From an uncultured Spirochaetaceae bacterium (GTDB lineage: Bacteria > Spirochaetota > Spirochaetia > SZUA-6 > DRHE01), in assembly GCA_964520025.1 (NCBI GenBank), contig CAZFMD010000003.1, positions 1-41,737 on the forward strand: a stretch of DNA of 41,737 bases, in the 5' to 3' direction. The position numbers were made by a program, and so were the translations under genes. Below, piece by piece: positions 1 to 41,737 of the stretch. Under the pieces are notes generated by a model. The model worked only from the letters and a program-made list of their open reading frames with translations, ran no database searches and was not told where the DNA came from. Positions within the stretch are counted from its first letter, which is position 1; each line of letters starts with the position of its first letter.

Positions 1-22
1 CAAGGTAGAGGATTTCACCGGT

Positions 23-1225
23 TTGATTGCAGTCATCGAGCAGCAGAGAGTACAACGCCGGCGGCCGGCGAATGAGCGGAAGGGGGGAGCCAAAATCCTG
101 GAGTTCACCTATCCCGGGATTCGGCGATCTCAACCAGTAAAACGGGACAGCTGGCGGCGGGTACAGCAGACACGGCGCCCCAAGCGGGGGGCTTCCCAAC
201 GCAGTCGTGTAATCCCCCGCGCCAAGGCTGCCGAGATCCCTACGTTTTCTCGAACAGGAAAAATTCCTGCTACGATGCGGGAATGGTTGAAAAAGATCCC
301 CCGGGGGGATTTGATATTAGCGGCGGTCCTGGCCCTTTGCCTGCTCATTCCCCTGGGATTCCGCCTGTCCTTCTTGACGCCTCTGCAGGGGGAAATCGAT
401 CTTCCCTCGAGTGAAGATGTCGAAAACGCGATGATTCAGTATCTCATCCCCCACGAGCAGCAACACGGCGACCTTGATGCTTCGCAGAAGAATTTTCTTG
501 ACTCGATATCAACTAAGAGTTATACAGTCCGTAGCGGGGATACCATCTCGGGAATCGCCCAGCGATTCAACCTTAGTATGGATACGGTGATCAGCTTCAA
601 CAATATCCAGGATGCCAGGAGTCTGGAGGTAGGCACGGTCCTGTCGATCCCGAACTCCAGCGGTCTGAAATACAGGGTGAGGCGAGGGGATTACCTCGGC
701 GGTATAGCCAAGAAGTTCGGGATCGCACTCAACGAATTGCTGGATTGGAACAATCTCGAGACATCGGTGATTGTGCCCGGCCAGGAGCTGTTCGTTCCCA
801 ATGCGCGCCTCAGTGAGATGGAGCGCAATCGGGTTTTCGGTCGCTTGTTCATCTACCCGACCAAGGGTAGGATCACGGATAGATACGGCATGCGTAGCGA
901 TCCGTTTACGGGCATGCGAAGATTTCACAATGGTGTCGATCTGGCAGGACCTGTGGGAACCCCGGTTATTGCCTCCATGTCGGGAAAGGTGGCTATGTTG
1001 GGATACAATCCAACGTACGGAAAGTACCTTATCCTGACGCATCCTGAAGGATTTCAGACCCTTTATGGACATCTCAATGCCTTTCGCGTGCAGAAAGGCC
1101 AGAGTGTTTCACAGGGGCAGAAGATCGCCGATATGGGCAATTCAGGCTACAGTACGGGTAGCCACCTTCATTTTTCGATCTTTCGTCGAGGAGAACCGAT
1201 TGATCCTTTCGAGTATCTGCACTAG
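23..1225 (+). CDS. LysM-domain M23 family metallopeptidase
   Basis: 400-aa ORF. Two LysM repeats (YTVRSGDTISGIAQRF, YRVRRGDYLGGIAKKF). M23 motifs HNGVDL and GSHLHFSI. TM segment LILAAVLALCLLIPLGF. The frame is open to the window edge and the first codon is TTG, so the 5' end is uncertain; an in-frame ATG lies at 275. Confidence 0.85.
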   Translation: MIAVIEQQRVQRRRPANERKGGAKILEFTYPGIRRSQPVKRDSWRRVQQTRRPKRGASQRSRVIPRAKAAEIPTFSRTGKIPATMREWLKKIPRGDLILAAVLALCLLIPLGFRLSFLTPLQGEIDLPSSEDVENAMIQYLIPHEQQHGDLDASQKNFLDSISTKSYTVRSGDTISGIAQRFNLSMDTVISFNNIQDARSLEVGTVLSIPNSSGLKYRVRRGDYLGGIAKKFGIALNELLDWNNLETSVIVPGQELFVPNARLSEMERNRVFGRLFIYPTKGRITDRYGMRSDPFTGMRRFHNGVDLAGPVGTPVIASMSGKVAMLGYNPTYGKYLILTHPEGFQTLYGHLNAFRVQKGQSVSQGQKIADMGNSGYSTGSHLHFSIFRRGEPIDPFEYLH

Positions 1226-1307
1226 GACGATTCGCTCTGTCCGGCTTTCCCTGCAACGCCTCCTGGGGGCGGGGAGGCGGCGGATTCGTTATGTTGTACA
1301 GATACGG

Positions 1308-2345
1308 TTGCTTATCCCTGCGAAAACGCTGACCATCCGTTTTTTGTACAGGGTGGAAGCCCTGCTGCAGGTGTTCACCTGGCGGTTCTGGAAGAGGCAC
1401 GTTCGTTTACTCGTTGCCATACTGTTCGTCGCAATCTCTGCCGGGCTATCTGTCTATCAGGTCCGCATCGTCCAGCTGGAAAAACAGAGGTTTCTGTACT
1501 ATCCGGAGGCCTGGTTTTTGCGTACTCCGGCGCGAGAAGCTGCGCAATCCGCCGATAATACTATTGATGCTTCGCAAGCACAATCAGTGGGCGGAGGTTC
1601 TCTCAGTGTGCTGCCCATTGATATCAAGCTGTACAGGGTGCGCTCCGGTGATACTCTCTCCGGTATTGCCGAACGCTTCGGTATGGATTTGGATACAATC
1701 GCCTCCCTCAATCGCGAATGGGGTAGCGGAGTGCACCTGATCCAGATCGGTGAGGCGATAAAGATCCCCAACCAGGACGGGATCTATATTGAGATCGATA
1801 AAGATCTGGATCTGCTCTGCGAGGAGAAGGGCGTTCCGGTGGAGGTCGTATACTCGGTAAACGGTATCGAGAGATCGCAGATCAGCCTCGGGACCGAGCT
1901 GTTTTTCCCGGGGGTGCAGCATACCGGGATAGAACGCAGCGTAATCACCGGCAGTGCCTTCCTGAAGCCTGTTGTCGGTTGGTTGACCTCGGGATTTGGG
2001 TACCGCCACGATCCCTTTACCCAGGAGATACACTTTCACCGGGGAATCGACCTGGCCGCGGCCGTGGGCACCACGGTGCGAGCTGCTTTAGATGGGAAAG
2101 TGATCGTGGTTGGGAAGGATTCTGTGCTGGGGAACTACATCATGATTCGACACCAGATTAACTACTCCACCCTGTATGGCCACCTCAGCCAGATCTGGGT
2201 TGCCAGGGGGGCTACGGTGACTCGGGGGCAGCGGATCGGGGCGGTCGGTAGCACGGGTAAGTCCACGGGGCCTCACCTTCACTTCGAAATCCGCCGCCGC
2301 GGTGTGCCCATCAACGCCTGGGGTCTGATGACCTCCCGATATTGA
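1308..2345 (+). CDS. LysM-domain M23 family metallopeptidase (paralog of the upstream gene)
   Basis: LysM repeat YRVRSGDTLSGIAERF. M23 motifs HRGIDLAA and GPHLHFEI. TM segment LLVAILFVAISAGLSVY. The tracked ORF starts at 1065 inside the previous gene. The first canonical starts after the upstream stop (1225) are TTG 1308 and GTG 1353, and neither has a clear SD, so the start is uncertain. Confidence 0.8.
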   Translation: MLIPAKTLTIRFLYRVEALLQVFTWRFWKRHVRLLVAILFVAISAGLSVYQVRIVQLEKQRFLYYPEAWFLRTPAREAAQSADNTIDASQAQSVGGGSLSVLPIDIKLYRVRSGDTLSGIAERFGMDLDTIASLNREWGSGVHLIQIGEAIKIPNQDGIYIEIDKDLDLLCEEKGVPVEVVYSVNGIERSQISLGTELFFPGVQHTGIERSVITGSAFLKPVVGWLTSGFGYRHDPFTQEIHFHRGIDLAAAVGTTVRAALDGKVIVVGKDSVLGNYIMIRHQINYSTLYGHLSQIWVARGATVTRGQRIGAVGSTGKSTGPHLHFEIRRRGVPINAWGLMTSRY

Positions 2346-2362
2346 CAGTAGAGGGTAAAAAT

Positions 2363-3457
2363 GTGAAAAGAATTCTGTTTGCGGTAATCGGTTTACTCGC
2401 CCTGTTTACGGTAATCAGGGCTTATACGCAAGAGCAGGGGATTGAGAACCGATACATCATTCAGCCTGGTATATTGGAGTTCGAAACCACCGAAGGCGGC
2501 GCCCGATTGGCCTTTGGATTTCTCGAGCGTTCCGAAGAACAGGGCCCGGGGCGTACCTGGAACCTTTTTCCGGTCCGGCTGTCACTGAGGGCGGGCAAGC
2601 AGAGCTTCCTGATCGCCATGAACGGCCTGTCCTTTTTGAGTCCCGCGGGACTGCGAATCGGCAGGCCCATAACCATCCGTGGGGTGAGGCGGGCAGACGT
2701 GATCAGCGTCGGGGGCGATGTCACGGTGGAAGGCACCGTGGAGGGGGATGTCTGGACCCTCGGAGCAGACATCAACCTGCTATCCGGAGCTACAGTGGCC
2801 GGAGATACCGTAGCCTTGGGCGGAAACGTCCAGGCGGACAGGCGCTCGAAGATCGGGGGCAACAAACAATCCCTCCCGAACATCAAGATTCCCTTTCTCA
2901 GCCTGTTGAGCTCCGAGCACTCTGCAGCGACCTTCCGCTTCATCATGGAGATACTGGGGATTTTTCTGTTTCTGCTCGTATTGTTTCTGTTTGTTCACTT
3001 CGGGCGCGCTCACCTGTCAGGCTTGGGTGCCGTGTTGTCCACCAGATGGAAGGTATCCATTCTCTATCTGGTGTTGGCTGCATTGATAATCCCCGTACTC
3101 ATGGCTCTGCTGATCGTGTCCGTGGTGGGCATTCTCGTTATTCCACTTGTTTCGATCATTCTGATGTTCCTGGCCTACCTCGGTTACGTGGCCATGGCGT
3201 TTCGTCTGGGATTGTGGTTGCGCAAGGCCTCGCCGGATGTTAGTGCTTCTGAAGCCTACACGACGGCACTGCTGGGACTGCTGGTAATCAAAGGACCGGT
3301 ATTGCTGGGAATCCTCTTCACCTTGTTGACAGCAGATTTTTTCCAGGGAATCGGCCGTTTCCTGTCAGTGGTCGGCACAATCGCCGTGGTCGGCGCCACT
3401 GTCTATGGTTTTGGAGGTGTTCTGCAACACCTTCGGGCCCAGGCCCGGGCGGGCTGA
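2363..3457 (+). CDS. Membrane protein with a signal peptide, a bactofilin-like (polymer-forming, beta-helical) repeat region and a C-terminal multi-TM domain
   Basis: GTG 2363 lies 7 nt after GAGGG. N-terminal KRILFAVIGLLALFTVIRA. Repeat stretch VISVGGDVTVEGTVEGDVWTLGADINLLSGATVAGDTVALGGNVQ. About five hydrophobic helices in the C-terminal half. The product call is tentative. Confidence 0.6.
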   Translation: MKRILFAVIGLLALFTVIRAYTQEQGIENRYIIQPGILEFETTEGGARLAFGFLERSEEQGPGRTWNLFPVRLSLRAGKQSFLIAMNGLSFLSPAGLRIGRPITIRGVRRADVISVGGDVTVEGTVEGDVWTLGADINLLSGATVAGDTVALGGNVQADRRSKIGGNKQSLPNIKIPFLSLLSSEHSAATFRFIMEILGIFLFLLVLFLFVHFGRAHLSGLGAVLSTRWKVSILYLVLAALIIPVLMALLIVSVVGILVIPLVSIILMFLAYLGYVAMAFRLGLWLRKASPDVSASEAYTTALLGLLVIKGPVLLGILFTLLTADFFQGIGRFLSVVGTIAVVGATVYGFGGVLQHLRAQARAG

Positions 3458-3517
3458 TTCGACGAACACCTGAAGCAGAAAATCTAAAATTTTCCTCCAA
3501 AAACAGGGGAATTCCTG

Positions 3518-3546
3518 TTGTAAATCGAGAATATTCTCACTATAAT
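3518..3546 (+). promoter_or_regulatory. Sigma-70-type promoter (TTGTAA-N17-TATAAT) with the perfect palindrome GAGAATATTCTC (3527-3538) in the spacer
   Basis: Read directly: TTGTAA ATC GAGAATATTCTC AC TATAAT, 54 nt upstream of ATG 3600. Same architecture as 23527-23555. Confidence 0.6.
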
Positions 3547-3599
3547 GGGCTCAAAATCATTGCGTTCGGCAAGACCGTAACATCAGGAGGAGAATCGGA

Positions 3600-4940
3600 A
3601 TGAAGAAAACAGACGTAGCAATTGTCGGGGGCAGCGCTGCAGGGTTGACTGCTGCAATCACGGCCCGAAGGCACTACCCGGACAAGAAGATCACGCTGAT
3701 CCGCAAAGAGAAGTTGGTACCAATCCCCTGCGGTATACCCTACATTTTCGGGACGGTTGGCAGTGCCCAGAAGAACCTGATACCGGACACGCCTCTGGAG
3801 AAGAATAAAGTCGACTTTCTGATCGATGAGGTCACGGAAATCAATCGGGAAAAACGCAGCTTGAAGACCAAGGGCGGGGAAGAAATCGTTTATGACAAGC
3901 TCATTATCGCGACAGGTTCTCTGCCGATGATGCCGCCCATCCCCGGTTTTGAAAAAGAAAACGTATATCCGGTGTTCAAGGATGTAGATCGCCTCGGCGC
4001 CATGCAGGAGAAGCTGAAGAGCTCCAAGAAGGTAGTGGTAATCGGAGGTGGATTTATCGGGGTGGAGATGTCGGATGAGATGAACAAAATAGGGAATCTG
4101 GATGTGACGATCTGCGAGCTTCTCCCCCATTGTCTTCAGCTGGCCTTCGATGAAGAGTTCTGCGAAGAGGCGGAAAAGCTCCTCAAGGAGCGGGGTGTGA
4201 AGATCCTGGCCAATCAGAAGGTCGTCTCGATCGAGGGAGACAAGAAGGTCAGCGGAGTGAAGTTGGGTGACGGTACGGTGTTGGAAGCGGACATGGTAGT
4301 AATCGGTATCGGAACGGTTCCCAATATCGAACTGGCCAAAAATGCCAATCTACGTCTTGGCCCCACGGGATCGATTTGGGTCGATCGAACAATGCGCACC
4401 ATCGACGAAAATATCTTCTCCTGTGGAGACTGCACGGAGAAGTTCTCTTTCTTCGGAGGCAAGCCCTCCAAGCTGAGGCTCGCTTCCATAGCCAGTTCGG
4501 AGGCCCGGATCGCAGGCTCCAATCTGTTCGGAATCCAGCGGGAAAGCGTTGGAACTATCGGGGTGTTTTCCTCAGCCATCGGCGATCGAGCTTTTGCAGA
4601 GGCGGGAATGACGGAAAGCTTCGCCAAGCATCAGGGCTACGAAGTGATCACGGGAGCAGCGGAAGGCCCGAATCGCCATCCCGGCAGCATGCCCGGCATG
4701 GCAAACCAGAAGATCAAGCTGATCTTCGAAAAGCGCACTAAGGTCCTGATCGGCGCGCAGATGATGGGAGACCATGCCGTAGGAGAGCTGGTTAACGCGG
4801 CCAGTGCCTGTATCCAGCACAAGATGACCATCGATGACATCTCCTGCTTCCAGATGGGAACCCATCCGGCATTGACCGCCTCGCCCGTGGCTTATCAATT
4901 CGTCAATGCGGCGGAATCCGCTTTGCTGGCGATGTCGTAG
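3600..4940 (+). CDS. FAD-dependent pyridine nucleotide-disulfide oxidoreductase (NADH oxidase / CoA-disulfide reductase family)
   Basis: AGGAGGAG RBS. N-terminal FAD fold VAIVGGSAAGLTAA. Family-typical single redox Cys in PIPCGIPY. Second dinucleotide fold VVVIGGGFIGVEM. 446 aa, typical for the family. Confidence 0.85.
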   Translation: MKKTDVAIVGGSAAGLTAAITARRHYPDKKITLIRKEKLVPIPCGIPYIFGTVGSAQKNLIPDTPLEKNKVDFLIDEVTEINREKRSLKTKGGEEIVYDKLIIATGSLPMMPPIPGFEKENVYPVFKDVDRLGAMQEKLKSSKKVVVIGGGFIGVEMSDEMNKIGNLDVTICELLPHCLQLAFDEEFCEEAEKLLKERGVKILANQKVVSIEGDKKVSGVKLGDGTVLEADMVVIGIGTVPNIELAKNANLRLGPTGSIWVDRTMRTIDENIFSCGDCTEKFSFFGGKPSKLRLASIASSEARIAGSNLFGIQRESVGTIGVFSSAIGDRAFAEAGMTESFAKHQGYEVITGAAEGPNRHPGSMPGMANQKIKLIFEKRTKVLIGAQMMGDHAVGELVNAASACIQHKMTIDDISCFQMGTHPALTASPVAYQFVNAAESALLAMS

Positions 4941-4953
4941 AGGGAGGATAGAA

Positions 4954-5343
4954 ATGCCCAAGATACTCGTTATCGATGATGACAAGGATTTTCAAGAAAC
5001 TACCCGGATTGTACTAGAGAAGAGCGGTTTTCAGGTTGCAGCTGCCTACGACTCGGAGGAAGGGTTGCAGAAGGTGCAAACGGAATCACCGGATCTTGTT
5101 ATTCTGGACGTGATGATGCCCAGCGGTTTCGAAGGCTTCGAGGTTGCCCGCAAGATTCGGGAGGAATTGAAGTTAATGGAGCTTCCGATCGTCCTGCTGA
5201 CCGCGGTGCATGGAGTCAAGCAAGTGCCGTACCGTTTCGCTCCCGATGAGCAGTGGCTGCCTGTGGACTACTTCTACGACAAACCGGTAGCCCCGGACGT
5301 GCTGGTGGCCAAGATCAAGGAGTACCTGAATATAACCCAGTGA
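4954..5343 (+). CDS. Stand-alone response regulator receiver (CheY-like)
   Basis: ATG 4954 follows GGGAGGA. ILVIDDD acidic pocket, phospho-acceptor context LVILDVMMP, LLTA, conserved Lys in YDKP. No output domain. Confidence 0.85.
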   Translation: MPKILVIDDDKDFQETTRIVLEKSGFQVAAAYDSEEGLQKVQTESPDLVILDVMMPSGFEGFEVARKIREELKLMELPIVLLTAVHGVKQVPYRFAPDEQWLPVDYFYDKPVAPDVLVAKIKEYLNITQ

Positions 5344-5432
5344 CCTGAGGGGGCCGTTGTTTCGATCCGCCCTTGCTGTACAGCTGTGTATGTACCGAGG
5401 CGCGGAGCGATTTGACAGGTAGGAGGACCAGG

Positions 5433-5861
5433 GTGGAGTCGTCCCGATGGAAACGCGCCGCCAGAGGTCTGCTGAACAACATCAAGATGAGCGTTCCGAT
5501 CCTTGTCGGCGTTTTGCTGCTGGTCGGAGCGCTCAATACACTCATCCCGAAAGAGTTCTTTGCAAGGATATTCACAGGCAATAAGGCTCTGGACCCGCTG
5601 GTCGGCGCTCTGTTCGGAAGTATCGCAGCCGGTAATCCCCTGACAAGCTACATCATCGGGGGAGAGCTGCTGAACAGCGGGATCAGCCTGATTGCGGTGC
5701 TGGCATTTGTCGTAAGCTGGGTGACTGTCGGAACCGTTCAGATTCCTGCGGAGAGTCTGATGCTGGGCAGGCGTTTCGCCCTGCTTCGCAACGGGATCAG
5801 CTGTCTCATGGCCATTGCCATAGCGCTGCTGACGGCACTGATAGCGGGGATCTTCCCATGA
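5433..5861 (+). CDS. Permease, N-terminal half of a split COG0701-like (DUF318-type) permease
   Basis: GTG 5433 lies 6 nt after AGGAGG. Polytopic hydrophobic protein. ATGA overlap with the next gene. The family assignment is from recall. Confidence 0.6.
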   Translation: MESSRWKRAARGLLNNIKMSVPILVGVLLLVGALNTLIPKEFFARIFTGNKALDPLVGALFGSIAAGNPLTSYIIGGELLNSGISLIAVLAFVVSWVTVGTVQIPAESLMLGRRFALLRNGISCLMAIAIALLTALIAGIFP

Positions 5862-6382
5862 GTAAAGTGCTCAAGAAGATCGGAGCCCAGTGGTTGTTCC
5901 TGATTGCCGTCATCCTGCTGTACATCATTCTGGGATTGTGGGATCTCGAGACAACCGTGGCGGCCCTGAAGGGATTCCTGGCTCTGCTGAAGAAGATCCT
6001 CCCCGTTCTGGGGATCGTCTTTGCCCTTATTTTTCTCTCCAACCTCGTGCTCAATCCCAAGATCGTCAACCGCTATCTGGGCAGGGGCGCGAAAAAGAGC
6101 GGATGGACCGTTGCGATTATCGCGGGGATCCTGTCCATGGGCCCGATCTACCTCTGGTATCCTTTGCTGGGAGAACTGAAAACCAAAGGCATGCGGGATG
6201 CCCTGATTGCCGTTTTTCTCTACAACCGGGCGGTGAAGATCCCTCTTGTTCCCGTGATGATCTACTACTTCGGTCTCAAGATCGTGGCGATCCTGACCGT
6301 TCTCATGATCCTGTTTTCAATAGCCAATGGACTGCTTGTAGAGAAACTGATTCGCAAGGGGGGGGGCAAAACAGAAGCCTGA
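5858..6382 (+). CDS. Permease, second half of the split permease pair
   Basis: ATGA start/stop overlap at 5858-5861. Five or so TM helices. Sits next to its partner half. Confidence 0.6.
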   Translation: MSKVLKKIGAQWLFLIAVILLYIILGLWDLETTVAALKGFLALLKKILPVLGIVFALIFLSNLVLNPKIVNRYLGRGAKKSGWTVAIIAGILSMGPIYLWYPLLGELKTKGMRDALIAVFLYNRAVKIPLVPVMIYYFGLKIVAILTVLMILFSIANGLLVEKLIRKGGGKTEA

Positions 6383-6458
6383 AACATAGGCGTTCTGAGG
6401 TTCTATCACTCCCGACTGGGGAGCGCTGCAGCGCCGCGAAAGCTGGGATGGAAAACAG

Positions 6459-6486
6459 TTCCGGGGGGAAATTTCTCCCCCCGGAA
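6459..6486. terminator. GC-rich hairpin between convergent operons (TTCCGGGGGG-AAATTTCT-CCCCCCGGAA)
   Basis: 10-bp perfect stem read directly. On the minus strand it is followed by CTGTTTTC, so it fits best as the terminator of the DUF134/DUF5320 operon. Confidence 0.55.
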
Positions 6487-6497
6487 CGAAGATCCGG

Positions 6498-6848
6498 CTA
6501 CTTGCTCTCGGAGCTTTCTCCCTCCAGCTCCTCGATGCGATTTCGCAGGGCCGTCAGCTGATCTTCGAAAAACTTTACCTGATTCTGAAGTGTGTCCTTT
6601 TCCTGTTCAGCTGAGTAGGCGGGGGCGGGGGCGTACGAATAACCGCCGTAAGGCGGGCTCCAGGTTCCCCAGCCAGCTGCCGGGGAGGGAGCACCCCACC
6701 AGCGTCCCCGGCCCCTGCCGAATCCGCCGCCCATTCTCCCTCCATAGGGATTCATGTATCCAGGGACGTTGTAGCCGGCACAGAATCCGGCTGCCCTGCC
6801 TGTCATTGGTCCCATTCCGGCGGGACCACTTCCGTCTCCTCTTGGCAT
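6498..6848 (-). CDS. DUF5320-family protein (Gly/Arg/Tyr-rich middle, C-terminal coiled coil)
   Basis: N-terminus MPRGDGSGPAGMGPMTGRAAGFCAGY is the family signature as I recall it. C-terminal heptad-like EKDTLQNQVKFFEDQLTALRNRIEELE. Confidence 0.75.
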   Translation of the reverse strand: MPRGDGSGPAGMGPMTGRAAGFCAGYNVPGYMNPYGGRMGGGFGRGRGRWWGAPSPAAGWGTWSPPYGGYSYAPAPAYSAEQEKDTLQNQVKFFEDQLTALRNRIEELEGESSESK

Positions 6849-6883
6849 AAGTTGCCTCCTCTATAAGAACAATTTTTTGCGTT

Positions 6884-7186
6884 CTACCACCGGCCTCTAC
6901 CACGGCCAAAGCCGCCGCGGCCCCGGCCGAAACCGAAGCCGAAAAACCGGGGGCGAAAAGGTCCGTTGGCCGGGTACGCACCCCAGCCGCCGGCTGCGGC
7001 GGTGTACGGGTACCCGCCGGTATATCTACTGGCATATCTACCGGCACCCCAAAATGGCGCGCCCGCTGGAATCCGTCCGCCGTAGGGATTCATGTATCCC
7101 GGCATGCCGTACCCGGCGCAGTAGCCTGCCGCTCTGCCTGTCATCGGACCCATTCCGGCGGGACCGCTTCCGTCTCCTCTTGGCAT
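6884..7186 (-). CDS. DUF5320-family protein, tandem paralog lacking the coiled coil (ends in FGFGFGRGRGGFGRGRGRW)
   Basis: Same N-terminal 24 residues as the 6498-6848 protein. The 5' 55 nt are 52/55 identical to the paralog. Confidence 0.7.
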   Translation of the reverse strand: MPRGDGSGPAGMGPMTGRAAGYCAGYGMPGYMNPYGGRIPAGAPFWGAGRYASRYTGGYPYTAAAGGWGAYPANGPFRPRFFGFGFGRGRGGFGRGRGRW

Positions 7187-7213
7187 AATCTCTCACCTCC
7201 TCCGTGTAGTGGT

Positions 7214-7594
7214 CTAAGACCACGTTTTCCGGCCGTGCCCATGGCGATGCCCATGCGGCCCTCCGCCGCCCCTGCGGCCCGCCCATGCGTGTCCGTAGGG
7301 AGGATGGAACTGCACAACCCCGCCTTCGATGCCGATAGCCCTTGCATTGACCAGGGCCGCGGCCACTTTGCCTCGCGCCTGTCCCACGATTCTGCCGAAA
7401 GTAGGCCGGGAAACATTCATCCTGCGGGCCGCCTCCTCCTGGCCTAGACCCTCCAGATCCGCAAGGCGTATCGCCTCAAGCTCATCCAGGGTCAATACCG
7501 TCAAATTAGACGGTTGAACAGCTACCGGTTGCGGCATGAAACACACGCTGGGCGGATTAAATCCGATCCAGCGGGGTTTAATGGGACGGGCCAC
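7214..7594 (-). CDS. DUF134 (UPF0251) predicted DNA-binding protein with a His/Gly-rich tail
   Basis: GTG start 7594 with GGAGAG RBS. MARPIKPRWIGFNPPSVCFMP and LTLDELEAIRLADLEGLGQEEAARRMNVSRPTFGRI (sigma-70 region-4-like HTH) match DUF134. Tail HGHRHGHG. Confidence 0.75.
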   Translation of the reverse strand: MARPIKPRWIGFNPPSVCFMPQPVAVQPSNLTVLTLDELEAIRLADLEGLGQEEAARRMNVSRPTFGRIVGQARGKVAAALVNARAIGIEGGVVQFHPPYGHAWAGRRGGGGPHGHRHGHGRKTWS

Positions 7595-7620
7595 TCAAGA
7601 ATCTCTCCGATCAAACGTAG

Positions 7621-7671
7621 TTTTAAGCATATGCTCAAAATAAATTTAATGCCAACCGGACAAAATGTCAA
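7621..7671 (-). promoter_or_regulatory. Promoter of the DUF134 operon (TTGACA 7666-7671, N17, TAAATT 7643-7648) plus a 20-bp near-palindrome TTTTGAGCATATGCTTAAAA (7621-7640) at about +1
   Basis: Read on the minus strand: TTGACATTTTGTCCGGTTGGCATTAAATTTATTTTGAGCATATGCTTAAAA. Confidence 0.5.
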
Positions 7672-7696
7672 GGATCTTTTCGCAATACCAGGTCCT

Positions 7697-8347
7697 TTAA
7701 TCAACCCTCGGCGCTGCTTGCTTCTTCGCCCGGATAACCACAAAACCCCCTCGCCCATAGCCGCTTTCGAAATCCTGGGCACAGCGGATCTCTTGCATCT
7801 GTCCGAACACGGTCTGGATGGTTTGCGGCTGTTCAAAGCCGTTTTGTTGCAGAAGGGAGATCACCTCGGATGCACCGTAGAATGTCGCATCCCGATAGAA
7901 GAGATTCTGCTGCTTGCGCTGCTGGTACAGCATGCCAAGAGAGCTGTCCCTGTCCACGAAGCCGATCACGAAAATCCCTTCTGCTCTGAGCACCCTCCCG
8001 GCTTCCTGAAGGGATCTGGCCGCATCATCGACGAAGCAGATCGTGGTTACCATGAGGGCGAAGTCGAAACGGGAATCGGGAAAGGGCAGGTTCTCCGCTA
8101 CGCCGTCGGCCACGCGGATTCCCCGAGACCCGGCCAGGAGGCGCATTCGCGGGGAGGGTTCCACTCCGAACTTGATGCCGAGAGGCTCGGCGAACTTTGC
8201 GCTTCCTACTCCAATTTCAAGACCCTCGGCGTTCGTGGGAATAAAGTGGGCCACGGCTTTGAGCTCGGAGCTATAGACGTAGGGATTGCGGGAAAACCAT
8301 TCCTCGTATTCTTCGGCGTACTTGTCGAAAGGTTCGGTTCTGGCCAT
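7697..8347 (-). CDS. Class I SAM-dependent methyltransferase
   Basis: Motif I LEIGVGSAKF. Methyltransf_11-like FDFALMVTTICFVDD. 216 aa. Lies 3 nt downstream of the RACo-like gene. Confidence 0.8.
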   Translation of the reverse strand: MARTEPFDKYAEEYEEWFSRNPYVYSSELKAVAHFIPTNAEGLEIGVGSAKFAEPLGIKFGVEPSPRMRLLAGSRGIRVADGVAENLPFPDSRFDFALMVTTICFVDDAARSLQEAGRVLRAEGIFVIGFVDRDSSLGMLYQQRKQQNLFYRDATFYGASEVISLLQQNGFEQPQTIQTVFGQMQEIRCAQDFESGYGRGGFVVIRAKKQAAPRVD

Positions 8348-8350
8348 CTG

Positions 8351-9973
8351 TCACTCGAAATAGATGTTGTCGGCCACCAGGTACTGAAATTGCTGTCCTT
8401 CTATTTCATTCGGTTTCAGGTGGGTGAGTATTCCCTTGAGATTTTCCGCATCCCCTCTCTTCTGCTTCGAGCAGAGCATGACTCTGGCGCCGGCCAGGGC
8501 GCCGTTTCCGAAACGAACGATACGATCTTTTTCGATTTGGGGCAGCAGACCGATGGCCCTCGCATTGTCGATATCCATGAAATTCCCGAAGGCCCCGGCC
8601 AGATAAACCCGCTGGAGCTGCTCCGGTTGAATCCCGTAGTAGCGGATCAGCAGGTCCTGATCGGTGCGCAGCCCCGCTTTGGCGATGATCAGCTGATTGA
8701 TGTCCTCCTGGGTGATGCAGAGGCTGTCGGAGAAGCAGTAATCCTTGCCGATACGCGCCCGCCGGTCCATGATGCCGTTTTTCAGCAACTCGGCCAGCAG
8801 GTCAATGACTCCCGAACCGCATACTCCGACCGCATGCTTGTCGCCCAGGGTCTGGTAGCGTGCCCGACCCTCCTCGATCTTGAAACGCGTGATCGCCCCT
8901 TCGATGGCTCCGACCCCGCAGCGTATCTGGTATCCCTCGTAGGCGCCGCCCGCTGCGCAGGAGGCTGTCAACATCTTCTCTCGGTTACCGATCACCACCT
9001 CGCCATTTGTGCCGATATCGATGATCATACCGACATCTTCGCCTTCATAGAGCCCGGTAGCGATAATGTCGGCCAGGCAGTCTGAACCGGCGTGCCCGCC
9101 GATCAGCGGAGGGCTGTACACCAGCGCCTTCGGGTGTATGTTGAGTCCGATATCTGAGGCCGTTGACATGAGCGCGGAGAGATCTGCGGCTTCGAAGGGG
9201 ATGAAGCCGAGGCTGCGTACATCTGTGCCGAATACAAGATCCCGCATGGTGCTGTTGCCCACAATCACCGCTTCGTAGATGCGCCCGCTTGTTCCCTGTT
9301 GCGAGGGCAGCAACTTTTCCCACTCGCAGAGGGACTGGTTGATCCCCTCGATGACCGCCTCCTGAAGCTCTTTCAGTCCGCCCGGGTGGTCGATGGTGTA
9401 GCCGATGCGGGAAATCACCTCGTTTCCGTAGGCGATTTGCGGATTCTTGCTGGCCATGGCCTGTCCCACGTTTTCGCCTTTCTCCAGATCCACCACCTGG
9501 AGCGCCAGCGTTGTGGTGCCCACGTCTACGGCCAGCCCGTAGATGCCGCCTCCGTAGGGTCCCAGATCCCGGCCGTCTTCAGCAATCACCCGGTTGCCGA
9601 CACGCCGCACCGCAGGATCCAGGTCCACCTCGGTTTGGGCATAATCGGATAGAACTGTGTACCTGCCGAAATTCGGGATGTACACGGTGATGTCCTGTCG
9701 GCAATCGGTGACCTTGGCCTGGCAGGCCAGGCGCTGCCCAAGCTCGATCTTGCTCGGGTTCAGCAGACGGCGTTCTGCGGGGGTCACCGGGCTGAGGGAG
9801 CTCGCACCCCGTTCCAAACGGATGATATCCCGACCGCACTCGCCCCGCCCCTCGCACTCGGAGTCTATCTCCACCCCCCCGATTCGACGGATGTGCTGTA
9901 AGACTGTCTGCCCCGGCTGTAGCTCGACTCCGCCTCGGCCCCGGGCGTATTGGGGAAAGTACATCTTAGCCAT
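8351..9973 (-). CDS. RACo-like corrinoid activation protein (N-terminal 2Fe-2S ferredoxin + ASKHA/DUF4445 ATPase)
   Basis: ATG 9973 lies 5 nt after GGAGG. N-terminal Cys cluster SECEGRGECGRD...LACQAKV. Large ASKHA-like body (GLAVDVGTTT, IIDIGTNGE). The tracked ORF extends to 10057, but that extension has no RBS. Confidence 0.7.
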   Translation of the reverse strand: MAKMYFPQYARGRGGVELQPGQTVLQHIRRIGGVEIDSECEGRGECGRDIIRLERGASSLSPVTPAERRLLNPSKIELGQRLACQAKVTDCRQDITVYIPNFGRYTVLSDYAQTEVDLDPAVRRVGNRVIAEDGRDLGPYGGGIYGLAVDVGTTTLALQVVDLEKGENVGQAMASKNPQIAYGNEVISRIGYTIDHPGGLKELQEAVIEGINQSLCEWEKLLPSQQGTSGRIYEAVIVGNSTMRDLVFGTDVRSLGFIPFEAADLSALMSTASDIGLNIHPKALVYSPPLIGGHAGSDCLADIIATGLYEGEDVGMIIDIGTNGEVVIGNREKMLTASCAAGGAYEGYQIRCGVGAIEGAITRFKIEEGRARYQTLGDKHAVGVCGSGVIDLLAELLKNGIMDRRARIGKDYCFSDSLCITQEDINQLIIAKAGLRTDQDLLIRYYGIQPEQLQRVYLAGAFGNFMDIDNARAIGLLPQIEKDRIVRFGNGALAGARVMLCSKQKRGDAENLKGILTHLKPNEIEGQQFQYLVADNIYFE

Positions 9974-10004
9974 GGTAGCCTCCACTGCTGTTCTCCTGAA
10001 ATCC

Positions 10005-10021
10005 ATGCAAAACGCATGCCC
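10005..10021 (-). promoter_or_regulatory. Sigma-54 (-24/-12) promoter GGGCATGCGTTTTGCAT
   Basis: The minus-strand reading matches TGGCAC-N5-TTGCA, with GG and GC at the correct spacing. It sits about 30 nt upstream of ATG 9973. Confidence 0.6.
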
Positions 10022-10111
10022 TATGCAGCATCCGAGGTCTGTTCCTCTATAATTCATGGTGTCAGCTGGATTTGTTTCGCAATCCCGTTTGCGGGTCTGT
10101 TCTGCAGGTTA

Positions 10112-10140
10112 TTGCAATATGCAACAGTATAGGGTAGAAT
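10112..10140 (+). promoter_or_regulatory. Dyad TTGCA-ATA-TGCAA (10112-10124) overlapping the -35 of a TTGCAA-N17-TAGAAT promoter for the activator gene; candidate UAS/autoregulatory site
   Basis: Read directly. About 100 bp from the divergent sigma-54 promoter, the usual enhancer distance. Confidence 0.45.
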
Positions 10141-10192
10141 AACATGCGAAATGCACGGTTAGTAGATTATGGACAGGTAGAGGGCCGAGGCC

Positions 10193-11539
10193 ATGGAAAG
10201 CAGGCAGAGCGTTATTCTGGATTCGATCAACGAGGGGGTATTCACCGTTGATCTGGATTGGCATATTACGAGCTTCAACCAGGCTGCTGAGCGGATTACC
10301 GGAATCGGCCGAAAGCAGGCCCTGGGCCGGCTCTGTTCGGAGATCCTCCGGGCCGACGTGTGCGAGAAGGACTGTGCGTTGAAGCGTACCTTCAGTCAGG
10401 GAGTTCCGGTGGTCAATGCCACCGCCAGCATCGTCAACCATCTGGGTAAACGCATCCCGGTTCGTCTTGCCACCGCCCTTGTCAGCGACGAGCGCGGGCG
10501 GGTTATCGGTGGGGTGGAGACCTTCCAGGATCTCAGCCAGGTCGAGCAGCTTCAGAAGGAACTGCAGGAACGCTACACCTTCGAGGATATCGTGGGCCAC
10601 AGCCCGGCCATGAGGAAACTCTTCGACGTGGTTCCCCAGATCGCCGAAAGCTCCAGTACCGTTCTGATAGAGGGGGCCAGCGGCACGGGCAAGGAGCTGT
10701 TCGCCCGGGCGATACATCATCTCTCGCCACGGGAAAACGGCAGATTCGTGGTTGTCAATTGCGCCGCGCTGCCGGATACTCTTCTGGAGAGCGAGCTCTT
10801 CGGCCACAAGGCCGGGGCATTCACCGACGCCCGCCATGACAAGCCCGGTCGTTTCGCCCTTGCCGACGGGGGAACGATCTTCCTCGACGAGATCGGAGAT
10901 ATCTCTCCGGCCATGCAGGTTCGCCTTCTGCGGGTACTTCAGGACCGGATCGTCGAACCCCTCGGTTCAGTCGAGCCTGTCAAGGTGGATGTCCGCGTTG
11001 TGGCCGCTACCAACAAGGACCTGGTTCGCCTGGTGCGGGAGGGCCGGTTTCGCGATGACCTGTACTACCGAATCCGGGTCATCCACCTCGAGATACCCGA
11101 ACTCAGGCAACGGCGGGAGGACATCCCCCTGCTGATCGATCACCTGGTGGCCAAGTTCACCCACCTCCAGGGCAAGGAGATTCTCGGGGTTTCGGATGAG
11201 GTCATGAGCCGATTGATGGAGTACGAGTATCCGGGAAACGTACGGGAGTTGGAAAACATAATCGAACAGGCCTTCGTGCTCTGCCGGGGCGGACGGATCG
11301 AGCTGCACCATCTACCCCCGGAATTGCGGCCCTACGGCACGATCGGCGTAGACCATGCACGGCCCACTTCCCTCAAGGCCATGGAAAAGCACCTGATCGG
11401 TGAAGCGCTGCGGCGTGTTCGCGGGAACCGAGGCCGCGCCGCGCGGGAGCTGGGAATCGATCCCAGCACGCTCTATCGAAAGATAAAAGCTCTGGGGCTG
11501 GATGTTCCGGAAGGCGACGGCCGCAGCTGCAGGGGATGA
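10193..11539 (+). CDS. Sigma-54-dependent transcriptional activator (PAS - AAA+ - Fis-type HTH)
   Basis: PAS-like N-terminus (ILDSINEGVFTVDLDWHITSFNQAAERITG). Walker A GASGTGKE. GAFTDA (GAFTGA variant). ESELFGH. C-terminal HTH RAARELGIDPSTLYRKIK. Confidence 0.9.
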   Translation: MESRQSVILDSINEGVFTVDLDWHITSFNQAAERITGIGRKQALGRLCSEILRADVCEKDCALKRTFSQGVPVVNATASIVNHLGKRIPVRLATALVSDERGRVIGGVETFQDLSQVEQLQKELQERYTFEDIVGHSPAMRKLFDVVPQIAESSSTVLIEGASGTGKELFARAIHHLSPRENGRFVVVNCAALPDTLLESELFGHKAGAFTDARHDKPGRFALADGGTIFLDEIGDISPAMQVRLLRVLQDRIVEPLGSVEPVKVDVRVVAATNKDLVRLVREGRFRDDLYYRIRVIHLEIPELRQRREDIPLLIDHLVAKFTHLQGKEILGVSDEVMSRLMEYEYPGNVRELENIIEQAFVLCRGGRIELHHLPPELRPYGTIGVDHARPTSLKAMEKHLIGEALRRVRGNRGRAARELGIDPSTLYRKIKALGLDVPEGDGRSCRG

Positions 11540-11599
11540 ACGCGCCCGCCGGAGCAAGGTTCAGACCCGGCCATGCCCCTCTACCTTCCAGTTTGATAC

Positions 11600-12118
11600 T
11601 CAGGGGCTGTCAAGCTCGGAGTCGAGTCTTGCCCGGTACTCCCGGAACAGCTTCCGGCAGATTCTGGCTTCCGGCCCCTGGTTTAGGAAGCGTTTGAAAT
11701 CACCCGATAGTTGAGTCCCGTCCGCGGAGGGCTTCTCGACGAATGCCAGGAAACATACGAAACGCTCGATCACCTTCTGATCCACGGCGTGTTCGAACTC
11801 ACAGGCGACGCGCTCCGATCTCTCCGGGCTCAAGGCGAGCACGCTCTGCAGGAAATGGCTGATGATGTAATGATTCAAGACGATGGTTGCCGCTTTTTCC
11901 CGTCCCTCTGGGGTGAGCAGGATGAACTCGTAGGGCTCATACTCGACCAGATTCTTGCCCGCCAGGCTCTTCAGAGCGGCGCTTACCGTGGATTTGGACA
12001 CGCCCATGGTTTGAGCAATATCCCGCACCCGAGCGGTTCGTTTTGCCTTTTCCAGGCGGTAGATCGCTTCCAGGTAATCTTCTAGGGTTGAACTCAGTTT
12101 CTCTTCCATATTCCGCAC
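11600..12118 (-). CDS. DtxR/MntR-family metal-dependent transcriptional regulator
   Basis: LEDYLEAIYRLEK...ARVRDIAQTMGVSKSTVSAALKSLAGKNLVEYEPY is the DtxR winged-HTH signature. The first codon is GTG 12118; ATG 12109 is an alternative. Confidence 0.8.
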   Translation of the reverse strand: MRNMEEKLSSTLEDYLEAIYRLEKAKRTARVRDIAQTMGVSKSTVSAALKSLAGKNLVEYEPYEFILLTPEGREKAATIVLNHYIISHFLQSVLALSPERSERVACEFEHAVDQKVIERFVCFLAFVEKPSADGTQLSGDFKRFLNQGPEARICRKLFREYRARLDSELDSP

Positions 12119-12188
12119 TTCCTATCGCAACTTCCGGCGAGGCTGCGTCGGCCGCCTGATCCTCACTACAGGTTCTGCGGCAACCACG

Positions 12189-12908
12189 CTATCCCGACTT
12201 TCTCCAGGAAATATCGGAACCCAATGTCCGGTATACCTGGGCGGCACATTCGCTCAACAGCGTTTTGAGACGGGTGAGAGAAATATTCTGGGGTCTTATG
12301 GGGATGCCCATCCAGTCAGAGAAATCGAGGAGTTTCTCCGGGTGCCTGGCGGAGTAATCATCCCAGAATCCCACAGGATCCAGAACCACCGCTCCTCCAG
12401 AATGCTGGGGGAAGGTCTCGTTGGCCTTGCCCTTGTCCCAGTCCTGGAACACGAGGTCCCGATGGATGATCCAACCCGGGGTCAACCAGAAAACCTTCTC
12501 TCCGTTTCTGATCCGCTCCCTCTGCTCTCTGTCGGCCAGCATGTCCACGCAGTGCGTTGCGTTGATCCGGGCGATATGTTTGCCCTGCTCCTCGATTACA
12601 TGGTCTATGGTGCGAGCAGGATCGTTCATATCGATAAAACAGAACTTGCCTCCGTACACGACGATGACCGCTTCGCTTTGGCTCTTGGCTCTGCCGATTC
12701 GCTCCACCAACTGCTGCTCCAGCTCCCTGGGAACCTCATGCCGCCCCGGTTTTGTGTACTCGATCCTTCTGGCGTTCAAGAAACCGCTTTTTTTCAACTG
12801 ATTCAGTTCCAGGCTCAGGGTGCCGCAGGCCACGATCGTGCAATGCTCGAAGGAAATTTCCGATTCTGTCGAGGTTTTCTGGCTCCTCCGGAACTTTACT
12901 TCATCCAT
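12189..12908 (-). CDS. DUF1638-like protein (family usually linked to corrinoid methyltransferase systems)
   Basis: 239 aa. IVACGTLSLELNQL and VIVVYGGKFC resemble the DUF1638 pattern as I recall it. The assignment is tentative. Confidence 0.5.
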   Translation of the reverse strand: MDEVKFRRSQKTSTESEISFEHCTIVACGTLSLELNQLKKSGFLNARRIEYTKPGRHEVPRELEQQLVERIGRAKSQSEAVIVVYGGKFCFIDMNDPARTIDHVIEEQGKHIARINATHCVDMLADREQRERIRNGEKVFWLTPGWIIHRDLVFQDWDKGKANETFPQHSGGAVVLDPVGFWDDYSARHPEKLLDFSDWMGIPIRPQNISLTRLKTLLSECAAQVYRTLGSDISWRKSG

Positions 12909-13061
12909 ACGAAGACCTCCATGGAAACCACTTGATCTTTGTTTTAATAACAGTATAATGTTTGAACCTTAGAACTTCAATCCCAGCTAATTAGATACAG
13001 AGAAAAGCAAGGTTTTTGGTAATATAAGCACTGGTAATATACGCAAAAGCAGAAAGACTGA

Positions 13062-14312
13062 ATGATGGCTTCCTTACGAACATTACTTTACCGAGCCGGG
13101 GCGTTTGTCCGGCGCCAGACCCGGAACTTCAAGATCATGCTCGTCCGTCGGGCTCTTCACGCCCTGGGCGTGAATTTGACAAATCAGTACAACTCGATTT
13201 ATGCGGTGGCTCTGGGAGCAGATCCGGTGCAACTTGGATCCGTGCTCAGCGTGGGCAACGCGGTCGCAGCCCTGGTCACCGTACCGGCCGGATGGCTGAT
13301 CGATCGCTACAGCCTCAAGAAGGTTCTCCTGGCCGGAACCCTGCTGCTTCTGCTCTCGGCGTTGTGCTACGCTCTTGCCCCCGGTTGGCGTCTGCTGTAT
13401 GCAGGAATCGGTTTTCTCTACATGGGCATGCGCATCACCTGCACCTCCTGTACAGTCATCGGAGCCAGAGAGCTGCGTAATGAGGAGAGGGCAACAGCCA
13501 GGGGTCTGTGCAGAACCCTCTCCTCCACCCTCAGCCTGCTCACCCCCTTGCTGGCAGCCTGGCTGGTCACGCTGTCAGGGGGAATCAATGTCGCCGGTAT
13601 TCGCCCGCTGTATTTCATCCAGCTTGCCTTCTTCGGTCTCATAATGGCGCTTCTGCTGCTGTTCGTCCGGGAACCGGAATCAGACACCGTGAGCAGGGGC
13701 AGGCTGCGGCTGTCCGACTTTTCCGAGATTTTCAGGGGCAGGCCGGTGCTGATCCGGGTTCTGGTAATGCTTGCCCTCATGGATATACCCTGGGCCATGG
13801 CTAAGCCCTACATGCCCCTTTTTGCCCATCAGATCAAAGGTGCTGCCGAGCTTCAGCTAGCCGGTATCGCCGTTACGATCAGTATCGCGCCCCTGCTATT
13901 CGCCCTGCCTCTGGGGAGGATGGCGGATCGTTACGGGCGGAAAAAACTGCTGTTCGCGATCGCCCCGATCGGCTATCTGTCCGCCGCGCTGCTGATCGGC
14001 TCTAGGGGTCCGATGATGCTGTTCATGGCCGGGCTGTGTTTCGGGTTCAACAGTATCGCTACGGCTCTGGGCTCAGCCATGGCTTCGGAAATCGTTCCAA
14101 AGGATCAGATGGGACGGTGGATCGGATTAGTAGGTTTGATTCGGGGCCTGGTCAGCGTGCCCGCGCCCCTGCTGGGCGGATTGATCTGGGAGCACATCGG
14201 TCCCCATTACGTATTCGTTTTCGTAGTGCTCGTGGATGCGGCACTGCGACTTCCACTGCTGGCTTCGATCCGGGAGACCCTCGATCTCGGCGTTGAAAAT
14301 AAATCCGCCTAG
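13062..14312 (+). CDS. MFS transporter
   Basis: 416 aa, about 12 hydrophobic helices. MFS loop motif GRMADRYGRKKLL. Confidence 0.8.
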   Translation: MMASLRTLLYRAGAFVRRQTRNFKIMLVRRALHALGVNLTNQYNSIYAVALGADPVQLGSVLSVGNAVAALVTVPAGWLIDRYSLKKVLLAGTLLLLLSALCYALAPGWRLLYAGIGFLYMGMRITCTSCTVIGARELRNEERATARGLCRTLSSTLSLLTPLLAAWLVTLSGGINVAGIRPLYFIQLAFFGLIMALLLLFVREPESDTVSRGRLRLSDFSEIFRGRPVLIRVLVMLALMDIPWAMAKPYMPLFAHQIKGAAELQLAGIAVTISIAPLLFALPLGRMADRYGRKKLLFAIAPIGYLSAALLIGSRGPMMLFMAGLCFGFNSIATALGSAMASEIVPKDQMGRWIGLVGLIRGLVSVPAPLLGGLIWEHIGPHYVFVFVVLVDAALRLPLLASIRETLDLGVENKSA

Positions 14313-14377
14313 CGAATCAGCGGGGCTACCCCCGGTGTTTCTACCAAAGGAAACCTTGATTCAGGCGGCGGAAACTA

Positions 14378-14390
14378 GTGCAAAATGCAA
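14378..14390. promoter_or_regulatory. Imperfect dyad GTGCA-AAA-TGCAA, candidate enhancer (UAS) for the downstream sigma-54 promoter
   Basis: 12 of 13 positions match the dyad at 10112-10124. About 125 bp upstream of the -24 element. Confidence 0.35.
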
Positions 14391-14509
14391 TGATATTCCC
14401 CGGCAGTGGAGAACAGAGGCAGCTTCGTCGATATCACCGCCTCTCGTAACTCTATAGCAGCTAAAGCTCTACTGCAAATCCCGCTTCCCACGGCTCGATC
14501 CGTTCGTGG

Positions 14510-14526
14510 TGGCACGGCGTTTGCAT
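14510..14526 (+). promoter_or_regulatory. Sigma-54 (-24/-12) promoter TGGCACGGCGTTTGCAT
   Basis: Exact match to the TGGCAC-N5-TTGCA consensus, about 88 nt upstream of GTG 14614. Confidence 0.7.
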
Positions 14527-14613
14527 CGGTATGTTCAGGACCAACGAGTTTATCCTTAAGGCACGCGGGCTCGGGCGTCTAAACAATTTCGACACTGAAA
14601 TGGAGGTGCATGC

Positions 14614-15633
14614 GTGAGGCGATGGCTCAAGCTCGATTTGAATGAGATGCCCTATTCCCCTCCGGAGAATCTCGTCAGAGCCGCTGAACAGGGCCTCAGG
14701 AGCTTGAATCGGTACGCGGATACGGACGCTCTACAACGACTCGCCGTTCTGCTGGCCCAGTATACCGGGGTAAGACGGGAGAAGATCGTGATCGCCCCGG
14801 GCTCGGATCTCCTGCTGCGGGAGATAGTGCTGTGCTTCGCCGGCAGGAGAAAGGTCGTGATGGCCAGCCCGACTTTTCTTCCCACCGCATCGGTGGCCAG
14901 GCGTTTCGCCCGCAAGTTCGTCAGCGTCCGGCTGAGCCGGCCGGAGTTCACCCTGGCACGCGAGCCTCTGCTGGAGGAACTGGAAGAGCCGAGCCTGGTG
15001 ATTCTCGACAACCCCAACAATCCGACCGGTAGGCTCGTTCTGGACAGAGAATTGGTAGAGCTCATTCTCGCTCGACCGGACACGCTCCTGGTCGTGGATG
15101 AGGCATACTTCGAGTTTTCCGGTTTGTCCTTCGCGGGCATGGTTGAAGCCCATGCCAATTTGGCATTGACCCGCACACTGGACAAGGCCTTCGGGCTGGC
15201 CGGCGTGCGGGTCGGCTATATGATAGCCGGAGAGGCATTCTTCGATACATTATGCCCTTCGATTGCCTTCCTGCCCCAGCCGAGCCTGCAGGCGGCCACC
15301 GAGGCGCTGCTGCATCCGGATTACATGTGGAAGAACGTTCAGCGCATCATGGAAGAGCGGGAGAAGTTGTCGAGAGAATTGGAGATCCTGGAAGCCCGGG
15401 TTTATCCGAGCAGCACCAATTTTCTGCTCCTCAGATCAAAGATACCGGATCTGGTCGAAGAGCTGACGGATCGGGGAATCCTCGTCATGGACGTTTCTCG
15501 CCAGCTCGGTGCCGGATTTATACGGTTGAGCGTGGGCACGCCGGATGAGAATGAGGAGTTCGTGAGGATATTTCGAGAAATAAAGCGGCAAGCGACAGGA
15601 CAGGAGAACACCTATGAATACAGTGCAGGATGA
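14614..15633 (+). CDS. Class I/II PLP-dependent aminotransferase (HisC / CobD-like)
   Basis: GTG lies 7 nt after GGAGG. DNPNNPTG, VVDEAYFEF, PLP-Lys context TLDKAFGLAGVRVGY. 339 aa. Confidence 0.8.
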   Translation: MRRWLKLDLNEMPYSPPENLVRAAEQGLRSLNRYADTDALQRLAVLLAQYTGVRREKIVIAPGSDLLLREIVLCFAGRRKVVMASPTFLPTASVARRFARKFVSVRLSRPEFTLAREPLLEELEEPSLVILDNPNNPTGRLVLDRELVELILARPDTLLVVDEAYFEFSGLSFAGMVEAHANLALTRTLDKAFGLAGVRVGYMIAGEAFFDTLCPSIAFLPQPSLQAATEALLHPDYMWKNVQRIMEEREKLSRELEILEARVYPSSTNFLLLRSKIPDLVEELTDRGILVMDVSRQLGAGFIRLSVGTPDENEEFVRIFREIKRQATGQENTYEYSAG

Positions 15634-16606
15634 TTCGGCAAAAAACAGAGAGACACCCATCAGGATTGCCTTCGGGCCGGTTCCCTCCAGGCGGCTGGGC
15701 CGCAGCCTGGGGATTAACAACATTCCCCACAAGGTGTGTCCTTACTCCTGCGTGTACTGCCAGGTGGGGCGTACCCTGCGCTTCCAGGTAGAGCCTTCCG
15801 CCTTCTACGCACCGGAGGCCGTTGTGCGCGCAGTTTCAGAAAAGGTCGCCGAATCCGAGATCACCGCCGATTATCTGACCTTCGTTCCTGATGGCGAGCC
15901 CACTCTTGATCTTCACATCGGAGAAGCGATTGAGCAGCTGAAGCCGTTGGGGACCAGGATCGCCGTGATTACAAACGCCACCCTTATCGAACGTGAGAAT
16001 GTGCGCGCGGCTCTACACAGCGCCGACTGGGTTTCTCTCAAGATAGATTCGGTGAGGGAAAATACGTGGAAAAAGGTCAACCGGCCCCATAGGCGTCTGC
16101 GCCTGCAGGGCATTCTCGAGGGGATGCTGGAGTTTCGCAACGGCTATGCGGGAACCTTGGTTACCGAAACCATGCTTATTGCAGGCCTCAACGACGGGGA
16201 CGATGAGCTCAATGAGATCGCTTCCTTCCTTGCCCGGCTCGCTCCTCATGCCTCCTACATATCCATTCCGACCCGGCCTCCGGCGGAGAGTTGGGTGCTT
16301 GCTCCGGGTGAACAGGCTGTGGCCAGGGCTCATCGGATCCTAGGCAGGGAGGTCGAACGGGTGGAGCATCTCATCGGCTACGAGGGCAACGCCTTCGCCT
16401 CTTCGGGAAATCCCGAGGAGGACCTGTTGAGTATAACCGCCGTCCACCCAATGCAGGAACAGGCCGTTGAGCAGCTGCTCGGCAGAACCGGGGCCGATTG
16501 GTCCGTGGTACAGAATCTGCTTGACAGCGGATTGCTAGTGCAGACGGCCTACGACGGCAAGAAATTCTTCCTCCGAGCATTTGCGAGAAAGCAAGCCTCT
16601 GCATGA
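15614..16606 (+). CDS. Radical SAM protein (COG0731-like)
   Basis: CX3CX2C motif CPYSCVYC preceded by GPVPSRRLGRSLGIN. AGGAGA RBS. 20-nt overlap with the upstream gene. Confidence 0.8.
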   Translation: MNTVQDDSAKNRETPIRIAFGPVPSRRLGRSLGINNIPHKVCPYSCVYCQVGRTLRFQVEPSAFYAPEAVVRAVSEKVAESEITADYLTFVPDGEPTLDLHIGEAIEQLKPLGTRIAVITNATLIERENVRAALHSADWVSLKIDSVRENTWKKVNRPHRRLRLQGILEGMLEFRNGYAGTLVTETMLIAGLNDGDDELNEIASFLARLAPHASYISIPTRPPAESWVLAPGEQAVARAHRILGREVERVEHLIGYEGNAFASSGNPEEDLLSITAVHPMQEQAVEQLLGRTGADWSVVQNLLDSGLLVQTAYDGKKFFLRAFARKQASA

Positions 16607-17481
16607 AATCCCCGGTACCGCGCACCGCCGCGATTCACGACCTCTCGGGATTCGGAAGAGCCTCTCTGACCGTGATTATCCCGGTGCTATCGACCATGGG
16701 CATTCAGGTCTGCCCTCTGCCCACGGCGGTGCTGTCAACCCACACCGGCGGTTTCGAAAACTACCGCATGGTGGATCTGAGCAGCCATATGCGCAGCACA
16801 ATCGAGCATTGGCGGGATTTGGAGCTTTCCTTCGATGCGATCTACAGCGGCTTCCTGGGCTCTTCCGAGCAGATCGAAATCGTTTCCGGATTTATCGAAA
16901 CATTCTCTCGGGAAGATCAGCTGGTCCTGATCGACCCGGTGATGGGGGATGAGGGCAAGCCGTACGGACCTATCCGGCCCGAATTGATACGGGGCATGCG
17001 CCGGTTGGTCGAGCGCGCCCAGGTCATCACGCCTAATTTCACGGAGTGCTGCTTTCTGCTTGACCGCGAGTACGCCACGGAAATCGATCCGGGAGAGTTG
17101 AAGGAACGGCTGATCGCCCTGTCGGATTTCGGTCCCTCCATTGTAATCATCACCAGTGTTCCCCTGGATCGAGCCGAGCAATCCTCCTCTGTAGTTGCAT
17201 ACAACCGGGAGGACGGCCGCTTCTGGCAAGTAGATTGCGCGTTCATTCCCGCCTACTACCCGGGAACCGGTGACGCCTTTGCAAGCGTAGTCTTGGGCAG
17301 CCTCCTTCAGGGCGACAGCCTCCCGATCGCCCTGGACCGATCCGTACAGTTCGTCACCTTGGCGATCAAGGCGAGTTTTGGATACGACCTGCCTCGCAGA
17401 GAGGGAGTTGTTCTGGAGCGGGTTCTGGGGAACCTGAAAGCTCCGCTTACTTCCATGACCTATGAGCTGGCAGACTGGTAA
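16603..17481 (+). CDS. pdxK: Pyridoxal/pyridoxamine kinase family protein
   Basis: ATGA overlap with the radical SAM gene. N-terminus IHDLSGFGRASLTVIIPVLSTMGIQVCPLPTAVLSTHTGGF and C-terminal GTGDAF are typical of the PdxK/PdxY ribokinase fold. Confidence 0.75.
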   Translation: MKSPVPRTAAIHDLSGFGRASLTVIIPVLSTMGIQVCPLPTAVLSTHTGGFENYRMVDLSSHMRSTIEHWRDLELSFDAIYSGFLGSSEQIEIVSGFIETFSREDQLVLIDPVMGDEGKPYGPIRPELIRGMRRLVERAQVITPNFTECCFLLDREYATEIDPGELKERLIALSDFGPSIVIITSVPLDRAEQSSSVVAYNREDGRFWQVDCAFIPAYYPGTGDAFASVVLGSLLQGDSLPIALDRSVQFVTLAIKASFGYDLPRREGVVLERVLGNLKAPLTSMTYELADW

Positions 17482-17522
17482 GGTCCGTAGAGCAGGCATG
17501 GATTACAGACAGGAGGAGGAAG

Positions 17523-18359
17523 ATGAAACCATACGATTCAAACAACGGCGGCGGAAGGTCCGTCGGAGTCCAAGAGGCGGAATCCAGTGCAAACAACGCC
17601 AATTTTGTTACGGGTATCGGCTGGTTTGATTCGCTTCTACCCTCCGGACTTCCCGTCCCTTCTTCTACCGTGATTTCCGGACCCAGCGGCACGGGTAAAC
17701 CCTTCGTCGGTCTTTCCTTTGCCGGTTCCTGGCTGAGACAGGGGGGCAGGGTTATCTTTATTCCGATCCACTCCTCCTATCCTCAGCTGTTCGACAGAGG
17801 GCTCCGGGGTTTGCACGGTCATTCCCTTCAGGACTTCCCGGATTCCCACTTTTTCATTCTTCTGGATACGGACATGGATTCGCGGGAAGGGGGTGTGGAG
17901 GTGGCGGGGAGCAATTCCATTCGCTGCAATGTAGTGAACCCGCAAATCTGGCAGGAAGCCCTGGATCTGGCCTCAGCCTCTATGGAAGGGCAGGGGCCGA
18001 TCCTGATCTTTGCCAGTGCACTCAATCTTCTTTTGATGTCGCCGACCTACGGCGAACAGTTTTTTCAGATGCTCCTGGAAACGATCCGAAATCCGGGGGG
18101 CTGGACCTACCTGCTCGCGGTGAGCTCGAGCATTCTTCTCAAGAAAATCATTATCTTAGAACAGGCGGCGGACCACCTGTTTCTCATGGAGCGAGTTTCA
18201 GGGGATCCCCGCGTGCTACTTCGGGCCGCCAGGGTTCGGGGCGCCGGATTTGCCAGTTCCTCGGTGCCGATCCCCACGATGCCGGATCTTGTAGAAGAGC
18301 TGAAAAACGACGCCATAGCCTCCCGCCGTATCCTGATTCCCACGGTCAGCGGAGTGTGA
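17523..18359 (+). CDS. KaiC/RecA-like ATPase-domain protein with an atypical Walker A (GPSGTGKP)
   Basis: Strong RBS AGGAGGAGGAAG. GIGWFDSLLPSGLPVPSSTVISGPSGTGKPFVGLSF parallels the KaiC-like GIxGLDxLLxGGLPxGSxxLxxGxPGTGKT. Confidence 0.6.
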   Translation: MKPYDSNNGGGRSVGVQEAESSANNANFVTGIGWFDSLLPSGLPVPSSTVISGPSGTGKPFVGLSFAGSWLRQGGRVIFIPIHSSYPQLFDRGLRGLHGHSLQDFPDSHFFILLDTDMDSREGGVEVAGSNSIRCNVVNPQIWQEALDLASASMEGQGPILIFASALNLLLMSPTYGEQFFQMLLETIRNPGGWTYLLAVSSSILLKKIIILEQAADHLFLMERVSGDPRVLLRAARVRGAGFASSSVPIPTMPDLVEELKNDAIASRRILIPTVSGV

Positions 18360-18927
18360 AAACCCTGCGGGCCGCTGTTGGCGATCTGGCGAACGTGTAT
18401 ATCCGCCCCGATGTGTAGCGGTTGTCGTGAAGGAGCTCGGCTTCCATCCGGGTTTCGAGCAAAAATCCCACAGTTCGCAGCTGTTTCTTTAGTCCCTCGA
18501 GCTGCCCTATAGACATGTGTTGCGGAAAGATCGATAGGATCCCATCCGGGGAGACTATCGAGGCCAGGCTCGTAATCAGGTCATCCCTCTGCTTTCTGGT
18601 AAAATAGTAGTGGTGGATCACGTCGTACAGCAGAACAACGTCGAAGGTTCTGGCGCCCAGAGTTTTTGTCATCTGTTCGATGGAATGCACGGGGACAATG
18701 TTGTGCAGATCCCGGGAGGAGGCCTCCCGGTTCAGTTCCGAGAGGGAATATTTGTCTCTGTCCAAGGCGTAAACAACGCCGTCACTGCCGACCACTTCGG
18801 CCGCCGGAATCGTGTAGCAGCCCCTGCCGCAACCGAAATCCAAAACGCTATCACCGGATCGCAGGCCCGCCTTCCGCAGAAATCGCTGACCCTGTTCACC
18901 AAACCAGCGCCGGATGTCCTGCTCCAT
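18346..18927 (-). CDS. Class I SAM-dependent methyltransferase
   Basis: Motif I VLDFGCGRGCYT. 193 aa. Lies 16 nt downstream of feoB on the same strand. Its 3' end overlaps the convergent KaiC-like gene by 14 nt. Confidence 0.8.
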   Translation of the reverse strand: MEQDIRRWFGEQGQRFLRKAGLRSGDSVLDFGCGRGCYTIPAAEVVGSDGVVYALDRDKYSLSELNREASSRDLHNIVPVHSIEQMTKTLGARTFDVVLLYDVIHHYYFTRKQRDDLITSLASIVSPDGILSIFPQHMSIGQLEGLKKQLRTVGFLLETRMEAELLHDNRYTSGRIYTFARSPTAARRVFTLR

Positions 18928-18943
18928 CGGCGTGAACCCCGCC

Positions 18944-20851
18944 TTATCGGAGGATGAGATTCAGCACGCTGCCGGTGAGGAAGACGGCCAGCAGCATAAT
19001 GCCCAGGGATTTCAATCCGTCTTTCAAGCCCAGCTCTCGGAACAGTACCACAAAGGTGGCGATACAGGGAAAGAACATTGCCAGCAGCACACTTCCGATG
19101 ATCAGTTGCTTTACCGTGAGATCCAGGGGGGCGAGCAATCCCAGGGCTACGTCCTTTCTCAGGATTCCTACCAGAAGGGGGACCACCGCCTCAGATGGCA
19201 TGCCCCACAGCCTGGTTATCACCGGTTCGGCGACCCCGGACAGATAGGCAAAGAGGTTCAGCTGATAGAGCACGTTCACCGCCACGATCGCCCCAAGGAT
19301 GATTGGAAGCGCTTCTCGGATAAAGCCGGAGATCCGTAGCCACATCTTCGTGCCCAGCGCCCGAAAGGTGGGCAACCGGTAGGGTGGGATTTCCACCAGA
19401 AGTTCAGGCTGAAATCCCCGGACCGTGAGACGGAGGACCAGACTGACCAACAACCAGACGACGAACAGCGTTCCGTACACGATCAAAACGGGTCCTATGC
19501 CCCGGCGGCCCACCAGCCCGATGATCATCGCCTGCAGAGCGGCGCACGGTACGGCGATGGATATCAGGGTGGCAGTGATGAAACGCTGCCGACGGCTCTC
19601 CAGGATGCGGGTGGCCATGATTCCCGGCACGTTACAACCCAGCCCGAGAAGGGTGGGTATGATCGCATAGCCGTGCAGACCTATGCGGTGCATGAAGTTG
19701 TCGAGAAACACGGCCAACCTTGGGAGGTAACCGCTGTCCTCCAGCAGAGCGAGCACGAAGTAGAAGCTGAGCAGGTACGGGAGGACCACGCCGATCGGGA
19801 TGAAGATGCCCGATGAGAGGATCCCGAAGGACTGCATGAAATCGATCCGCCCGTTTACCAACGTCCCGATGAGCAACTTGTGAAGAAAGCTCTCCGTACC
19901 GATGGCCCGCGACAGCGCGATCAAGGGCGGGTGGAGAACCTTGTCGAAAAGCAGCTCGGTTCCGAAGGGCAGCTCGACCCAGGGTTCCCCGATGATGCCA
20001 ACGGCACCGGCGATCAGAAACTCCCCAATCAGGCGAATAAGGGAAAAGGAAACTGTGATCACGGCCAACGCGAGCAGGCTGCCCCAAAAGGGATGGATGC
20101 TGATTTCTTCCAGCCGTTCGGAAAAGCTGTGGTGATGATGCTCGAGGGTCTGGACCTTCTCGACCAGCTCCCCAACCCGCTTCCAGATCCGATCTCTGTT
20201 CAGGTGCACGTGCTCGGCAAAAGAGTTGTTGCGGCCTGTCGGGGAGGGATGCTGGATATGCGGATGATGGCCGGGATGGCCCGATTCGTTGCGGGTGGAT
20301 TGGTCAATCGGCTGCAAATCCAAACAGGTGTCGACCAGCTGCTTAACCCCTTCTCCGCTGGGAGCTACGATGGACAGCACCGGTACCCCGAGCTCGGCAG
20401 AGAGCTGCTCCACGTCGATGCGGATCCCTCTGTGGCGAGCCTCGTCGCTCATGTTCAAAGCGACCACCATCGGTTTGTTTTGGGCTATGAGTTCCAGGGT
20501 CATGGGAAGGTGCCGTTCCAGGTGGGTCGAATCTACGACATTGATGATCCGTTTTGCGTCATCGATTAGATCTACTGTTACCCTGGCTGCTTCATCCAGG
20601 GGCTCCAGAGAGTAGGTCCCCGGTGCATCCACGACGACCAGAGTGCTGCCCTTGCCGCGCATCCTGCCCATGGCGTAGGACACGGTGGTGCCGGGATAGT
20701 TGGAGGCGATGGTGCGCACTCCCGTGAGGTGCGAGAACAGCACGCTCTTTCCCACGTTGGGCTGCCCGACCAAAAGAATATCGTTCTCCAGATGTTTCCG
20801 AGGCTTCTGGGGGGCGTTTCGGATTCGTTGCTCTGTACCCATATCCCGCAT
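18944..20851 (-). CDS. feoB: Ferrous iron transporter FeoB
   Basis: G-domain LVGQPNVGKS, VVDAPG, NMSD. Large polytopic C-terminal domain. Preceded by feoA. Confidence 0.9.
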   Translation of the reverse strand: MRDMGTEQRIRNAPQKPRKHLENDILLVGQPNVGKSVLFSHLTGVRTIASNYPGTTVSYAMGRMRGKGSTLVVVDAPGTYSLEPLDEAARVTVDLIDDAKRIINVVDSTHLERHLPMTLELIAQNKPMVVALNMSDEARHRGIRIDVEQLSAELGVPVLSIVAPSGEGVKQLVDTCLDLQPIDQSTRNESGHPGHHPHIQHPSPTGRNNSFAEHVHLNRDRIWKRVGELVEKVQTLEHHHHSFSERLEEISIHPFWGSLLALAVITVSFSLIRLIGEFLIAGAVGIIGEPWVELPFGTELLFDKVLHPPLIALSRAIGTESFLHKLLIGTLVNGRIDFMQSFGILSSGIFIPIGVVLPYLLSFYFVLALLEDSGYLPRLAVFLDNFMHRIGLHGYAIIPTLLGLGCNVPGIMATRILESRRQRFITATLISIAVPCAALQAMIIGLVGRRGIGPVLIVYGTLFVVWLLVSLVLRLTVRGFQPELLVEIPPYRLPTFRALGTKMWLRISGFIREALPIILGAIVAVNVLYQLNLFAYLSGVAEPVITRLWGMPSEAVVPLLVGILRKDVALGLLAPLDLTVKQLIIGSVLLAMFFPCIATFVVLFRELGLKDGLKSLGIMLLAVFLTGSVLNLILR

Positions 20852-20854
20852 CTA

Positions 20855-21082
20855 CTAGCACCTCACCAGAATTCTTGCCGCCATTCCCCGGCCGATTGCG
20901 ACCTGGGTTCGTTTTACCTCCACCACAACCGGCCCGCCCCAGGCCAGGGCGGAGAGCTTGCGAAGCATCTGTCCTTCGACCAGCCCCAGGCTCCGCAGTC
21001 TTACCTGGATACCCCGCCCGCCGTGAATCGAGACCACGGTCGCCTTTTCTCCGGGCTTGAGCTCAGTGAGTAGCTTTTCCAT
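20855..21082 (-). CDS. feoA: FeoA-family protein
   Basis: 75 aa. LKPGEKATVVSI...LRSLGLVEGQ is the FeoA/SH3-like signature. Confidence 0.85.
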   Translation of the reverse strand: MEKLLTELKPGEKATVVSIHGGRGIQVRLRSLGLVEGQMLRKLSALAWGGPVVVEVKRTQVAIGRGMAARILVRC

Positions 21083-21590
21083 TCCTCTGTTTCCCTTTCA
21101 AGTTGATCAGACAATCACTGATGCAGCGCTCACAGGTATCTAAAGAATCCGGACGCTCGCAGAAGTAGCCGGTTTCCTCGATCCAGTTGACATCGAGGCG
21201 GGGGCAGACCTGTATGAAATCCACGAACTGGGCAAGCCTGTCCAGTATCTTTTCAGAAACTACATGTTCCATTTTGCAGGCGCTGTCATCGGCTTCGGAG
21301 GCATTTACACCCAGGACCTTTACAAAAAAATCCTTCAAGACAAGGTGGCGGTGGCTGATGTTGGCGGCAATCCGTTCCCCTTCTGCCGTAAGGGTGGCGA
21401 TGTCGTAGGGAGCATAGTTGACAAGCTTCCGTTCCGATAGTGCGTGGAGTGCTCCAGTTACCGAAGAGCGGTTCACCCCTAAACGCTTCGAGATCTCCTT
21501 GGCCCGGGCCGCCTTGTTTTCCCGCCCCAACTCATAGATCGTTTCCAGGTAATCCTCCAAGCTGGCTGTAAGGGTTTTCGTCTTGTTCAT
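21063..21590 (-). CDS. DtxR-family iron/manganese-dependent repressor with a Cys-rich C-terminal tail
   Basis: LEDYLETIYELGRENKAARAKEISKRLGVNRSSVTGALHALSERKLVNYAPY. Tail has C-x19-C-x10-C-x2-C-x3-C. First gene of the feoAB operon. Confidence 0.85.
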   Translation of the reverse strand: MNKTKTLTASLEDYLETIYELGRENKAARAKEISKRLGVNRSSVTGALHALSERKLVNYAPYDIATLTAEGERIAANISHRHLVLKDFFVKVLGVNASEADDSACKMEHVVSEKILDRLAQFVDFIQVCPRLDVNWIEETGYFCERPDSLDTCERCISDCLINLKGKQRNGKATH

Positions 21591-21604
21591 TGATTCTTAA
21601 TTAT

Positions 21605-21632
21605 ACTATAATACAAAACTTCGGCTTGTCAA
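21605..21632 (-). promoter_or_regulatory. Promoter of the DtxR-feoAB operon (TTGACA-N16-TATAGT), overlapped by the 13-bp palindrome ATTATAGTATAAT (21600-21612)
   Basis: Minus strand reads TTGACAAGCCGAAGTTTTGTATTATAGTATAATTAAGAATCAATG. Only 14 nt separate the -10 and the ATG, and there is no SD. Confidence 0.5.
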
Positions 21633-21751
21633 ACATTTTACGGCGTTCCGAAAAATTTTTTTTCATTCAACCACGATCGGGGGGCTATCCTGTTGCAGGG
21701 TTGCCACGTTATATGCTACCACTTGCTTAACTTTAACTTGGGACTTCGAAG

Positions 21752-22591
21752 ATGCATACATATTTAGATTGTTACTCCTGCTTTGTGCGCCAGGCCCTGG
21801 AAGCGGCGCGGCAGCTGGGAGCGGATGAGCAGAAGCAAAAGGTCGTGCTGGAACGCGTGCTGGAGGTGCTGAAGGACATCGACCTGTCCTTCACGCCGCC
21901 GCAAATCGGTGATCAGGTTCATCGTTTGGTACGCCAGGAGCTGGGGGACGGTGATCCCTACCGCTCCTTCAAAGAAACCGCGACTCGGGAGGCTTTGGCT
22001 CTGCTGCCTCGCCTGAGAAAAGTCCTCAAGGAGGCCGAGGATCCGCTGGAGACAGCGGTGCGGTTGAGTATCGCCGGCAACATCATCGACGCGGGCGTAC
22101 GCAGCAGCTATGAGCTGTGGCCTACCGTTCAGCGGGTGCTTTCCCAGCCTTTTGCCGTTGAGGATTTGGAGCCCCTGCGGCAGAGCCTTGCTGACGCCCC
22201 AAAGGTGCTCTATCTGGCCGACAACGCCGGGGAGACGGTTTTCGATCGTCTGCTGATCGAATGTATTGAAGCGCCGGTTGTGTATGCGGTAAAGGGAGGC
22301 CCGATCCTCAATGACGCGACGGTTGAAGATGCCCAAATGGCCGAGGTTGATCGGGTGGCGCAGCTGCTCAGCACCGGCTCCGATGCACCGGGTACGATCC
22401 TGGAGTGCTGCTCAAAGCCCTTTCAGCGGGTGTACGCTGAAGCATCTCTGGTCATTGCCAAGGGGCAGGCGAACTACGAGACCCTCAGCGAACAGGGTAC
22501 CAAAGTGTTTTTCCTGCTTCAGGCCAAGTGCCCGGTCATTGCCAGGGATCTGGGCGTACCGGTGGGCGGCCTGGTGCTCCGTCGGGGTTGA
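21752..22591 (+). CDS. DUF89 / ARMT1-like damage-control phosphatase family protein
   Basis: N-terminus MHTYLDCYSCFVRQALEAAR and ADNAGETVFD are DUF89 hallmarks as I recall them. Confidence 0.7.
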   Translation: MHTYLDCYSCFVRQALEAARQLGADEQKQKVVLERVLEVLKDIDLSFTPPQIGDQVHRLVRQELGDGDPYRSFKETATREALALLPRLRKVLKEAEDPLETAVRLSIAGNIIDAGVRSSYELWPTVQRVLSQPFAVEDLEPLRQSLADAPKVLYLADNAGETVFDRLLIECIEAPVVYAVKGGPILNDATVEDAQMAEVDRVAQLLSTGSDAPGTILECCSKPFQRVYAEASLVIAKGQANYETLSEQGTKVFFLLQAKCPVIARDLGVPVGGLVLRRG

Positions 22592-22651
22592 GGCAGTACA
22601 GGCGTTTGCGTGACCATCCCCGGAGGCTTATAATTCGGGATCCCGATCTTT

Positions 22652-23098
22652 CTAGTTGTAAGACAACCGGGTACGCTCATCCGCCATGGTCGGTTCCACG
22701 ATCTGATTCCAACTCGGATCATCCCACGTTCCCAGCCGCCTGTGCATGTCCAGATACTTCTGTGGGATCGGGTGGGTGCCGTAGATCACCTCTAAACCGT
22801 ACTTCTTCGCGATGAAGTCGTGAAAATAGGTGATGTATGGGCATGGCGGGTAGCCCACGACCAATCCAGTGGCAAGATGGACTACTTGCGCTCCGTTGCT
22901 CTTCATCTCTTCCACCGCATATTCCACATTCCCTCCGGGACAGCCATCGCAGGTGGTATAGCCGACAACTTCGACCTCTCCCCCTTCGTACCGGCTGAAT
23001 GCCCCCTCCCGGTTTCGCAGTGATCGAAAACATTTCCCGCCGGCGCACCTTTGGTAGCGGTCACAGATGATGATTCCGATCTTCGTCTTTTCGTTCAT
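22652..23098 (-). CDS. CGGC-domain protein
   Basis: ATG 23098 follows AGGAGAG. IGIIICDRYQRCAGGKCFRSL and YTTCDGCPGGN fit the CGGC domain. Confidence 0.65.
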   Translation of the reverse strand: MNEKTKIGIIICDRYQRCAGGKCFRSLRNREGAFSRYEGGEVEVVGYTTCDGCPGGNVEYAVEEMKSNGAQVVHLATGLVVGYPPCPYITYFHDFIAKKYGLEVIYGTHPIPQKYLDMHRRLGTWDDPSWNQIVEPTMADERTRLSYN

Positions 23099-23210
23099 AG
23101 TTCTCTCCTGTAAAAAAGTCAACTGCAGAGCCTCAGGTCCTCTGCATTCAGTCTCGGATCGCAACCGGCGGGACATAGTGAACGGCAGGGGAGGGGATCA
23201 AGGCGGAGCT

Positions 23211-23456
23211 TTACTGCAGCGCACACGCGGGTCGCTGCACGTCCTTCAGTACGGCGATATCCACCAGTCGCTCTCCGACCTTACGCCTCTCGACGAGACT
23301 AGTCAGGAAGTCGAAATGTTTCCCAAGGAGTCTCAACAACCGTTCCATAGCCCGTAATTCCGTTGTGCTCACCACCGGTTTGCCGAGCGTCCAAGAACAG
23401 ATATACCATATCGCCCGGTCATCGTAAAGAAGCCGCGATATGATGAGAGAATACAA
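23211..23456 (-). CDS. Hypothetical small protein, possibly a gene remnant
   Basis: 81-aa ORF only. No motif recognised and no clear RBS examined. Local GC is lower than the flanks. Confidence 0.25.
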   Translation of the reverse strand: MYSLIISRLLYDDRAIWYICSWTLGKPVVSTTELRAMERLLRLLGKHFDFLTSLVERRKVGERLVDIAVLKDVQRPACALQ

Positions 23457-23526
23457 GATAGTAAAAATCTTTTGAGAAAAATCCCCGTAAGTTAGCCTCT
23501 TTCATGTTTTAAATTGCTTTTAAGTC

Positions 23527-23555
23527 TTGTCAAATGAGAATATTCTCATTATATT
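23527..23555 (+). promoter_or_regulatory. Sigma-70-type promoter (TTGTCA-N17-TATATT) with the perfect palindrome GAGAATATTCTC (23536-23547) in the spacer
   Basis: Read directly: TTGTCA AAT GAGAATATTCTC AT TATATT. Geometry is identical to 3518-3546. About 180 nt upstream of ATG 23734. Confidence 0.55.
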
Positions 23556-23733
23556 ATGAGTGGAAGGTTCGATTCGGGAATATCTGCTCCCGGCATAAGC
23601 CCATCAGGAATGCAGACTCTTCGGTGTGTCCGGTCAGAAAAATGGGGCATATCCTCATGAATCAGCCGTATTGCCGGGGGAACGGGTAGAAGAGCAAGAA
23701 AATGCAAATCGCGATCGCCGCAGGGGGGACTAG

Positions 23734-24135
23734 ATGAGAGCAAGAAAGGGTTCCAGGGGCCGAGGCGGTATGGGCAGAGGCAGAGGCCTGAGCGGAGATA
23801 AGCAATCCGGTGCTTTGGGCACACCGACTACCGGAGGGCAAGACAAATCCGTGACGGTAGAGGCGCTGAAGCAGCAGATTCGAACCATGGAACAACAGGT
23901 CGAAGCATTGAAAGAGCGAATTCGGGACAAAGAACAGCGCGGAAGTAAATCGCAACTGACTGCCCGGGTTCTTCTGGATCGGTGTACCGGATGCGGGATG
24001 TGTCTGGATGTCTGTCCTACGGGAGCCGTTTCTTTCGCCGGCTCCGTTGCCCATATACAAGTCGCCAATTGCAGAGGTTGCGGGCGATGCGTAGAAGCCT
24101 GCCCGCAAGAGGCTATTGTTTTGACAGCAGTCTGA
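23734..24135 (+). CDS. 2x[4Fe-4S] ferredoxin with an N-terminal RGG-rich / coiled-coil (DUF5320-like) extension
   Basis: CTGCGMCLDVCP and CRGCGRCVEACP. N-terminal GRGGMGRGRG and the heptad stretch VEALKQQIRTMEQQVEALKERI. Confidence 0.75.
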   Translation: MRARKGSRGRGGMGRGRGLSGDKQSGALGTPTTGGQDKSVTVEALKQQIRTMEQQVEALKERIRDKEQRGSKSQLTARVLLDRCTGCGMCLDVCPTGAVSFAGSVAHIQVANCRGCGRCVEACPQEAIVLTAV

Positions 24136-24226
24136 TTCATCCCGCAGCGCGTTGATTTCATGAAAAACGCTCACGGTGAGTGAGACGAACAGGTAGTCGA
24201 GAAACGATAGATAGGAGTTAAAAGAT

Positions 24227-26077
24227 ATGAAGATAACAGTGGCGAGTGGGAAGGGGGGAACCGGAAAAACCACCTTCGCTGTAAATTTGGCCTATGCCCT
24301 GGCGGCCGGGGGAGAGAAGGTGCGGCTGCTGGACTGCGACGTGGAAGAGCCGAATGATCACCTCTTTGTAAACCCCCGGTTCACTGAGACCGTCTCCGTT
24401 GAGGTCCGCAAGCCCGTAGTGATCCCCGAGCGATGCAACGGCTGCGGAAAATGCAGTGAAGCCTGCAACTACAATGCGATCGCCGTGATCAAAGGCAAAG
24501 TGCTGATCTTCAATGAGTTGTGCCACTCCTGCGGTGTTTGCTCGTACGTCTGTCCGGAAGGTGCCCTGCGGGAAGAGCCGTATTCCATCGGCACCGTGGA
24601 GGCGGACTTGAACGGTTCAGGGGAAATCGAGCAGTCGTTTCCCTTTGTTCACGGGCTTCTCAAAATTGGCGAAGCCCTGGCACCGGCGGTGGTGCACCGG
24701 GTAAAAGATTATGTGGATCCCGAAGCGATCAACATCATCGACGCCTCACCGGGAACAAGCTGCCCGGTGGTGGAAGCGGTAAGGGGCTGCGATGTTGCGG
24801 TTCTGGTCACCGAACCGACTCCATTCGGGTTGAATGACCTCAAGCTAGCGGTGAATCTGGCCCTGAAGGTAGGTGTGCCTACGGGTATCGTGGTCAATCG
24901 TTCGGACGGCAACGATGAGATTATCCAGGAGTACGCCGACGGCGTCGGTGTTCCCATTCTCGGCAGGATCCCCTTCAAACGCGAGTACGCCGAGGCCTAC
25001 TCGCGGGGCGAACTTCTAGCCGTCGAGTTTCCGGAACTCAAGGAGAGCCTGCTTGCCATGTTCGGGCGTGTCTCAGGACTGATTGGCGGGACGGTTCCCC
25101 CGGTTCAGGAGGAAGATCCGGTTCGGGTTGAGCCGGCAGCAACCACACGGGCGGCAAAAACAGAGGTGGCGGAGTGCAGGGAGATCGCGGTCATCAGCGG
25201 CAAGGGTGGAACCGGAAAGACCACGGTTGTCTCCTCTTTGGCCCAGCTAGCCAGGAACAAGGTGTTGGCCGATAACGATGTCGATGCAGCGGATCTGCAC
25301 CTTCTGCTTTCGCCATCCACTTTTGAGGCCCACGACTTCATCGGCGGAAAAACCTTCAAGATCGATTCGGCCAGGTGTAGCGGGTGCGGACAGTGCGCGG
25401 AGAGCTGTCATTTCGAGGCGATCTTTCCCGCTGTTCCGACGGATGATCCGAGCGGCGAATCCTATAGAATCGACGAGCTGGCCTGCGAGGGATGCAGTCT
25501 GTGCTGGCACGTATGTCCGGTCGACGCGATTGATGCTCAGGAGAACATCACGGGAAGGTGGTTCGTTTCCGAAACCAAATACGGGCCTATGGCCCATGCC
25601 CGACTGGGGATTGCCGAAGAAAACTCGGGCAAACTGGTAACCCGGGTCCGCAAGCGGGCGGCCGAGCTGAGCCGGGAACAGGGTTTTGAGAGGATCCTTA
25701 CAGACGGACCTCCCGGAACCGGTTGTCCGGTGATCGCTTCGGTCTCAGGTGTTGACCTGATCTTGATCGTGACCGAACCGACGATCTCCGGTGTCCACGA
25801 CATGCAGCGGGTGCTTCAACTTTCGGCACATTTCGGTGTTCCCGCCCTTGTGATCATCAACAAGGAAGACCTGAACGCCGATCAGGCCCGAAAGATACGC
25901 CGCATGGCGGAAGAGGCGGGGTCCCGGGTGATCGGGGCTATACCCTTTGACCACAACGTGAATGCAGCCCTCATGGAGGGAAAAACCATCGTGGAACACG
26001 GGAAAGGTCCGGCCTACGATGCAGTTCTGGCCCTGTGGGATACGCTCAGGATCGAGGCATTCAAGGAGAACGCCTGA
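24227..26077 (+). CDS. Fused tandem MinD/CooC-like P-loop ATPases, each with an inserted 2x[4Fe-4S] domain (COG1149-type)
   Basis: Two deviant Walker A motifs: SGKGGTGKTT at residue 7 and again near residue 315. Four CxxCxxCxxxC(P) motifs: CNGCGKCSEAC, CHSCGVCSYVCP, CSGCGQCAESC, CEGCSLCWHVCP. Confidence 0.85.
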   Translation: MKITVASGKGGTGKTTFAVNLAYALAAGGEKVRLLDCDVEEPNDHLFVNPRFTETVSVEVRKPVVIPERCNGCGKCSEACNYNAIAVIKGKVLIFNELCHSCGVCSYVCPEGALREEPYSIGTVEADLNGSGEIEQSFPFVHGLLKIGEALAPAVVHRVKDYVDPEAINIIDASPGTSCPVVEAVRGCDVAVLVTEPTPFGLNDLKLAVNLALKVGVPTGIVVNRSDGNDEIIQEYADGVGVPILGRIPFKREYAEAYSRGELLAVEFPELKESLLAMFGRVSGLIGGTVPPVQEEDPVRVEPAATTRAAKTEVAECREIAVISGKGGTGKTTVVSSLAQLARNKVLADNDVDAADLHLLLSPSTFEAHDFIGGKTFKIDSARCSGCGQCAESCHFEAIFPAVPTDDPSGESYRIDELACEGCSLCWHVCPVDAIDAQENITGRWFVSETKYGPMAHARLGIAEENSGKLVTRVRKRAAELSREQGFERILTDGPPGTGCPVIASVSGVDLILIVTEPTISGVHDMQRVLQLSAHFGVPALVIINKEDLNADQARKIRRMAEEAGSRVIGAIPFDHNVNAALMEGKTIVEHGKGPAYDAVLALWDTLRIEAFKENA

Positions 26078-26089
26078 TCCGAGTTTGTT

Positions 26090-27397
26090 TCATTCTTTTT
26101 CTACCAGAGATTTACCCCTACTTGGTTCGATCAAGCGGGCGCTTAGGATGAACCCGGCTGCCATGGTAATCAGAGTAACTGTAAAGAGGACCTTGTACGA
26201 GGTGTGTTGAACAATCAGTCCTCCGATCAAAGAGAAAAGCGATATGGGAAATGTCAAAGTGGCGGTCAGACTGATATAGGTGGGCCTGTCCTTCGAAGAT
26301 GCTGTATCGAGTAAATAGTTGGTTTTTCCAATCAACCTGCCTGAGACGAAAAAACCGATCAACACGAACAGTACAAAGAAGGCTATCCTGGTTTCGGATC
26401 CGCTAAACAGGGCGATCAGAGGGGCCATCAATCCGGCCAGAGTACTTATCTGGATCACTCTTTTATTCCCTACGAAGTCGGAAAGATGCGCCCACAGGAT
26501 ATTCGACAAAACCCTGCCAAGCATTTGGGCGGAGAGTAGGAGACCAACAGTTTCCAGTTCGATTTTTCCCAACTCTGTTGCATACAGCACGTAAAAAGGC
26601 ATTGCCAGGGCGGCTCCGCCCGCCAGTATCTGGACAACAATGAAGCGTCTGTAGTTCTTGTCCTCTTCGATTATTCTAAACGCCTTCCTCAAAAAATCCC
26701 TGAAGTTCAGCCGTCTCTCATAGACTTTTTCAACAGGTTCTTTCACCGAGCCTAGAGCAACGTAGGATAAGCTAACCAACGTGAAGGTAAGCACGAACAG
26801 AAGGACAAAATTCAGGGGAAACACGATTTCGTTGCTTCCCAATATGAGCTTTGCTATAAATCCCGAGCCGATAGCAAGAACGCCTCCCCACATCTGGCGG
26901 TGGCCGAAAAATCTACCCCTTAGCTGAGAAGGTAGCGATTTGCCCCAGATATCGTAGAAGGATACCGCCGCGATGCCGCCCATAAAGGTGAATAGAATGA
27001 GAAAAAAGAACAGAAAAGCAATCGTAAGGTAGTCGTTTCTGCTGGCAAAAAAATACGTTGTCAACGCGAGGGCTCCCCAGCTCAAGGCGCGGATGGTGAT
27101 GGCGAAGATGAGGAGGGGTTTTTTGTGGCTCTTGTTTTCCAGTCTTCTAGCGACAAACAGCTGCGGCAACACAGAGCCTATGCCGCCAAGGCTGCCCAGA
27201 AGGGTGGCTGACAATCCTATCAGTGTCTTGGAATCGGTAAAATGACTCAGAAACACCGGAATAATCGTGTCCGGGTTGCTGAATGCCTGTCCGCCGGTGA
27301 ATAGAATACCGTGGATCAAACCCATGGCGAAATTCCATTTCAAGGCATCACCGGAGCTTGCTTCACGGTTCGATCGCGGGCCTTTGATTCTACTCAT
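26090..27397 (-). CDS. MFS transporter (lower GC than the surroundings)
   Basis: 435 aa, about 12 TM helices. Several 60-nt stretches sampled by eye give about 37-53% GC, against about 60% elsewhere. Confidence 0.75.
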   Translation of the reverse strand: MSRIKGPRSNREASSGDALKWNFAMGLIHGILFTGGQAFSNPDTIIPVFLSHFTDSKTLIGLSATLLGSLGGIGSVLPQLFVARRLENKSHKKPLLIFAITIRALSWGALALTTYFFASRNDYLTIAFLFFFLILFTFMGGIAAVSFYDIWGKSLPSQLRGRFFGHRQMWGGVLAIGSGFIAKLILGSNEIVFPLNFVLLFVLTFTLVSLSYVALGSVKEPVEKVYERRLNFRDFLRKAFRIIEEDKNYRRFIVVQILAGGAALAMPFYVLYATELGKIELETVGLLLSAQMLGRVLSNILWAHLSDFVGNKRVIQISTLAGLMAPLIALFSGSETRIAFFVLFVLIGFFVSGRLIGKTNYLLDTASSKDRPTYISLTATLTFPISLFSLIGGLIVQHTSYKVLFTVTLITMAAGFILSARLIEPSRGKSLVEKE

Positions 27398-27502
27398 GTT
27401 GTGTGCTCATAGCAGTGGTTGGGGATCTATTTCACTGGAAATAGCATGAAGCTCCTTTTTTTCCTCGAGCGATGGAGGATTGATTGAAATCATCCATCCC
27501 GC

Positions 27503-28609
27503 TCAACCGAGAACCTCCATCTTCAAAACCTCGTTATCTCCCACAAGCACTTCCCTGTATCCGGCCAGAACCCGGTCCAGTTCCGCATCGCCGGTATCGA
27601 TGCGCAGGGCTTCGAGCTTGTTGAGTTTGTCTACAGTTCCTAAAACGATGATGTTTTCCGTACCGACCTGTTTGATTACTTCCGGAGTAAACTGCTTGTT
27701 CCCGCGGCCGAAAATGAACCCATTGCCGCCTATAGGGGTAACGACTATTCTTCTCTCTCTGAATTGCTCGATCAGGGAGAGAATTCCCTTTTCATTGATA
27801 TCCGTGCCGACCAGCTCACCGTTCGCCAGGGCATCCACGCCCAGCAGCGTCTTGGGCAATCCCAGCCGATCGGTTACGGCTTTCACGGTGGTACCGGGAC
27901 CGAGCAGGTATAAGAGGTCCTTTTCCATGCGCCGGATGATGTAGTCGGCTATCGTCTGTTTGCTTTCAACAGCGGATATACCCGTACCGGATGCTTGCTT
28001 GCCTCCTTGCAGATAATCCCTGACCGCAGGTACTGAAAGATAGCCGTACAGTGTCGATGCCAACACGTTCTCCCTGAAAGCTTCTTCGTCGATATCCATA
28101 ACCTCTTCCACCACAGTGCGTGCTCCTTCCACGAATGCATCCACCATCCTGGCCGCTGCCCTGCAATTCAGAGCAAACACTGCGCTGAAAACTTTTACCC
28201 CGGATGGCACGGCAACGACAGGTCTGTTCAGTCCAATTGCGTCATAGATATCCCTGGCCGTGCCGTCGCCGCCCACGAAGATCAGCAGTTCGATTTCCTG
28301 ATTCAACATCTCGGCGGCGATTTTCTTGGTGTCTTCCGCCGTACTTGTCTTTTCCACGCTGCCGACAACCGTGTACGGAATGTCAGTATCACGAATGAGC
28401 TGTTCTCCCATAGGACCGGGAGCGGTAAGGAGGTGTATCTGTCCTTTGGCGCGGAGGTGGCCGATCAGTTGTTTCGTCCTTACTGGAGTAACCGGTCGAG
28501 CACCCAAGGCCAAAGCCTTCTCATATGCCGCCCCGTCGGTCCCCTTCAGACCAACACTGCCGCCCATGCCGGCAATGGGATTCACGATCAGGCCTATCTT
28601 TTTCTTCAT
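27503..28609 (-). CDS. ATP-NAD kinase family protein (COG3199 / AcoX-like)
   Basis: N-terminus MKKKIGLIVNPIAGMGGSVGLKGTDG and FVGGDGT match the predicted polyphosphate/ATP NAD kinase family. Confidence 0.7.
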   Translation of the reverse strand: MKKKIGLIVNPIAGMGGSVGLKGTDGAAYEKALALGARPVTPVRTKQLIGHLRAKGQIHLLTAPGPMGEQLIRDTDIPYTVVGSVEKTSTAEDTKKIAAEMLNQEIELLIFVGGDGTARDIYDAIGLNRPVVAVPSGVKVFSAVFALNCRAAARMVDAFVEGARTVVEEVMDIDEEAFRENVLASTLYGYLSVPAVRDYLQGGKQASGTGISAVESKQTIADYIIRRMEKDLLYLLGPGTTVKAVTDRLGLPKTLLGVDALANGELVGTDINEKGILSLIEQFRERRIVVTPIGGNGFIFGRGNKQFTPEVIKQVGTENIIVLGTVDKLNKLEALRIDTGDAELDRVLAGYREVLVGDNEVLKMEVLG

Positions 28610-28647
28610 TCGTCCCCCCTTCTGAAAACGGATCTTTGACAGTTGAG

Positions 28648-29010
28648 CTATTTTTTTTCCTCGATCATCTGGACTGAAATTTTTTTCATTTCTTCAATGA
28701 TGCTCTCCATCTTTTTGAAATTTTGTATATATAGAGAGCACTGCCTGGCCTGTTTTTCAGACAAAGACCGGGTTACCGTTTTTCCTTTTTCTTTTCTCGT
28801 CCAGATGTGATAAGGACCGTGTTGCATCTGTTCGCTCGCTTTGCAGCCACAATTTGGCTTTCCACATTTGCGATACACAGACATTACGGTACCGTTGCAG
28901 ACAAAACCAATATCAGCGAGCTGTTTTTGAAGTTCCCCGTACCTCTGCATGAGGTTTCCCACTGCATGGTTCGCAGAGAGTTCCTGTTCATGCTTTGGTG
29001 AAATTTTCAT
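28648..29010 (-). CDS. DUF6788-like small protein
   Basis: 120 aa. The motif RKCGKPNCGCK...HGPYHIW is the DUF6788 signature as I recall it. AT-rich gene. Confidence 0.55.
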   Translation of the reverse strand: MKISPKHEQELSANHAVGNLMQRYGELQKQLADIGFVCNGTVMSVYRKCGKPNCGCKASEQMQHGPYHIWTRKEKGKTVTRSLSEKQARQCSLYIQNFKKMESIIEEMKKISVQMIEEKK

Positions 29011-29172
29011 TGTCGTCTTTAAGTAATATAAACTTAAAGAAATGACGGGTCAAGTTGATTTTGGGGGCGTTGCCGCCCTTGCCGGTTTGCAGCCCCGATG
29101 CCGGTCACAGTACACAGATGTAGCAGATTGTAATGATCAGCCTGTATCTACCGGCTTTTCACTTCTCCACGA

Positions 29173-30603
29173 TCAACCGGATCCCTCTTCGATTCTCTGT
29201 TCGCAGAACCGCACAGCCGTCTCCACGGCCTTCAGATTCACATCGATATACTGCTTTCGCTTGATCGAAACGGGAATGATCTGTTTCAGGGTGTCGACGC
29301 TCAACACCCCGGAGGTGTGAAGGTACACGGCCAGAACCACCATATTCGCCGCTCCCGTGAAACCGAGCTCCTTGGCCATGTCCGCCGCCGGAACATAGAG
29401 GGCCTTCACGTCCTTACGCTTTACCTTCCCGGCTACCAGGGAGGAGTTGATGACGATCAGGCCTCCCGGGGCGACGCTCGCTTCGAAGGCGTCCAGGGAA
29501 GGTCCGTTCATGGCGATCAGAACATTGGGAAAGTCCACGACCGGCGATCCGATCGGTTGTCGGGAAATCACGACGCTGGCGTTGGCCGTTCCTCCCCGCA
29601 TCTCCGGCCCGTAGGAGGGAAGCCAGGTTGCGTTCAGACCCTCGTGGGTCGCACAGTTGGCCATCAGAACCCCTGCGGACATCACGCCCTGGCCGCCGAA
29701 TCCGGCGATTTTCACGAACTGATCCTTCACTCTGCCCTTGTGGGCAGCCAACTCCGGCTCCTTCTCGGTGGAGAACAGGTCCAGCAGCTGTTTGTCGCCG
29801 ATCATGGCTGCAGGTGGCTGGAGTGCCGCCTCCACCGGCGGGCGCTCCAGATCCCTGAAGTTGCGCACGGGAAACACGGGCTCCATCTGTTCGATCAGCC
29901 ATGTGCGGGCTTCATGGGGGCTCATCCTCCAGCTCACCGGACAGGGGGAGAGCACCTCTACGAAGGAGAAGCCTCGCTTTTCGATTTGATTGACCAGAGC
30001 TTTCTTGAATGCCTTCCGGGCCTTGAGGATGCGCGGAGCATCGGCCAGGGAAACCCGTTCGATAAACACAGGCGTGTTCAGTGCATCAATGACCTCCGCC
30101 ATCACAATGGGACCGCCCTCGTTGCTGAGGGATCGGCCCCTGGGGGTGGTGGCGGTCTTCTGTTTGAGGATCGTGGTCGGCGCCATCTGTCCGCCGGTCA
30201 TGCCGTAGATCGCATTGTTGATAAAGAACACCGAGATATTCTCCCCCCGGTTGGCCGCATGGAGGATCTCCGCGGTGCCGATTCCGGCCAGGTCACCGTC
30301 GCCCTGGTAGGAGATGACGATGGCATCCTCCAGGCTGCGCCGGATGCCCGTGGCTACGGCTGGGGCCCGGCCGTGGGAGCACTGGATGTTACCCGTGTCG
30401 AAGTAGTAGTAGGCGAAAACACTGCAGCCCACCGGAGAGCAGAGGATCGTCCTGTCCTGTATGCCCAGCTCGCTGATCAGCTCGGCCAGCAGCTTGTGGG
30501 CCGTGCCGTGTCCGCAGCCGGGGCAATAGTGAGTGACTTTCTGACCCGCTGCCTTGCGTTCGAAGGTATCGTAGAAAGCCGCCGGTTTGCTGTACTTAAT
30601 CAT
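29173..30603 (-). CDS. 2-oxoacid:ferredoxin oxidoreductase, fused beta (TPP-binding) and gamma subunits
   Basis: ATG 30603 follows AGGAGGAAA. Beta motifs: CPGCGHG and GDGD...NNAIYGMTGGQ. Gamma motifs: IAGFGGQGV and YGPEMRGG. Confidence 0.85.
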   Translation of the reverse strand: MIKYSKPAAFYDTFERKAAGQKVTHYCPGCGHGTAHKLLAELISELGIQDRTILCSPVGCSVFAYYYFDTGNIQCSHGRAPAVATGIRRSLEDAIVISYQGDGDLAGIGTAEILHAANRGENISVFFINNAIYGMTGGQMAPTTILKQKTATTPRGRSLSNEGGPIVMAEVIDALNTPVFIERVSLADAPRILKARKAFKKALVNQIEKRGFSFVEVLSPCPVSWRMSPHEARTWLIEQMEPVFPVRNFRDLERPPVEAALQPPAAMIGDKQLLDLFSTEKEPELAAHKGRVKDQFVKIAGFGGQGVMSAGVLMANCATHEGLNATWLPSYGPEMRGGTANASVVISRQPIGSPVVDFPNVLIAMNGPSLDAFEASVAPGGLIVINSSLVAGKVKRKDVKALYVPAADMAKELGFTGAANMVVLAVYLHTSGVLSVDTLKQIIPVSIKRKQYIDVNLKAVETAVRFCEQRIEEGSG

Positions 30604-31651
30604 GGATTTCCTCCTGGAGGCGTTCGATGAGCTCCGTGGCCGTGGGCACGATTCCCCCGTACCAGTTGTAGCGCAGGACGGGTATCGACCCTCTAACGGC
30701 CAGCTCCACATCCTCGGCCATCTGGCCGTTGTTCAGCTCCACCACGACCAGCTTGCGGGATTGGTCAGCCAGCCGAGCAAGCTGTTGCCTGGGAAAGGGA
30801 AACAGGGTTCTGGGTCGAAACAGACCGACTTTTAATCCATCTCCCCGCAACCTCTCCACAGCGGTCAGGCAGATTCGCGAGCAGATGCCGAAGGCCACCA
30901 GGATCACCTCGGCATCCTCCGTGTGGATTTCCTCGAACTCAATGACTTCACTTTCAACCTGGCCGTATTTTTCCTGGAGCTTGACGTTATGAGCCCCCAT
31001 GGAGACGGTATTCATGAATATCGAGGTGACCAGATTTTCCCGACTTTCCCGATCGCCGTACAGAGCCCAGGTTTTGCGTTGCCCGTGCTTCACCGCCCCC
31101 GGAAGGCTGACCGGTTCCATCATCTGACCAATGTAGGCATCGGAGAGGATAAAGACGGTCATCCGGTAGCGGTCGGCCAGCTCAAAGGCCCGGTAGGCGT
31201 AATCGCACATCTCCTGCACGGAGTTCGGAGCCAGCACGATGTTTTTGTAGTTGCCGTGTCCACCGCCCTTGACCACCGCGTTGTAATCGCTCTGCTCGGG
31301 CCAGATGTTTCCCAGACCGGGTCCGGCCCTCTGGATATCCACGACCACGCAGGGAAGCTCCGCTCCCGCAATATAGGAAAGGCCCTCGGCCATCAGGGAT
31401 ATTCCCGGCCCGGAAGAAGCGGTCATGACCCGGGCGCCCGCGGCGGCCGAACCGTAGAGCATGTTGATGGAGGCCACCTCGCTCTCCGCCTGCAGGAAAC
31501 GCCTTCCCGCCATGGGGAAGTACAGAGCCGCGGCGTGGGCGATCTCGCTTGCCGGGGTGATCGGGTAGCCGAAGAAGTGGGTAGCCCCGCCCAGCAGGGC
31601 TCCGTAGACGATCGCCTCATTGCCCTTGATCAACCGTCTATTTGCGTTCAT
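30596..31651 (-). CDS. 2-oxoacid:ferredoxin oxidoreductase alpha subunit
   Basis: [30 protein letters not shown] is the classic OFOR alpha N-terminus. 8-nt overlap with the beta/gamma gene. Confidence 0.85.
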
Positions 31652-31880
31652 CTTTGCCCTCCTTGTGCACCGTGATGGCCCCCGGTTCCGGGCACACGTA
31701 GTAACAGAAGCCGCAGCCGGTGCACTGGTGCTGCTCGAAGCGGGCGTACTGATAGCCGAGACGATTGAGCTCGGATCCGATGTTCAGGCAGTGCTTGGGG
31801 CAGGCGGAGACGCACAGACGGCAGCCCTTGCACTCATCCGTTGAAATTACCACGTAGTTTTCAGACATAAGCATTCCCAA
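31638..31880 (-). CDS. 2-oxoacid:ferredoxin oxidoreductase delta subunit (2x[4Fe-4S] ferredoxin)
   Basis: [12 protein letters not shown] and [12 protein letters not shown]. 80 aa. Overlaps the alpha gene. Confidence 0.8.
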
Positions 31881-31958
31881 TTTTTATGTTTATTATTTAT
31901 CTTTTCCGCGGGTGCGGATTTGATCGTTGTTGCTGTTAGCTGACAGCTGTGGCGGTTA

Positions 31959-32495
31959 TCAGATTCCCTCGAACACATCATCGACAGCGGCGCCGAAGTA
32001 GTTGATCACGGATACGCTTTCCGCCAGACTCTCCGGCAGAGCCGAGATATCCATGAGATGCCCGGGGCAGCCGAGCTTCGCACACACCAGTATCCTGTCG
32101 CCTCGCCCCGGCAGGTGGAAGAGGATGCTACGCTGGCTGTCGCAATCCGTCAGAGGGCAGGCCTCATCGATCACCAGGTTCGTACCGCAGGTCGGGCAGA
32201 ACGCCTCCACATAGGGATGCTCTGCCGCCAAGTTGGGTATGAAGCTGAACAGCTTGGCATGGCTGCCCCAGAATGCGTCGAGGAACAGGAAGCCCTCCTG
32301 ATCGCCGATGCGTATCTTCATCATCACAGAGTGTTCTCCGTGGATTTGCACGTTGTCGGCGATCAGGCTGTGGTGTTTGGGACAGCTCAGCTGCTCCACC
32401 ACCAGGAACTCCTTGCCGTGTCTGTGGATATATTTTATTCCCTCGGGTAGATGTTGTAGGAAGCGTAGTGGTATGTCGGTGTGTTTTAGATGCAT
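31959..32495 (-). CDS. Hypothetical Cys/His-rich protein (probable zinc-binding)
   Basis: 178 aa. CPKHH, CPTCG, CPLTDC, CAKLGCPGH. No family recognised. Candidate promoter TTGACA-N16-TATCGT upstream. Confidence 0.5.
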   Translation of the reverse strand: MHLKHTDIPLRFLQHLPEGIKYIHRHGKEFLVVEQLSCPKHHSLIADNVQIHGEHSVMMKIRIGDQEGFLFLDAFWGSHAKLFSFIPNLAAEHPYVEAFCPTCGTNLVIDEACPLTDCDSQRSILFHLPGRGDRILVCAKLGCPGHLMDISALPESLAESVSVINYFGAAVDDVFEGI

Positions 32496-32606
32496 CCTAT
32501 ACCTTTACGATACCGCACACCCCTCGGTTGTCAAGCTTTTGCGGTGCTGTTGTTCCGCATTGTCCGCGATATCCGGTCGACCTTTCTCCGACACCTCCTC
32601 AACCGG

Positions 32607-33470
32607 TTAGATCAGGAGGCGTTCGGCGGCTCCGGGATCCGCCAGGGTAAAACGTACCACCGCGAGTTCCGGGCCGTCGTGGGCGGCGCTCAAACACCAG
32701 GTGCTGCCGATCCGTTGCCGCCAGTGTCCGCTCAGACGGGCAGATTCATGAACGTGTCCGTGGAGGGTACAAAGAGGATGCCGCTGTTCGATGAAGCGGC
32801 GTACGGCGATGCTGCCCACATGAACATCCAACGGCGCGGCATCCACGCTCTGCCCATCCAGATCGGCCCGATCCAGGAAGCTCCCGTAGGGCGGCACGTG
32901 GAACAGAACCACGGCCCGCTCCAAATCATCCATCCCGGCCAGCTGCTGCAGCTCCTGCTGGATCGTGGCTGTGGATAGCTTTTCTTCGGTCACAGGGACG
33001 CTTCTCCAGCCGCTTTCCGGGGTGGAGGCTCCCACATCGACGTAGCGGGACACGTCGTAGCGCTCCCAATCCTTGAGCATGAAGGGACTGGGGGGAATGC
33101 AGGAGTAGCCATAGAGGGAATATCCGCTATAATCGATTCTCCTGTTGTGGAGGTACCGCCAAAGCCCCGCCCGTTCTCCCTCCTGCAACGACGCTTCTTC
33201 CCGCCGGGGATCGTCATTGCCCAGGATCACGGCGATGAGTGGATAGTCTTTCTCCATCTCCCGCTGAAGCGAACGGAATCCGTTGGCGAGATATCCCTCG
33301 ATGAACGGCTGCGGTAAGCCCTGAGGCGTCGGCGCTGACATACCGCCGAAAGGCAGGATGTCTCCCCCGAGAAACACTACATCCGGCATCGAGGATCGAA
33401 TCAGAGAGAACAGCTTGTCGAATCTGTCCGTGGAGCCGTGGAGATCTGAAACGAACAGACAGAGGCTCAT
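32607..33470 (-). CDS. Calcineurin-like metallophosphoesterase
   Basis: VSDLHG, FLGGDILP, GNDD, FHVPPY, LHGHVHE. ATGA overlap with the upstream gene at 33467-33470. Confidence 0.85.
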   Translation of the reverse strand: MSLCLFVSDLHGSTDRFDKLFSLIRSSMPDVVFLGGDILPFGGMSAPTPQGLPQPFIEGYLANGFRSLQREMEKDYPLIAVILGNDDPRREEASLQEGERAGLWRYLHNRRIDYSGYSLYGYSCIPPSPFMLKDWERYDVSRYVDVGASTPESGWRSVPVTEEKLSTATIQQELQQLAGMDDLERAVVLFHVPPYGSFLDRADLDGQSVDAAPLDVHVGSIAVRRFIEQRHPLCTLHGHVHESARLSGHWRQRIGSTWCLSAAHDGPELAVVRFTLADPGAAERLLI

Positions 33471-36400
33471 CGCCCGAGGTTCAGCGGTCGGGCCGCATCG
33501 GTTACCGCCCCGATCTTGACGGCGTAGCTGGACTTGCGTTCGATATCATCGTCTGTGACGATGTGGATGTCCAGGAGCCGTTCGCTGCGGATGCCGGTAC
33601 GCATGTAGTTTATCTCCGCGAGGCTCAGGCTCCAGCCGTCGAACCAGGCGAGCAATTCCCGCTTCTGCGCCTCGGTGCCCCGAAAGTGTACCAGCAGATC
33701 GATGTCACTGGCAGCGGTGGCCGTGGCGTTCTTGGTGCTGCCGATCACGTACAGCGCTTTCACCCCGAAACGTTCCGGGTCCAGCTCTCCGGCGATCCGT
33801 TCGGCCACCCGCATCCGCCATCTCCACTGCTCTCCACTCTGGTGGATCGGCTGTTCTCTGCCGATCTTCTCAGTCACGACCGGGCCTCGGTCGCTGCAGA
33901 AGTAGGCCATGGCCTGATCTACTTCGCCGTTCATGGCGATACACAGCACCTGGCCGTCGGTAACCTGGGGAACGTCGATCACCCGGATGATCTCCTGTAA
34001 GGCGGCAAATTCGGGAACCAGCTCTGCGAGTATATTTTTGCTTTCGGTGAGGAAGGATTCGTTGAACAGCACGCTCGGTTCATCGGGGTACAGGGGCAGG
34101 TAGCGGATCGAGGACTCCAGCAGATCCTGGAAGAAATGCGTGCCGAAGGAAAGATCCGGTACGTAGTTGCCCTTCTGCCGGGCGATTTCGATCAACACCG
34201 CCGTATTATTGATCTCCGAGTAGGTTACCGGAACGCCCAGTTTGACATCCCCCCGGCTGCCCCAGCGGCCCGGTCCCATGAGGATGAACTGTCTCTTGGG
34301 CAGCAGGGAGTTCAGGTGTCCGATGGCCCGGCCCACGTTCTTCAGCTGTTCCAGGGTTTGCAGGCCGCTGTAGCCTTCGGGATCAACGTAGACAATGTGG
34401 GTGATTTCAGGGACCAGGCCGTTGGAGACGTGCCTGCGGGCTGTGAACAGGATCTTCTCATTGCTCAGGTCCTTGGGAATCACCGCGGGGCGGATATCGG
34501 CGCTGCCACTCTGGGCGCGGCATTGCAGCAGATAGATCGTTTTATTATCCACTGCGAACTCGATGTCTACAGGCTTGCCGATTTTCTGCTGAAGCAGGTC
34601 CAGCAGGCTCTTCATCTCCCGGGCGAAGCTGGAGCCTGCGATCACCCCCTCGAAGGTGGATACCAATTCGTCCCTTTCGAAGTTCAAGGAGAGTCTGTTC
34701 TTTCTGCGCAGGAGCCCGTCCTGGTGCACGCTGACGATATTCTCGATGTTGGGGTATTGTTCCCCGGCTTCCCGAAGCAGCTTGCGGAGCTCAACGGTGG
34801 TGAAGCCGCCTTTCTTCAGATCGATCACGTCGATCTGACGGGGGGAGTAGTAGAGGGTCTCCTCGACCGTGGTGTTCACGTTCAGCCCGGGCTGCCCCGG
34901 GGCTACGAGCCTGGGGTAGTCATCGGCCAGGCGATCCACCGCCCGGGTTCCCAGGCCGGGCACCAGGCGAAGCAGACCGTCCTCCCTCCGGATCCGTGGC
35001 GACCAGCGGAACTCGTTGTGGCTGAAAGCCACCCCGGAGAATGCGGGAAAGAAGTATCGTCCCACCCGGCGGCCGATCACCTCCTGGATCATAATGCCCA
35101 TCTCCTCGTGGAAATGGATCAGGCCCCGCTCACGGCGATACTCGATCGGATCGGGAGAAAACACCGAGGCATACACCTCGGCGATCGCATCCATGAGGCC
35201 CTCCAGGCGCTGTTTCTTGGAACCCTGGTTGGCCAGGAAAAGGCTCTTGTACTTGCCGGAAAAAGCCGAACCCGTACGATCTTCCAGCAGACTCGAGCTG
35301 CGCACGATAATCGGATGCTTTCCCAGATCATCCAGACAGGCGGAAAGCCAGTTGATGATTTCCCCGGGAAACATCGAGTTTTTAAAGATCTGGACGATGT
35401 TCGGATACTCCTCGCGGATCTGCTCGATGGACTTGTACTTCTGCTCGAGGATCTCTTCCAGATCGTTGTAGTTGAGAAATGTTTGCAGCGTGTCAGAGGT
35501 GACGTACCAGGTCTTGGGCAGGCGGATCCGGCCCAGGTCGGGATTGTCCTTCGCATTACGCTTGAGGATCTGCTCGGCGACAAACAGTCCCGCACTCTTG
35601 CCGCCGAGTCGCCCGTGGCTGTTCTGGGGAAAAATCGTCCGTCTTAGAATATCGTAGAAGTCGTCGAGGTCCGCGTAGTCCTTGGCGATGTCGATGAAAT
35701 CCAGCTGTTCGGTAAACAGGCGATGGATCAACAGAACATTGATGTTCTGACGGGAATAGGGGGTGATTTCCACTTCCTCAGGTTTTATGAAGTGATAGCG
35801 GGCGATTGCATCCAGAAGATCCCCCAGGGAGGTATCCAGGTTCTCGAGGGTCTTGACCAGGAAACCCACTCTGTTTTCCTTGACCCATCTCTGGATCAGG
35901 TCCAGCATCTCCTCGTCACTGAGGTTTTGTTGAGCGATGGAGAAGATCTGGCGGGTCAGGTTGCCTTCGGTAAAGATGGCCCGCTTGCGGCTTGGCTTGT
36001 TGTCATTTAGGATTGTGTCCACGGCGTTGACCTGTCTCGGCGTAACGGTGCCCTCCTCACCCTCCAGGCTGACACTCTGCAGCAGCTCCCTGCCCTCTTC
36101 GATCCCGACCCAGCACAGGTAGTTCAGCATCTTGCGGGTGATTCTGGACAGCAGTTTGGTGTCGCTCTTCTCCAGCAGTTCGATTACGATCTGCCACTGT
36201 TTTTTTGTTTGAACGTCGAGCTGTCGCCGGGCATCGCTCCACTGATCAACCGCCGCCTTGAGCTTACGCTGGAAGAGGTAATGCCCCAGGCGGTCGGCTA
36301 TGGTGTTGAGCAGCTTCTGTTCCTCCGGCAGGAACGGATCCCGATCACCGGCTCGCCCGACCTCCGAGACGTAGCAGACCACGATCCGCCCGATTTCCTC

Positions 36401-36667
36401 TCCCTCCGTCACAACCGAGGCGCTCTGACAGCAGCGGCTGTTTTTGAACCCCTCGGTTTCGTATGTCCTGCCTTCCAGATTCAGATGAGCCCGGCACAGG
36501 GGCGAATACTGCCACCCGGAGGGGATGATCTCTACGATCTTCTGCAGCAGCTCCTCCAGGTCCGAATCGGTGTTGCCGAGAAGTTCTTCGATCTGGTACA
36601 GGCAGTTCAGCTCCCTGGCCCGCTCGGTCAGGTCGTCGATGATCTGCTTCCAGGGTTTTTCGTTCAT
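33467..36667 (-). CDS. Multidomain protein: GAF-like N-terminus, helical region, PPDK_N-type ATP-grasp (PEP/pyruvate-binding family), conserved GRWGS/GTHFF module, C-terminal pol-beta-type nucleotidyltransferase
   Basis: ATG 36667 overlaps the upstream stop (ATGA). PPDK_N motifs: GGKSAGL, IVRSSSLLEDRTGSAFSGKYKS, MGIMIQEVIG, DIEFAV...LLQCR. NTase motif: VIGSTKNATATAASDIDLLV. The tracked 1330-aa ORF extension is an off-frame overlap with the upstream gene. Confidence 0.75.
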   Translation of the reverse strand: MNEKPWKQIIDDLTERARELNCLYQIEELLGNTDSDLEELLQKIVEIIPSGWQYSPLCRAHLNLEGRTYETEGFKNSRCCQSASVVTEGEEIGRIVVCYVSEVGRAGDRDPFLPEEQKLLNTIADRLGHYLFQRKLKAAVDQWSDARRQLDVQTKKQWQIVIELLEKSDTKLLSRITRKMLNYLCWVGIEEGRELLQSVSLEGEEGTVTPRQVNAVDTILNDNKPSRKRAIFTEGNLTRQIFSIAQQNLSDEEMLDLIQRWVKENRVGFLVKTLENLDTSLGDLLDAIARYHFIKPEEVEITPYSRQNINVLLIHRLFTEQLDFIDIAKDYADLDDFYDILRRTIFPQNSHGRLGGKSAGLFVAEQILKRNAKDNPDLGRIRLPKTWYVTSDTLQTFLNYNDLEEILEQKYKSIEQIREEYPNIVQIFKNSMFPGEIINWLSACLDDLGKHPIIVRSSSLLEDRTGSAFSGKYKSLFLANQGSKKQRLEGLMDAIAEVYASVFSPDPIEYRRERGLIHFHEEMGIMIQEVIGRRVGRYFFPAFSGVAFSHNEFRWSPRIRREDGLLRLVPGLGTRAVDRLADDYPRLVAPGQPGLNVNTTVEETLYYSPRQIDVIDLKKGGFTTVELRKLLREAGEQYPNIENIVSVHQDGLLRRKNRLSLNFERDELVSTFEGVIAGSSFAREMKSLLDLLQQKIGKPVDIEFAVDNKTIYLLQCRAQSGSADIRPAVIPKDLSNEKILFTARRHVSNGLVPEITHIVYVDPEGYSGLQTLEQLKNVGRAIGHLNSLLPKRQFILMGPGRWGSRGDVKLGVPVTYSEINNTAVLIEIARQKGNYVPDLSFGTHFFQDLLESSIRYLPLYPDEPSVLFNESFLTESKNILAELVPEFAALQEIIRVIDVPQVTDGQVLCIAMNGEVDQAMAYFCSDRGPVVTEKIGREQPIHQSGEQWRWRMRVAERIAGELDPERFGVKALYVIGSTKNATATAASDIDLLVHFRGTEAQKRELLAWFDGWSLSLAEINYMRTGIRSERLLDIHIVTDDDIERKSSYAVKIGAVTDAARPLNLGR

Positions 36668-38463
36668 TCCAGGATCAATCCTTTCCCGCTCCTCCCGTCT
36701 ATCCGCACGGATAGAGGAGCGGCTGAGCGTACGTGCCGCAGGTGTTCGCTTTGCCGAATCACAGGCTGCTTCCGGAGCCATGCCCAATCGATCGGAAATG
36801 CTTGCGGATCGGATACGCTCAAGTACAGTATGCCGAGGGAGGTCATGTTGTGGAAGAAGTGGGAGCCCTGGCTGAGGTCCGGATTCATCTGTTCGAGCGT
36901 GGTCTCTACGATGACCCGCGCGCCGGAGATCTGGCCCCATTGTACCGGTACGCCCAGCCAGGGATCGGCGCTGCCCCAGCGGCCGAATCCGATCAGTATG
37001 TAGGGAACATGCTCCTCGATGAGGTGCGAATTGAAACGCTCCACTTCCATGGCTATCTCCCGCGTCTGCTCGGCACCGAAGGTCTCGGGTTGAAGGTAGA
37101 GGATGTCCCGAATGTCGTTCAGCACGCCGTTGCCCATGGCGCGCTCGGAGTAGATCAGCAGTTTTTCTTCGTCGAAATCCTCCAGGTCCACTACCGCCCC
37201 CTGGGAGGCCACGACCATCGGCCGCGTCTGAAGAAAACCGAAGCGGCTGTCCCGCTGCCGGTGCGGGTCGAAGGCCAGTGCGAACTCGATCTCTACCGCC
37301 TCTCCCGTTTCCTTCTCCGTCAGCCTCAGCAGCTCCTGCAGCAGCTCGTTGAGGGCGGCGATTCGGCCCTGCAGCAGAGGGGAAAAATCCACCAGGCGGG
37401 GCCCCCTGGCTGTGCCACCCATGCGCAGGCGATCGGAAGCCGCATCGTAGGTCGAACACACGTACCCGAGCGTGCCGTCCGCTTCGGCCTCTGCCAGGGA
37501 ACCGTCATAGAGGTACTCGGTCTCCCTGATCGGATCGTACTCCTTCGGTGTTCCCATGAACACCGACCAGAAGCGGGTCTGGGTGTTCTTCAGAAGGTCC
37601 GCGATCGAAGAGTACGGAGGCAGGGCCCGGGGCAGGGCGGGGCTGTAGCTCCACACCCGCCCCCCGTCCACGATGGTCTTCCCCAATCCCAGAGCCAGGT
37701 TTACCACCCCCTCCCGGGCATCGGCGTTGCCCATCGGATAGAAGTTGTACGAGCGGGCTACACCGGAGATTGTGGGGTAGTAGCGATCTGCGAAGCGGTA
37801 GCCGACCACCTCCTGAATGATCACCGCCATCCGTTCTTCCCTGATGTCTCTGCCGATGGCGCTGAAGTACTGCCGGGCGGCTCGATAGTAGGTGGAAGCG
37901 TAGACAACCTTGATCGCCTCCACCAGCCTGCGGAAGCGGCTCTCCGGGTCCGGTTGATTGTTGGGGATCATCTTGGTCTCATACACCCCGGCAAACGGCT
38001 GGTACAGGGAATCCTCTAAAAGACTTGAGGAGCGGATGGCCAGGGGTTCGTGAATGGAACCGATCAGGGACAGCAGATCTCCGACCACGGTGGGTGGGAG
38101 GTCGGCTTTCTGGAAGACATGAGCCTTGCGCTCGTCCTCCATCTCCGAGAGCGCCACCTCGTAGAGGTTGTTGAGCTTCATGAACTCCTCGAACACCCCG
38201 GTCAGCAGTACGGTCATGCGAGGGATCGAGATTCGGATATCCTGGAACAACCCTCCGGGAAAGGCACGGTCCAGGCTGGAGTTGATCGATACCAGGCCCG
38301 CCGCCTTGCCTCCGGTTTCTCCCTTGCCGATGTAGGTAAACTCATCCGCAGCCCCGCGCGCCTGCCGTGAGCTGCGTGAGCTACGCTTAAAGCGTACGAC
38401 GCCTTCCGGCGGAGAGCTAGGCTCCGCAGGTTCGGTTTTGGGTTTTTTCTCCGCTCCGGCCAT
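36664..38463 (-). CDS. PPDK_N-type ATP-grasp protein (PEP/pyruvate-binding family) with a GRWGS/GSHFF C-terminal module and no recognisable swivel or PEP-binding domain
   Basis: GGKAAGL, LAIRSSSLLEDSLYQPFAGVYETK, MAVIIQEVVG, VEIEFALAF...FLQTRP. C-terminal GFGRWGSADPWLGVPV...LSQGSHFF. Confidence 0.75.
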   Translation of the reverse strand: MAGAEKKPKTEPAEPSSPPEGVVRFKRSSRSSRQARGAADEFTYIGKGETGGKAAGLVSINSSLDRAFPGGLFQDIRISIPRMTVLLTGVFEEFMKLNNLYEVALSEMEDERKAHVFQKADLPPTVVGDLLSLIGSIHEPLAIRSSSLLEDSLYQPFAGVYETKMIPNNQPDPESRFRRLVEAIKVVYASTYYRAARQYFSAIGRDIREERMAVIIQEVVGYRFADRYYPTISGVARSYNFYPMGNADAREGVVNLALGLGKTIVDGGRVWSYSPALPRALPPYSSIADLLKNTQTRFWSVFMGTPKEYDPIRETEYLYDGSLAEAEADGTLGYVCSTYDAASDRLRMGGTARGPRLVDFSPLLQGRIAALNELLQELLRLTEKETGEAVEIEFALAFDPHRQRDSRFGFLQTRPMVVASQGAVVDLEDFDEEKLLIYSERAMGNGVLNDIRDILYLQPETFGAEQTREIAMEVERFNSHLIEEHVPYILIGFGRWGSADPWLGVPVQWGQISGARVIVETTLEQMNPDLSQGSHFFHNMTSLGILYLSVSDPQAFPIDWAWLRKQPVIRQSEHLRHVRSAAPLSVRIDGRSGKGLILE

Positions 38464-38531
38464 ATCAACCTATAGTATACGTCCACAGCGGTTGATGTTG
38501 GAAGGGGGGCGGGGGCGCCCCGGTCGGGTCT

Positions 38532-39818
38532 CTACACCCAACCCCGTTCCCGGCAGGACTGGGCTACCCGGTTGATGGCGATCACGTAGGCGGCGTCGCG
38601 CATGTAAAGCTCTTTGCTGCGAGCCAACTCGGATACGTCCAAAAATGCACCTGTCATGCGCGTGTCGAGCCTGCCCAGTACCTCGTCCTTTTCCCAGAAG
38701 TAGTTCATATTGCACTGCACCTGCTCAAAATAGCTGCAGGTCACTCCTCCGGCGTTGGCCAGGAAATCGGGAATAACGAAGATTTTACGTTTGCGGATGG
38801 CCTGATCCGCTTCCGGTGTGGTGGGACCGTTGGCTCCTTCGGCGATCACCTTCACCGAAGAGGGTATCTTGTCGACGTTTTCCCCGTTGATCTGATTCTC
38901 CAGGGCGCAGGGAAGAAGAAGGTCCACCTCTTGCTCCAGCCAGGCCTCCCCCGGAAGCACCTCGTAGCCCGCCTCTTGGGCTTTGTCTTTGTCGATGCCA
39001 CCGTATCTGTCTGTGATCTCGAGCAACTGATCCAGGTCGATCCCTTGCTTGCGGCGATAGCTGTAGGACTTCTGATCATTCTGATCCCAGCAGGCCACGC
39101 AGGTTACGGTACCGCCGAGCTGCTGGTACAGACGTATGGCGTAGCGGCCCACGTTTCCGAATCCCTGCACGCTGGCGGTTGTCGATTCGATGCGGATGTC
39201 GAGTTCTTTGAGAGCCTCCCGGACCGTGAAGATGATCCCGTAGCCGGTGGCTTCGGTTCTGCCCAACGAACCGCCCATGCCCACGGGCTTGCCGGTGATC
39301 ACTCCCGGATACCTGCCCCCGGTAATGGTCTCGTATTCGTCCAGCATCCAGAGCATGTGCTGGGCGTTGGTCATCACGTCCGGAGCGGGAACATCCCGCA
39401 CCGGCCCGATATCCCGGGCCAGCTGCCGGATCCAGCCCCGGCAGATCTGTTCCTGCTCCCGGAGACTCAGGTTGTGGGGATCACAGATCACCCCCCCCTT
39501 GCCTCCGCCCAGGGGAATATCCACCACCGAGCACTTCCAGGTCATCCACATGGCCAGGGCGCGCACGCCATCGGCGGTTTCCAGGGGGTGGAAACGGATT
39601 CCTCCCTTGGCCGGTCCCCGAGCATCGTTGTGCTGGATGCGGAAGCCCCGAAAGACCCGGGCGCTGCCGTCGTCCATGCGCACCGGGATCGCGATGTGGT
39701 ACTCCCGCACGGGAAAACGCAGAAGATCGCGCGTAGATTGTTCCAGTTCGAGTATGTCCGCCACCTGATCGAACTGCTTCTGGGCCATGTGAAAGGGGTT
39801 GTAAGCTGGTTTCGCCAT
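38532..39818 (-). CDS. gdhA: Glutamate dehydrogenase
   Basis: ATG 39818 lies 8 nt after GGAGG. GPAKGGIRFHP, catalytic loop IPLGGGKGG, dinucleotide fold VQGFGNVG. Confidence 0.9.
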   Translation of the reverse strand: MAKPAYNPFHMAQKQFDQVADILELEQSTRDLLRFPVREYHIAIPVRMDDGSARVFRGFRIQHNDARGPAKGGIRFHPLETADGVRALAMWMTWKCSVVDIPLGGGKGGVICDPHNLSLREQEQICRGWIRQLARDIGPVRDVPAPDVMTNAQHMLWMLDEYETITGGRYPGVITGKPVGMGGSLGRTEATGYGIIFTVREALKELDIRIESTTASVQGFGNVGRYAIRLYQQLGGTVTCVACWDQNDQKSYSYRRKQGIDLDQLLEITDRYGGIDKDKAQEAGYEVLPGEAWLEQEVDLLLPCALENQINGENVDKIPSSVKVIAEGANGPTTPEADQAIRKRKIFVIPDFLANAGGVTCSYFEQVQCNMNYFWEKDEVLGRLDTRMTGAFLDVSELARSKELYMRDAAYVIAINRVAQSCRERGWV

Positions 39819-39963
39819 TGACAATTCCTCCACTAATATTTCAACAAATATTTGAAAACCAATTTGAATTTATACCGCCCTGTTCTATTTGTCAAGAATA
39901 TATTCTGAACTTAGGCGCAGCGACTACAATATTGTCCGTGGTTTCTGCGTCTGTACTGACAGG

Positions 39964-40260
39964 ATGGCAAAGTTGTTTCGAGTGAGAGCAAGACTGACCC
40001 AAGGACCGGTGCTCTGTTTCGTGAATCGCAGCACGGAGAGCGGGAGTTATGCCCTGGATGAGGGTTTCAGCCGGGCAGAGGCAACCAGTCTCGAGAGGCT
40101 TCTGAAGAGCAGGAATCTGGAGTGCCGGATCCAGGAGATTTCCGCCGGTATCGCAGCTGATCGGCTGGCCTCTTGGAACATCATCGGGCCGCTAGTCGAA
40201 TTGGATCCGGGGGATGCGGATCGGCTGCCCTTCCGTGTGGTTGGCTGTTTGGAGCTTTGA
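39964..40260 (+). CDS. Hypothetical protein
   Basis: ORF only (tracked from TTG 39889; in-frame ATG 39964). No motif recognised and the RBS is weak. Confidence 0.3.
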   Translation: MAKLFRVRARLTQGPVLCFVNRSTESGSYALDEGFSRAEATSLERLLKSRNLECRIQEISAGIAADRLASWNIIGPLVELDPGDADRLPFRVVGCLEL

Positions 40261-40299
40261 GGCTACACTTGGCGGGTCGTCGGGTACCGGGGGGTGCAA

Positions 40300-41082
40300 A
40301 TGAAGCGAAAGGGAATTGGGAAAAGGGTCGGTCTTGCCCTTGGGGGCGGAGCGGCCAGAGGTTTGGCCCACATCGGTGTGTTGAAGGCGCTGGAGGAAGA
40401 ACAGATCGGCATTCACTGTGTCGCCGGCACCAGTGCGGGAAGTCTCATCGGCAGCCTGTATTGTGCCGGTATGAGCTGGATACAGATAAAAGAGACGGCC
40501 CAGGGTATCGACTGGGGCGATCTGGTAAGCCCCACCTGGCCCACCCTCGGAATCGTAAATGCCTCAAAATTAGAACGCACTCTGAACGGGCTGCTGCGGC
40601 GCAGGCGCTTCGAACAGCTGGATATTCCTTTTCGGGCCGTGGCCGTGGATATTGCCAGCGGGGAAGAGGTGGTGCTGAGCAGCGGACCGGTTGCCGTGGC
40701 CGTGCGGGCCAGCTGCAGCATACCCGGAATTTTCGAACCTACAGAGTTGGAGGGCCGCTTGCTGGTGGACGGGGGACTGGTAAACGACGTTCCCACCGAT
40801 GTGGTCAGCTCAATGGGGGCGGACGTGGTGGTCGGGGTCGATCTGAACGCCGACCGGGTGAACAGGAAGAGACCGGAAAACCTGGTCGAAATTTTTTTCC
40901 GCAGTCTGAACATCCTTATTCGCAACAGCGCGCAGAGAGCCAGACGGGTTGCCGATATCATGGTCGTGCCCCGGCTGGAGGGGTTCGCCTATCACGATCT
41001 CAAGAGGCTGGATGAGTTGATCGCGGAAGGAGAACGGGCCGCGCGGGAAATGATCGAAGAGCTGAAGAGTCTTACCTCCTAG
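40300..41082 (+). CDS. Patatin-like phospholipase (RssA-like)
   Basis: Oxyanion GGGAARG, nucleophile elbow GTSAG, catalytic DGG in VDGGLVNDVP. Confidence 0.85.
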   Translation: MKRKGIGKRVGLALGGGAARGLAHIGVLKALEEEQIGIHCVAGTSAGSLIGSLYCAGMSWIQIKETAQGIDWGDLVSPTWPTLGIVNASKLERTLNGLLRRRRFEQLDIPFRAVAVDIASGEEVVLSSGPVAVAVRASCSIPGIFEPTELEGRLLVDGGLVNDVPTDVVSSMGADVVVGVDLNADRVNRKRPENLVEIFFRSLNILIRNSAQRARRVADIMVVPRLEGFAYHDLKRLDELIAEGERAAREMIEELKSLTS

Positions 41083-41618
41083 TCTCTCTTCTCGTTTTGC
41101 GGCGCTCCTATCCGATACAGGTACAGGTGCAGCTGCTCATCCACAGCAACCAGGGGAAGAGTTGAAAACACGAACGTGTTGGCGATGATGCGCGTTCCCG
41201 GACGAAGCTCCCGGCGAAGCTTGTCCTTCAGTCTGTCGTTTGTGTCCTGTAGCAGGTAGGCGAACACCACGTCGGCTTCTCGAAGATCTACTGAGAACAG
41301 ATCCCCCCGGATGATCCTCACCTGTTTCCACAAGCCCATGAGAGTAACGCAGATCACACTCCAGAGATAGCGGGAAACATCCACTTCGATCCCAACGGCC
41401 CGGGCTCCGAACCTGCGGGCGGCTGCGATCAGCACCCGACCGTCACCGCAGCCCAAATCGTAAACAACCTCGCCGGCCTTGAGCTCTGCCATCCGGAGCA
41501 TGGTGTGCACAACCTGCCTGGAAGTTGGCACCCAGGGTGCGCCTTTGGAGTTGGTCGAGACCAGAGACATGAGAAAAACCATCACCAGGAAAAACAGGAT
41601 GGAGACGAGAATCTGCAT
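41079..41618 (-). CDS. Class I SAM-dependent methyltransferase with an N-terminal TM anchor
   Basis: VYDLGCGDGRVL motif I. N-terminal ILVSILFFLVMVFLMSLV. Its stop codon shares a CTAG with the convergent patatin stop. Confidence 0.75.
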   Translation of the reverse strand: MQILVSILFFLVMVFLMSLVSTNSKGAPWVPTSRQVVHTMLRMAELKAGEVVYDLGCGDGRVLIAAARRFGARAVGIEVDVSRYLWSVICVTLMGLWKQVRIIRGDLFSVDLREADVVFAYLLQDTNDRLKDKLRRELRPGTRIIANTFVFSTLPLVAVDEQLHLYLYRIGAPQNEKRD

Positions 41619-41737
41619 AGGTGCAGTTTCTCATGCAAAGGGCCGGAAGGGGAAGCCTCGGTGCTCGTGCATAGAGATTGGAGGAGCGCACAAACGTTGA
41701 TATCGATGGCAGGCGGCGGGGGGAGATCTGGGGCAGA

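Follow-up and report, generated by a model that had tools for sequence, protein, structure and literature searches.

The orp operons of Desulfovibrio vulgaris are controlled by OrpR, a sigma54 enhancer-binding protein that senses redox potential via a Cys-ligated Fe-S cluster. This protein is an activator that acts at sigma54 promoters from upstream palindromes, and it was reported to be restricted to Deltaproteobacteria (PMC8359166, PMC6345978), the only class in which the ORP complex has a known regulator. The Tfx repressors (EnfR/TON_1525 of Thermococcus onnurineus; MTH0916) are small dimers in which a sigma70-region-4-type helix-turn-helix (HTH) is combined with an N-terminal arm that has been implicated in contacting DNA. 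No effector domain is obvious in them; they bind a pseudo-palindrome in the core promoter, repress by steric hindrance or as a road-block, and act on clusters for anaerobic metallo-enzymes (PMC10570040). DUF134/UPF0251 is a family of small DNA-binding proteins that is widespread in anaerobic bacteria and archaea. No published binding site, operator, regulon or function for it, nor any experiment on its DNA binding or its effect on transcription, was found in the literature searched with the family names and motif strings.

The window (i.e. the whole stretch of DNA that was analyzed, 41,737 nt) originates from a sediment spirochaete. Directly established were sequence, geometry, conservation, gene association, co-variation of protein and operator, and operon transcription. 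The exact sequence GAGAATATTCTC was found twice in the window, in each case 3 nt 3' of a -35 hexamer and 2 nt 5' of a -10 hexamer (Table 1). The original prediction had described two identical 12-bp dyads in this shared layout, and its coordinates and sequences were read exactly as claimed. A consensus promoter scan returned both sites as sigma70-like, each with a 17-nt spacer and 10/12 hexamer matches. Site 2 is also an 18-bp perfect palindrome, AATGAGAATATTCTCATT. At the 57% G+C of the window, 0.0013 occurrences of the exact 12-mer were expected (P of two or more, about 8e-7). The expectation for any 12-bp perfect palindrome present twice in the window was 0.024, and GAGAATATTCTC was the sole 12-bp palindrome that was repeated. 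A search tolerating two mismatches had been proposed as a check; in the window, it returned three matches versus 1.48 expected, which by itself is no enrichment, whereas the exact copies are improbable by chance. The signal is thus the exact identity and identical register of the two copies, not the count of relaxed matches. The flanks of the two promoters share no homology, and they therefore did not arise by promoter duplication.

Table 1. Positions of promoters, operators and genes in the window
Feature	Position	Strand	Details and evidence
Promoter, flavoprotein operon	3518..3546	+	TTGTAA 3518-3523, ATC, dyad, AC, TATAAT 3541-3546; 17-nt spacer
Operator site 1 (predicted), GAGAATATTCTC within promoter spacer	3527..3538	.	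Sequence match, orthologue conservation
Site-1 operon	3600..6382	+	Pfam, NCBIfam; gene calls on identical contigs; sediment metatranscriptomes
Nox/CoA-disulfide-reductase-like flavoprotein (Pyr_redox_2)	3600-4940	+	Pfam/NCBIfam
Stand-alone receiver domain	4954-5343	+	Pfam/NCBIfam
Two permease halves	5433-5861, 5858-6382	+	Pfam/NCBIfam
DUF134 operon	6498..7594	-	DUF134 7214-7594, then two DUF5320 genes 6884-7186, 6498-6848
Predicted operator of window DUF134 gene, GAGCATATGCTT on gene strand	7625..7636	.	6 nt after -10 hexamer
Sigma70-type promoter, DUF134 operon	7643..7671	-	TTGACA 7666-7671, TAAATT 7643-7648, 17-nt spacer
DUF89/ARMT1-like phosphatase	21752-22591	+	Pfam
CGGC-domain protein	22652-23176	-	Pfam; divergent from site 2
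Promoter, ORP-like operon	23527..23555	+	TTGTCA 23527-23532, AAT, dyad, AT, TATATT 23550-23555; 17-nt spacer
Operator site 2 (predicted), GAGAATATTCTC	23536..23547	.	Inside 18-bp palindrome 23533-23550
Weak candidate second operator, GGGCATATCCTC	23645..23656	.	In 146-nt leader of site-2 operon
11-codon remnant (MQIAIAAGGTR, then stop) of Nitro_FeMo-Co (orange-protein/NifX-like) domain	23702..23737	+	Alignment with L142, L171, L150; Pfam of L142 protein
Site-2 operon	23734..26077	+	Pfam, NCBIfam; ORP literature; transcribed
DUF5320-ferredoxin	23734-24135	+	Pfam/NCBIfam
Fused double MinD/ParA ATPase, inserted 4Fe-4S ferredoxin domains, Orp3/Orp4-like	24227-26077	+	Pfam/NCBIfam

The ATPase of the site-2 operon contains two CbiA/ParA modules with Fer4 insertions in each, and its NCBIfam matches include MrpORP and MinD. 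The stop codon of the Nitro_FeMo-Co remnant overlaps the ATG at 23734. In relatives, this domain heads the site-2 operon, and at two loci (L142 and L171) the full domain is fused to the DUF5320-ferredoxin. The site-1, site-2 and DUF134 operons are all transcribed in situ, and the RNA contigs start just 3' of the predicted promoters. In sediment metatranscriptomes, RNA contigs of the site-1 operon start at 3570, and none was found in 3300-3569; those of the DUF134 operon span 6754-7610, ending short of the operator.

The 146-nt leader of the site-2 operon was also inspected. A riboswitch or other known RNA was looked for there and rejected: Rfam gave no match at the gathering threshold (the window yielded only noise) and none at E up to 5 for six orthologous loci. 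The consensus fold of seven site-2 leaders was weak (-4.7 kcal/mol, three covarying pairs). In this leader, GGGCATATCCTC differs by one mismatch from GAGNATATNCTC, and the block is partly kept at three orthologous loci; it is treated as an unconfirmed candidate operator because it scored <6 bits with the family matrix described below.

Orthologous promoters were compared among related Spirochaetaceae, as had been suggested originally, and the dyad was present at the orthologues of both sites. The promoter of site 1 is conserved at seven loci, with the dyad identical in six of them and replaced in L009 by a hybrid, GAGAATATGTTC; that of site 2 is conserved at eight. In these phylogenetic footprints, the -35 hexamer, the dyad and the -10 hexamer were kept at both sites, while the flanks diverged. 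The AATATT core is perfectly symmetric and is the same at the two promoters and in at least five species.

A collection of 80 DUF134 loci was assembled from Spirochaetota, Caldisericota, Atribacterota, Chloroflexota, Planctomycetota, Omnitrophota, Asgard and DPANN archaea, and others. With up to two mismatches allowed, GAGNATATNCTC was located 5-60 bp 5' of the DUF134 start at 38/80 loci (39 matches versus 2.1 expected, P = 2e-35). The family operator consensus was ATTATGAGCATATGCTCATAAT, and the corresponding matrix had 71 matches in 1.08 Mb, nearly all at DUF134 starts. As defined from these 80 loci together with the 120 metagenome loci described below, operators of the family feature an invariant central ATAT and three-base arms of GAG/CTC, TGG/CCA or GAA/TTC, usually within AT-rich TTAT...ATAA flanks. 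They lie on the core promoter, with the dyad beginning either 3 nt past the -35 hexamer, in the spacer, or 6 nt past the -10 hexamer. Sites 1 and 2 have the same form (GAG-A-ATAT-T-CTC, with ATG...CAT flanks also at site 2) and are in the spacer position. DUF134 genes whose recognition helix carries A at the discriminating position (A-type) use both positions in their own promoters, and those with G (G-type) use the second. The repressor-type geometry that had been proposed for the two sites thus recurs both at orthologous promoters and at promoters of DUF134 genes.

The exact GAGAATATTCTC is the upstream dyad of 38 DUF134 genes. Metagenomes were scanned with a pattern for the exact 12-mer that names no gene; it lay directly upstream of a DUF134 gene in 45/120 contigs (25-59% G+C), and 64/120 carried a homologue of one of the window's linked genes (DUF134, MinD/Fer4, DUF5320-ferredoxin, CGGC, DUF89 or flavoprotein/permease). 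The -10 geometry of these matches is partly built in because the pattern contained AYTATA after the dyad. TTG was found in the -35 register in only 18/98 distinct contexts, and many of the promoters are Bacteroidota-style. Judged from these sequence comparisons, the dyad is very probably an operator of the DUF134 family.

Genes for MinD/Fer4, Nitro_FeMo-Co, DUF5320, CGGC, DUF89, the Pyr_redox flavoprotein and the split permease cluster with DUF134, and sites 1 and 2 each precede members of this set. At many loci, the ARMT1 and CGGC genes recur as neighbors of DUF134 and MinD. The L010 locus has a single cluster that comprises DUF134, both window operons and two operators; in L073, a single string is formed by DUF134, the flavoprotein and MinD; and L092 encodes a fusion of DUF134 with a Nitro_FeMo-Co domain. 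The two operons had been assigned to one regulon, and their common membership in the gene set that accompanies DUF134 in different phyla argues for this predicted assignment.

It had also been stated that no obvious cognate regulator sits beside either site, which needs correction: a DUF134 gene is convergent to the site-1 operon, starts about 800 bp past its end, and adjoins it in this convergent arrangement in every relative. No second DUF134 gene was found in the window. By Pfam and alignment, the product (PF02001) has the recognition helix SRPTFGRIV, no zinc ribbon, and a His/Gly-rich tail, and it is of the “CATATG” type (TF-G-R helix). Its structure model contains a confident three-helix, sigma-region-4-like HTH (pLDDT 94-97 at residues 31-80). 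The operator of this gene, GAGCATATGCTT, scored 31 bits against the family matrix and is found in the same place and with the same sequence in seven relatives.

With the same matrix, which was derived from sites upstream of DUF134 genes, site 2 scored 10 bits and site 1 <6 bits. These scores are low because A is all but absent from the core position of the matrix, and they therefore lead to the hypothesis of a paralogue rather than to dismissal of the sites. Across the family, the recognition helix co-varies with the gene's own operator: SRPTFGRI is paired with GAGCATATGCTC, SRQTFGNI with TTGGCATATGCCAA, SR(P/A)T(F/C)ARI with GAGAATATTCTC, and SQPTF(H/Y)RL with GAATATATATTC. This co-variation may partly reflect clade structure, and the scan, by demanding the exact 12-mer, brought in many A-type sequences that are closely related. 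A-type genes for proteins that combine the T(F/C)-A-R helix with a zinc ribbon (CxxC...CxxC) at the C-terminus were found in Spirochaetales MAGs and relatives (GCA_016930115.1, GCA_964536145.1; 51-59% G+C), and all of them are preceded by TTGAC(A/T), 3 nt, GAGAATATTCTC, 2 nt and TATA.T, with a second copy of the dyad 26 bp downstream.

The putative connection of an A-type gene to the organism of the window was drawn from contig depth, a match of 55 nt at ≥80%, and 30-nt flank consensuses. Metagenomes that bear the window also contain a short contig with the tandem operator followed by ATGGCCAAACCCAA (MAKPK...). The depths of this contig and of the window contig matched in 7/8 metagenomes compared, with tandem-operator/window values of 12.9/13.8, 14/13, 12.2/11.9, 10.7/9.7, 12.1/13.7 and 24.1/25.5. 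In another run, the tandem-operator depth was about 11.9 (split over two contigs) versus 12.2 for the window. Run X9 was discordant, at 16.5 against 39-55. The binder of the AATATT sites is thus probably a zinc-ribbon, A-type paralogue encoded outside the window and autoregulated by tandem GAGAATATTCTC, not the DUF134 protein at 7214-7594.

That protein might nevertheless bind its own GAGCATATGCTT and, perhaps more weakly, both GAGAATATTCTC sites, such that a single regulator would govern the entire local regulon with graded affinities. Besides the convergent arrangement noted above, GAGCATATGCTT and GAGAATATTCTC have GAG/CTC arms and an ATAT center in common, the orthologous site in L009 combines both half-site types, and the glycine at the discriminating helix position, having no side chain, might accept either base. 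However, all listed loci with G in the helix have C in their own operator, never A, and in L010, where the helix is near-identical, CATATG is found at the MinD target as well. The symmetric core, unchanged between promoters and species, suggests an optimal rather than a weakened site for its binder. A matching A-type paralogue that has the exact operator is present in the order and, judging by depth, also in the samples that contain the window. Action by the window's own DUF134 protein is therefore regarded as unlikely. Among the candidates named originally, the DUF134 family is held to be the right one; the family member in the window, with its own GAGCATATGCTT and CATATG-type helix, is the less likely binder, and nothing linked the dyad to the two DtxR paralogues.

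The reading that we favor, and hold to be fairly probable, is that a DUF134 paralogue whose gene lies outside the window represses both promoters by occluding them. A dimer of this regulator, with its sigma-region-4-type HTH, would recognize GAGAATATTCTC. At both promoters, the dyad takes up the 17 bp that separate the two hexamers, and a bound dimer would therefore exclude RNA polymerase. We infer binding, and repression rather than activation; both operons would be co-repressed until the regulator let go. Both are part of the gene set found with DUF134 genes throughout anaerobic bacteria and archaea, a metallocluster system of the orange-protein (ORP) type plus accessory redox proteins. The signal may plausibly be redox or metal(-cluster) status, since the predicted targets are Fe-S proteins of the ORP type and a four-cysteine module is present in the candidate regulator.

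Regulators of the MerR type also act at dyads that are centered in the spacer, and a DUF134 protein on this dyad could, by similar reshaping of the spacer, be an activator or dual regulator. The spacer-centered dyad fits this layout, and transcription in situ shows that the operons are not shut off for good. We consider such activation improbable. The spacers have the optimal length of 17 bp, compared to 19-20 bp at MerR promoters, and both hexamers are near consensus, so an activator is not needed. At promoters of DUF134 genes, the same dyad is also found over the start site, 6 nt past the -10 hexamer, a position at which only repression would be expected.

An unrelated regulator, e.g. one of the DtxR paralogues (11600-12118, 21063-21590) or some other factor, could also recognize the dyad, given that two DtxR-family genes are present in the window and that the targets are Fe-S proteins. 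DtxR/IdeR/MntR proteins bind an interrupted palindrome of about 19 bp, of the TTAGGTTAGCCTAACCTAA type, at metal-uptake genes. The dyad is unlike this box, in agreement with the original remark that it is not a classical DtxR/IdeR box. DtxR was rejected as the regulator: there is no GAGAATATTCTC near either DtxR gene or feoAB, and in metagenomes the 12-mer tracks DUF134 genes, not DtxR genes. An unrelated regulator is accordingly considered highly improbable. That the identity of the dyads is a coincidence or a by-product of promoter duplication, without regulatory role, has a negligible likelihood: AT-rich palindromes are frequent in promoter spacers and the relaxed search was not enriched, but a repeated 12-bp palindrome was hardly expected, the flanks are non-homologous, and the dyad is kept in orthologues and widely associated with DUF134.

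Taken together, these results can be read, tentatively and at somewhat less than even likelihood, as follows. DUF134/UPF0251 would be an ancient family of autoregulated repressors of bacteria and archaea and the missing regulator of ORP-type metallocluster genes outside Deltaproteobacteria. Recognition would follow a simple, readable code, in which one helix residue (G, A or H/Y) dictates whether the operator core has C, A or T, while the arms depend on another residue (R or N). In the present organism, the CATATG and AATATT paralogues would form a two-tier circuit, and sensing would occur via the four-cysteine ribbon, a fused Nitro_FeMo-Co domain or a co-transcribed DUF5320 protein. A core-promoter repressor is in itself an ordinary mechanism. 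The outcome is a predicted family-wide operator, a candidate recognition code and a concrete regulon, all of which are testable. The putative regulon members are Orp3/4-like ATPases, orange-protein-domain proteins, DUF5320, CGGC and DUF89 proteins, the Nox/CoADR-like flavoprotein and the split permease; their assignment would aid the annotation of a functionally uncharacterized gene block that recurs in uncultured anaerobes.

The locus was compared with known systems. The box of Fur/PerR/Zur proteins has a 7-1-7 arrangement, i.e. two 7-nt arms and one unpaired central base (TGATAATnATTATCA type); the present dyad differs, being of even length and without a central base. Of the window ORFs that were scanned, none was a Fur-family gene. 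MerR promoters resemble the present ones in having dyad symmetry centered between the hexamers, but their spacers measure 19-20 bp and their activation occurs through distortion of the DNA, whereas both promoters here have a 17-bp spacer and the fold of the regulator is not related to that of MerR.

The regulator that matches the HTH core best, in sequence (35% identity over 40 residues) as well as in structure (TM 0.70, target-normalized), is Bacillus subtilis DeoR (SorC family; DNA-binding domain on its operator, PDB 7BHY, 8R7Y), a palindrome-binding repressor. Only the HTH of about 45 residues aligns, however; DeoR has a large effector domain that binds sugar phosphates, whereas DUF134 has an N-terminal arm and a beta-hairpin, and many members have a zinc ribbon or a Nitro_FeMo-Co domain. 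A search of DUF134 against PDB sequences at E up to 1 gave no match except DeoR and PhyR. The fold matches of the DUF134 model include the Tfx-like entry 8HNP (rank 50). A Pfam search of the window protein gave no TFX_C, the acidic alpha+beta domain that Tfx proteins have besides the HTH; the HTH was present and the family was PF02001. The EnfR site is a 36-bp pseudo-palindrome, unlike the 12-22-bp dyad here, and Tfx proteins are about 98% archaeal, compared to the occurrence of DUF134 in both bacteria and archaea.

An OrpR-like enhancer-binding protein is encoded in the window at 10193-11539 (PAS with C-x7-C-x3-C); it was not placed at the site-1 or site-2 promoters. The Desulfovibrio ORP cluster features an Orp3/Orp4-type P-loop MinD ATPase with two [4Fe-4S] ferredoxin motifs, which has its counterpart at 24227-26077, and an Orp8-type Nitro_FeMo-Co protein, of which only the 11-codon remnant is present here. 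It also has a sigma54 promoter with OrpR enhancer sites, an arrangement absent from this locus, where a sigma54 promoter scan gave no match at site 1 or site 2. The genes are thus of the same kind as those controlled by OrpR (Orp3/Orp4 MinD-ferredoxin ATPases, the Nitro_FeMo-Co orange protein and their partners), but the promoters are of the sigma70 type, and the predicted operator is located in the spacer.

The 12-bp dyad GAGAATATTCTC was present exactly twice in the window, each time inside a promoter called as sigma70-type with a 17-nt spacer and hexamers matching at 10 of 12 positions (sites 1 and 2; see table). The exact repeat and the same 3-nt and 2-nt linkers bore out the original observation of an identical dyad in the same register of two promoters. 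At site 2, the dyad is the core of an 18-bp perfect palindrome. The two promoters were dissimilar except for the hexamers and the dyad and thus do not represent a duplicated segment. Logan contigs of metagenome runs X3 and X4 ended or began within 3510-3539, sharing 30 nt at the operator, which suggests an assembly-graph branch from strain variation or from a near-identical promoter elsewhere.

Features of the window discussed in the text
Feature	Coordinates	Strand	Remarks
Dyad, site 1	3527-3538		-35-like TTGTAA, 3 nt, dyad, 2 nt, -10-like TATAAT
Pyr_redox_2 flavoprotein	3600-4940		Nox/CoA-disulfide-reductase kind; first gene after site 1
Stand-alone receiver	4954-5343		site-1 operon
Two permease halves	5433-6382		site-1 operon
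DUF5320	6498-6848	minus	converges on site-1 operon
DUF5320-like gene	6884-7186	minus	converges on site-1 operon
DUF134	7214-7594	minus	converges on site-1 operon
DUF134 operator GAGCATATGCTT	7625-7636		six nt past -10 of TTGACA-17-TAAATT promoter
Corrinoid-related genes	7697-10057; 12189-12908	minus	RACo-type reductive activator, SAM methyltransferase, DUF1638
Weaker sigma54 promoter GGGCATGCGTTTTGCA	10006-10021	minus	33 nt ahead of RACo start (9973)
Sigma54 enhancer-binding protein	10193-11539		PAS domain with C48-x7-C56-x3-C60
Second DtxR paralogue	11600-12118		beside DUF1638
Perfect sigma54 promoter TGGCACGGCGTTTGCA	14510-14525	plus	ahead of aminotransferase operon 14614-18359
DtxR-family repressor, FeoA, FeoB	18944-21590	minus	one string; own TTGACA-17-TATAGT-like promoter at ~21600-21640
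Dyad, site 2	23536-23547		-35-like TTGTCA, 3 nt, dyad, 2 nt, -10-like TATATT
Leader of site-2 operon	23556-23701		~146 nt
Dyad-like GGGCATATCCTC	23645-23656		~100 bp downstream of site 2, ~50 bp ahead of remnant ORF
Remnant ORF MQIAIAAGGTR*	23702-23737		11 codons
DUF5320-ferredoxin	23734-24135		first intact gene after site 2
Fused double MinD/ParA ATPase	24227-26077		616 aa; 4Fe-4S domains inserted in each module; site-2 operon

Eighty genome loci encoding relatives of the window's DUF134 were compared, from bacteria (Spirochaetota, Caldisericota, Atribacterota, Chloroflexota, Planctomycetota, Omnitrophota, Acidobacteriota, Chlorobiota, Cloacimonadota, Bacillota) and archaea (Jordarchaeia, Freyarchaeota, Nanoarchaeota, Aenigmatarchaeota), and a dyad of the form GAGNATATNCTC was found just upstream of DUF134 start codons. 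With up to 2 mismatches allowed, GAGNATATNCTC matched 39 times between -60 and -5 in 38 of the 80 loci, against 2.1 expected from the match rate across the remainder of the same loci (P = 2e-35). The consensus over 36 DUF134-upstream sites was ATTATGAGCATATGCTCATAAT. A matrix made from them located 71 sites in 1.08 Mb, nearly all at DUF134 starts; its own training sites are included in this count, which is to that extent circular, whereas the -60 to -5 test is free of that circularity. The closest relatives of the window's DUF134 shared its promoter/operator arrangement.

Metagenome contigs were scanned with GAGAATATTCTCAYTATA, which refers to no gene but imposes a -10 context, and at least 120 contigs (25 to 59% G+C) were recovered. 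Among the matches listed, a DUF134 gene start adjoined the dyad in 45 of 120 contigs, and 64 of 120 held a homologue of at least one window-linked gene (DUF134, MinD/Fer4, DUF5320-ferredoxin, CGGC, DUF89/ARMT1, methyltransferase, flavoprotein plus permease); many of the remainder were 1-3 kb long, or AT-rich, where a chance match is likelier. Because the exact 12-mer tracks DUF134 and its linked genes, GAGAATATTCTC is, on sequence grounds, a bona fide member of the DUF134 operator family. Tandem dyads 26 bp apart were frequent among the listed contigs, and the same centre-to-centre spacing was found at DUF134 promoters of loci L101, L126, L133, L166, L169, L188, L106, L208, L214 and L216 (25 bp in L191). 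In this layout, one dyad lies in the spacer and the other 6 nt past the -10 hexamer; sites 1 and 2, the window's target promoters, carry the spacer dyad only.

MinD/Fer4, DUF5320, CGGC, DUF89, flavoprotein and split-permease genes recurred beside DUF134 across phyla. Both window operons belong to this set, and locus L010 unites them with DUF134 in one cluster with two operators, in accord with their proposed membership of a single regulon; in L073, one string comprises DUF134, the flavoprotein and two MinD genes. Upstream of orthologous operons, the -35, dyad and -10 were kept in register amid diverged surroundings, both for site 1 (L113, L203, L204, L006, L009, L098, L100; GAGAATATGTTC in L009) and for site 2 (L128, L108, L142, L171, L150, L158, L186, L120). 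In L092 (2869-3552), a DUF134 with GAGAATATTCTC upstream is fused to a Nitro_FeMo-Co domain, a hint that the regulator may sense the ligand of the orange-protein domain. In two contigs of 56-58% G+C, the dyad directly follows TATAAT ahead of a 311-aa gene (L107, 158-169; L195, 3517-3528); this gene may extend the regulon in a related organism.

On the evidence of contigs identical to it and of its nearest genome matches, the window was assigned to an uncultured Spirochaetaceae-like bacterium of marine and estuarine sediments. Contigs from two sediment metatranscriptomes derived from a 96-99% identical strain and show presence, not absence, of transcripts; they spanned the site-1 operon from 3570 onward (none in 3300-3569), gave strong coverage to 6754-7610 of the DUF134-DUF5320 operon, ending short of its operator, and covered parts of the site-2 operon. 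These extents fit the predicted promoters.

The MinD/ParA fusion has the same architecture as Orp3 and Orp4 of the Desulfovibrio orange-protein (ORP) complex (PMC6345978). In relatives, the site-2 operon begins with a Nitro_FeMo-Co (orange-protein/NifX-like)-DUF5320-ferredoxin fusion (Nitro_FeMo-Co, DUF5320 and Fer4 in L142). The Nitro_FeMo-Co domain is deleted in the window and in L128; all that the window retains of it is its first 11 codons, the remnant ORF, and the TGA of this ORF shares bases with the start codon (ATG) of the DUF5320-ferredoxin gene. The leader of this operon shares blocks with distant orthologues (e.g. ATCCTCA.GAATCAGCC.TATT, GGAATG); it had no Rfam match, and its consensus fold was weak.

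DUF134 proteins were aligned beside their own upstream dyads, and the second HTH helix co-varied with the operator (raw counts, without phylogenetic weighting): SRPTFGRI accompanied GAGCATATGCTC, SRQTFGNI TTGGCATATGCCAA, SR(P/A)T(F/C)ARI GAGAATATTCTC and SQPTF(H/Y)RL GAATATATATTC. The window's helix, SRPTFGRIV, falls in the CATATG class (named for the central six bases) and matches its own operator; in L010, with a near-identical helix, CATATG is also found at the MinD target. Sites 1 and 2, with their AATATT core, thus point to another DUF134 paralogue. The serious alternative, that the window's own DUF134 cross-binds the AATATT sites, is opposed by the same helix and operators and is considered less likely. 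Mixed operator types within one neighbourhood may be common: in L188, the flavoprotein gene carries a GAACATATGTTC site (7259-7280) and the neighbouring DUF134 is of the AATATT type, the mirror image of the window. The leader of the site-2 operon contains GGGCATATCCTC, which resembles a DUF134 dyad but has one weak half and is partly kept in L128, L142 and L158; a second operator is conceivable here, perhaps one used by the window's own CATATG-type DUF134.

As to the other paralogue, L106 (metagenome, 54% G+C) encodes a DUF134 with an AATATT-type helix and a C-terminal CxxC...CxxC module, and homologues were found in the Spirochaetales MAGs GCA_016930115.1 (L208, 57% G+C) and GCA_964536145.1 (L216), in a conserved NfeD-Band7-Band7-DUF134-DUF5320-inositol-phosphatase neighbourhood. 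All L106-type homologues have the helix SR(A/P)TCARIL and the promoter TTGAC(A/T)-3 nt-GAGAATATTCTC-2 nt-TATA.T, with a second GAGA(A/T)TATTCTC 26 bp later. This geometry is that of the window sites, and L214 even has site 1's linkers, 'atc' and 'ac'.

Window k-mer depths in four metagenomes were 12.2, 13.8, 13 and 11.9. In three of these (X2-X4), a 387-447-bp contig, at depths of 12.9, 14 and 12.2, held a version of L106's 55-nt tandem-operator stretch with 6-7 differences; its flanks were unlike both window promoters, and it ran on into ...GGTTCATGGCCAAACCCA (MAKP..., the N-terminus of the L106-type subfamily). In X1, three contigs (199-478 bp) each held part of the match. Three further runs gave tandem-operator/window depths of 10.7/9.7, 12.1/13.7 and 24.1/25.5, and one run with several strains was a misfit (16.5 vs 39-55). 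This comparison, drawn from short contigs with the sequence seen as 30-nt flank consensuses, supports, without proving, the residence of an L106-type locus in the window's genome.

As modelled by AlphaFold (mean pLDDT 79; 94-97 over residues 31-80), the window's DUF134 has an arm at the N-terminus, an HTH of three helices and a beta-hairpin. Foldseek matched only the ~45-residue HTH, all at E >= 0.06, to ECF-sigma region 4, the DeoR (SorC) DNA-binding domain on its operator and, at rank 50, EnfR (8HNP); a PDB sequence search gave marginal DeoR matches only. A DUF134 dimer would bind the dyad; a distance of ~9 bp between half-site centres would allow two HTHs to sit in neighbouring major grooves. 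RNA polymerase would be blocked by a dimer in the spacer or, where a regulator controls its own promoter, over the start site; of the repressor geometry originally proposed, the dyad filling the 17-nt spacer was observed, and repression is its presumed consequence. Release by a signal tied to redox state or metal-cluster status is suggested by the four-cysteine ribbon of many DUF134 members, by the Nitro_FeMo-Co fusion and by analogy to OrpR, whose Fe-S cluster lets it switch Desulfovibrio orp operons with redox potential and which has been reported from Deltaproteobacteria alone (PMC8359166). The window copy has a His/Gly-rich tail instead of the ribbon, and a Pfam scan of DUF134 proteins for a zinc ribbon gave matches below threshold only. 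The DUF5320 protein, always co-transcribed, is a candidate partner.

Activation in the manner of MerR is unlikely, given the 17-bp spacer and near-consensus hexamers. Among the regulators originally nominated, the DUF134 family stands, as the operator tracks its genes; recognition by the DtxR paralogues found no support, and the dyad had no relation to the DtxR-FeoA-FeoB string. Chance identity is excluded for practical purposes, with 0.0013 occurrences of the exact 12-mer expected in the window (57% G+C) and 0.024 expected for any 12-bp palindrome occurring twice, GAGAATATTCTC being the sole case found.

The PAS cysteines of the window's enhancer-binding protein closely resemble C52, C61 and C65 of OrpR, which ligate its Fe-S cluster. 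Its gene is divergent from the RACo-methyltransferase-DUF134-DUF5320 string, and both sigma54 promoters are likely its targets. The corrinoid-related genes interleave with the DUF134 locus; RACo and the methyltransferase are kept upstream of DUF134 in L006, L007, L203 and L204.

No paper giving DUF134/UPF0251 a site, regulon or function was found in the full texts searched. By type, the archaeal Tfx/EnfR repressors are the nearest characterised relatives. HTH repressors that occlude a promoter are a well-known kind of system; what appears to be new is the DUF134 family, together with its operator, its apparent recognition code and its connection to ORP-type genes.

Follow-up and report, generated by a model that had tools for sequence, protein, structure and literature searches.

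The window analysed, by which we mean the whole stretch of 41,737 nucleotides from an uncultured Spirochaetaceae bacterium, contains a cluster of four consecutive genes on the minus strand. The first gene of the conserved cluster encodes glutamate dehydrogenase, GDH (38532..39818), with 428 aa from the ATG at 39818 and a reading frame that is extendable to a GTG at 39833. It is followed by gene A (36664..38463, 599 aa), encoding a PPDK_N ATP-grasp and a C-terminal alpha/beta domain, gene B (33467..36667, 1066 aa), encoding a five-part protein, and gene C (32607..33470, 287 aa), encoding a metallophosphoesterase. A, B and C were defined from the list of open reading frames, C also from Pfam, and the parts of B from Pfam, an alignment of homologues and a structural model. 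B is contained in a long open reading frame (33467..37459), and its start was placed at the ATG at 36667 (MNEKPW...) by aligning the N-termini of homologues. The first-pass annotation ended at position 38463 and so missed the co-conserved GDH gene directly upstream.

A and B share an ATGA stop/start overlap (36664..36667, minus strand, ggaATGAacg), as do B and C (33467..33470, minus strand, gcgATGAgcc). The first-pass annotation had described three minus-strand genes coupled in translation through these overlaps. Its coordinates and both overlaps are exact, but coupling did not stand as a conserved feature: in other genomes A and B are about 5–110 nt apart or are fused, and A-B fusion proteins of about 1630 aa occur. 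It is thus the adjacency of A and B that is conserved, and the ATGA overlaps belong to this lineage. A candidate promoter of the GDH-A-B-C unit, TTGACA-17-TAAATT (39867..39895, minus strand), lies just upstream of GDH; it agrees with the sigma-70-like consensus at 10 of 12 positions, a consensus match alone and not functional evidence. No convincing terminator was seen between the genes in a scan of the four-gene region. A sigma-54 promoter upstream of GDH, an idea that came from NtrC-type regulators at other loci, was rejected, as there is no good match nearby and matches overall are no more frequent than expected by chance. Gene D (31959-32495) was likewise rejected as a part of the system, having no homologue in 80 loci. 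Downstream in the window a 2-oxoacid:ferredoxin oxidoreductase is encoded, a context of amino-acid catabolism.

Both large proteins match Pfam PPDK_N (PF01326), A at residues 50-433 (E 4e-33) and B at residues 353-732 (E 2.5e-57), which bears out the ATP-grasp assignment made before. The ATP-grasp spans about residues 45-433 of A and residues 350-732 of B (34472..35620, minus strand), where the conserved catalytic residues are K357, R456, E462 D463, Q528, E703 and Q715 R717. The two proteins are paralogs; A 48-548 aligns to B 352-857 with 28% identity (E 1e-43). All motifs quoted in the first-pass annotation were found, namely GGKAAGL / GGKSAGL, RSSSLLED, IIQE / MIQE, LGNDD, LNCLYQIEELL and IIPSGWQYSPLCRAHL. 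Among 35 homologues of A the residues G51 G52 K53, R144 S145 S146, E150 D151, Q217 E218, E391 E393, Q412, G492-G497 and H535 F536 F537 are invariant, and the signature columns of the ATP-grasp and nucleotidyltransferase of B are invariant in 50 sequences. The best Foldseek matches of the B model are rifampin phosphotransferase (5hv3, E 4.6e-11), HpeI (9goj, E 2e-7) and PPDK (about 1e-4); the alignment to 5hv3 spans only about 400 columns, corresponding to the ATP-grasp.

Behind the ATP-grasp both proteins carry a second alpha/beta domain, at about residues 434-599 of A (GFGRWGS and GSHFFHN) and at residues 733-925 of B (33893..34471, minus strand), where GPGRWGSRGD follows a strand in the model and the invariant His844, in SFGTHFFQDL, lies at the N-terminus of a helix. 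The signature common to A and B is GxGRWG[ST] plus G[ST]HFF; of 150 family representatives, 131-136 have both motifs, the second offset from the first by a constant 40-44 residues. The domain is modelled with confidence (pLDDT 88.5, pTM 0.88). Its model has no match among PDB folds (top one E 0.036, TM 0.24), its profile finds nothing among PDB sequences at E<=10, and it belongs to no Pfam family. The domain is previously undescribed and occupies the place that the swivel domain has in PpsA, PPDK and rifampin phosphotransferase. The swivel phosphohistidine domain itself (PEP-utilizers PF00391; GGxTSHAA) is absent from A and B, both in Pfam searches that included isolated segments at E<=10 and in NCBIfam, and so is the PEP/pyruvate TIM barrel (PF02896), with no Pfam or NCBIfam coverage past the ATP-grasp and PEP synthase/PPDK equivalog scores of 14-58 bits where the cut-offs are 456-1063. 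This agrees with the first-pass annotation, which had seen neither. That the domain is a cryptic swivel domain was ruled out by fold and sequence; only a local [ST]-H-F-F resembles TSHAA. We regard it as a candidate phosphoryl carrier or binding domain.

A and B thus have the PPDK_N ATP-grasp of PEP synthase, PPDK and rifampin phosphotransferase, with the nucleotide-binding residues of the family, but differ from these enzymes in the novel domain that follows and in having no swivel, barrel or rifampin-binding domain; the sensor and nucleotidyltransferase domains and the linkage to GDH are found only on the side of the module. Against the NCBIfam model for rifampin phosphotransferase (RIF_Ptrans_rph) they score 18.5 and 36 bits with a cut-off of 999, and so fall outside that family. 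There is also a likeness to phenylphosphate synthase PpsA/PpsB and to HpeH/HpeI of Rhodococcus, in which two neighbouring genes each encode part of the activity and, for HpeI (9goj), the ATP-grasp is similar. There, the ATP-grasp makes up one subunit and the swivel His and the substrate site are on the other, whereas here the ATP-grasp is in both A and B and the swivel in neither.

The N-terminus of B (residues 1-135; 36263..36667, minus strand) is a putative sensor module consisting of a long helix and a small alpha/beta part, with the motifs ERAxELNCLY, IPxGWQY and FLxEExxLL. It had been called GAF-like before. The Pfam GAF match stays under threshold (E 0.016, 16.2 bits, cut-off 22.4), while Foldseek matches the B model to GAF structures with probability 1.00 and weak E values (6oei, a GAF-domain fusion, E 0.044; 8w26, GAF-PHY, E 0.12) and to CodY (8c7t, E 0.076, probability 0.94). 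The region has only 4 strands in the model, and we keep the name GAF-like with this reservation. The same domain also heads histidine kinases adjoining GDH in two loci (L061 and L046), where the kinases are paired with regulators of the NtrC type and lie upstream of the same GDH. An all-helical linker (residues 136-349; 35621..36262, minus strand), delimited by the secondary structure of the model and without a Pfam family, connects the sensor to the ATP-grasp.

B ends in a minimal MNT-type pol-beta nucleotidyltransferase (residues 945-1066; 33470..33835, minus strand; NTP_transf_2, Polbeta). The NTP_transf_2 match at residues 965-1008 (E 1e-5, 26 bits) is above the cut-off of 21, in support of the earlier assignment; the spacing given then, GS-x11-DID, is actually GS-x10-DID (G976, S977, x10, D988-I-D990). 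All of 50 homologues keep G976, S977, D988 and D990, and also D1033, by position the candidate third carboxylate, and B thereby shows the pol-beta/MNT pattern hG[GS]-x9-13-[DE]h[DE]h with such a carboxylate. Foldseek matches are 2rff, 8xeh and 1wot. The closest named relative is MntA_antitoxin in NCBIfam, at E 1e-3 and 19 bits against a cut-off of 60. In MntA-HepT (MNT-HEPN, type VII toxin-antitoxin) there is likewise a minimal nucleotidyltransferase with GS...DxD, to which the matches are weak; B differs in that the domain is fused to a 940-residue multidomain protein and has no HEPN partner, no HEPN gene being found in the window cluster among open reading frames and with Pfam. As the signature residues of the ATP-grasp, the C-terminal domain and the nucleotidyltransferase are invariant, A and B are probably active enzymes, as judged from sequence.

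C was said to be a calcineurin-type phosphoesterase with GNDD in place of GNH[DE], and so it proved: Pfam Metallophos is matched at E 2e-9 (38.4 bits, cut-off 21.5), and the metal-ligand motifs DxH, GD, GNDD, H and GHxH can be read directly, four of the five being canonical. The sole, weak PDB sequence match is aq_1956 (2yvt). C resembles metallophosphoesterases of that type in the domain and in these four motifs, and differs from them by GNDD and by its specific place beside ATP-grasp proteins. The C family is large, its members being 55-60% identical across phyla, and they lie beside A/B or beside a receiver-bearing paralog of these. C is present in 36 of 64 loci (absent from ~44%), usually on the opposite strand. 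All three C homologues used as starting points sit by GDH-A-B.

A scan of species-representative genomes gave at least 587 matching stretches; the A-type core comprises about 5,000 clusters at 50% identity. The GDH of the window matches Thermococcus GDH (1euz, E 1.7e-125) and the GdhA_Arch model (467 bits). In 57 of 63 informative loci (~90%), from more than 10 phyla, the gene immediately upstream of the module, in the same orientation, encodes a GDH that is 57-79% identical to it. These loci come from Spirochaetota, Bacteroidota/Ignavibacteria, Calditrichota, Cloacimonadota, Zixibacteria, Acidobacteriota, Planctomycetota, Gemmatimonadota and others. A is found in 47 of the 63, and in 12 loci without A the GDH gene abuts B directly; B is about 50-55% identical across phyla. 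One locus (L085) has a gene with a glutamate synthase domain upstream of GDH. The his operon genes downstream in Ignavibacteria loci were rejected as a part of the system, since they reflect local synteny only. Compared with Thermococcus GDH, the linked GDHs share a ~10-residue insertion with an invariant Trp. The GDH alignment showed no residue that is invariant, particular to the linked GDHs and an obvious site for modification; no invariant Ser, Thr or Tyr stands out.

A sister family combines a receiver domain, an ATP-grasp and the same C-terminal domain in proteins of about 990-1080 aa, and Pfam identifies Response_reg in the paralogs. These proteins adjoin a class-I GDH that is 31-35% identical to the first GDH, often followed by C. 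In locus L081 a GAF + HD-GYP-type protein heads an operon with a receiver-bearing paralog and C. One receiver-bearing paralog lies on a partial MAG fragment of Fervidobacterium sp.

Taken together, we conclude that A, B and C form the downstream end of a widespread uncharacterised cluster, GDH-A-B-(C), whose neighbourhoods keep the genes together, with C in about half of the loci. We found no description of it in the literature under the themes PPDK_N, nucleotidyltransferase, metallophosphoesterase and GDH, nor a characterised system of this composition in NCBIfam or PADLOC, which is in line with the first-pass annotation. The linkage to GDH, together with the sister family and its second GDH class, makes GDH the probable target of the module, which now reads as a system dedicated to GDH and no longer as a generic modifier.

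We tentatively read GDH-A-B-(C) as a signal-controlled covalent-modification switch acting on GDH, to which we give a little less than an even chance; every chemical step, as well as GDH as substrate, is something we infer. Such a switch would build on what was observed in the analysis, that is, gene order, domains, conserved catalytic residues, the missing swivel and barrel, the new C-terminal fold, the GDH linkage, the fusions and the shared sensor. B would be the sensor-bearing core, with the GAF-like module reading a small-molecule signal and the MNT-type nucleotidyltransferase as a second catalytic output. A signal at the GAF-like domain, or at the receiver domain in the sister family, would gate the ATP-grasp, which would move a phosphoryl group from ATP to the invariant His of the C-terminal domain. 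From there it would be handed on to the neighbouring GDH, with the MNT-type domain possibly acting as a second writer that nucleotidylylates GDH or a partner. C would take the mark off. Overall, GDH would be switched reversibly after translation, in a manner functionally analogous to the action of GlnE, the glutamine synthetase adenylyltransferase, or of AceK, the isocitrate dehydrogenase kinase/phosphatase. The analogy to GlnE, GlnD and AceK, each a signal-responsive modifier dedicated to one enzyme of central metabolism, is functional only, as A, B and C match none of their families in Pfam or NCBIfam, and the proposed target here is GDH. GlnE and GlnD use a pol-beta-fold nucleotidyltransferase, and MntA AMPylates a protein.

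Several observations argue for the switch: the GDH linkage, also where GDH abuts B without A and at all three loci reached from C; the independent second link between the receiver-bearing family and a distinct class-I GDH; the A-B fusions; the invariant signature residues; the signalling input domains, with the B N-terminus in histidine kinases and Response_reg in paralogs; MntA as the nearest named relative of the nucleotidyltransferase; and the amino-acid catabolism context in the window. On the other hand, gene adjacency fits a metabolic partnership equally well, C is often missing and mostly on the opposite strand, two different writers in one protein, ATP-grasp and nucleotidyltransferase, lack a rationale, and the linked GDHs have no invariant modifiable residue of their own. 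The PPDK_N enzymes characterised so far all act, to our knowledge, by phosphorylating a small molecule or a glucan, and a protein-directed dikinase would be without precedent. The write/erase system proposed in the first-pass annotation was not established; only about one locus in two has C together with the pair, and C is then mostly encoded on the other strand.

The main alternative is that A and B are a small-molecule dikinase in the GDH pathway, phosphorylating or otherwise activating a metabolite of the glutamate/2-oxoglutarate/ammonium node or a cofactor, with C hydrolysing the product or a by-product and the sensors tuning a metabolic enzyme. The characterised relatives found (PEP synthase, PPDK, rifampin phosphotransferase, PigC/RedH, HpeI) all act on small molecules or polymers, and the neighbours are metabolic: GDH upstream, the oxidoreductase downstream and the glutamate synthase domain gene in L085. 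We nevertheless consider it unlikely: A and B lack a substrate-binding domain of the kind that the PEP/pyruvate barrel or the rifampin-binding domain provides, it is regulators that typically combine GAF-like or receiver inputs with a nucleotidyltransferase of the MNT type, and the family pairs with two GDH classes having little in common beyond the reaction catalysed. We also know of no place for an ATP-using step beside GDH in glutamate fermentation or assimilation. That the proteins are simply an ordinary PEP synthase/PPDK or an antibiotic phosphotransferase, as the PPDK_N matches and the source annotations ("pyruvate, water dikinase") might suggest, is effectively refuted: the NCBIfam equivalog models give 18-58 bits where about 500-1700 would be required, and the PEP-utilizers and barrel domains are absent. 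This fits the first-pass view that they are not central-metabolism dikinases. An anti-phage defence cassette is equally improbable in the extreme. B and C have domain-level PADLOC matches to the candidate systems PDC-S09 and PDC-S10, but these cover only generic nucleotidyltransferase and phosphoesterase cores; A has none, A and B find no match in PHROGs, and, unlike defence islands, the cluster keeps a stable place next to the gene of a housekeeping enzyme in many phyla.

Alternatively, A and B could be regulatory or assembly subunits of GDH that, for instance, activate or stabilise the hexamer, using ATP binding or hydrolysis as a switch with no group transfer. Adjacency to GDH, the fusions and the high cross-phylum identity of GDH and B would fit an obligate complex. 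For Bacteroides thetaiotaomicron, Baggio and Morrison reportedly found in 1996 that GdhA was active in E. coli only together with the ~3 kb of DNA that follow gdhA, and that a trans-acting gene was involved. BT1971 has been named a catalase (PMC12596196). Both the ATP-grasp and the nucleotidyltransferase have invariant catalytic residues, and a phosphoesterase co-occurs, which suggests chemistry over binding alone, and we hold the non-covalent role to be quite unlikely. A nucleotide-derived second messenger, made by A and B as a phosphorylated or nucleotidylated signal and degraded by C, with GDH as the effector or merely co-regulated, appears very unlikely. C would be a plausible phosphodiesterase, the GAF + HD-GYP-type protein of L081 would suit such signalling, and pyrophosphoryl handling is intrinsic to dikinase chemistry. 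Against this, Pfam gave no cyclase or synthetase signature beyond the minimal nucleotidyltransferase (Adenyl_cycl_N at E 0.059 only), C is dispensable in many genomes, and the strict one-to-one pairing with GDH, paralog pairs included, points to a dedicated protein partner. The nucleotide signal offered as an option in the first-pass annotation is thus less favoured than GDH-dedicated modification.

In its most specific form, which we regard as rather doubtful, the covalent switch would make A and B a new protein-directed dikinase-like class with the novel domain as phosphohistidine carrier, forming with an MNT-type AMPylase and a metallophosphoesterase eraser a sensor-gated GDH switch in more than 10 phyla. 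The family is in any case a new dikinase-type ATP-grasp branch without a swivel domain, and its C-terminal domain is confidently predicted to be a new fold with an invariant His. GDH stands where carbon and nitrogen metabolism meet. Among bacterial enzymes, dedicated post-translational control is, as far as we know, textbook for glutamine synthetase and not for GDH. An enzyme set tied to two GDH classes in mostly little-studied, largely uncultured lineages suggests that a layer of nitrogen and amino-acid regulation has so far been overlooked, and the covalent switch, if true, would be a GDH counterpart to the glutamine synthetase adenylylation cascade in more than 10 bacterial phyla.

The three minus-strand genes, here called A, B and C, encode a PPDK_N ATP-grasp protein (A, 36664..38463, 599 aa), a protein joining a GAF-like region, an ATP-grasp and a nucleotidyltransferase (B, 33467..36667, 1066 aa) and a metallophosphoesterase (C, 32607..33470, 287 aa). 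All three reading frames are present as claimed in a first-pass annotation made without database searches, and the A-B and B-C junctions each read ATGA, the overlap it had described. For B the longest mechanical ORF reaches a GTG at 37459; homologues begin at the methionine of MNEKPW. The domain calls were borne out by Pfam, which placed PPDK_N in A (E 4e-33) and B (E 2.5e-57), NTP_transf_2/Polbeta at residues 965–1008 of B and Metallophos in C. A and B share 28% identity across ~500 residues (E 1e-43) and are thus paralogs, as had been proposed. Every motif quoted in the annotation was found, the only correction being the nucleotidyltransferase spacing, which is GS-x10-DID and not GS-x11-DID.

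The minus-strand gene immediately upstream of A (38532..39818) is that of a glutamate dehydrogenase (GDH). It encodes a bona fide hexameric-type enzyme (E 1.7e-125 to 1euz) with a sigma-70-like promoter match just 5′ of the gene, and no convincing terminator was found within the GDH-A-B-C cluster. A pattern scan of species-representative genomes yielded at least 587 stretches encoding a relative of B, and neighbours were counted in the best 80 of these loci by ORF clustering and tblastn. The 80 loci are all from MAGs and span more than 10 phyla. Carriers of the cluster include MAGs placed in Melioribacter and Ignavibacterium (L026, L052, L078). Among the 63 with enough upstream sequence, a GDH (57–79% identical) was found directly upstream on the same strand in 57 and anywhere in the locus in 60. 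A is located between GDH and B in 47 of the 63, and in 12 loci A is absent and GDH adjoins B directly. C is found just downstream of B in 36/64 loci (30 convergent and 6 co-directional, as in the window), and is present in 34/48 loci with A compared to 2/16 without it. The three genes also occur together in other genomes. Fusions of A and B (~1630 aa) keep the gene order, and each of three distant C homologues used as the starting point of a reverse search adjoins GDH-A-B.

Compared with the Thermococcus GDH, the GDHs linked to A/B have ~10 extra residues inserted in their dinucleotide-binding domain (CWDQNDQKSYSYRRKQGID). The insertion maps to ~39060-39120 of the window (GDH residues ~240-260) and has an invariant Trp. 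No Ser, Thr or Tyr was found to be invariant. In a MAG labelled Deltaproteobacteria, a 527-aa Glu_synthase-domain gene (locus L085, 17255-18838, minus strand) just upstream of GDH-A-B adds further nitrogen-assimilation context.

On the other side of the cluster, a 2-oxoacid:ferredoxin oxidoreductase set (29173-31880, minus strand; ferredoxin-like delta, VorB-type alpha and fused beta-gamma) follows directly downstream on the same strand and forms an amino-acid oxidation block with GDH. This linkage is lineage-specific and is not kept in other loci. Between C and the oxidoreductase genes lies a 178-aa Cys-rich, zinc-ribbon-like ORF (31959-32495, minus strand; CPxH, CPTCG, CxxDC, CAKLGCPGH) with its own sigma-70-like promoter match (32507-32534), for which neither a homologue in the 80 related loci nor a Pfam or NCBIfam family was found. 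The sole exact sigma-54 -24/-12 consensus match in the window (TGGCACGGCGTTTGC, 14510-14524, plus strand) is ~90 nt 5′ of an ORF for an aminotransferase (14614-15633), after which come radical-SAM and phosphomethylpyrimidine-kinase-like genes. In total, sigma-54 near-matches in the window are about as numerous as expected by chance.

The domain anatomy of B was taken from an AlphaFold2 model built on a 50-sequence alignment (mean pLDDT 78.7). In the model, residues 1-135 form a long helix plus a small module of alpha/beta type, residues 136-349 are entirely helical, 350-732 make up the ATP-grasp and 733-925 a C-terminal domain of alpha/beta type; a disordered linker then leads to a minimal nucleotidyltransferase at 945-1066. 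The top PDB fold matches in Foldseek were rifampin phosphotransferase (E 4.6e-11) and HpeI (E 2e-7), then PPDKs, and GAF proteins and MNT nucleotidyltransferases gave weak matches of high probability. Across 50 B homologues the ATP-grasp residues K357, R456, E462/D463, Q528, E703 and Q715/R717 are invariant, as are G976/S977/D988/D990/D1033 in the nucleotidyltransferase region and His844; the equivalent residues are unchanged across 35 A homologues. Because these signature residues are invariant, both A and B look catalytically competent.

The C-terminal domain shared by A and B appears from its isolated model (pLDDT 88.5, pTM 0.88) to be a confident novel fold. A fold search of the PDB returned no significant neighbour (best E 0.036, TM 0.24, generic Rossmann-like folds), the profile of the domain matched no PDB sequence at E<=10, and Pfam holds no model for it. 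Its hallmarks are GxGRWG[ST], directly past a beta-strand, and G[ST]HFF, at the N-terminal end of a helix. Among 150 diverse representatives of the family, 136 carry the first motif and 131 the second, which begins 40-44 residues after the first. The domain occupies the position of the swivel phosphohistidine domain in canonical dikinases, and its [ST]-H-hydrophobic-hydrophobic stretch locally resembles TSHAA. It may be a non-homologous phosphoryl carrier.

A second family, ~40% identical to A, occurs in Acidobacteriota and other loci as a protein of ~990-1080 aa with Response_reg, ATP-grasp and C-terminal domain in this order. It adjoins a class-I GDH that is 31-35% identical to the first GDH, often with C next. 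Searching 1.84 billion representatives with an A-family profile gave 4,966 matches at E<=1e-3, of which 1,335 reach E<=1e-30. The top 150 are dominated by a ~1000-aa architecture with a ~400-residue N-terminal extension; Response_reg was weakly detected in 3/9 sampled members, and the three representatives on informative contigs all adjoin class-I GDH (two further contigs were uninformative). This second operon type, in which class-I GDH (~450 aa) precedes the receiver-bearing paralog and a metallophosphoesterase, is seen in scanned loci L008 (11166-16903, minus strand), L086 (4477-9864, plus strand), L057, L038, L080 and L090, often convergent with the GDH-A-B operon. In locus L081 (11183-17272, minus strand) a GAF + HD-GYP-type (HD_5) protein heads an operon that also holds the receiver-bearing paralog, a metallophosphoesterase and an AP_endonuc_2 (xylose-isomerase-like barrel) gene, which hints at a cyclic-nucleotide input.

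The N-terminal sensor domain of B (ERxKELxCLY ... IPxxWQYPE in the kinases; without a Pfam model) also heads histidine kinases paired with NtrC-type (sigma-54-type) response regulators. Such pairs lie directly upstream of GDH-A-B in one Chitinispirillaceae and one Cloacimonadaceae MAG, with kinases at L061 3199-4497 and L046 1612-3303 and regulators at L061 4494-5840 and L046 3303-4670. The core of ATP-grasp and C-terminal domain has thus repeatedly been joined to signalling inputs (GAF-like, receiver) and repeatedly lies beside GDH genes, which are of two classes. A distant 555-aa paralog (L030, 12099-16064, minus strand; GGKGAG, PGRLGS, GSHFL / GTHFL) has an OmpR-type response regulator and a receiver-like protein of 481 aa as neighbours, and the ATP-grasp plus C-terminal-domain superfamily therefore reaches beyond the GDH context.

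Several known identities could be rejected. NCBIfam equivalogs for PEP synthase, PPDK, rifampin phosphotransferase and PigC/RedH matched only the ATP-grasp of A and B, at 14-58 bits against cut-offs of ~460-1700. Neither a PEP-utilizers swivel nor a PEP/pyruvate barrel was detected in A or B, even with isolated segments at E<=10, in agreement with the first-pass annotation. With scores this far under the cut-off and no swivel or barrel, an ordinary PpsA/PPDK was rejected. An antibiotic phosphotransferase was likewise dismissed, the rifampin phosphotransferase model matching the ATP-grasp alone and below cut-off; a PDB sequence search with B matched only the ATP-grasp of that enzyme, and one with A matched nothing. 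PADLOC and PHROGs returned generic core matches only, and a defence system was rejected as well. The proteins belong to the PPDK_N ATP-grasp, minimal nucleotidyltransferase and metallophosphoesterase superfamilies, but by the defining tests they are not PEP synthase/PPDK, rifampin phosphotransferase or MntA-HepT. The nearest functional analogy to the GDH-A-B-(C) system is GlnE/GlnD and AceK, with no family relationship. No description of the cluster was found in the literature searched. Baggio and Morrison reportedly observed in 1996 that GdhA activity of B. thetaiotaomicron depends on DNA downstream of gdhA.

On the most economical reading, A, B and C form an enzyme system that is under signal control and devoted to GDH. 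From the observed linkage, domains, residues and fold we tentatively infer reversible covalent modification as its chemistry and GDH as its target. The ATP-grasp would drive phosphoryl transfer to GDH via the C-terminal domain's invariant His, the MNT-type nucleotidyltransferase might add a second mark, and C would be the eraser. The closest named relative of the MNT-type domain is MntA, a protein AMPylase. The first-pass annotation had proposed a write/erase system that could modify a protein or small molecule, or else make and degrade a nucleotide-derived signal; this is supported in part and is sharpened by the GDH linkage, which it had overlooked.

The main rival, a small-molecule dikinase in the same pathway as GDH, draws support from every characterised PPDK_N enzyme targeting small molecules or glucans; we nevertheless consider it unlikely, as no substrate-binding domain was found in A or B and the inputs are signalling-type. 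A non-covalent ATP-dependent partner of GDH and a second-messenger system both seem improbable. That the system is a categorically new regulatory mechanism is less likely than not, but the chance is a realistic one. The cluster nevertheless represents a widespread, conserved and uncharacterised system that is attached to a central enzyme and includes what is predicted with confidence to be a novel fold.
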